This document shows positions 1-32,000 of a stretch of DNA of 32,000 nt, one piece after another. The stretch covers positions 1 through 32,000 of the forward strand of contig NZ_JAQFIQ010000019.1 of assembly GCF_029504745.1 (NCBI RefSeq), written 5' to 3'. How positions within the stretch are numbered: the stretch's first letter is position 1; every line of letters begins with the position of its first letter. The translations under genes and the position numbers were made by a program. The stretch comes from Breznakia sp. PF5-3 (lineage in GTDB: Bacteria; Bacillota_I; Bacilli_A; Erysipelotrichales; Erysipelotrichaceae). The notes under the pieces were generated by a model that worked only from the letters and a program-made list of their open reading frames with translations, ran no database searches and was not told the origin of the DNA.

Positions 1-43
1 CTTTGTATAATTGTATCTTCTGTTCTCTTAGTAACTTCGACAT
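1..43 (-). CDS. 5' end of a minus-strand CDS that runs off the left edge (N-terminus MSKLLREQKIQLYK...); product unknown
   Basis: The reverse complement of 1-60 reads GGAGGTG-N9-ATG TCG AAG TTA CTA AGA GAA CAG AAG ATA CAA TTA TAC AAA, open to the window edge. It has an SD-like GGAGG. Only 14 codons are visible. It is not in the ORF track because it is truncated. Confidence 0.3.
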   Translation of the reverse strand, partial: MSKLLREQKIQLYK

Positions 44-180
44 ATAAAAATGCACCTCCTTTTATTTGGGTGTCCAAATAACGGGGTGCACTTCAATATG
101 TCTTGTTTTTATTTTTGTAATTTTGCAAAGTTAATAAAAAGAAAGATATTACAAAAATATGAAATCATTTTCATAAATGA

Positions 181-209
181 TTGACAAAAGTTTCATTATC
201 CCGTAGTAT
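181..209 (+). promoter_or_regulatory. Sigma-A-type promoter for the T-box leader and ABC importer operon
   Basis: TTGACA (181-186), 17-nt spacer, TAGTAT (204-209). It sits just upstream of the T-box Stem I. Confidence 0.55.
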
Positions 210-224
210 TAAACATAAATAAAG

Positions 225-460
225 CAAAAACAGTGAAATGAAAGAGTAAGTTTCTGGTTGAAAGTAGAGATGTTATGGTTGGTGAAAATAACACAAAAAG
301 GGAACTGAATACATCATGGAGTTGGATACCGAACATTTATATTAGTAGGCTATCTTGGTTAACAACCATTATCTTGTAAGTATGTACTGAGATGATATAT
401 TTATATATCAAACAGAGGTGGTACCGCGGCTTAGTCGTCCTCTATGGAGGGCTTTTTTTG
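225..460 (+). promoter_or_regulatory. T-box riboswitch leader with a tyrosine (UAC) specifier and an intrinsic terminator
   Basis: GA/K-turn plus S-turn element TGAAAGAGTA (about 239-248). Stem I helix AGTTTC (249-254) pairs with GGAACT (301-306). AGAGA bulge at 266-270 and distal loop GGTTGGTGAAA. Specifier loop GAA-TAC-A has the codon at 310-312 and the conserved purine at 313. Canonical T-box sequence AACAGAGGTGGTACCGCG lies at 411-428 with a TGGT bulge at 419-422. Antiterminator arm AGAGG (414-418) pairs with CCTCT (439-443), and this competes with terminator hairpin 437-452, which is followed by T7 (453-459). Confidence 0.85.
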
Positions 461-498
461 TTTTATAAGGAAAAAATTGATATTTGGGAGGAAATGTT

Positions 499-1470
499 AT
501 GAAAAAGATAAGCATGTTATTATTGACGCTTTTTATGGGGGTCATGATTGTTGGATGTGATGATAAAGATGATGCAGTTACGCATATTGGAGTTATTCAA
601 TATGCAGAGCACCCAGCATTGGATCAAGCATATGAAGGGTTTTTAGCTGCATTGAAGGATGAAGGATATAAGGAAGGGGATAATTTAGCAATTGACTTTA
701 AAAATGCACAGGGAGACCCTTCTACGCCTGAAACAATTGCTAATAAATTAGTAAATGATCAAAATGATTTGATTTATGCAATAGCAACTCCAGCAGCACA
801 GGCAGTAGCACAAAAAACATCAGAGATACCAGTTGTTATTTCTGCTGTTACTGATCCAAAAAGTTCTGGTCTTGTTAAGAATAATAAAAAGCCAGGTACA
901 AATGTGACAGGAACAAGTGATTTAACACCAGTTAATGAACAAATTGATTTGCTTACACAACTTTTGCCTGATGCGAAAAAGGTAGCAATTATGTATACTA
1001 ATGCAGAAGATAATTCACGATTCCAAGCAGATTTAGCTAAGAAAGCAATTGAAAAAGCTGGATTGGAATGGAGTGAAGCAAAAGTATCTGATATGAGTCA
1101 AATTCAACAAGTTACACAATCTTTAGTTGGTAAAGTAGATGCGATTTATATTCCAACTGACAACATGATGGCAGAGGGAATGAGTACGGTATCTATGGTT
1201 GCAAATAAAAATAATATTCCTTGTATTGTTGGTGAAGGTGGAATGGTTAAAAATGGAGGATTGGCTACATACGGAATCAATTATTATAATTTAGGATACC
1301 AAGCTGGCCTTCAAGCAGCAAAAATCTTAAAAGGTGAAAATCCAGCAGATATGCCAATTGAATACCTTGCAGCTGAAGACTGTGAGTTGACAATCAATAC
1401 AACAGTAGCAAAAGAATTAGGAATTACGATTCCACAAGAACTAAAAGACAAAGCAACGCTTGTAGAATAA
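499..1470 (+). CDS. ABC transporter substrate-binding lipoprotein (ABC_sub_bind / COG2984 family)
   Basis: The ORF track frame is 484-1470. I prefer ATG 499, which is 7 nt after GGGAGG (486-491). N-terminus MKKISMLLLTLFMGVMIVGC carries a lipobox (IVGC). The length and motif pattern (IGVIQYAEHPALD, TNVTGTSD) are typical of this family. Confidence 0.85.
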   Translation: MKKISMLLLTLFMGVMIVGCDDKDDAVTHIGVIQYAEHPALDQAYEGFLAALKDEGYKEGDNLAIDFKNAQGDPSTPETIANKLVNDQNDLIYAIATPAAQAVAQKTSEIPVVISAVTDPKSSGLVKNNKKPGTNVTGTSDLTPVNEQIDLLTQLLPDAKKVAIMYTNAEDNSRFQADLAKKAIEKAGLEWSEAKVSDMSQIQQVTQSLVGKVDAIYIPTDNMMAEGMSTVSMVANKNNIPCIVGEGGMVKNGGLATYGINYYNLGYQAGLQAAKILKGENPADMPIEYLAAEDCELTINTTVAKELGITIPQELKDKATLVE

Positions 1471-1479
1471 GGTAATAGT

Positions 1480-2409
1480 ATGACAAGTTTATTCTTATCG
1501 ATTCAGGATGCCGTAAGTCAAGGTGTTCTTTGGGGTGTGATGGCCTTAGGTGTATATATAACCTTTCGTATTTTAGATGTTGCAGATTTAACAGTTGATG
1601 GAAGTTTTGCTACTGGTGGGGCTGTATGTGCAATTATGATTACCAATGGTGTATCACCGATTATATCTTTGTTATTAGCGATTGTAGCAGGGTTTGTTGC
1701 AGGGTTAATCACAGGAGTATTAATTACAAAGTTTGAAATTCCAGCCATTTTAGCAGGAATACTAACCCAGATTGGGTTATATTCTATTAACATGCGAATT
1801 ATGGGAGAGCGTTCTAATTTACCACTTCTTCAAAATGAAACTTTATTTAAAAATATTAGTGATTTTACGGGACTTAGCATTGCTCATTCTACACTTTTAA
1901 TCGGTGCTGTTTTTGTAGCACTTGTAATTCTTGTGTTATATTGGTTTTTTGGTACAGAGATTGGTTCATCTATTCGTGCAACCGGAAATAATGAAAAGAT
2001 GGTATCTGCCTTAGGTGTTAATATTAATACAACCAAAATTCTAGGTTTAATGATAAGCAATGGTTTGATTGCTTTATCAGGAGCACTTGTGACACAGTCG
2101 CAAGGATATGCGGATGTGAAAATGGGGACTGGTGCAATCGTAATTGGTTTAGCATCAATTGTAATAGGAGAAGTATTGTTTGGAAGAAAGCAAAATTTTG
2201 GAATCCGTTTATTATCTATTGTAATTGGATCCGCAATTTATCGAATTATTATAGCAATTGTTTTAGAATTGGGATTAAATACAGATGATTTAAAATTGTT
2301 AACGGCGGTTTTAGTAGGTGTTGCATTGGTGATTCCTGTTTTATTAAACAGACAAAAACAAGTTCGTATGTATAAGAAACTTACGGGAAAGGAGTCTGAA
2401 AATGCTTAA
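1480..2409 (+). CDS. ABC transporter permease (COG4120-type, partner of the COG2984 binding protein)
   Basis: 309-aa polytopic hydrophobic protein. It lies directly downstream of the binding protein and overlaps the ATPase gene by 8 nt. Confidence 0.85.
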   Translation: MTSLFLSIQDAVSQGVLWGVMALGVYITFRILDVADLTVDGSFATGGAVCAIMITNGVSPIISLLLAIVAGFVAGLITGVLITKFEIPAILAGILTQIGLYSINMRIMGERSNLPLLQNETLFKNISDFTGLSIAHSTLLIGAVFVALVILVLYWFFGTEIGSSIRATGNNEKMVSALGVNINTTKILGLMISNGLIALSGALVTQSQGYADVKMGTGAIVIGLASIVIGEVLFGRKQNFGIRLLSIVIGSAIYRIIIAIVLELGLNTDDLKLLTAVLVGVALVIPVLLNRQKQVRMYKKLTGKESENA

Positions 2410-3202
2410 GATTAAAGGTGTAAGTAAGACCTTCAATGCAGGTACCGTGAATGAGAAAAAAGCACTTAACCAAATTGATTTGGAGTTAAATGAAGGTGAT
2501 TTTGTCACTGTTATTGGTGGTAATGGAGCAGGAAAAAGTACGGTGTTGAATATGATAGCGGGTGTTTATCCGATTGATTGTGGATATATTTATCTTGATC
2601 AAGAGAATATTTCATTATACCCAGAATATGAGCGAAGTAAGCTTATTGGAAGAGTGTTTCAAGATCCGATGATGGGAACTGCTGCAGATATGGCAATTCA
2701 AGAAAATCTTGCTATGGCCAATCGACGTGGTTTTAAAAGAGGTTTAAAATGGGGAATAAAACCCAGTGAAAAAGAGATGTTTAGAGAACGTCTTAAAAAA
2801 TTGGAGTTAGGATTAGAAGATCGATTAACTTCAAAGGTTGGATTGTTATCGGGTGGACAACGACAAGCGCTAACCCTTTTGATGGCAACATTACAAAAGC
2901 CGAAACTACTATTGCTTGATGAACATACAGCAGCATTAGACCCAAAAACGGCAAAGAAAGTTTTGCAGATTACAAAAGAAATTGTTGAAGAAGATCAATT
3001 GACAACATTGATGGTAACACACAACATGAAAGATGCGATTGCTTATGGAAATCGCTTGATTATGTTTCATGAAGGAAATATAATTTTTGATATTCGTGGA
3101 GAAGATAAAAAGAATTTAAAAGTATCGGATTTATTAGAAATGTTTGAGAATGCAGTAGGTGAAGAAATGGATAATGATACATTGTTATTATCAAAAGATT
3201 AA
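2402..3202 (+). CDS. ABC transporter ATP-binding protein (COG1101-type)
   Basis: Walker A GGNGAGKST, signature LSGGQRQ, Walker B LLLLDEHTAALD, H-loop VTHNM. RBS AAGGAG precedes ATG 2402. Confidence 0.9.
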   Translation: MLKIKGVSKTFNAGTVNEKKALNQIDLELNEGDFVTVIGGNGAGKSTVLNMIAGVYPIDCGYIYLDQENISLYPEYERSKLIGRVFQDPMMGTAADMAIQENLAMANRRGFKRGLKWGIKPSEKEMFRERLKKLELGLEDRLTSKVGLLSGGQRQALTLLMATLQKPKLLLLDEHTAALDPKTAKKVLQITKEIVEEDQLTTLMVTHNMKDAIAYGNRLIMFHEGNIIFDIRGEDKKNLKVSDLLEMFENAVGEEMDNDTLLLSKD

Positions 3203-3225
3203 TTGTAAATAGTTGATAAAAAATG

Positions 3226-3254
3226 TTGACGAAATCGCAATTGTAAATTATAAT
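3226..3254 (+). promoter_or_regulatory. Sigma-A-type promoter for the MarR gene
   Basis: TTGACG (3226-3231), 17-nt spacer, TATAAT (3249-3254). The spacer carries one copy of the 10-bp repeat AATTGTAAAT. Confidence 0.55.
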
Positions 3255-3291
3255 ATGGTTATAAAATATAATATTTTATTGGAGGGACATT

Positions 3292-3726
3292 ATGGATGTA
3301 ACATTGATTGAAAAGTGTGAACGCTTATCAGCAGAAACAAATGAATTGGCTTTTGCCTTGATGAGACCATTTTATGAAGAATATGGAATTAATTATTTGA
3401 AATTGAGTGTACTTAGAGAAATTTCTAAGAGTGATTCGATAACATTAAATATGTTAGCAAATAAATTGTCAAAAGCAGCAGCAAATCTTTCGGTCGTTAT
3501 TACGACAATGGAAGAGGAAGGCTATGTGAAAAGAACACGTTCGGTTAATGATAAACGCATAACGTTCATTCAGATTGATAAAAAAGGAAAAGAAATTTCA
3601 GAAAAGAGTTATAATTATATAGCGGAAGTTTTTGATAATGTTCTTTCTAATGGAAATGAGTTAGATGTTTTAGTAAAAGCTTTAGAGGATTATCGTGATA
3701 AACTTCTGACAGCTATTGAAAAATAA
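3292..3726 (+). CDS. MarR-family transcriptional regulator
   Basis: 144 aa. Winged-helix segment LSVLREISKSDSITLNMLANKL...GYVKRTRSVNDKRITFIQIDKKG is typical of MarR. RBS GGAGGG lies upstream. Confidence 0.8.
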   Translation: MDVTLIEKCERLSAETNELAFALMRPFYEEYGINYLKLSVLREISKSDSITLNMLANKLSKAAANLSVVITTMEEEGYVKRTRSVNDKRITFIQIDKKGKEISEKSYNYIAEVFDNVLSNGNELDVLVKALEDYRDKLLTAIEK

Positions 3727-3933
3727 AGAAGTAGTATTTTATATTGAATATTAATATAAGATGAAGTATGATTATTAGTAGTTTTATAAATATGATTTGA
3801 AGACAGTTTTACTGTCATGTAATAGATTTATTTTATTTGGTTTATACAGATTAAGATATATACCGCCCCTCCAAAATGGTTATATATATTATTACTGTGT
3901 AAATATTGAGGTTCTCCTGAATCTCTCTCACTT

Positions 3934-3962
3934 GGATAGTGCATGCACTATCCTTTTCTTTT
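3934..3962 (+). terminator. Rho-independent terminator with no CDS immediately upstream
   Basis: Perfect 20-nt palindrome GGATAGTGCATGCACTATCC (3934-3953) followed by TTTTCTTTT. It lies about 210 nt downstream of the MarR stop, with no supported ORF in between. Confidence 0.7.
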
Positions 3963-3997
3963 GGAAAAAATAATTTTAAATTTATGAAGAAAATAAC

Positions 3998-4028
3998 TTG
4001 ACTCTCTTACTATGTGAGGGTTTACACT
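3998..4028 (+). promoter_or_regulatory. MerR-type promoter with a 19-bp spacer and an imperfect dyad
   Basis: TTGACT (3998-4003), 19-nt spacer (4004-4022), TACACT (4023-4028). The spacer contains CTCTTAC-TAT-GTGAGGG, in which 5 of 7 positions are dyad-symmetric, centred at 4012. It lies 32 nt upstream of the MerR-family gene. Confidence 0.55.
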
Positions 4029-4060
4029 ATAACTAGGAAGTAATCAAAAAGGAGGTTTCT

Positions 4061-4879
4061 ATGTTAAGAATTGGAGTGTTTTCAAAGTTATCAAATGTGA
4101 GTATTCGGATGCTACGTCATTATGATGAGATAGGATTGCTTGTGCCTTGTCAAATTGATGAAATCAGTGGTTATCGTTATTATAGTGCTGCACAGTTGGA
4201 AACAATTTCTAAAATTCAAAGATTAAAAGATTTAGGTTTTTCCTTAGCAGTGATCAAAGAAATGGTATATCAACAAGATATACAGGGAGTTGAACATTTT
4301 TTTGAAGTTCGTAGATTGGAAATTGAAGAAGAGTTAGAACGTATAAAAAAACAAAGTATGCTATTGGACGAAGTGAAGGATATAATGAAGAAAGACAATG
4401 CAATGAATTACCATGTAATTCATAAAATACTGCCAGATATCAAAGTTATAAGCGTTCGAAAAAAAGTGCCATCATTTTATAACGAACAAGATTTATGGAA
4501 TGAATTGTATTCGCAGATTTCAAAGCAAAATGTGAAATTGAAAACACCCATTCATGCTATGGCAATGTATCACGATAAAGAGTATAAAGATCGTGATGTA
4601 GATTTAGAGGTAGCAATGCAGGTAGAGTCAATGATGGATCCTATAGATGATGTAAAGGTTTATCAAACAGGAGAAATTGAAGTAGCTTCCATTACTTTCC
4701 ATGGCTCTTATGAGCAAATGCCACTCGTTACACAAGCAGTAGGGAATTGGACGGAAATGAATGGATATGAACTAGATGGAAAAATGATTAATATTTTTCA
4801 TGTATCTCCAGCACAAGAAAAAAATGAAGAAAATTGGATTACTGAAGCATGTTTTTTAATAGAAAGAAGAGGACGATAA
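4061..4879 (+). CDS. MerR-family transcriptional regulator with a C-terminal GyrI-like / AraC-E-bind effector domain (BmrR-like architecture)
   Basis: N-terminal MerR HTH IGVFSKLSNVSIRMLRHYDEIGLLVP...SGYRYYS, followed by a coiled-coil linker and then an effector-binding-type domain of about 150 aa. Strong AGGAGG RBS. Confidence 0.85.
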   Translation: MLRIGVFSKLSNVSIRMLRHYDEIGLLVPCQIDEISGYRYYSAAQLETISKIQRLKDLGFSLAVIKEMVYQQDIQGVEHFFEVRRLEIEEELERIKKQSMLLDEVKDIMKKDNAMNYHVIHKILPDIKVISVRKKVPSFYNEQDLWNELYSQISKQNVKLKTPIHAMAMYHDKEYKDRDVDLEVAMQVESMMDPIDDVKVYQTGEIEVASITFHGSYEQMPLVTQAVGNWTEMNGYELDGKMINIFHVSPAQEKNEENWITEACFLIERRGR

Positions 4880-4880
4880 A

Positions 4881-5390
4881 ATGCCAAGAGCAACAAACAA
4901 AAAAGATTTATTATTAGATGCAAAAACAAATTATCAAAAATTAATGGAATTAGTAGAATCATTTTCACCAGAAGAACAAGAAGGAACATTTCCCTTCGAA
5001 GATCGTGATCGTAACATCCGTGACGTTTTAGTTCATTTACATGAATGGCACAATATGATGGAAAGATGGTATCGTGAAGGTTGTATTGAATCAAAGACGC
5101 CAGTGATTCCAAGAGAAGGCTATAATTGGAAAACAACAGCAGCGATGAATAAGATGATTTGGGAAATGTATCAAGATGTTTCTTTAACCAATGCAAAGCA
5201 ATTGCTTGCAGAATCTCATCAGAAAATGATTGATATTATTGAAAGTCATACCAATGAAGAGTTATATGAACGTGGCTATTACAAATGGACAAAAACAACA
5301 ACCTTAGGACAGTATTTTGTTGGATCAACAGCTAGTCATTATGATTGGGCAATGAAGAAAATCAAAAAGTATCGAAAAGCTATAAAATAA
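4881..5390 (+). CDS. ClbS/DfsB-family (DUF1706) four-helix-bundle protein
   Basis: 169 aa. The length and the motifs RNIRDVLVHLHEWHNMM and STASHYDWAMKKIKKY match my recollection of the ClbS/DfsB family. The ATG is 2 nt after the MerR stop, which suggests translational coupling. Confidence 0.7.
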   Translation: MPRATNKKDLLLDAKTNYQKLMELVESFSPEEQEGTFPFEDRDRNIRDVLVHLHEWHNMMERWYREGCIESKTPVIPREGYNWKTTAAMNKMIWEMYQDVSLTNAKQLLAESHQKMIDIIESHTNEELYERGYYKWTKTTTLGQYFVGSTASHYDWAMKKIKKYRKAIK

Positions 5391-5415
5391 AAAGATAACT
5401 CCGGTTATCTTTTTG
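5391..5415. terminator. Bidirectional rho-independent terminator between convergent genes
   Basis: AAAGATAAC (5391-5399) pairs with GTTATCTTT (5404-5412) around a 4-nt loop. The hairpin is A-rich upstream and T-rich downstream. Confidence 0.75.
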
Positions 5416-5419
5416 TTTA

Positions 5420-6115
5420 CTATTCTATTATATTTCCATCTGTGGAAATAGTGGTAACTTGCCAAGGAATAAATTTACCGCTATTTTGTAAGGCTTGTTT
5501 TGCAGCATTTTCTAGCCCTCCACAACATGGGACTTCCATTCTCAGAATATGAATGCTTTTTATATTGTTGTTTTGAATGATTTGTGTTAGCTTTTCGCTA
5601 TAATCTCCTTCATCTAATTTTGGGCAACCAATAATTGTTACATGGTTGTGCATAAACTCTTGATGAAAGTTTGCATATGCATAGGCACAACAATCGGCAG
5701 CAATCAACACATTAGCATTTTCAAAATAAGGCGCTTGTACTGGCACTAATTTTATTTGGACTGGCCATTGTTGTAGTTGACTTTGTAGTTCTATTTGTGA
5801 TTTCTCACGAATATTTTCTTTTGTATGTAAAGCGCCATTAAATTGTATTGACGGACATTGATGAGTAGTGTTTTTTTTAGCTAAATGCTTTGCAACTGCC
5901 GCTTCATCATAACTAGCGGCTTCCCGGGTTTCAAATTGGATTGCTCCTGTAGGGCAAGAAGGTAAGCAGTCGCCTAACCCATCACAATAATCTTCACGAA
6001 TCAGCTTAGCTTTTCCATTCACCATAGCAATTGCTCCTTCATGACAGGCAACTGCGCAAAGCGCACAGCCATTACATTTATCTTCATCTATTTTAATAAT
6101 TTGTCTTGTTTCCAT
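5420..6115 (-). CDS. 2x[4Fe-4S] ferredoxin-domain protein with a Cys-rich C-terminal domain (FrdX-like)
   Basis: CNGCALCAVAC and CDGLGDCLPSCP are ferredoxin-type cluster motifs. The C-terminal domain carries ADCCAYAY, GCPKLD and VPCCGG motifs. Confidence 0.75.
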   Translation of the reverse strand: METRQIIKIDEDKCNGCALCAVACHEGAIAMVNGKAKLIREDYCDGLGDCLPSCPTGAIQFETREAASYDEAAVAKHLAKKNTTHQCPSIQFNGALHTKENIREKSQIELQSQLQQWPVQIKLVPVQAPYFENANVLIAADCCAYAYANFHQEFMHNHVTIIGCPKLDEGDYSEKLTQIIQNNNIKSIHILRMEVPCCGGLENAAKQALQNSGKFIPWQVTTISTDGNIIE

Positions 6116-6129
6116 AGTTGTATCCTTTC

Positions 6130-6158
6130 GTCATAATTCTTGACTTTCTAATTGTAGT
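6130..6158 (+). promoter_or_regulatory. Sigma-A-type promoter for the Crp/Fnr-family gene
   Basis: TTGACT (6130-6135), 17-nt spacer, TATATT (6153-6158). Confidence 0.5.
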
Positions 6159-6182
6159 TTACTATATTAAAAATGAAAAGTA

Positions 6183-6198
6183 TGTTGTTTTTACAACA
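6183..6198. promoter_or_regulatory. Perfect 16-bp palindrome TGTTGT-TTTT-ACAACA, a candidate Crp/Fnr-family operator
   Basis: Seen directly in the sequence. It lies between the predicted -10 and the RBS (AGAGGTGG, 6201-6208) of the Crp/Fnr gene, inside the divergent intergenic region. Confidence 0.4.
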
Positions 6199-6211
6199 AA
6201 AGAGGTGGATA

Positions 6212-6853
6212 ATGAATAAATTATTTCAAATGTTGTATAGTCATGAATTGTTTTCAGGAATGAGAAAAATAGAAATTGATGATATTTTATCTAAGTTAAG
6301 AAAAAAAGATTATGATCATGAAACTTTGATTTATGCAATTGGCGAAAAGCAATTTTCTATTGGAATGGTGTTGGTAGGAAATGTATCAATTAATAAAATT
6401 GATTATTGGGGAAATCGATCAATTATCGCAAAGTTAAAACAAGGTGAAATTTTTGCTGAAGCATTTGCATTTTCGGAATTAGATGAATTACCTGTTAATA
6501 TTGTTGCTGATAAAAATACGGAAGTATTGTTTATCAGTGTAGAACAATTTGTTTTTTTTGGTGTTAAATATCCTCAATTGATGAAAAACATGATGAAGAT
6601 ATTGGCTAAGAAGAATTTATATCTTACAAAAAAAATGGATGTGATAACAAAGCAGAGAATTCGTGATAAAGTGTTGTCATATTTGTCTGCACAGGCAGAG
6701 GAACATGGAATGTATACATTCACAATTCCATTGAATCGTAATGAGTTAGCTGATTTTTTATCGGTTGATCGAAGTGCTTTGTCGAATGAACTTAGTAAGA
6801 TGCAAAAAGAGGGTATCTTAACGTATCATAAAAATGTCTTTACTCTACTTTAA
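6212..6853 (+). CDS. Crp/Fnr-family transcriptional regulator (cNMP-binding-like domain plus C-terminal HTH); contains no cysteines
   Basis: The track ORF starts at 6173. I prefer ATG 6212, which follows AGAGGTGG. The earlier start would place the palindrome and the RBS inside the coding sequence. C-terminal HTH: RNELADFLSVDRSALSNELSKMQKEGIL. Confidence 0.8.
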   Translation: MNKLFQMLYSHELFSGMRKIEIDDILSKLRKKDYDHETLIYAIGEKQFSIGMVLVGNVSINKIDYWGNRSIIAKLKQGEIFAEAFAFSELDELPVNIVADKNTEVLFISVEQFVFFGVKYPQLMKNMMKILAKKNLYLTKKMDVITKQRIRDKVLSYLSAQAEEHGMYTFTIPLNRNELADFLSVDRSALSNELSKMQKEGILTYHKNVFTLL

Positions 6854-6873
6854 ATTTTATTCATTCGTTTGAA

Positions 6874-6901
6874 TTGACCTTTTACCAATATGGCTTATAT
6901 T
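6874..6901 (+). promoter_or_regulatory. Candidate promoter for the P-type ATPase operon
   Basis: TTGACC (6874-6879), 16-nt spacer, TATATT (6896-6901). This leaves a leader of about 110 nt. Confidence 0.4.
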
Positions 6902-7018
6902 TAAACTGTAAATATAGAGTACAAAAAGGGGTGATTTACAAAGACTTAAGAATCCTTTTATGAACTCTATGATAGTATCAGTTTGTTTATAAATTCACTG
7001 ATATTGGGGGAGGTAAAT

Positions 7019-9808
7019 ATGCAAGAGAGTGTAAAGAATGTATACAAGTTACAACCAAGTGATGTATACAAAGAATTAGGCTCTGATATTAAGGGATTAC
7101 AGTCGAGTAAAATAGTTGAATATCAAAGCAAATTTGGAAAAAATGTAATTCGAGAAGCAGAGCAAAAATCAATATGGAAAACATTTTTTAGTAATTTCAC
7201 AAGCTTGATGGCCATTTTGCTATGGTTTGGTGGAGGGATTGCTATTTTTGCTGATATGATGGAATTAGGTATTGCCATTTGGTTGGTAAATGTAATTAAT
7301 GGGGTATTCAGTTTCTGGCAAGAATTTCAAGCGGGAAAAGCAACGGATGCTTTGAAAAAAATGTTACCATCTTATGCACGAGTTTTACGTGATAATAGTG
7401 AACAGCAAGTCCTATCTGAGGATTTATTGCCAGGAGATGTGATGTTGATTGAAGAGGGAGACAAAATCTCTGCAGATGCAAGACTTATATCTTCTACAGA
7501 TTTGCAAATTAATCAATCAGCTTTAACAGGTGAATCTAACCCTGTACATAAACTTGAAGATGCGGTATTAAAAGATGACTTGGCAAAATTTGAAATTCCT
7601 AACTTAATCTTTGCTGGGACAACTGTTGCAAGTGGTAGTGGTAAAGCGGTTGTAACAGCAATTGGAATGGAAACAGAGTTTGGGAAAATTGCAAATTTAA
7701 CACAAAGTATGAAGGATGAGAAGAGCCCATTACAAAAAGAGTTAGATAATCTAACAAAACAAATTTCAATTATTGCGTTAAGTATTGGTATATTCTTCTT
7801 TGTCTCTGCTATATTTTTTGTTCATGATCCAATTGCAAAATCGTTTATCTTTGCCCTTGGAATGATTGTTGCGTTTATTCCTGAGGGATTATTACCAACA
7901 GTTACATTATCTTTAGCAATGGCAGTACAAAGAATGGCAAAAGAACATGCTTTAGTCAAAAAACTATCAGCAGTTGAGACATTAGGATCCACCTCTGTTA
8001 TCTGTTCTGATAAAACAGGAACTTTAACACAAAATGAAATGACAGTAAATACCCTTTGGTTAGCTGAAAATGAATACAATGTCACAGGATTAGGCTATTC
8101 AAGCGAAGGATCTGTAATGTTGAAAGATAAAGCTGTAAAAGCCAAGGATGATAAAGATTTAAATCTTTTATTATCTGGTGCTAGTTTATGTAGTAATGCA
8201 AGGGTTGTACCACCAAATGAAGAAAATGATCGTTATACCGTATTGGGAGACCCTACCGAGGCATGTTTGAATGTAGTTGCTGAAAAAGCAGGCATTAATT
8301 TAGAAACATTGGAAAATGATGCTGTGCGGATTCGTGAACTTCCTTTTGATTCACGAAGGAAAAGGATGACAACCATTCATCAGCTGAAGGAAGAAATTGA
8401 TGGCACAAAGCGAATTGCCTTTGTAAAAGGTGCACCAAAAGAAGTGATGGAATTAAGTGCGACAATTTTAATCAATGGGAAAAAAGAAGCAATGCCATTA
8501 TCGATGCGTAAAGAAATAATGGCAGCTAATGATAAATATGCTAGAGATGGGTTACGTGTATTAGCAGTTGCATATCGACCAATTGATAAAGATGCAAATT
8601 TACCAACTGCGCTTAGTGCGTATACACCAGAGCTTGTAGAGCAAGAATTAGTATTTGTTGGGTTGGTAGTTATGTCAGATCCACCAAGACCTGAAGTAGC
8701 AGAGGCGGTAAAGCTTTGTCATAAAGCAAGTATTCGCATTGTTATGATTACAGGAGATTATGGATTAACTGCTGAAAGCATTGCTAAACGTATTGGTATC
8801 GTTGAAGGGGAACATCCGCGAATTGTAAGTGGCTTGGAGTTGGAAACCTTAAGTGATGATGATTTAGAATCCGCATTAAAAGAGGAAGTAATCTTTGCTC
8901 GTGTTGCTCCTGAACAAAAATATCGAGTTGTGACAATGTTGCAAAAGATGGGGCATACAGTGGCGGTTACAGGAGATGGAGTAAATGATTCTCCAGCTCT
9001 TAAAAAAGCTGATATTGGTGTGGCAATGGGAATCACTGGAACGGATGTGGCAAAGGAAGCTGCTGATATGATTTTAACAGATGATAATTTTGCTTCTATT
9101 GTAAAAGCTGTTGAAGAAGGCCGTGCAGTATATAGCAATATTCAAAAATTCTTATTATACATATTAAATAGTAATATGGCAGAGGCAATTCCATCTGCAG
9201 CGTTTCTCTTTTCTGGTGGTCTTATTCCATTACCTTTAACAGTAATGCAAATTTTATCAATTGACTTAGGAACAGATATGTTACCAGCTTTGGGATTGGG
9301 AACAGAACTTCCTGAAGAAGGAATTATGGATCAACCACCACGTTCTAAAAAAGAACGTTTGCTAAATAAGAAAATTGTTGTTAAAGCATTTTTATGGTAT
9401 GGAATGATTGCTTCTGTAATTTCAATGCTTTGTTATTTCTATGTGAATATAAGCTATGGATGGCCTAATATACCACTTGCTGCAAGTGGTATACCTTATC
9501 GTGAAGCAACAACGATGACCCTGGCAGCAATTATCTTTTGTCAGATTGGAGCAGTGCTTAATTGTCGAACAACAAAACAATCTGTATTTAAAGTAGGAAT
9601 CTTTAAAAATAAGAAAATTATGTTTGGTATCGTATTTGAAATTCTTTTATTAGCATTGTTGATGTATGTTCCTTTCTTTCAAGAAATTTTCAATACTGCA
9701 CCATTAGGAATAAAAGAATGGATTATATTGTGTATTATTCCATTCCCTGTGTTGGGAATTGAAGAATTGAGAAAATATTTTATAAGAAAAAAGGAAAGAG
9801 GTGAATAA
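7019..9808 (+). CDS. Cation-translocating P-type ATPase, type II, with Na,K/H,K-ATPase (IIC)-like core motifs
   Basis: I prefer ATG 7019 after GGGGGAGG; the track start at 6983 is a TTG. Motifs: TGES (7526-7537), ICSDKTGTLTQNEM (DKTGT at 8009-8023), MITGD, TGDGVNDSPALKKADIGVAMG. TM4 is IPEGLLPTVTLSLA, TM5 is NSNMAEAIP and TM6 is IDLGTDMLPALGLG. Confidence 0.9.
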   Translation: MQESVKNVYKLQPSDVYKELGSDIKGLQSSKIVEYQSKFGKNVIREAEQKSIWKTFFSNFTSLMAILLWFGGGIAIFADMMELGIAIWLVNVINGVFSFWQEFQAGKATDALKKMLPSYARVLRDNSEQQVLSEDLLPGDVMLIEEGDKISADARLISSTDLQINQSALTGESNPVHKLEDAVLKDDLAKFEIPNLIFAGTTVASGSGKAVVTAIGMETEFGKIANLTQSMKDEKSPLQKELDNLTKQISIIALSIGIFFFVSAIFFVHDPIAKSFIFALGMIVAFIPEGLLPTVTLSLAMAVQRMAKEHALVKKLSAVETLGSTSVICSDKTGTLTQNEMTVNTLWLAENEYNVTGLGYSSEGSVMLKDKAVKAKDDKDLNLLLSGASLCSNARVVPPNEENDRYTVLGDPTEACLNVVAEKAGINLETLENDAVRIRELPFDSRRKRMTTIHQLKEEIDGTKRIAFVKGAPKEVMELSATILINGKKEAMPLSMRKEIMAANDKYARDGLRVLAVAYRPIDKDANLPTALSAYTPELVEQELVFVGLVVMSDPPRPEVAEAVKLCHKASIRIVMITGDYGLTAESIAKRIGIVEGEHPRIVSGLELETLSDDDLESALKEEVIFARVAPEQKYRVVTMLQKMGHTVAVTGDGVNDSPALKKADIGVAMGITGTDVAKEAADMILTDDNFASIVKAVEEGRAVYSNIQKFLLYILNSNMAEAIPSAAFLFSGGLIPLPLTVMQILSIDLGTDMLPALGLGTELPEEGIMDQPPRSKKERLLNKKIVVKAFLWYGMIASVISMLCYFYVNISYGWPNIPLAASGIPYREATTMTLAAIIFCQIGAVLNCRTTKQSVFKVGIFKNKKIMFGIVFEILLLALLMYVPFFQEIFNTAPLGIKEWIILCIIPFPVLGIEELRKYFIRKKERGE

Positions 9809-9810
9809 AG

Positions 9811-10461
9811 ATGAAAGTAATTATAGTAGGAAGCGGACGTATGGGATCTGGTCTTGTAAAACAACTGACGAAGGAGAATCACAAGGTTACGGTAATTGAT
9901 ACTAATGAAGACGTATTAAAGGAAACAGCAAAAAATGCTCAGTTTACAGCAGTAGTGGGAATTGGGTTTGATAAAGATGTTTTAGAAAAAGCTGGAATTA
10001 AAAGTGCTGATGCATTGGTTAGCTGTACCAATAGCGATGAAACCAATGCCTTAATTGCTAGAATTTCAAAAAATATGTATCATGTTCCACGTGTAATTGC
10101 TCGTTTGTTTGATCCTGACAAAGCAAAAATTTATAGCGCTTTAGGAATTGAAACAATTTCGACAACATCATGGGGGATTAACCGTGCTAGTGAACTTATT
10201 AATTATAGTGAACTGGATACGATTATATCCGTTGGAAGTGGGGAAGTAGAGATTGTGAAAATTGAAGTACCAGCATTATTGGTAGGTAGAACGATTGAAG
10301 AAATAAATGTTATTGGTGAAATTCGAGTGATTTCAGTTTATCGAAACAATAAAGCATTTATTCCAACGAGTGGTAGTGTTTTGCAGGCAAATGATATTTT
10401 ATATATCAGTGTTCTTTCAAATTCGATAAAGCGATTAAAAACGCTTTTAGGATTACATTAG
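9811..10461 (+). CDS. TrkA/KtrA-type RCK protein (TrkA-N Rossmann plus TrkA-C), paralog 1
   Basis: MKVIIVGSGRMGSGL carries the GxGxxG motif. 216 aa with a C-terminal TrkA-C-like segment. The ATG is 2 nt after the ATPase stop. Confidence 0.85.
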   Translation: MKVIIVGSGRMGSGLVKQLTKENHKVTVIDTNEDVLKETAKNAQFTAVVGIGFDKDVLEKAGIKSADALVSCTNSDETNALIARISKNMYHVPRVIARLFDPDKAKIYSALGIETISTTSWGINRASELINYSELDTIISVGSGEVEIVKIEVPALLVGRTIEEINVIGEIRVISVYRNNKAFIPTSGSVLQANDILYISVLSNSIKRLKTLLGLH

Positions 10462-10471
10462 GAGGTGTATC

Positions 10472-11131
10472 ATGAAAGTAATTGTTATTGGTGGAGGACA
10501 AGTAGGTTCTTATGTTGCCTCAATCTTGCTTAAGCATGATTGTGAAGTAAAGATTATTGAGAATCGAAAGGAAATCCTAAAGAAATTAAAAAATGAGTTT
10601 GCACCTGAGATGTTAATTGAAGGTGATGGTACCGATCCAGTAATGTTGGAAGAAGCAGGAATTGCCAATACGGAATGTGTTGTAGCGGTTACAGGAGCAG
10701 ATGAGGTAAACTTGGTTGCTTCAACAATCACAAAATATGAATATGGAATTGAAAGAGTAATCGCCCGTGTGAATCATCCTAAAAATGAGTGGTTATTTAC
10801 TTTGGAAATGGGAGTGGATGTAAAAGTGAATCAAGCAGAACTATTGGCAAGACTAGTTGTTGATGAAATTGATTTGAAAAACATTTTGACATTGATGAAG
10901 ATAAATCGTGGTGATTATTCCATTGTACAAATGAATGTTTCAGGTGGTTCAAAAGCAGATGGGGCAATTATAAAAGATTTAGATATTCCAGAGAAGTTTG
11001 TTTTCATCTCAATTATTCGTAATCATGAAGTACTCATTCCTAAAGGGGATACGAAATTACAAAGTGGAGATAATATCTTGGCACTTACGGATTCAAATGG
11101 GCAAAAAGTTGTAAATGAGCTCTTAGGATAA
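10472..11131 (+). CDS. TrkA/KtrA-type RCK protein (TrkA-N plus TrkA-C), paralog 2
   Basis: MKVIVIGGGQVGSYV carries the GxGxxG motif. 219 aa. AGGAGG RBS sits in the 10-nt gap after paralog 1. Confidence 0.85.
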   Translation: MKVIVIGGGQVGSYVASILLKHDCEVKIIENRKEILKKLKNEFAPEMLIEGDGTDPVMLEEAGIANTECVVAVTGADEVNLVASTITKYEYGIERVIARVNHPKNEWLFTLEMGVDVKVNQAELLARLVVDEIDLKNILTLMKINRGDYSIVQMNVSGGSKADGAIIKDLDIPEKFVFISIIRNHEVLIPKGDTKLQSGDNILALTDSNGQKVVNELLG

Positions 11132-11175
11132 TAAAATAGGGTTTTATAATGATTATATAGTAAATATTTTTATAA

Positions 11176-11202
11176 AAAATGAACCTTTTAAGGTTCATTT
11201 TC
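11176..11202 (+). terminator. Rho-independent terminator ending the ATPase-trkA-trkA operon
   Basis: ATGAACC (11179-11185) pairs with GGTTCAT (11192-11198). An A-run lies upstream and TTTT downstream. Confidence 0.7.
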
Positions 11203-11232
11203 CACTTAATTAAGGGAAGTAGTGAAAAATAG

Positions 11233-11261
11233 TTGCACTATATGTTATAATATATTATAGT
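11233..11261 (+). promoter_or_regulatory. Candidate promoter for the CHAP hydrolase gene
   Basis: TTGCAC (11233-11238), 17-nt spacer, TATAGT (11256-11261). Confidence 0.4.
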
Positions 11262-11313
11262 TTTTTATGTTTGAAATAAGTAATGTTAAAAAGAATTAAA
11301 TGAGGTGGTTTGA

Positions 11314-12600
11314 ATGAAGAGCAAAAAACTTTTATTACTTCTAACAATTGTTGTTGTGATGATTGGGGTTGTCACAGTGAGAGACGACGCAATAAAAGCA
11401 CAAGATTTTGAAGGAAATGAAGAACATTGGACAAGTGTCTGTTCGCAATACACAGAAGATCAAAATACAATAAATACCTGTAATGAGTACAGGCAGTATT
11501 TAAATAAGAAAACGCAAGAAGCAAATACAAAATCTCAAAATGCACAAAAGGAAATTGATTCAATGCAAGGGGATTTATCAAAGTTAGGCAACTTGGCTTA
11601 TGAATATGAAGGCAAAGTTGCAGATGTAAAAGCTGAGATTGCGAGTGTAAATGCATCTATCGTTGAAGCTGAAGCAAGTATTAAACTTGTAGAAGACAAG
11701 ATGAAGGAGCAAAAAAAGGTTATTGATGCGAGGAAAGATAAAATAAAAGAACGCATGAAAGATATTCAGGTGTCAATTAACACAAATGAATATATTGACT
11801 TTATCATGGGTGCAGAAAACTTGGTTGATTTTATTCAGCGTTCAGAAAGTATTGGAACGATTACAGAATATGATAATCAACAGTTGGATATTTTGAATGA
11901 AGAAATTGAAAAATTAGAAAAAGATAAAAAAGAAAAAGAAAGATTACAAGCTACATTAGAGACACAAAAAGCTGCTTTAAATACAAAGAAGGAAGAATTG
12001 GAAGTAAAAGAAGCAGATAGCAAAAAAGTATTAGCAGCACTTGTTGATAAGCAAAATGAATTGAAAGCTCAAAAAAACAGTGCAGCAGCTTCGGCTAATG
12101 TGTATACACAACTTATTCCACCAGTTCCATCACCACCAACCACTGGAGGTGGAGGGGGAAACCTCAACTGGGGAAGAGATTTTTATAGTCAATACTATAA
12201 ATCCCCTACAAATCCATTCAGTGTAGTTGGATTAACAGGACAATGTACATGGTATTGCTTTGGACGTGCTACCGAAGTAAATGGATTAGGAATTCGTAAT
12301 TCAATTCCTTTGGGTAATGCAAATTCATGGTATAGTAGTTATGGTGGAAGTAAAGGACAAACACCTAGAGCAAATGCAATTGTAGTATGGAGTTTTGGCG
12401 CATATGGACATGTTGCATTTGTAGAGTCATACAGCAATGGTACAATCACAATCTCGGAAGGCAATGTGAATGCACCAGGCGGTGGATTAGGATACTGGAC
12501 ATCCCTTGAAACAGCGATAAAATATACGCAAGTTTCAACATTGTCATATTCTGATTTAGTGGCTTTTCGTGGAAGACCAGTAGGATTCATTTATTTTTAA
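11314..12600 (+). CDS. Secreted coiled-coil plus C-terminal CHAP-domain peptidoglycan hydrolase (PcsB-like architecture)
   Basis: Signal/anchor MKSKKLLLLLTIVVVMIGVV. About 200 aa of heptad-like, K/E-rich coiled coil. Pro/Gly linker PPVPSPPTTGGGGGN. CHAP motifs GQCTWYCFGRA (catalytic Cys) and YGHVAFVE (His). Confidence 0.85.
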   Translation: MKSKKLLLLLTIVVVMIGVVTVRDDAIKAQDFEGNEEHWTSVCSQYTEDQNTINTCNEYRQYLNKKTQEANTKSQNAQKEIDSMQGDLSKLGNLAYEYEGKVADVKAEIASVNASIVEAEASIKLVEDKMKEQKKVIDARKDKIKERMKDIQVSINTNEYIDFIMGAENLVDFIQRSESIGTITEYDNQQLDILNEEIEKLEKDKKEKERLQATLETQKAALNTKKEELEVKEADSKKVLAALVDKQNELKAQKNSAAASANVYTQLIPPVPSPPTTGGGGGNLNWGRDFYSQYYKSPTNPFSVVGLTGQCTWYCFGRATEVNGLGIRNSIPLGNANSWYSSYGGSKGQTPRANAIVVWSFGAYGHVAFVESYSNGTITISEGNVNAPGGGLGYWTSLETAIKYTQVSTLSYSDLVAFRGRPVGFIYF

Positions 12601-12621
12601 ATGATTCATTTATAAAAATAA

Positions 12622-12652
12622 ATAGGGCGTTCAAAGAGAATGCCCTATTTTT
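12622..12652 (+). terminator. Rho-independent terminator
   Basis: ATAGGGC (12622-12628) pairs with GCCCTAT (12642-12648), followed by TTTTTG. Confidence 0.75.
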
Positions 12653-12748
12653 GTTTGAAATTTAATACTCCAATATTAGTCGTGGACACAAATGCTATAT
12701 TATGGGTGGATATGATATGATAATGTTAGAAGAAGAGGTGTATACATT

Positions 12749-13291
12749 ATGGAGAAGCAAGGTATATATATAAGAGAATTAACGGTGACAGATATAGATG
12801 CGCTGTTATCGTATGAGATAAAAAATCGTGATTTTTTAAAGGATACCATTCCTTTAAAAGCAGATATTTATTACACACTAGCTGGACAACAACAGCGTCT
12901 TGAGAATATCTTAACATGTAAGATGAATGACTTGGGATATTCGTATGGTGTTTTTTTGAAAAAAGATCATACGCTAATTGGTACAATTGATTTGTTCCAA
13001 GTAGAGCGTGGACCTTTGCAAAGTGCATGGCTAGGGTATGCATTGGATAAAGATTACCAGGGGTATGGATATACAACACAAGGCGTTCGTGAGGTCATTG
13101 AGATAGGTTTTAATGATTTACAATTGCATCGAATTGAGGCAGGAGCAATGCCAAGAAATGAAGCTTCTATTAGAGTACTAGAAAAAACAGGCTTCCAAAA
13201 AGAAGGCTTGTCTTTGAAAAATGTACAAATAAATGGGAAATGGGAAGATCATTATCTATTTGCAATTCTTAATCCTAACTCTAATATTTAA
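12749..13291 (+). CDS. GNAT-family N-acetyltransferase (RimJ/RimL-like)
   Basis: 180 aa. QGYGYTTQGVREVIEIGFNDLQLHRIEAGAMPRNEASIRVLEKTGFQKEG is a typical acetyl-CoA-binding core of RimJ/L-type GNATs. Confidence 0.85.
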   Translation: MEKQGIYIRELTVTDIDALLSYEIKNRDFLKDTIPLKADIYYTLAGQQQRLENILTCKMNDLGYSYGVFLKKDHTLIGTIDLFQVERGPLQSAWLGYALDKDYQGYGYTTQGVREVIEIGFNDLQLHRIEAGAMPRNEASIRVLEKTGFQKEGLSLKNVQINGKWEDHYLFAILNPNSNI

Positions 13292-13308
13292 AGTTCATAT
13301 AATTGCTG

Positions 13309-13337
13309 AAAAACAGATTTAACGAATCTGTTTTTTT
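13309..13337 (+). terminator. Rho-independent terminator
   Basis: AAAAACAGATT pairs with AATCTGTTTTT around a 5-nt loop. A T-run follows. Confidence 0.75.
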
Positions 13338-13412
13338 AATGAGCACTAAAATTGCGAAAGCGAAGGAACAACGTTATCATTAAGTTAACAAGGATATTTA
13401 GGAGGAATAAAG

Positions 13413-14258
13413 GTGAAAGAAAGAACAATTAAAAAGCTAGTTAAAGGGCAACATGCGATTGATGGTGCTGGAGTACATTTAGTAAGGGTTATTGGATATA
13501 ATGATGTGAAAGATTTTGATCCTTTTTTAATGTTAGATTCTTTTGATTCTAAACAACCCGATGATTATATTAAGGGGTTCCCTATGCATCCACACCGTGG
13601 GATAGAAACGGTTACTTATTTAATCAAGGGTAATATTGAACATCAAGATAGTCTTGGTAATAAAGGTAGTATTGATAATGGGGAAAGTCAGTGGATGAGT
13701 GCTGGCAGTGGGATTTTACATCAAGAGATGCCACAGCCAAGTGAACATTTATTGGGGTTGCAACTATGGATTAATCTACCACGAAAAGATAAAATGAGTA
13801 ATCCACACTATATGGATATCAGGACAAATGATATTCAAGTAATGAAAGAAGAACATGCTACGATTCGTATTGTATCAGGAGAATATAATGGGATGAAAGG
13901 TATTCAACCTAGATATGTTGATGCTTATATATTTGATGTAAGTGTTGATGAAAATTATGAAGTTACAATACCTACTCGCGAAGTAGATAATGTTTTTATT
14001 TTTACTATTCAAGGAGACATAGAAATTGGTGGAAAACACATCGAAGAGAAAACAGCAGTTTTATTTGATATGGGAGATAAAATCCGTATCAAAGGAAAAT
14101 CAAAAGACACTAGATTCATTTACTTTGCTGGAAAACCACTTCATGAGCCAATTGCTTGGGGTGGACCAATTGTAACTAACACACGTGAAGAATTGGAATT
14201 AGCTTTTGATGAATTGAATAACGGAACATTTATTAAGCATAATGCTATGGAAAGGTAA
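13413..14258 (+). CDS. Pirin-family (bicupin) protein
   Basis: FPMHPHRGIETVTYLIKG and SAGSGILHQE are pirin metal-site motifs. GTG start follows AGGAGG. Confidence 0.85.
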   Translation: MKERTIKKLVKGQHAIDGAGVHLVRVIGYNDVKDFDPFLMLDSFDSKQPDDYIKGFPMHPHRGIETVTYLIKGNIEHQDSLGNKGSIDNGESQWMSAGSGILHQEMPQPSEHLLGLQLWINLPRKDKMSNPHYMDIRTNDIQVMKEEHATIRIVSGEYNGMKGIQPRYVDAYIFDVSVDENYEVTIPTREVDNVFIFTIQGDIEIGGKHIEEKTAVLFDMGDKIRIKGKSKDTRFIYFAGKPLHEPIAWGGPIVTNTREELELAFDELNNGTFIKHNAMER

Positions 14259-14270
14259 TGAGGTGATAAA

Positions 14271-14732
14271 ATGTTAGAAGTAGGACAAAAAGCGTTTGAT
14301 TTTGATTTATTTGATAAGGATGGAATAAAACATAAATTAAGTGATTATCTTGGGAAAAAGGTAGTCGTGTATTTCTATCCCAAAGATGATACTCCAGGAT
14401 GTGTGAAAGAAGCTTGTGCATTTCGAAACGCATTTCAAGACTTTAAAGATAGAGATGTTGTCGTTATTGGAATAAGTAAAGATTCTCAAGAATCGCATCG
14501 GAAATTTGCTGAGAAATATAATTTACCATTTATTATTCTATCAGATCCTGAGTTAGAAGCGATTCAAGCGTATGGAGTATGGGTTGAAAAGAATATGTAT
14601 GGTAAAAAATATATGGGAGTTAATCGATCAACTTTTATTGTTGATGAACAAGGAGAAATCATAAAGGTATATAAAAAAGCTACCCCAGATAAGAATGCTG
14701 AAGAAATCATTGCTTTCTTAGAAGGGAAATAA
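14271..14732 (+). CDS. bcp: Thiol peroxidase Bcp (peroxiredoxin, AhpC/TSA family)
   Basis: YFYPKDDTPGCVKEAC carries the peroxidatic Cys motif. 153 aa. It starts 12 nt after the pirin gene and has a GAGGTG RBS. Confidence 0.85.
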   Translation: MLEVGQKAFDFDLFDKDGIKHKLSDYLGKKVVVYFYPKDDTPGCVKEACAFRNAFQDFKDRDVVVIGISKDSQESHRKFAEKYNLPFIILSDPELEAIQAYGVWVEKNMYGKKYMGVNRSTFIVDEQGEIIKVYKKATPDKNAEEIIAFLEGK

Positions 14733-14760
14733 AAAGTTGTACGAATTGTACAACTTTTTT
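14733..14760. terminator. Bidirectional rho-independent terminator between bcp (+) and the MacB-like gene (-)
   Basis: AGTTGTAC (14735-14742) pairs with GTACAACT (14748-14755), flanked by A5 upstream and T6 downstream. Confidence 0.8.
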
Positions 14761-14761
14761 G

Positions 14762-17086
14762 TTATTCTGAACGCAATGCTTCAACTGGATCTTTTTTTGC
14801 TGCTAGTTTAGCGGGGATAAAACCACCAATCAAAGTAAGAATTAGGCTAATTGCAATTAGAATAAGTGCATGGATTGGATTTAATTTAGCTACGTTTGCT
14901 AATCCAGACATATTTTCAATAATTGCATTGGCAGGAATTGTAAGTAATTGTGCAATACCAATACCTATCAAACCAGAACATAATCCAATAATAAATGTTT
15001 CAGCATTGAAAACACGTGTAATATCTTTTTTTCTTGCTCCAAGTGCACGTAAGATACCAATTTCTTTCGTTCTTTCTAATACTGATATATATGTGATAAT
15101 TCCAATCATAATACTTGATACAATTAAGGAAATGGCTGAGAAAGCAATTAGTACAATAGTGATAGCACTCATAATATCTCCAGAGAGTGAAGAAATCATT
15201 TCGGCCATATCTGTATATTGAATAGTGTCTTCTGCATCTTTTCCTTCATTGTATGCATCTAGGTAATCTAAAACATGGTCTTTTGATTCGAAATCCTTAG
15301 GATAGATGTAAACTGCAACAGGTGTTGATTCAGCTCCTAAATATCCCATCATTGTTTCTTTTGTATTTGTACTACCGTCTTTAGTATCAAAAGGTTGTCC
15401 AGTAAGGACATTGTAATCTCTTTTTTCTTGTTCTTTTACAATTTCTGAGTTTTGGTTTTTTTCAATGATTGTATCGATAACAGCATTTGTATATGCTAAT
15501 CCACTACCATTTGTAATCATTTCTTTATCTTCTTTTCCCCGAATGATTGCTTGTATTTTTAAAGTAATAGATTTTTCACTCTTATACATTTTTTCATAAT
15601 CGGTATTGATCATAAAATGATTGCCAACGTTGTTATAGTAATCTTCATTTAAGATAACCTTTACTTCTTTGCTCATAATTTCGTCAAAAGTTAAAGATTC
15701 AATATCCTCATCATCAAAACCAAGTTGTTTTAATGCGCTTTTTGATAATTGATTTTTTGCATCTACTTGAAGTACCAAACCTGGTTTTGTTTCATCTACT
15801 TCTCCTGCTAAAGTATCATACAAGCTTTCAATAATTCCAGAGTTGTCATTGTTATTTGGTTCAGTAGGTAAGAGTGTCCATTGGTCAAATTGACTTGAGA
15901 AATCAATTAAACTGTAACCATTTTTATCACTGTAATTAATGATATTCATTGCAGTGGTTTTTTGATATGAAATACCAGATAAATATTTTTGATCAAGTTT
16001 CTCAATATATTCGATATATTCTGGCGTGATGTTGTTTGTATGCATCATCGTATCACGCATATCCTCTTGAGCATAAATTTTCTTCTTATTCGTATACTTT
16101 TTCAAATCCTCATCACCCTCACCAGAAGCATTAGCTAGAGTTTCAGAATCCATTTGCATGGATTGTGTAGAAACAGTAATTGGCATTTGGGACAAAGAAT
16201 CTTTTTCAAATGCATCAATTTCCATTTGGAACCCATTGGATAGAGCTAATATTAAAGCAATTCCAATAATTCCTATACTAGATGCGAAGGAGGTTAAGAT
16301 GGTTCTTCCTTTTTTTGTTCGTATGTTATTGAAAGATAATTTTAGAGCAGCAATATAGCTCATTGCCGTTTTTACAATATTAAATTGTGAGCTATCTTCT
16401 TCGTCTTTTTCGATAGGATTAGAATCACTTAATACCTCACCATCTTTTAATTCAATAATGCGATTTGCATATGTATTTGCTAACTCTGGATTATGGGTAA
16501 CCATAATAACAAGTTTATCTTTGGCAATTTCGCGAATCAATTCCATGATTTGTACACTGGTTTCACTATCAAGTGCACCTGTAGGTTCATCCGCGAGAAT
16601 AACATCAGGGTCATTTGCTAGTGCTCTAGCAATGGCAACCCTTTGCATCTGTCCACCAGATAATTGATTAGGCTTTTTATGTACATGGTCTTTTAAACCA
16701 ACTTTTTCCAGTACTTCCATAGCTTTTGCTTTTCTAGCAGCAGAACCAATACCACTAAGTGTCATCCCCATTTCTACATTAGCTAAGATAGAAATATGAG
16801 TAATTAGATTATAGCTTTGAAAGATAAAGCCAATACAGTTATTGCGATAGGCATCCCAATCCTTATCTTTGAAGCTTTTTGTACTTTTGTTGTTGATAAT
16901 TAAATCACCTGAATCATAACGATCCAGTCCACCAATAATGTTTAACATCGTAGTTTTTCCACTACCAGACTGTCCAAGTACTGCCACAAATTCATTTTTT
17001 CTAAAAGAAAGGGAAACATTTTTTAAGGCATCTTGGGTGAAGTCTCCAGTTTTATAGCTTTTTTTAATTCTATTCAGTTTTAACAT
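14762..17086 (-). CDS. Fused ABC ATPase plus FtsX-family permease (MacB-type) with a large extracytoplasmic domain
   Basis: N-terminal NBD: GQSGSGKTT, LSGGQMQRVAIARA, ILADEPTGALD, VTHNP. This is followed by TM1, a hydrophilic domain of about 340 aa, and three C-terminal TMs with an FtsX-type tail. GGAGG RBS. Confidence 0.85.
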   Translation of the reverse strand: MLKLNRIKKSYKTGDFTQDALKNVSLSFRKNEFVAVLGQSGSGKTTMLNIIGGLDRYDSGDLIINNKSTKSFKDKDWDAYRNNCIGFIFQSYNLITHISILANVEMGMTLSGIGSAARKAKAMEVLEKVGLKDHVHKKPNQLSGGQMQRVAIARALANDPDVILADEPTGALDSETSVQIMELIREIAKDKLVIMVTHNPELANTYANRIIELKDGEVLSDSNPIEKDEEDSSQFNIVKTAMSYIAALKLSFNNIRTKKGRTILTSFASSIGIIGIALILALSNGFQMEIDAFEKDSLSQMPITVSTQSMQMDSETLANASGEGDEDLKKYTNKKKIYAQEDMRDTMMHTNNITPEYIEYIEKLDQKYLSGISYQKTTAMNIINYSDKNGYSLIDFSSQFDQWTLLPTEPNNNDNSGIIESLYDTLAGEVDETKPGLVLQVDAKNQLSKSALKQLGFDDEDIESLTFDEIMSKEVKVILNEDYYNNVGNHFMINTDYEKMYKSEKSITLKIQAIIRGKEDKEMITNGSGLAYTNAVIDTIIEKNQNSEIVKEQEKRDYNVLTGQPFDTKDGSTNTKETMMGYLGAESTPVAVYIYPKDFESKDHVLDYLDAYNEGKDAEDTIQYTDMAEMISSLSGDIMSAITIVLIAFSAISLIVSSIMIGIITYISVLERTKEIGILRALGARKKDITRVFNAETFIIGLCSGLIGIGIAQLLTIPANAIIENMSGLANVAKLNPIHALILIAISLILTLIGGFIPAKLAAKKDPVEALRSE

Positions 17087-17138
17087 TTACTTCTTCCTCC
17101 ATAAAATAAATAGTAGTTACTTTGTAATTACTATTTAT

Positions 17139-17167
17139 ACTATACGCCGTATAATACCATATGTCAA
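17139..17167 (-). promoter_or_regulatory. Sigma-A-type promoter for the MacB-like gene
   Basis: The minus strand reads TTGACA (17167-17162), 17-nt spacer, TATAGT (17144-17139). Confidence 0.5.
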
Positions 17168-17231
17168 CCATTATTTGTCTTAATGTGTTAATACAAAAAA
17201 TTATACACCGCTAACATTATAATTGCAATGC

Positions 17232-17259
17232 TAAATAAAAAACTACCATCATGGTAGTT
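17232..17259 (-). terminator. Rho-independent terminator of the hydrolase gene
   Basis: Hairpin AACTACC/GGTAGTT (17241-17259) begins directly after the stop codon. On the minus strand it is followed by TTTTTTATTT. Confidence 0.7.
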
Positions 17260-18186
17260 TTATAGATATTTTTTTATAAAGTTATCGACCGTTTTCCAAT
17301 AACGTTTAGGATTTACTAAATGAGATTGTGCGTGTCCAGCTCCTTTGATAACAAGTTTCTCTTTTTCAACTGATGATTCTTTATAAAGCTCATCTAACAT
17401 ATAGAAGGGTACAAAGGTATCTTTATCCCCGTGGATGAATAGGGTTGGGGTCTTTGACTTTCCTAATTGATCAATGGCTCCTTGTTTTAAATCATATCCA
17501 GCTCTAATTTGAGTGATGATATTTGCAGAATCTAAAAACGGGTGATCTGGTAAGGAAAAAATAGAATCTAATTGATATGAAAAGATATCCCATGTACTTG
17601 TATATCCACAATCTTCAATAGCAACTTTCACATTGTCAGGTAATTTCTCTCCTGTGGTATTCATTACCGTAGCAGCCCCCATGCTGACCCCGTATAAAAC
17701 AATTTTATATTCACTATTCTCTTTTACTAATTCTTTAATCCAGGCCTGTATATCTTTTCGATCATCCCATCCCATTCCAATATAGTCTCCATCTGATGAA
17801 CCATGTCCTCGTAAATCAACAGCCAATACATTATATCCCGCTTGGAAGAAATGCTCTGCACTAATTCCCATTTGGTTTGCTTCTGATATATACCCATGTA
17901 CGACAATGACATAGATATCACTGTTTTGCTTGAAATCGTATGCATGTAAGTTTAAATCATCGTTTTCGATGTATCGATCTTCATATTTTTGATTTTCGAA
18001 AAAGGTGTTTATTTCATCAAAGTCGGTATTATTTTCAGTTTTATCATTATTAAAAACAATACTTTTATCACTATCTGGGTTTAAAGCTAAATCATAAAAA
18101 TAATTACCAATAAAGCCCATAATGGCAATGAAGGAAATAAAAAAGACTAATGTTACAGCAATTATAATTTTTGTTCTTTTTTTCAT
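17260..18186 (-). CDS. Membrane-anchored alpha/beta-fold hydrolase
   Basis: N-terminal TM IIIAVTLVFFISFIAIMGFIG. HG oxyanion motif (VVHGY), nucleophile elbow GVSMGA, and C-terminal IHGDKD...GAGH. Confidence 0.8.
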   Translation of the reverse strand: MKKRTKIIIAVTLVFFISFIAIMGFIGNYFYDLALNPDSDKSIVFNNDKTENNTDFDEINTFFENQKYEDRYIENDDLNLHAYDFKQNSDIYVIVVHGYISEANQMGISAEHFFQAGYNVLAVDLRGHGSSDGDYIGMGWDDRKDIQAWIKELVKENSEYKIVLYGVSMGAATVMNTTGEKLPDNVKVAIEDCGYTSTWDIFSYQLDSIFSLPDHPFLDSANIITQIRAGYDLKQGAIDQLGKSKTPTLFIHGDKDTFVPFYMLDELYKESSVEKEKLVIKGAGHAQSHLVNPKRYWKTVDNFIKKYL

Positions 18187-18384
18187 AGTTTATAATCTCC
18201 AATAGTAAGTATTATATCATAAAGTGCCGATGTTTATTGAGTAAAATAAAGGTTATGAAAAAAGTATGAAAACGCTTGAAAAAAAGAGGTAAAATTTTCA
18301 GTTTTATCTGTGTCAAAACGAATTAATAATAGGTATAATAGATGCATAGCGTTCGTAAATAGAAGAAGCATACAGGGGGTTATT

Positions 18385-20517
18385 ATGAGCTTAGAAAATG
18401 TTAGAATTATTAAGAAAGACAATACACTTGAAAGGTTTAATATCAATAAAGTTGTCGTGGCTGTCAATAAGTCAGCTTTTCGTACACTTTATTCTTTTAA
18501 GAGTGAGGAAATTGATCGTATTTGTGATGACGTTGAAACAAAAGTGTCAGCAATAAATCGTGACAAAATAACGATTCAGGAGATGCACAATATCGTGGAA
18601 GCAGCTTTAGAGATGACAAATCCTAAGGTAGCTAAGAGTTATCGTGATTATCGTAATTACAAGAGTGATTTTGTACAAATGTTAGATGATGTGTATAAGA
18701 AATCACAAAGTATCATGTATATTGGAGATAAAGAAAATTCAAATACTGATAGTGCTTTGGTTTCAACAAAGCGTAGTCTGATTTTTAATGAGCTAAATAA
18801 AGAGTTATATAAGAAGTTTTTTTTAACGACGGAAGAGTTGCAAGCAGCACGTGAAGGATATATTTATATTCACGATATGAGTGCTCGCCGTGATACGATG
18901 AACTGTTGTTTATTTGATGTTGAAAATGTATTGAGCGGTGGTTTTGAGATGGGAAATCTCTGGTATAACGAACCAAAGACATTAGATGTTGCCTTTGATG
19001 TAATTGGGGATATCGTACTTAGTGCTGCTTCCCAACAATATGGAGGTTTTACGGTTCCTAATGTAGACTTGATTTTAAAACCTTATGCAGAGAAATCTTA
19101 TAAGTTGTATGTTGATAAATACTTAGCTTTAGGATTAGATAAAAATAAAGCTGAAGAAATTTCGGTCAAGGACGTAGAAAGAGATTTCGAACAAGGTTTC
19201 CAAGGTTGGGAATATAAATTTAATTCAGTTTCTAGTAGCCGTGGAGATTATCCATTCATCACTGTTACTATTGGTACAGGAACAAGTCGTTTTGAAAAGA
19301 TGGCAAATATCCAAATGCTAAATGTTAGAAAAGAAGGACAAGGGAAGAAGGGGCATAAAAAACCTGTTTTATTTCCAAAGATTGTTTTCTGCTATGATAA
19401 GAATCTTCATGGTGAAGGTAAACCATTGGAAGATGTATTTGAAGCTGGAATCGCTTGTTCTGCTAAAACGATGTATCCAGATTGGTTGAGTTTAAGTGGT
19501 GAAGGATATGTTGCAGATATCTATAAGCAATATGGAGAAATTATATCGCCAATGGGATGTCGTGCATTCTTATCACCATATTATCGTCGTGGTGGTATGA
19601 AACCTGCAGATGAAAACGATAGTCCATATTATGTGGGGCGCTTTAATATTGGGGCAATCTCACTTCATTTACCAATGATCTTGGCGAAAGCCCAACAAGA
19701 AAGTCGTGATTTTTATGAAGTGCTTGATTACTATTTAGAATTAATCCGTAATTTGCACTTGCGTACATATGATTATTTAGGTGAAATGAAAGCAAGTGTA
19801 AATCCTTTGGCATATTGTGAAGGTGGATTCGCAGGTGGCAATTTAGGACTTCATGATAAGATTAAACCTTTATTAAAGAGTGCAACAGCATCGTTTGGAA
19901 TTACAGCGTTAAATGAACTTCAGGAGTTATATAATAAAAAATCTTTAGTAGAAGATGGAGAATTTGCAATTAAAACTTTAGAGTATATCAATAAACGGGT
20001 AAATGATTTTAAAGAAGAAGATGGTCGTTTATATGCAATCTATGGTACACCAGCAGAAAACTTATGTGGGCTTCAAGTGCAACAATTTAGAAAAAAATAT
20101 GGGGTTATTGAAAATGTAAGTGATCGTGAATATGTAAGTAATAGTTTTCACTGTCATGTTTCAGAGGAGATAACACCAATTGAGAAACAAAACTTAGAAA
20201 AGCGTTTCTGGGATTTATCCAATGGTGGTAAAATTCAGTATGTTAAGTATCCAATCGGATATAATACAGGTGCAATTAAAACATTGGTTCGTAGAGCAAT
20301 GGATTTAGGTTTTTATGAAGGTGTGAATTTATCGCTATCATATTGTGATGATTGTGGTCACGAGGAATTAGAGATGGATGTATGTCCAAACTGTGGTAGT
20401 TCAAACTTGACGAAGATTGATCGTATGAATGGGTACCTTTCTTATTCAAGAGTTAAGGGAGATACACGTTTAAATGATGCGAAAATGGCAGAAATCAAAG
20501 AGAGGAAATCAATGTAA
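18385..20517 (+). CDS. nrdD: Anaerobic ribonucleoside-triphosphate reductase (class III), NrdD
   Basis: I prefer ATG 18385 after AGGGGG; the track start at 18310 is a GTG with an implausible basic extension. It has an N-terminal ATP-cone-like segment (IIKKDNTLERFN), a C-terminal Zn ribbon CDDCGHE...CPNCGS, and a glycyl-radical tail RMNGYLS. Confidence 0.9.
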   Translation: MSLENVRIIKKDNTLERFNINKVVVAVNKSAFRTLYSFKSEEIDRICDDVETKVSAINRDKITIQEMHNIVEAALEMTNPKVAKSYRDYRNYKSDFVQMLDDVYKKSQSIMYIGDKENSNTDSALVSTKRSLIFNELNKELYKKFFLTTEELQAAREGYIYIHDMSARRDTMNCCLFDVENVLSGGFEMGNLWYNEPKTLDVAFDVIGDIVLSAASQQYGGFTVPNVDLILKPYAEKSYKLYVDKYLALGLDKNKAEEISVKDVERDFEQGFQGWEYKFNSVSSSRGDYPFITVTIGTGTSRFEKMANIQMLNVRKEGQGKKGHKKPVLFPKIVFCYDKNLHGEGKPLEDVFEAGIACSAKTMYPDWLSLSGEGYVADIYKQYGEIISPMGCRAFLSPYYRRGGMKPADENDSPYYVGRFNIGAISLHLPMILAKAQQESRDFYEVLDYYLELIRNLHLRTYDYLGEMKASVNPLAYCEGGFAGGNLGLHDKIKPLLKSATASFGITALNELQELYNKKSLVEDGEFAIKTLEYINKRVNDFKEEDGRLYAIYGTPAENLCGLQVQQFRKKYGVIENVSDREYVSNSFHCHVSEEITPIEKQNLEKRFWDLSNGGKIQYVKYPIGYNTGAIKTLVRRAMDLGFYEGVNLSLSYCDDCGHEELEMDVCPNCGSSNLTKIDRMNGYLSYSRVKGDTRLNDAKMAEIKERKSM

Positions 20518-21008
20518 TGAGATATCATAATATCACAAAGGATGATATGTTGAATGGTGAAGGTTTACGCTCTGTATTGTGGTTAGCAGGTTGTTCTCAT
20601 GCGTGTAAAGGTTGTCATAATCCTGTTACATGGAGTTTGCAAGGTGGTTTGGCATTTGATGAAGATGCTAAAGCAGAGTTGTTTGCATCCTTACATCATG
20701 ATTACATAGATGGTGTTACTTTGAGTGGAGGAGACCCGCTTCATCCAGAAAATCGTAAAGATGTTCACGATTTAGTGAAGGAACTAAAAGAAAAGTTTCC
20801 TAAAAAGACAATTTGGTTATATACTGGATACGAGTATGCTGAAATCGTTGATTTGGATTTGCTTGCTTATATTGATGTGGTAGTGGATGGAAAATTTATT
20901 GAAGAACAATTAAGTCCAAACACACATTGGGTAGGAAGTAGCAATCAAAAAGTGATTGATGTACAAGCTAGTAGAGCATTGAAACAAATTGTTTTATACA
21001 AGGAATAG
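20517..21008 (+). CDS. nrdG: Anaerobic RNR activating protein (radical SAM), NrdG
   Basis: GCSHACKGCHNP is the CxxxCxxC cluster motif. 163 aa. The start overlaps the nrdD stop (TAATG). Confidence 0.9.
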   Translation: MRYHNITKDDMLNGEGLRSVLWLAGCSHACKGCHNPVTWSLQGGLAFDEDAKAELFASLHHDYIDGVTLSGGDPLHPENRKDVHDLVKELKEKFPKKTIWLYTGYEYAEIVDLDLLAYIDVVVDGKFIEEQLSPNTHWVGSSNQKVIDVQASRALKQIVLYKE

Positions 21009-21016
21009 GAGAACAA

Positions 21017-21520
21017 ATGAGAAGGATAGCACAGTTTTATAAAGTTAGTTTTGAAGAGTTTAGAAAAGCATTTGCTGATTTAGATCAAACTCAGGTAGAG
21101 CGCATGTATGATGCAATCGTATTGCCTAAGCGAGCAACCTCAGGAAGTGCAGGATATGATTTTTTTACACCATTCGCATTTACTTTAAAGCCAAATGAAA
21201 CGATTAAGATTCCAACTGGGATTCGCGCAGAGATGGAAGTAGATTGGGTATTGAAATTATATCCAAGAAGTGGTTTGGGATTTAAATATCGTTTACAGTT
21301 AAATAATACAGTGGGAATTATCGATGCAGATTATTTTCACAGTGATAATGAAGGTCATATTTTTGCGAAAATTACCAATGATTCAAACACTGGTGAAGAA
21401 TTGCATTTAGATGCAGGCGATGGTTTTATGCAAGGTATCTTTGTAGAGTATGGAATCACTCATGATGATGTTGTATCAGAGATTCGCAATGGTGGATTCG
21501 GAAGTACAAGTAAGAAATAA
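21017..21520 (+). CDS. dut: dUTP diphosphatase (trimeric dUTPase family) with an N-terminal extension of about 35 aa
   Basis: All five dUTPase motifs are recognisable: SAGYD, PRSG, GIIDADY, MQGIF and RNGGFGSTS. Confidence 0.8.
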   Translation: MRRIAQFYKVSFEEFRKAFADLDQTQVERMYDAIVLPKRATSGSAGYDFFTPFAFTLKPNETIKIPTGIRAEMEVDWVLKLYPRSGLGFKYRLQLNNTVGIIDADYFHSDNEGHIFAKITNDSNTGEELHLDAGDGFMQGIFVEYGITHDDVVSEIRNGGFGSTSKK

Positions 21521-21565
21521 AAACGGACTCTATGACGAAGCCCTGTCTAGTAGATAAATGAAATA

Positions 21566-21602
21566 AAGTTTGGTTATGTTTTATAGCCAAGCTTTTATTT
21601 TG
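21566..21602 (+). terminator. Rho-independent terminator ending nrdD-nrdG-dut
   Basis: AAGTTTGGTT (21566-21575) pairs with AGCCAAGCTT (21585-21594); 10 bp including two G-U pairs. TTTTATTTT follows. Confidence 0.6.
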
Positions 21603-21695
21603 GATTTATAGTGTTTCAATAATGTAGGAAAGATAGTGAATACGTACAATTTAAAAAAAGATGTAGTATAATGAATGCAAAGAGAGGTAGTATAA

Positions 21696-22181
21696 ATGAG
21701 AGTAGAAGATATAAAAACAAATGTATTTGAAATGTTTAATAAGGACTGGTGTTTGATTGCTGCGAATAAAGGGAATCATTTCAATATGATGACAGCAAGT
21801 TGGGGAGGATTAGGAATTCTTTGGAATCGACCAGTAGCAACAATTTATATTAGACCACAACGCTATACAAAAGAATTTGTGGATGATAGTGATTACTTCA
21901 CAATTAGCTTCTTTGATCAAACACATCGAGATATGTTAAATGTGATGGGGTCAAAATCAGGAAGAGATATAAACAAAGAAAATTACGGTGGATTGCATGG
22001 AAGAGTACAAGATGGTTTTGTTTGTTTTGATGAAGCTTTATTGACTGTGAAATGTCGTAAAATTTATCAAGATTCCATTAAACCTGAAAAGTTTCTCGAT
22101 GAAACGATTGGAAAACATTACCCATTAGAAGATTATCATGACATGTATATTGGAGAAATTGTAGAAGTAATTGAACAATAA
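21696..22181 (+). CDS. Flavin-reductase-like (FMN-binding split-barrel) family protein
   Basis: 161 aa. NMMTASWGGLGILWNRPVATIYIRPQRYT matches the pattern of the flavin reductase-like domain family. Confidence 0.65.
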   Translation: MRVEDIKTNVFEMFNKDWCLIAANKGNHFNMMTASWGGLGILWNRPVATIYIRPQRYTKEFVDDSDYFTISFFDQTHRDMLNVMGSKSGRDINKENYGGLHGRVQDGFVCFDEALLTVKCRKIYQDSIKPEKFLDETIGKHYPLEDYHDMYIGEIVEVIEQ

Positions 22182-22195
22182 TTTTTAAAATGAAA

Positions 22196-22222
22196 ATATC
22201 AGATTTTATCTGGTATTTTCTT
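22196..22222 (+). terminator. Rho-independent terminator
   Basis: ATATCAGAT (22196-22204) pairs with ATCTGGTAT (22208-22216), followed by TTTCTTT. Confidence 0.6.
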
Positions 22223-22269
22223 TGTCTAGGATATCTTATAAATATGGTACAATAAAAAAGGTGATGATA

Positions 22270-23346
22270 ATGGATACAAATATATTGTTGGTGGTTTTAT
22301 GTATTATGATGGCAGTTTTGATTATCGTGATGTTTTCTTTGTTGCAAAAGCAAGCAAAGAAAGATAACCATACAGAAGATAAAATATTACAAACCCAAAT
22401 GACAAAGCAGTTATTGGATTTTCAAAATGCAATAACACAATCCTTACGTAAAGATATTAATGTTTTAAATGAAAACACAAGTGATAAGCTATTCAAAATG
22501 GAACATAATGTAAATCGACAGTTGAATACAGGATTTGAGTCTACAAATAAAGTATTTACTGAAGTGATGAAGCAAATTACGAAAATTGATAGTACACAAG
22601 ATCAATTGAAATTACTGAGTCAAGATATTTCAAGTTTACATAGTATTTTAAATGATAAAAAAACACGTGGAATCTATGGTGAAATAGAATTGTATAATTT
22701 ATTAGAAAATGCTTTTGGATTGGATTATAATCGTTATGCAAAACAGTATAAATTAAGCAATGGATTGATGGTTGATGCTGTTATATTTGGCAATGAAGCA
22801 TTAGGGACAATTCCCATAGATTCAAAGTTTCCATTAGAAAACTTTAATCGCTTAATGGATCCGAGCTTACCTTCCATGCGGAAACAGGTTATTCAAAATG
22901 AATTTAAAAGTGATGTGAAGAAGCATATTAAAGCAATCGCAACAAAGTATATAATTCCAAATGAAACGAGTGAATTTGCTTATATGTTTATACCAGCAGA
23001 AGCTATTTTTTCTTATATCAATGCAAATTTGAATGATGTTATTGAATATTCTTATCAAGAGAAGGTGTATTTGGTTTCACCAACAACATTAATGGCCTAT
23101 ATAACTGCGATTAAGGCATTGTATCTAGGACAAAAGAAAAATGAGCGAATCAAAGAAATACAAGAAGAATTAATAAAGCTTTCAATTGAATTTGAGCGGT
23201 TTTCAAAACGTTATGAAACAGTGCAGCGTGATTTTGATAGATCGTATAGTGATATGAAAGATGTACTTGTCACTGCGAATAAAATAATTACTAGATTTAA
23301 AAAGATTGAAGCTGTCGAGTTGGAAAAGGATGAGGATGAACATTAA
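22270..23346 (+). CDS. rmuC: DNA recombination protein RmuC
   Basis: The track start (TTG 22222) lies inside the upstream terminator. ATG 22270, or alternatively 22264, follows AAAGGTG. The protein has an N-terminal TM, a long coiled coil and a C-terminal RmuC nuclease-like core (GTIPIDSKFPLENF, AYMFIPAEA, LVSPTTL). Confidence 0.8.
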   Translation: MDTNILLVVLCIMMAVLIIVMFSLLQKQAKKDNHTEDKILQTQMTKQLLDFQNAITQSLRKDINVLNENTSDKLFKMEHNVNRQLNTGFESTNKVFTEVMKQITKIDSTQDQLKLLSQDISSLHSILNDKKTRGIYGEIELYNLLENAFGLDYNRYAKQYKLSNGLMVDAVIFGNEALGTIPIDSKFPLENFNRLMDPSLPSMRKQVIQNEFKSDVKKHIKAIATKYIIPNETSEFAYMFIPAEAIFSYINANLNDVIEYSYQEKVYLVSPTTLMAYITAIKALYLGQKKNERIKEIQEELIKLSIEFERFSKRYETVQRDFDRSYSDMKDVLVTANKIITRFKKIEAVELEKDEDEH

Positions 23347-23404
23347 ATCAGCAGATATGAAAGAGCATATTAAACAAATAAAATTAATTGCATATATATA
23401 AGCT

Positions 23405-23445
23405 AAAGTTAAGAACAAATATTTCGTTCTTAACTTTTTCTTTTT
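23405..23445 (+). terminator. Rho-independent terminator of rmuC
   Basis: AAAGTTAAGAAC (23405-23416) pairs with GTTCTTAACTTT (23426-23437), followed by TTTCTTTTT. Confidence 0.8.
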
Positions 23446-23528
23446 GTCTTGAAATAGCGTATGATATCGTAAATAGCATAGTTGAAATTTAAGTATAAAA
23501 AAAATAATAAAAATTTTACTCATTTGTA

Positions 23529-23557
23529 TTGACACATCGATATAACCGGTGTATTAT
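23529..23557 (+). promoter_or_regulatory. Sigma-A-type promoter of the marR-ABC exporter operon
   Basis: TTGACA (23529-23534), 17-nt spacer, TATTAT (23552-23557). Confidence 0.6.
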
Positions 23558-23560
23558 TTA

Positions 23561-23590
23561 CTAACTTAATAGTTAAGTATGTTAACTATT
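23561..23590. promoter_or_regulatory. Candidate MarR operator made of two overlapping perfect inverted repeats
   Basis: ACTTAA-TAG-TTAAGT (23564-23578) and TAGTTAA-GTATG-TTAACTA (23570-23588). They lie between the -10 and the RBS of the marR gene. Confidence 0.5.
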
Positions 23591-23604
23591 TTTAGGAGGT
23601 GTTC

Positions 23605-24054
23605 ATGTCCGATGGAAATAGGGTACACAAATTGAGAAGATTGATGTACCGATTTAAGAATGTTAGACGCCCTGAGAAAGGCAAAGATCATATGCGTATG
23701 CACGATATGATGATGCTTGTGGGGATTCAAAAAGTAGGAAATGGAGAGGCGGTAAAAATGTCACAGCTATCAAGCTATTTCAAGATTACTGCACCTGCTG
23801 TATCACAGATTATGCGCAAGTTGGAAAATCAGGGATATATCGAGAGAATTATTCGTGATGAAGATCGTAGGAGTGTGTATGTGAAAGTCAGTGATAAGGC
23901 GATAAAGGAAATCAAGATGATTCAAGCACATATGGATAAAACGTTAATTGATATGATTGATTATCTAGGAGAAGAGGATACAGATGAATTGATTCGTTTG
24001 TTGGATAAAGTGTTGGATTATATGGACAAGCAGGAAGGAGTTAGGAAATGCTAA
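23605..24054 (+). CDS. MarR-family transcriptional regulator
   Basis: ATG 23605 is 5 nt after AGGAGG. Winged-helix segment MSQLSSYFKITAPAVSQIMRKLENQGYIERIIRDEDRRSVYVKVSDKA. Confidence 0.8.
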   Translation: MSDGNRVHKLRRLMYRFKNVRRPEKGKDHMRMHDMMMLVGIQKVGNGEAVKMSQLSSYFKITAPAVSQIMRKLENQGYIERIIRDEDRRSVYVKVSDKAIKEIKMIQAHMDKTLIDMIDYLGEEDTDELIRLLDKVLDYMDKQEGVRKC

Positions 24055-26324
24055 AGGTTCTTAAGTATGTAAAGAAGTACTGGCTAGCGCTGATTTGTAT
24101 CATAGCGTTATTATATGGACAAGCACAAGCCGAATTAGCACTACCAGATTACATGAGTAATATTGTTACTTATGGTATTCAAACTGGTGGATTTGATGAA
24201 GTCGTACCTGAGATTATAAGTCAGGAAACGATGGATAATGCAATGATATTTATGAGCGATGACGATAAGGAGTTTGTGTTATCACAATATAATTATCAAG
24301 AGTTCAAAGATATCGATAATAAAGATTTACCATATGAAATTGATATGTCAGACAAAAGTGTTGTGAAGGACACTGGACTTTATGTTTTAAAAAGTGAGAT
24401 ATCAGATACAAACTTCGATAAACTTACAAAAGCAATGGGTGAACCAATGTTAATGGTTACCTCACTTGAATCTATCGTGAATGGTGATACAAGTTTAATG
24501 GAAGAAGAGGATAAGAAACAGATTGAAGAAATGCTTGCTCAAATTCCAGAAGGTATGACAATTTTCGATATGATGAGAATGATGCCACAAGAACAATTAG
24601 ACGAACAGATGAATGACTTCACTGCAAAGTTTGATGCGATTGGTGAATCAGCAATCGAAATTGCTGCAGCTTCAGGAGTAAAAGCAGAATATGCAAAGTT
24701 AGGTGTTGATGTAAACACAATTCAAACGAATTATATTATGTCGACGGGATTAACAATGTTATTAATCTCATTAGGTGGGGGACTTTGTGCTATTTTAGTA
24801 GGATATTTCTCTAGTAGAATGGCTGCCAAAGTTTCAAGAAATATGAGACAAGATACATTTGAAAAAGTTGAATCATTCTCAAGTACAGAATTAAACAAGT
24901 TTTCTACAGCTTCTTTGATTACGCGTACAACAAATGATATCCAACAAGTGCAGATGGCACTTATTATGACCCTGCGTATTGCAATCTATGCACCAATTAT
25001 GGCGTTTGGAGCAATTGTAAGAGTTATGAATTCATCAACAAGTATGGTTTGGATTATTGCCTTAGTTGTAGTAATTATTATAGGTGTTATGATTGCGACA
25101 TTTGCAATTGCAGGTCCTAAGTTTAGAATCATGCAAAAACTTGTTGATAAATTAAACTTAGTAACTCGTGAGTCATTAAGTGGTATGCTGGTTATTCGTG
25201 CATTTCATACTGAAGAAGTGGAAGAAGAACGTTTCGATGAAGCAAGTACAGCAAAACGTAAAGTAGACTTATTTACATCACGTACGATGTCTGTAGTAAT
25301 GCCTATTGTTACGTTCATCTTTAGTGCTACTTCATTATTGATTGTATGGATGGCATCACATGAGATTGATTTAGGAACAATGCAGATTGGTGATATGATG
25401 GCATTTATTCAATATTCAATGCAAATCATTATGTCATTTATGATGTTAGCAATGATTTCAATTATGTTACCAAGAGCGGGTGTAGCTGCAAAACGTATTT
25501 TTGAAGTATTGGAAACACCACTTAGTATTGCAGATCCAGAGTATCCAGAAACATTTAGCGATGATATGAAAGGGTTTGTTGAATTTAAGGATGTAAGTTT
25601 CCGCTATCCTGGAGCTGAAGAAGATGTTTTACATGATATTAACTTTGTAGCGAAACCAAGACAGACTACAGCATTTATTGGTAGTACAGGAAGTGGTAAA
25701 AGTACAATTATTAATCTAGTACCTCGTTTCTTTGATGTTACGAGTGGAAGCATTGAGGTAGATGGATTAGATGTACGTAATGTTACTCAAAAAGATTTAA
25801 GAGCTAAAATTGGATTAGTACCACAAAAAGGTGTATTGTTCTCAGGAACAATTGAATCTAACATTAAATATAGTGATGAAACGATGAATGATAGTGTTAT
25901 GGAAGAAGCAAGTGAAGTTGCTCAAGCAACAGAATTTATTGATTCTAAACCAGAGCGTTATGAAACAGAAATTGCGCAAGGTGGATCGAATGTATCAGGT
26001 GGTCAAAAACAAAGAATTTCAATTGCAAGAGCAATTGCGAAACAACCTGAAATCTTTATCTTTGATGATAGTTTTAGTGCACTTGACTTTAAGACTGATG
26101 CAAATCTTCGTGAAGCGTTATATAAACTTTGTCAGAAGACAGGAAGTACAGTTCTGCTTGTAGGACAAAGAATTGCATCAATTATGAATGCAGATCAAAT
26201 TATTGTATTAGATGAAGGGAAAATTGTAGGTAAGGGAACTCACAATGAGTTAATGAAAACTTGTGAGGTTTATCAAGAAATTGCCTACTCACAACTAAGT
26301 AAGGAGGAACTTGAAAATGAGTAA
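24048..26324 (+). CDS. ABC exporter half-transporter (TMD-NBD), the degenerate-site subunit, with a large TM1-TM2 extracytoplasmic insert
   Basis: Walker A GSTGSGKST and canonical signature VSGGQKQRISIARA. Walker B is IFIFDDSFSALD, with Asp replacing the catalytic Glu. The H-loop is GQRI, with Gln replacing His. It overlaps the marR stop by 7 nt. Confidence 0.9.
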   Translation: MLKVLKYVKKYWLALICIIALLYGQAQAELALPDYMSNIVTYGIQTGGFDEVVPEIISQETMDNAMIFMSDDDKEFVLSQYNYQEFKDIDNKDLPYEIDMSDKSVVKDTGLYVLKSEISDTNFDKLTKAMGEPMLMVTSLESIVNGDTSLMEEEDKKQIEEMLAQIPEGMTIFDMMRMMPQEQLDEQMNDFTAKFDAIGESAIEIAAASGVKAEYAKLGVDVNTIQTNYIMSTGLTMLLISLGGGLCAILVGYFSSRMAAKVSRNMRQDTFEKVESFSSTELNKFSTASLITRTTNDIQQVQMALIMTLRIAIYAPIMAFGAIVRVMNSSTSMVWIIALVVVIIIGVMIATFAIAGPKFRIMQKLVDKLNLVTRESLSGMLVIRAFHTEEVEEERFDEASTAKRKVDLFTSRTMSVVMPIVTFIFSATSLLIVWMASHEIDLGTMQIGDMMAFIQYSMQIIMSFMMLAMISIMLPRAGVAAKRIFEVLETPLSIADPEYPETFSDDMKGFVEFKDVSFRYPGAEEDVLHDINFVAKPRQTTAFIGSTGSGKSTIINLVPRFFDVTSGSIEVDGLDVRNVTQKDLRAKIGLVPQKGVLFSGTIESNIKYSDETMNDSVMEEASEVAQATEFIDSKPERYETEIAQGGSNVSGGQKQRISIARAIAKQPEIFIFDDSFSALDFKTDANLREALYKLCQKTGSTVLLVGQRIASIMNADQIIVLDEGKIVGKGTHNELMKTCEVYQEIAYSQLSKEELENE

Positions 26325-28251
26325 TAACGATACACAAACAAGAAAACCTCCTGTAACAAATGCTGGACCTGTTGGTGGACATGGAAGAGGACCCGGAGGT
26401 GGAGGTGCAAGAGCTGGAGAAAAAGCGAAAGACTTCAAAGGTAGTGTAAAAAAGATGTTTAATTACATGCGTAACTATCGTATTCAGTTATATATTATTT
26501 TCTTCTTTGCAGCTTTAAGTACAGTCTTTGCAATTGTAGGACCTAAGATTTTAGGGGAAGCTACAACAACTTTATCTGAAGGGCTAATGGCAAAAGCAAG
26601 TGGTTCTGGTGAAATTGACTTTGGTAGAATTCAAGAAATATTATTATTACTTACAGGTATGTATTTATTTAGTGCATTCTGTTCTTATATTCAAGGATTT
26701 ATGATGGCAGGTATTTCACAAAAAATGGCTTATAGTTTAAGAAAAGACATTAGTGAAAAAATAAACCGTTTACCACTGTCTTATTACGATAAAACATCAC
26801 AAGGTGATGTACTATCAAGAGTTACCAACGATGTTGATTCAATTGGACAAAGTTTGAGTCAAGGAGTTACACAAGTAATCACATCAGTAATGATGGTTGT
26901 TGGAGTTGCAATCATGATGTTCTCAATATCATGGATGATGACTCTTGTGGCAATGATTGTATTGCCGATATCAGCGATTCTTGTAATGGTTGTAACAAAG
27001 CGTTCACAAAAGTATTTCGTTCAACAACAAGCTTCGCTAGGGGCGCTTAATGGACATGTTGAAGAGATGTATGGTGGACATATGGTTGTGAAAGCATTTA
27101 ATGGTGAAGAAGATTCAATTGAAAAGTTTAGTGAACAAAATGAAGAGTTATACAACTCTGCTTGGAAGTCACAATTCTTATCTGGTCTTATGATGCCAAT
27201 TACTACATTCATTGGAAATATTGGATATGTATTAGTTTGTTTACTAGGTGGATACTTGGCAACACACACATCGGTTACATTATTAGGAATCACATTTGCT
27301 GGAATTGGAATTGCAATTGGAGATATTCAAGCGTTTATTCAATATGTAAGACAATTCAACCAACCATTAGCACAAATGGCACAAACAATTAATATGTTAC
27401 AAAGTGCTGCCGCTGCTAGTGAACGTGTATTTGAATTCTTGAATGAAAAAGAAATGGAACCAGATACATCCAACCCAGTTGAAATTCATGACCAAAAGGG
27501 TGATATTATAATCCCTAGTACGGTTACATTTGACCAAGTTGAGTTTGGCTATAATCCAGATAAGATTATTATTAATGACTTTAACCTTCGTGTAGGGGAA
27601 GGTCAAAAGGTTGCTATTGTAGGACCGACAGGAGCAGGGAAGACAACAATTGTAAAATTGTTAATGCGCTTCTATGAATTAAACAGTGGTGCTATCTATG
27701 TTGGTGATCACAATATTTGTGATTATCGTAGAGATGACTTACGAAGTATGTTTGGTATGGTTTTACAAGATGCATGGTTATTTAATGGAACAGTAATGGA
27801 AAATCTTCGTTATTCAAAGCTTGATGCAACAGATGAAGAAGTGTATGAAGCAGCCAAAGCGGCTAGAGTTGATCATTTTGTGAAAACATTGGAACATGGT
27901 TATGACACAATGTTGAATGAAGAAACAAGTAATATTTCCCAAGGTCAAAAGCAATTGTTAACGATTGCAAGAGCATTCTTAGCTGATCCAAAGATTTTAA
28001 TTCTTGATGAAGCGACAAGCAATGTGGATACGAGAACAGAAGTGTTGATTCAAGAAGGAATGGATGAATTGATGAAGGGAAGAACATCGTTTGTTATTGC
28101 CCATCGTCTATCAACGATTCGCAATGCAAATGTAATTATTGTTATGAATGAAGGGGATATCGTAGAGATTGGAGATCATGAAGAGTTGTTGACTCGAGAT
28201 GGATTCTATGCGAAACTATATAATTCACAATTTGAAGAAGGTGAAGAGTAA
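26317..28251 (+). CDS. ABC exporter half-transporter (TMD-NBD), the consensus-site subunit
   Basis: I prefer ATG 26317, 9 nt after AGGAGG; the track uses TTG 26311. Walker A GPTGAGKTT, Walker B ILILDEATSNVD, H-loop IAHRL. The signature is degenerate (ISQGQKQ). The N-terminal tail is Gly-rich. It overlaps the upstream gene by 8 nt. Confidence 0.9.
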   Translation: MSNNDTQTRKPPVTNAGPVGGHGRGPGGGGARAGEKAKDFKGSVKKMFNYMRNYRIQLYIIFFFAALSTVFAIVGPKILGEATTTLSEGLMAKASGSGEIDFGRIQEILLLLTGMYLFSAFCSYIQGFMMAGISQKMAYSLRKDISEKINRLPLSYYDKTSQGDVLSRVTNDVDSIGQSLSQGVTQVITSVMMVVGVAIMMFSISWMMTLVAMIVLPISAILVMVVTKRSQKYFVQQQASLGALNGHVEEMYGGHMVVKAFNGEEDSIEKFSEQNEELYNSAWKSQFLSGLMMPITTFIGNIGYVLVCLLGGYLATHTSVTLLGITFAGIGIAIGDIQAFIQYVRQFNQPLAQMAQTINMLQSAAAASERVFEFLNEKEMEPDTSNPVEIHDQKGDIIIPSTVTFDQVEFGYNPDKIIINDFNLRVGEGQKVAIVGPTGAGKTTIVKLLMRFYELNSGAIYVGDHNICDYRRDDLRSMFGMVLQDAWLFNGTVMENLRYSKLDATDEEVYEAAKAARVDHFVKTLEHGYDTMLNEETSNISQGQKQLLTIARAFLADPKILILDEATSNVDTRTEVLIQEGMDELMKGRTSFVIAHRLSTIRNANVIIVMNEGDIVEIGDHEELLTRDGFYAKLYNSQFEEGEE

Positions 28252-28280
28252 AGATAATGAGCAATCATTATCTTTTTTTT
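28252..28280 (+). terminator. Rho-independent terminator of the ABC exporter operon
   Basis: AGATAATGA (28252-28260) pairs with TCATTATCT (28265-28273), followed by T7. Confidence 0.85.
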
Positions 28281-28309
28281 GAGTCACTCACTACTCTGAA
28301 TGCAAATCA

Positions 28310-28318
28310 TGGTATAAT
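28310..28318 (+). promoter_or_regulatory. Extended -10 promoter element immediately upstream of recG
   Basis: TGGTATAAT (28310-28318). The recG ATG begins at 28325, 7 nt after the hexamer, with no SD in between. Confidence 0.45.
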
Positions 28319-28324
28319 AGCTTC

Positions 28325-30316
28325 ATGGATTTAAAAGATATTAAAGTGACACCAAAGAAGATTGAAATCTTAAATAGTATGGGAATTGATAGTGTGGAGA
28401 GTCTTATTACACATTATCCTTTTCGTTATGAAGAAAATGCAATAAAACCTTTTTCAAAGTGGGAAAAGGATGAAAAAGTATTTTTTGAAGGATTGATTAT
28501 ATCGGCTCCTAGACTATCACGGTTTGGATATAAGAAGAGTGTTACGCGATTTAAAGTTTTATATGATGATGAAGAGATTAATCTAACTCTGTTTAATCGC
28601 CCTTGGATTCAGAGTTTTAAGCTTAATAATATAATTACTATTTCTGGAAAATATGAAGGAAATAATAAAGTGACAGTTATGCAATATAATTCTCAGCCAA
28701 TTGAAGAACAGTTAGGAATAATTCCGGTATATAATGTAAAAGATGGAATATCTCAAAAAGATTTGCGTAAGTATATGAAAAATGCTTTGGAGAAGGAGAC
28801 GATTCATAATTTTATACCAGAAAATTTACAGAAGAAGTACAAGCTGATTCATAAACAAGAAGCTCTTCAATATATTCATTTCCCTCTTTCACACGAAGCT
28901 TTAAAGCAGAGTGTACGGTGTTTAAAATATGAAGAATTTTTAAAATTTCAATTAAAAATACAATATTATAGACATCAAAATGAAGCAGTTACGAAAGTGG
29001 CAAAAGCTTTTAAACGAAATAAGATAAACGATGTTATTGATACGTTGCCATTTACTTTAACAAGCGATCAAATACAAGCCATTGATGATATTTTAAATGA
29101 CTTAAGCAGTTCTAGAATCATGTATCGATTAATTCAAGGGGATGTAGGAAGTGGAAAAACGTTAGTGGCAGTGATGGCTATGTATGCTTGTGCATTAGCT
29201 GGACAACAAGCAGCTTTTTTGGCACCAACAGAAATTTTAGCGAAACAGCATGCGAACAATGTGAAAAAGGTATTGAACGAATATGATATAAACATAGAAT
29301 TATTATATTCATCGTTGCCTAATAAAGAAAAGTTAGCAATATGTGAACGTCTAGAGGCAGGAGAAATTGATATTTTGATTGGTACTCATGCATTGTTTCA
29401 AGATGGAGTGAATTATCATAATCTTGGTTTGGTTATTGCGGATGAGCAACATCGTTTTGGGGTTGAGCAAAGAAGAAAACTTTTAGACAAAGGAGAGGAT
29501 GTTGATTTCTTATTAATGAGTGCAACACCAATTCCAAGAACTTTAGCTACATCTTTATATGGTGATATGGATGTTAGTACGATAGAAGAATTGCCAAAAG
29601 GGAGAAAAGAAATCATTACAACGTTGGTAAAGGAAAATAGTATGCGTAGTTTTTTGAAAGATGTATTGGATTACATCGATGAAGGAAATCAATGCTATAT
29701 CGTTTGTCCTGCAATTGAACGTAATGATGAATATGTAATGCGTAATGTAGAGGAATTATATAAAAATATGAAAGATACATTGCCTTCGAAATATCGTTTG
29801 CATTATTTACATGGAAAAATGTCAACTGAGGAAAAAGATGATATTATGCAAGCATTTGTAAATAAAGAATTTGATATATTAATCGCTACTAGTGTTATTG
29901 AAGTAGGGGTTGATGTAAGAGATGCAAATATTATGGTCATTTATGATGCTCAACGGTTTGGAATGAGTCAGATTCATCAGTTGCGAGGACGTGTAGGGCG
30001 AGGAGATCGTCAAGGATATTGTTACTTATTAACAAATAGTAAAGACCCAGATTCTTTAAAACGACTTGAAATTTTATGTGAAAGTAGTGATGGGTTTGAA
30101 ATATCACGACAAGATTTACTAATTCGAGGTCCTGGTGACTTGTTAGGGAAGCGCCAAAGTGGGATACCAGGTTTTATTCTTGGAGATATTATCATGGATC
30201 ATAACATTCTTGATGTTGCGAAAGAGGATGCAGAATATTTGTTACAGCATATTTCGCAATATCCACATATTCAAAAATACATTTCGAAAAAGGAATTAAC
30301 TTCTTTTATCGATTAG
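28325..30316 (+). CDS. recG: ATP-dependent DNA helicase RecG
   Basis: Wedge/OB N-terminal region. Helicase motifs GDVGSGKT (I), DEQHRFG (II), SATPIPRT (III), and QLHQLRGRVGRG (VI). 663 aa. Confidence 0.9.
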   Translation: MDLKDIKVTPKKIEILNSMGIDSVESLITHYPFRYEENAIKPFSKWEKDEKVFFEGLIISAPRLSRFGYKKSVTRFKVLYDDEEINLTLFNRPWIQSFKLNNIITISGKYEGNNKVTVMQYNSQPIEEQLGIIPVYNVKDGISQKDLRKYMKNALEKETIHNFIPENLQKKYKLIHKQEALQYIHFPLSHEALKQSVRCLKYEEFLKFQLKIQYYRHQNEAVTKVAKAFKRNKINDVIDTLPFTLTSDQIQAIDDILNDLSSSRIMYRLIQGDVGSGKTLVAVMAMYACALAGQQAAFLAPTEILAKQHANNVKKVLNEYDINIELLYSSLPNKEKLAICERLEAGEIDILIGTHALFQDGVNYHNLGLVIADEQHRFGVEQRRKLLDKGEDVDFLLMSATPIPRTLATSLYGDMDVSTIEELPKGRKEIITTLVKENSMRSFLKDVLDYIDEGNQCYIVCPAIERNDEYVMRNVEELYKNMKDTLPSKYRLHYLHGKMSTEEKDDIMQAFVNKEFDILIATSVIEVGVDVRDANIMVIYDAQRFGMSQIHQLRGRVGRGDRQGYCYLLTNSKDPDSLKRLEILCESSDGFEISRQDLLIRGPGDLLGKRQSGIPGFILGDIIMDHNILDVAKEDAEYLLQHISQYPHIQKYISKKELTSFID

Positions 30317-30343
30317 TATATACTAGTTACAAGGAGATAATTT

Positions 30344-31027
30344 ATGGACACTATATTTACATGGATGGATCAACATAAGATTCCATATAAAAATAAAGAA
30401 TATTTAAAACAAGCGTGTGTACATACTTCGTATTTGAATGAACATTCTACAGTTCATGGGGATAATGAAAGACTTGAGTTCATTGGTGATGCAGTTTTAC
30501 AATTATGGGTAACAAATGCTTTGTTTCACCATGTTCCTGAGTTTGATGAAGGAGTTATGACAACGCTGAGAAGTCAATTGGTTAGAGAAGAGGCGCTTGC
30601 TATATATTGTCGGACACTTGGATGGGATCAATATTTACTATTAGGTATTGGTGAAGAAAAGAGTGGTGGAAGAAAGCGAAATTCATTATTGAGTGATTTA
30701 TTTGAGGCCATTTTAGGTGCTGTATATTTAGATGTTGGATATAAATATATCAATAAAATTTTAAAACCACTTATAACACCTGTAATAGATGCACCAAAAG
30801 AAGATAGTGTAGTTGATTATAAGACAAAGTTACAAGAGTGTATCCAAGCTGATACAAGAAAGACGGTAACTTATCATTTGATTAAAACGACTGGTCCTAG
30901 TAATAATCCTAGTTTTTTAATTGAAGTAAAACTAGATGATATTATCTTAGGAAGAGGAGAAGGTTCTTCAAAGAAAAAAGCAGAACAACAAGCTGCGAAG
31001 GATGCATTTTTAAAAATGGCAAAATAG
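30344..31027 (+). CDS. rnc: Ribonuclease III
   Basis: RNase III signature NERLEFIGDAVL and catalytic SDLFEAILGAVYLD. C-terminal dsRBD (GEGSSKKKAEQQAAKDA). AAGGAG RBS. Confidence 0.9.
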   Translation: MDTIFTWMDQHKIPYKNKEYLKQACVHTSYLNEHSTVHGDNERLEFIGDAVLQLWVTNALFHHVPEFDEGVMTTLRSQLVREEALAIYCRTLGWDQYLLLGIGEEKSGGRKRNSLLSDLFEAILGAVYLDVGYKYINKILKPLITPVIDAPKEDSVVDYKTKLQECIQADTRKTVTYHLIKTTGPSNNPSFLIEVKLDDIILGRGEGSSKKKAEQQAAKDAFLKMAK

Positions 31028-31154
31028 GTTTATTGATATAACATGAGTCAGGGTGAGCAAATGATCAAATTTATTCAATTTAATATCTTTAAATTGGAAA
31101 AACATGATGATTTGAATTGGTTATATTTATTTTGAAAAATAGTTAGGGGCACTT

Positions 31155-32000
31155 ATGATTTATTTAGAATATGGTATATTGGCATTATTGACAGTGTTTT
31201 TGTCAACAAAATTAGCGGGTTATGTGGATGCACTAGATAAAAAAACATCTTTATCTGGTGCGTTTATTGGTGGCGTATTGCTCGCAGCTGTAACTTCACT
31301 GCCGGAGTTGTTTACTTCCTTGACGGCAGTTTTTTCATTGCATGAACCTGCTTTGGTAGAAGGGAACGTGTTAGGAAGTAATATTTTCAATTTATCCATT
31401 CTTGGAGTATTGATGCTTACGTATCGAAAAAAGTTTATGAAAGCAAAGATTGATAAATCAAATAGTTCTTCTTTATTGTTTGCTATTTTAATGTATGGAT
31501 GTACTATTGCAGCATTATTATTGGATAGCAACATAAATATCTTTGGTTTTCATGTTGATATTTTTACGATTATTCTAATTATCATCTATGCTATTTCAGT
31601 AAAGACAATGAGCGACGATAATAGTGAAGAGGAAGGAACAACAGATGTTTCACTTACTGTGAAGCAAATTGCCATTCGGTTTGTAATATTTGCCTTATTA
31701 TTGGTTGCTGTATCCATTATTTTAACCCAAGTATCTGATAAGCTTTCAAAAGAATTATCACTTGGTTCAACCGTAGGAGGAGCTATTTTCTTAGGTGTTG
31801 CAACATCGTTACCAGAATTAAGTGCTTCTGTTTCACTTGTGAAAATGAATAATTTTAATGCTTCCACAGGGAACATCGTAGGAAGCTGTGTATTTAATTT
31901 TATGATTCTTTGCTTTGCAGATATTTTATATACGGGATCCGGAATCTATTCTTATAATCGAGAAGCGATTCTCTTTGCAGGGTGTGGGATAGTTGCATCG
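31155..32000 (+). CDS. CaCA-family cation (Ca2+/Na+ or H+) antiporter, YrbG-like; 5' portion only, runs off the right edge
   Basis: Absent from the ORF track because it has no in-window stop. I hand-translated from ATG 31155 (AGGGG 5 nt upstream) and found 282 codons with no stop up to position 32000. Both alpha-repeat signatures are present: TSLPELFTSL...GNVLGSNIFN and TSLPELSASV...GNIVGSCVFNF. Confidence 0.8.
   Translation, partial: MIYLEYGILALLTVFLSTKLAGYVDALDKKTSLSGAFIGGVLLAAVTSLPELFTSLTAVFSLHEPALVEGNVLGSNIFNLSILGVLMLTYRKKFMKAKIDKSNSSSLLFAILMYGCTIAALLLDSNINIFGFHVDIFTIILIIIYAISVKTMSDDNSEEEGTTDVSLTVKQIAIRFVIFALLLVAVSIILTQVSDKLSKELSLGSTVGGAIFLGVATSLPELSASVSLVKMNNFNASTGNIVGSCVFNFMILCFADILYTGSGIYSYNREAILFAGCGIVAS

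Follow-up and report, generated by a model that had tools for sequence, protein, structure and literature searches.

The window, a stretch of 32,000 nucleotides from Breznakia sp. PF5-3, harbors a gene for a P2-type cation ATPase followed by two genes encoding RCK proteins, here termed T1 and T2 (Table 1). The ATG of the ATPase gene at position 7019 is preceded by GGGGGAGG, and its TAA stop codon (9806-9808) is separated by 2 nt from the ATG of T1 (9811); 10 nt lie between the T1 stop codon (10459-10461) and the ATG of T2 (10472), and the AGGAGG of T2 overlaps the T1 stop. The first-pass annotation, made from the letters alone, had described the same spacing, ATPase stop and AGGAGG, and its coordinates were confirmed. 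The hairpin downstream of T2 (AAAAUGAACCU-UUUA-AGGUUCAUUUU) consists of an 11-bp stem, a 4-nt loop and a short U-tract, and the 56-nt stretch around it folds with -11.9 kcal/mol (z = -3.1 against shuffles), in agreement with the terminator previously placed at the end of the unit. This hairpin was not listed by a consensus terminator scan because its U-tract contains only 4 U, and the stem-loop which closes the operon is a probable intrinsic terminator. A candidate promoter precedes the ATPase start by approximately 118 nt and is a consensus match only, since the number of promoter-type sites in the region equals the shuffle expectation. No TrkH, KtrB or Kup domain was detected among the Pfam-scanned ORFs of the 32-kb window, a scan which left out some ORFs of 150 to 280 aa (13413-14258, 14271-14732, 21017-21520 and 23599-24054), and the earlier statement that the operon lacks such a partner gene is thereby upheld. 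The best explanation of this layout is that ATPase, T1 and T2 constitute one operon.

Table 1. Features of the ATPase-T1-T2 locus, with positions in the window
Feature	Positions	Strand	Basis
Candidate sigma-70-type promoter (TTGACC, 16 nt, TATATT)	6874..6901	+	Consensus match, 10/12
P2-type cation ATPase, 929 aa	7019..9808	+	Pfam, PDB alignments, motif table
RCK protein T1, 216 aa (TrkA_N + TrkA_C)	9811..10461	+	Pfam, NF007039, PDB matches
RCK protein T2, 219 aa (TrkA_N + TrkA_C)	10472..11131	+	Pfam, NF007039, PDB matches
Stem-loop after T2	11176..11201	+	Fold energy z = -3.1 vs shuffles

Family placement and ion-site residues of the pump

The ATPase harbors the N-terminal, E1-E2, Cation_ATPase, Hydrolase and C-terminal Pfam domains, with the catalytic D331 located within the DKTGT motif. 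In comparisons with PDB entries, the full-length protein scored highest against Na,K-ATPase (521 bits), ahead of LMCA1 (494), SPCA (483) and SERCA (463), and TM5-10 alone returned 100 to 107 bits for Na,K/H,K-ATPases versus 80 for SERCA and 49 for LMCA1. The order was reversed for a control, the RCK-less outgroup ATPase L062 (SPCA 683, LMCA1 677, Na,K 450). Judged by these scores, the membrane core is nearer to the Na,K/H,K-ATPases than to the Ca pumps, as the first-pass annotation had proposed, and the aligned protein falls outside the Ca2+ and Mg2+ pumps. The best full-length NCBIfam match was the PMR1 Ca2+ model (641 bits, under its cut-off of 798), with 620 bits for the IIC model TIGR01106 (cut-off, 946) and 451 bits for the IID model; none of the curated NCBIfam subfamily cut-offs was reached. 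Breznakia sp. PF5-3 encodes a protein 100% identical in sequence to the ATPase and named “Ca2+-transporting ATPase” by NCBI, and several homologues are named “potassium/sodium efflux P-type ATPase” by JGI and NCBI.

The sequences IPEGLLPTVTLSLA, NSNMAE and IDLGTDMLPA align with the M4, M5 and M6 motifs of Na,K-ATPase, respectively, and the Na,K-like motifs claimed previously are thus all present. The argument drawn from S, N and E in M5 does not discriminate, however, because SERCA also carries SSNVGE at this position. Based on our own assignment from the PDB alignments, the ion-site residues (Na,K-ATPase numbering in parentheses) are E289 (E327), Y714 (Y771), N717 (T774), S718 (S775), N719 (N776), E722 (E779), D749 (D804) and D753 (D808), together with Q842 (Q923), A845 (D926), E874 (E953) and I875 (E954). 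Conservation of K+/Na+ coordination, as formerly proposed, therefore holds for K+ sites I and II, all of whose residues are kept, but not for Na+ site III, from which two residues are missing (D926 to A and E954 to I; the D926 position is N in many orthologues). No gene for a beta subunit or FXYD-like protein is present and, given also the loss of site III, the pump is best described as “X+/K+-like” rather than 3Na/2K.

Across a motif table of 79 sequences, all RCK-linked pumps possess PEGLLPTVT in M4 and (I/V)DLGTD..PA in M6, whereas most RCK-less relatives (L062 to L079) possess the SERCA-like PE(G/A)LPAV and N.xTDGLPA. Four sequences (L059 to L061 and L064) lack RCK genes yet display intermediate or Na,K-like M6 motifs. 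Overall, RCK linkage tracks ion-site chemistry.

The RCK pair and its genomic settings

In both T1 and T2, the TrkA_N and TrkA_C domains each scored above Pfam cut-offs, and the Rossmann nucleotide motifs (GSGRMG and D30 in T1; GGGQVG and E30 in T2) are conserved among 45 orthologues, of which nine have a T2 without the RCK_C domain. T1 covers positions 1 to 220 and T2 positions 230 to 444 of the 446-position TrkA model NF007039; their PDB matches are TrkA (107 bits) and TM1088A (72 bits) for T1, and TrkA (103 bits) and TM1088B (93.5 bits) for T2. By homology, the two proteins are equivalents of the N- and C-terminal halves of TrkA and match the solved TM1088A/B hetero-octameric ring (3L4B), which lends weight to the hetero-oligomeric RCK assembly suggested at first pass; T1 and T2 may likewise form a hetero-octamer.

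The arrangement extends well beyond one strain, as the earlier proposal of an RCK-controlled pump presupposed. ATPase-T1-T2 order is kept in 44 of 49 evaluable orthologous species-level GTDB loci, distributed over Bacillota, Chloroflexota, Actinomycetota, Desulfobacterota, Binatia and one Methanoregulaceae archaeon; ATPase and T1 overlap by 4 nt (ATGA) in 22 of these 44 loci and are separated by no more than 30 nt in 38. Among metagenome loci anchored on T2, T1 was present in 73/73 and the ATPase in 49/49 evaluable cases, and pairwise distances co-vary between the pump and its neighbors (Mantel r = 0.81 for ATPase-T1 and 0.86 for ATPase-T2). The remaining five evaluable loci (three Lactobacillaceae, Lactovum and one Anaerolineaceae) retain the pump without adjacent RCK genes, so that the regulator must be dispensable there or encoded elsewhere. 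RCK genes were found at none of 17 Ca-ATPase-like outgroup loci, and the multi-pass membrane ORFs flanking the 58 clade loci yielded no TrkH gene. A search for a clade-specific terminal docking motif yielded none, nor was a pump-RCK fusion present among the best 150 T1 relatives.

Similar RCK genes adjoin other transporters. After the gene for a homologue of KimA (488 bits against PDB 6S3K) come a T1-like and a T2-like gene, with 4 nt of overlap, the T2-like product being 44% identical to T2 of the window, and a tandem TrkA gene plus a further RCK gene adjoin two TrkH genes; the two-RCK module is, therefore, portable between K+ importers. Furthermore, genes for KdpD/KdpE-type regulators of K+ limitation adjoin the ATPase operon in seven loci. 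In Lacrimispora (L010), the order ATPase-T1-T2-kdpD-kdpE is found on one strand and kdpABC is absent from the flanks, while two Bacillus loci (L009 and L058) encode an N-terminally truncated KdpD-like kinase and a response regulator; three of the loci with KdpDE simply have a full kdpFABCDE operon as their neighbor.

The same unit has appeared in the literature on Streptococcus mutans, under the annotation Trk1 (trkB-trk-pacL), a putative K+ system (PMC7082836). T1 is, by synteny, the counterpart of Smu.1562, known as CabPA, which binds c-di-AMP (PMC10281425, PMC5575661, PMC10243994), and T2 is that of Smu.1561 (trkB). This correspondence was drawn through Streptococcus ferus (L019), which harbors ATPase-T1-T2 with 64% ATPase identity and whose T2 residues 13 to 19 match the AYVAKQL encoded by a published trkB primer. 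The c-di-AMP response guessed at in the first-pass annotation thereby gains support. Trk2 rather than Trk1 is reported to be the main route of K+ uptake in S. mutans, whose one listed TrkH, SMU_1709, is accompanied by a neighboring TrkA of its own, SMU_1708 (PMC7082836); induction of pacL and trkB has been observed in conditions that were read as osmotic stress (PMC2957427). Trk1 has been treated as “Trk-like,” and CabPA has been studied through VicR and biofilm. The arrangement has therefore not gone unnoticed, the operon being already annotated as Trk1. In the literature, we came across neither a statement that its P-type ATPase is under RCK control nor a paper on pump-RCK coupling, nor any biochemical or genetic tests addressing the ion, the direction of its transport or a contact of the pump with the RCK proteins.

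Proposed function and alternative explanations

We consider it reasonably likely, from sequence and gene context, that the operon's pump is a P2-type ATPase for monovalent cations, with K+ import as its most likely function, and that it is encoded together with a dedicated two-subunit RCK regulator under c-di-AMP control; we infer the transported ion, the direction in which it moves, a physical interaction of the RCK proteins with the pump and the sign of their regulation. Since K+ efflux systems, too, are controlled by RCK regulators, the RCK link is indicative of K+ or monovalent-cation handling but not of direction. In the proposed cycle, the M4, M5 and M6 carboxylates (E289, E722, D749 and D753) would, in the E1 state, bind H+ or Na+ from the cytoplasm as the counter-ion, followed by phosphorylation of D331; in E2P, the counter-ion would be released outside and up to two K+ bound at the equivalents of Na,K-ATPase sites I and II (S718, N719, E722, D749, D753 and E289), dephosphorylation then bringing K+ in. 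As Na+ site III is absent, the stoichiometry would not be 3Na:2K. T1 and T2 are presumed to co-assemble like the TrkA halves, or like TM1088A and TM1088B, each RCK_N binding an adenine or nicotinamide nucleotide and the RCK_C of T1 binding c-di-AMP by analogy with CabPA of S. mutans. This assembly would dock on the pump and throttle it according to energy and K+/osmotic status, probably inhibiting it at high c-di-AMP, as for other K+ importers. P-type ATPases are usually monomeric, and the symmetry of an RCK ring is a point against direct coupling. The operon points to a widespread class of putative nucleotide-regulated potassium pumps in several bacterial phyla and one archaeon.

An unlikely alternative is co-expression without contact, whereby the pump would export Na+ (or H+), T1 and T2 would gate a TrkH, KtrB or KimA encoded elsewhere, and the sole purpose of the shared operon would be to produce Na+ extrusion and K+ uptake together. 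It is common for an RCK gene to lie apart from that of its membrane partner (as do E. coli trkA and B. subtilis ktrC), and the ntp Na+-ATPase operon of E. hirae carries the KtrB-like ntpJ; such precedents favor this account, as do the pumps without RCK genes in some lineages and the T2-like protein beside KimA, whose presence means that this RCK subfamily also occurs apart from the ATPase. It is countered by the pump-T1 ATGA overlap in half of the operons, the invariance of gene order across phyla, the absence of any TrkH hit in the regions flanking the 58 clade loci, and the KimA and TrkH loci, in which the RCK pair directly adjoins the membrane gene expected to be its target. The TrkH of S. 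mutans is, moreover, already paired with its neighboring TrkA.

It is rather improbable that the operon encodes an RCK-regulated efflux pump, similar to the fungal ENA (P2D) ATPases, which would expel Na+ or K+ upon being opened by RCK proteins under ionic stress. RCK/KTN domains do regulate efflux systems (Kef, KhtTU and CpaA), and the efflux names of several homologues, the IID score and the pacL/trkB induction in S. mutans are consistent with such a role. That IID score, however, is well under those of the IIC and PMR1 models, the K+ counter-ion residues S775, N776, E779, D804 and D808 are all kept, the KdpDE adjacency points to K+ limitation, and TrkH and KimA, with which the RCK module is otherwise partnered, are importers. 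An ordinary Ca2+ (or Mg2+) P2A pump with functionally unrelated trkA genes alongside it, as the NCBI name and the top-ranking but sub-threshold PMR1 match would suggest, is very improbable: M6 has D where Ca pumps carry N796, M4 reads PEGLLPTVT and not PEGLPAV, TM5-10 scores Na,K/H,K-ATPases over every Ca pump, and RCK genes never accompany true Ca-type relatives.

Comparison with known systems

The putative K+ pump shares with the animal Na,K- and H,K-ATPase alpha subunits (P2C, type IIC), its best PDB matches over both full length and TM5-10, the M4 PEGLL.TVT and M6 IDLGTDM.PA motifs and the equivalents of E327, Y771, S775, N776, E779, D804, D808, Q923 and E953. It differs in having neither the third Na+ site nor a beta or FXYD-like gene, and the alignment breaks over the M7-M8 region; its cytoplasmic domains are about equally near to the Ca pumps as to the Na,K/H,K-ATPases. 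The archaeal (methanogen) P2C ATPases are likewise prokaryotic, functionally uncharacterized and Na,K-ATPase-like in their ion sites, but by their published description all three Na+ and both K+ sites are conserved, whereas site III is missing from the present clade; that account makes no mention of RCK partners (Palmgren 2023, PMC10654040).

As in TrkAH and KtrAB, T1 and T2 belong to the TrkA family of RCK proteins, keep their Rossmann motifs intact and match the tandem TrkA halves, but their membrane neighbor is a P-type ATPase in place of a channel-like TrkH/KtrB protein. TM1088A:TM1088B of Thermotoga maritima similarly comprises two separately encoded RCK proteins, one of which can be without RCK_C, the sometimes-short subunit here being the TM1088B-like T2. 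S. mutans Trk1 represents the same three-gene unit, with orthology inferred through S. ferus and gene order. The APC-family K+ importer KimA is followed by the same kind of pair, yet is a secondary transporter rather than a primary pump. KdpFABC with KdpDE also accomplishes ATP-driven, P-type-ATPase-based K+ uptake but relies on a P1A ATPase and on the channel-like KdpA as a separate subunit, whereas the single 10-TM P2 pump proposed here would itself carry the ion, its control being exerted post-translationally via the RCK proteins.

Operon anatomy and conservation of the gene order

The ORF listing and direct reading place the genes encoding the pump (a 929-residue P2-type ATPase) and the two RCK (TrkA-type) proteins T1 and T2 in a single co-directional unit, and the tight operon claimed in the first-pass annotation is borne out by the short gaps, the AGGAGG motif and the closing stem-loop. 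The stem-loop is absent from a consensus terminator scan, which returned no matches, because its U-tract is short, and it is instead backed by folding. The pump carries the full P2-ATPase set of Pfam domains (N-terminal, E1-E2, Cation_ATPase, Hydrolase and C-terminal, all five above cut-off), and T1 and T2 each contain TrkA_N and TrkA_C with scores above cut-off. As had also been stated, no TrkH, KtrB or Kup gene belongs to the operon, and Pfam scans of ORFs across the 32-kb window (all but a few of 150 to 280 aa) gave no such domain. Neither the window nor 11 orthologous loci showed a riboswitch or leader 5′ of the pump gene in Rfam scans, and neither a plausible ORF for an extra small subunit (KdpF, FXYD or beta-like) nor a small membrane ORF was found in or beside the operon. 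Elsewhere in the window, a T-box leader unrelated to the pump precedes an ABC transporter operon, and the presence of NrdD and NrdG is consistent with an anaerobic host.

Coordinates of features in the window and in survey or metagenome loci (loci are named where positions are not those of the window)
Feature	Position	Strand	Detail
T-box leader	224-445		128 bits; sole Rfam match in the window
ABC substrate-binding protein	484-1470		3′ of the T-box
ABC permease	1480-2409		
ABC ATPase	2402-3202		
4Fe-4S protein gene	5420-6115	-	Divergent from the Crp/Fnr-family gene
Crp/Fnr-family regulator gene	6173-6853	+	Ends 165 nt 5′ of the pump gene
Pump gene	7019-9808	+	ATG 7019, TAA 9806-9808; GGGGGAGG precedes the start
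T1 gene	9811-10461	+	216 aa; starts 2 nt past the pump stop (ORF reading)
T2 gene	10472-11131	+	219 aa; starts 10 nt past the T1 stop, which AGGAGG overlaps
Stem-loop closing the unit	11176-11201	+	56-nt stretch around it: -11.9 kcal/mol, z = -3.1
MacB-like protein	14762-17086	-	774 aa; ABC ATPase domain fused to FtsX-type permease
NrdD (with ATP-cone) and activase NrdG	18310-21008		Anaerobic ribonucleotide reductase
KimA homologue, T1-like and T2-like genes	L164:145-3465		Metagenome/Logan contig
ATPase-T1-T2-kdpD-kdpE	L010:5986-13667		Lacrimispora MAG; one strand
Operon with upstream KdpD-like kinase and response regulator	L009:3540-10115		Bacillus marasmi
Pump locus with upstream KdpD-like kinase and response regulator	L058:244-7665		Bacillus sp. 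MAG
Split pump gene	L020:5914-8730		Companilactobacillus versmoldensis
Second P2 ATPase	L042:10209-12998		Directly after T2
Second P2 ATPase	L012:2108-4930		Anaerolineaceae; upstream of the operon, after kdpDE
MgtC/DUF4010-family membrane protein gene	L033:9903-11195		Binatia; starts 8 nt past a short T2

A survey of one genome per GTDB species yielded 80 loci whose ATPases are 70% to 38% identical to the window pump and whose ORFs were searched with the window T1 and T2. Within a clade of 58 loci (ATPase at least about 48% identical), 49 were evaluable, having at least 1.4 kb of downstream sequence, and the order ATPase-T1-T2 was retained in 44 of them. The ATPase gene runs 4 nt into T1 (ATGA) in 22 of these 44 operons, and 38 have a gap of no more than 30 nt. 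Taxa represented among the loci include Clostridia, Erysipelothrix, Bacillus, Streptococcus ferus, Lacrimispora, Anaerolineae, Coriobacteriia and other Actinomycetota, Geobacter, Syntrophobacteraceae, Binatia and one Methanoregulaceae archaeon. An RCK gene accompanied none of the ATPases of 42% identity or less (0/17 evaluable loci). In the reciprocal test, which located T2 in metagenome contigs by means of aligned orthologues and then looked upstream, T1 was present in 73/73 loci with upstream room and the ATPase in 49/49 with further room, the T1 and T2 genes being adjacent in every case; synteny beyond the strain, for which a gene-neighbourhood survey had been suggested, is thereby established. 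Pairwise distances are correlated between the pump and its RCK proteins (Mantel r = 0.81 for ATPase-T1 and 0.86 for ATPase-T2), which shows co-inheritance, not contact. The family is large, with 7,997 protein matches at E <= 1e-50 and, from metagenomes, more than 578 matches of T2 type.

The five clade loci without an adjacent RCK gene (three Lactobacillaceae, which cluster together, Lactovum and one Anaerolineaceae) represent at least three losses, so that the regulator is not strictly obligatory. In Companilactobacillus versmoldensis, which has no RCK genes nearby, the pump is split into two ORFs by an apparent frameshift or as a pseudogene. Second, paralogous P2 ATPases of the same clade adjoin the operon in two loci, and the MgtC/DUF4010-family gene of the Binatia locus is a possible fourth operon member.

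Pump class and ion-site residues

The motifs TGES, DKTGT (invariant across the clade), KGAPE, DPPR, MxTGD and TGDGVND are readable in the translation and identify the pump as a P2-group P-type ATPase. Its placement within this group was based on profile and pairwise scores, with the RCK-less, Ca-type outgroup ATPase L062 as a control. Compared at full length with solved structures, the pump scored 521 bits against the Na,K-ATPase alpha subunit, 494 against LMCA1, 483 against SPCA and 463 against SERCA, an order which is reversed for L062 (SPCA 683, LMCA1 677, SERCA 574 and Na,K 450). When TM5-10 alone was compared, the Na,K/H,K-ATPases reached 100-107 bits, SERCA 80, SPCA 78 and LMCA1 49. None of the curated NCBIfam subfamily cut-offs was reached, the scores being 641 against a cut-off of 798 for PMR1-type TIGR01522, 620 against 946 for IIC TIGR01106 and 582 against 703 for SERCA TIGR01116.

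In pig alpha1 Na,K-ATPase numbering, the residues of K+ sites I and II align with pump residues as E327=E289, S775=S718, N776=N719, E779=E722, D804=D749 and D808=D753, and they are conserved clade-wide, except for the serine, in place of which L013 and L031 have G or H. Also retained are Y771=Y714, Q923=Q842 and E953=E874, whereas T774, D926 and E954 are changed to N717, A845 and I875, respectively, the D926 position being occupied by N, A or M in almost every orthologue. On these alignments, sites I and II, which are shared by K+ and Na+, are intact and two residues of Na+ site III are missing. The earlier judgment that the core lies nearer to the Na,K/H,K-ATPases is upheld by the TM5-10 scores and the retained K+ residues, but is qualified by the score below the TIGR01106 cut-off and by the missing site III residues. 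There is likewise no sign of a beta subunit, as the Na,K-ATPase alignment is interrupted around M7-M8 (between query residues 816 and 834) and no beta-subunit gene is present.

The M4 and M6 motifs of the pump are PEGLLPTVT and IDLGTDMLPA, those of SERCA being PEGLPAV and N.xTDGLPA. Among 79 aligned pumps, all RCK-linked ones carry PEGLLPTVT and (I/V)DLGTD..PA, while the Ca-type outgroup carries PE(G/A)LPAV and N.xTDGLPA, a distribution which indicates that the RCK link tracks ion-site chemistry. Four outgroup members that lack RCK genes (L059-L061 and L064) carry an M6 motif which is intermediate or Na,K-like. The motif argument for a type IIC pump made in the first-pass annotation can thus be kept for M4 and M6, but not for the M5 residues S, N and E, which do not discriminate, as SERCA has SSNVGE at this position. 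No clade-specific N- or C-terminal docking tail parting RCK-linked from RCK-less pumps was evident.

The RCK pair and its other partners

T1 and T2 correspond to the two halves of TrkA, aligning to positions 1-220 and 230-444, respectively, of the 446-position model NF007039. In the PDB, Vibrio TrkA is the best match for both (107 bits for T1 and 103 bits for T2), followed by TM1088A for T1 and TM1088B for T2, the two chains of 3L4B, a hetero-octameric ring; by sequence homology, T1 and T2 thus resemble both chains of 3L4B as well as both TrkA halves. Across 45 orthologues each, T1 and T2 conserve GxGxxG and, where beta2 ends, the acidic residue that binds ribose. RCK_C is never missing from T1 and is absent from T2 in 9/45 orthologues. 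These short T2 proteins (133-150 aa, RCK_N alone) occur beside a full-length T1 in L005, L006, L008, L015, L033, L047, L049, L050 and L053, from Erysipelothrix, Culicoidibacterales, Coriobacteriia, Binatia and several Actinomycetota. The antiporter subunit KhtT has an RCK_C domain which that of T1 matches marginally (E = 0.01). A search over 1.84 billion representatives revealed no pump-RCK (Rosetta-stone) fusion among the best 150 T1 matches; long T1 matches considered as fusions proved to be tandem TrkA proteins.

The search with T1 also showed the RCK module in other settings. A tandem TrkA gene and a further RCK gene adjoin two TrkH genes, and a 34%-identical T1 relative again lies inside an ATPase-T1-T2 operon. 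On two metagenome/Logan contigs (L164 and L165), the gene encoding a KimA homologue (488 bits to PDB 6S3K) precedes T1-like (32% identical) and T2-like (44% identical to the window T2) genes, with a 4-nt overlap at the KimA/T1-like junction. KimA itself binds c-di-AMP and is not known to have a dedicated RCK pair. The TrkH and KimA neighbourhoods indicate that the two-RCK module is portable and that its other partners are K+ importers.

As clustering of the flanking genes revealed, genes for KdpD/KdpE-type two-component systems adjoin the operon in seven loci and represent at least four independent associations. In the Lacrimispora MAG, kdpD and kdpE follow T2 and kdpABC is absent from the 6-kb flanks, which suggests that this pump, rather than Kdp, may be under KdpDE control; a gene for a FokI-like restriction enzyme is located upstream. 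The kinase encoded in the two Bacillus loci has a DUF4118-HisKA-HATPase architecture without the N-terminal sensor domain of KdpD. The Bacillus sp. MAG locus also contains a KimA homologue and one divergent RCK gene, located upstream of the pump, not downstream. Geobacter and Anaerolineales loci have a complete kdpFABCDE operon next to the pump operon, and another Anaerolineaceae locus (L012) has kdpDE and a second pump paralogue upstream.

Proposed function and relation to known systems

It is fairly probable, in our view, that the pump is a K+-transporting, most likely importing, P2-type ATPase with two Na,K-like sites, controlled by a T1/T2 hetero-oligomer through nucleotides and c-di-AMP. 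The RCK hetero-oligomer would regulate the pump post-translationally, with T1/T2 sensing adenine or nicotinamide nucleotides together with c-di-AMP. The anatomy, conservation, residues and homologies are read directly; from them we infer which ion is carried and in which direction, that the pump and the RCK proteins touch, and whether control activates or inhibits.

The main rival, which we consider unlikely, is that the pump exports Na+ or H+ and is co-expressed with RCK subunits acting on a K+ importer encoded elsewhere. Such a division of labor would accord with the T2-like gene beside KimA and with the loss of the RCK genes beside some pumps; to be weighed against it are the conserved gene order, the ATGA overlap in half of the operons and the absence of TrkH/KtrB (no PF02386) among 32 multi-pass membrane ORFs scanned in sequence flanking the 58 clade loci. 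An ENA-like efflux pump is less likely still: K/Na efflux does figure among the conflicting public names of near-identical family members, alongside Ca2+-transporting, Mg-transporting, 'haloacid dehalogenase' and P-type Ca2+ transporter type 2C, but the retained K+ residues, the KdpDE neighbours and the importers that partner the RCK module elsewhere speak against it. NCBI names the Breznakia sp. PF5-3 (Erysipelotrichaceae) protein, with which the pump is 100% identical, a 'Ca2+-transporting ATPase'; an ordinary Ca2+ pump is nevertheless highly improbable, the pump matching neither the motifs nor the profiles of P2A Ca2+-ATPases.

Channels, antiporters and Trk/Ktr systems are known to be controlled by RCK/KTN regulators; no description of one for a P-type ATPase was found, and the literature search returned no paper on RCK control of such a pump. 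The initial view of the arrangement as uncharacterised holds for this coupling, but not for the unit, which appears to be known by annotation as the Trk1 operon (pacL, trk and trkB) of Streptococcus mutans. Smu.1562 is entered as CabPA, a TrkA-family c-di-AMP binder, in a table of PMC10281425 and in PMC5575661, and Kd values of 7.8 and 1.2 uM are quoted for the two S. mutans proteins in PMC10243994. Streptococcus ferus harbors the ATPase-T1-T2 operon (L019), and the peptide AYVAKQL, encoded by an S. mutans trkB primer (PMC2957427), equals residues 13-19 of its T2; this gene order and single peptide suggest that T2, T1 and the pump are the counterparts of TrkB, CabPA and PacL, respectively. The review Palmgren 2023 (PMC10654040) leaves the role of prokaryotic P2C pumps open and says nothing of RCK partners.

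The pump and the RCK proteins are of known families, in a cluster apparently already named in S. mutans, whereas the coupling of RCK proteins to a P-type ATPase, the phylum breadth, the tie to IIC-type sites and the KdpDE link are not described within the searchable literature. More tentatively, and with somewhat less than an even chance of being right throughout, these operons may define a large, phylum-spanning class of primary K+ pumps of anaerobic bacteria and some archaea, in which a beta-less ATPase with two Na,K-ATPase-like ion sites is gated directly by a two-subunit RCK ring sensing c-di-AMP and adenine nucleotides. It would be the first P-type ATPase under RCK control and a plausible prokaryotic relative of the ancestral Na,K-/H,K-ATPase lineage, with CabPA reassigned to pump control. 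If a direct RCK-pump complex exists, P-type ATPases would be regulated in a further, previously undescribed way. If the proposal is correct, S. mutans CabPA phenotypes may act through PacL, the pump would join the c-di-AMP-controlled K+ importers of bacteria as their fourth class, and structural and evolutionary work would gain a beta-subunit-free bacterial model with K+ sites of the Na,K-ATPase type.
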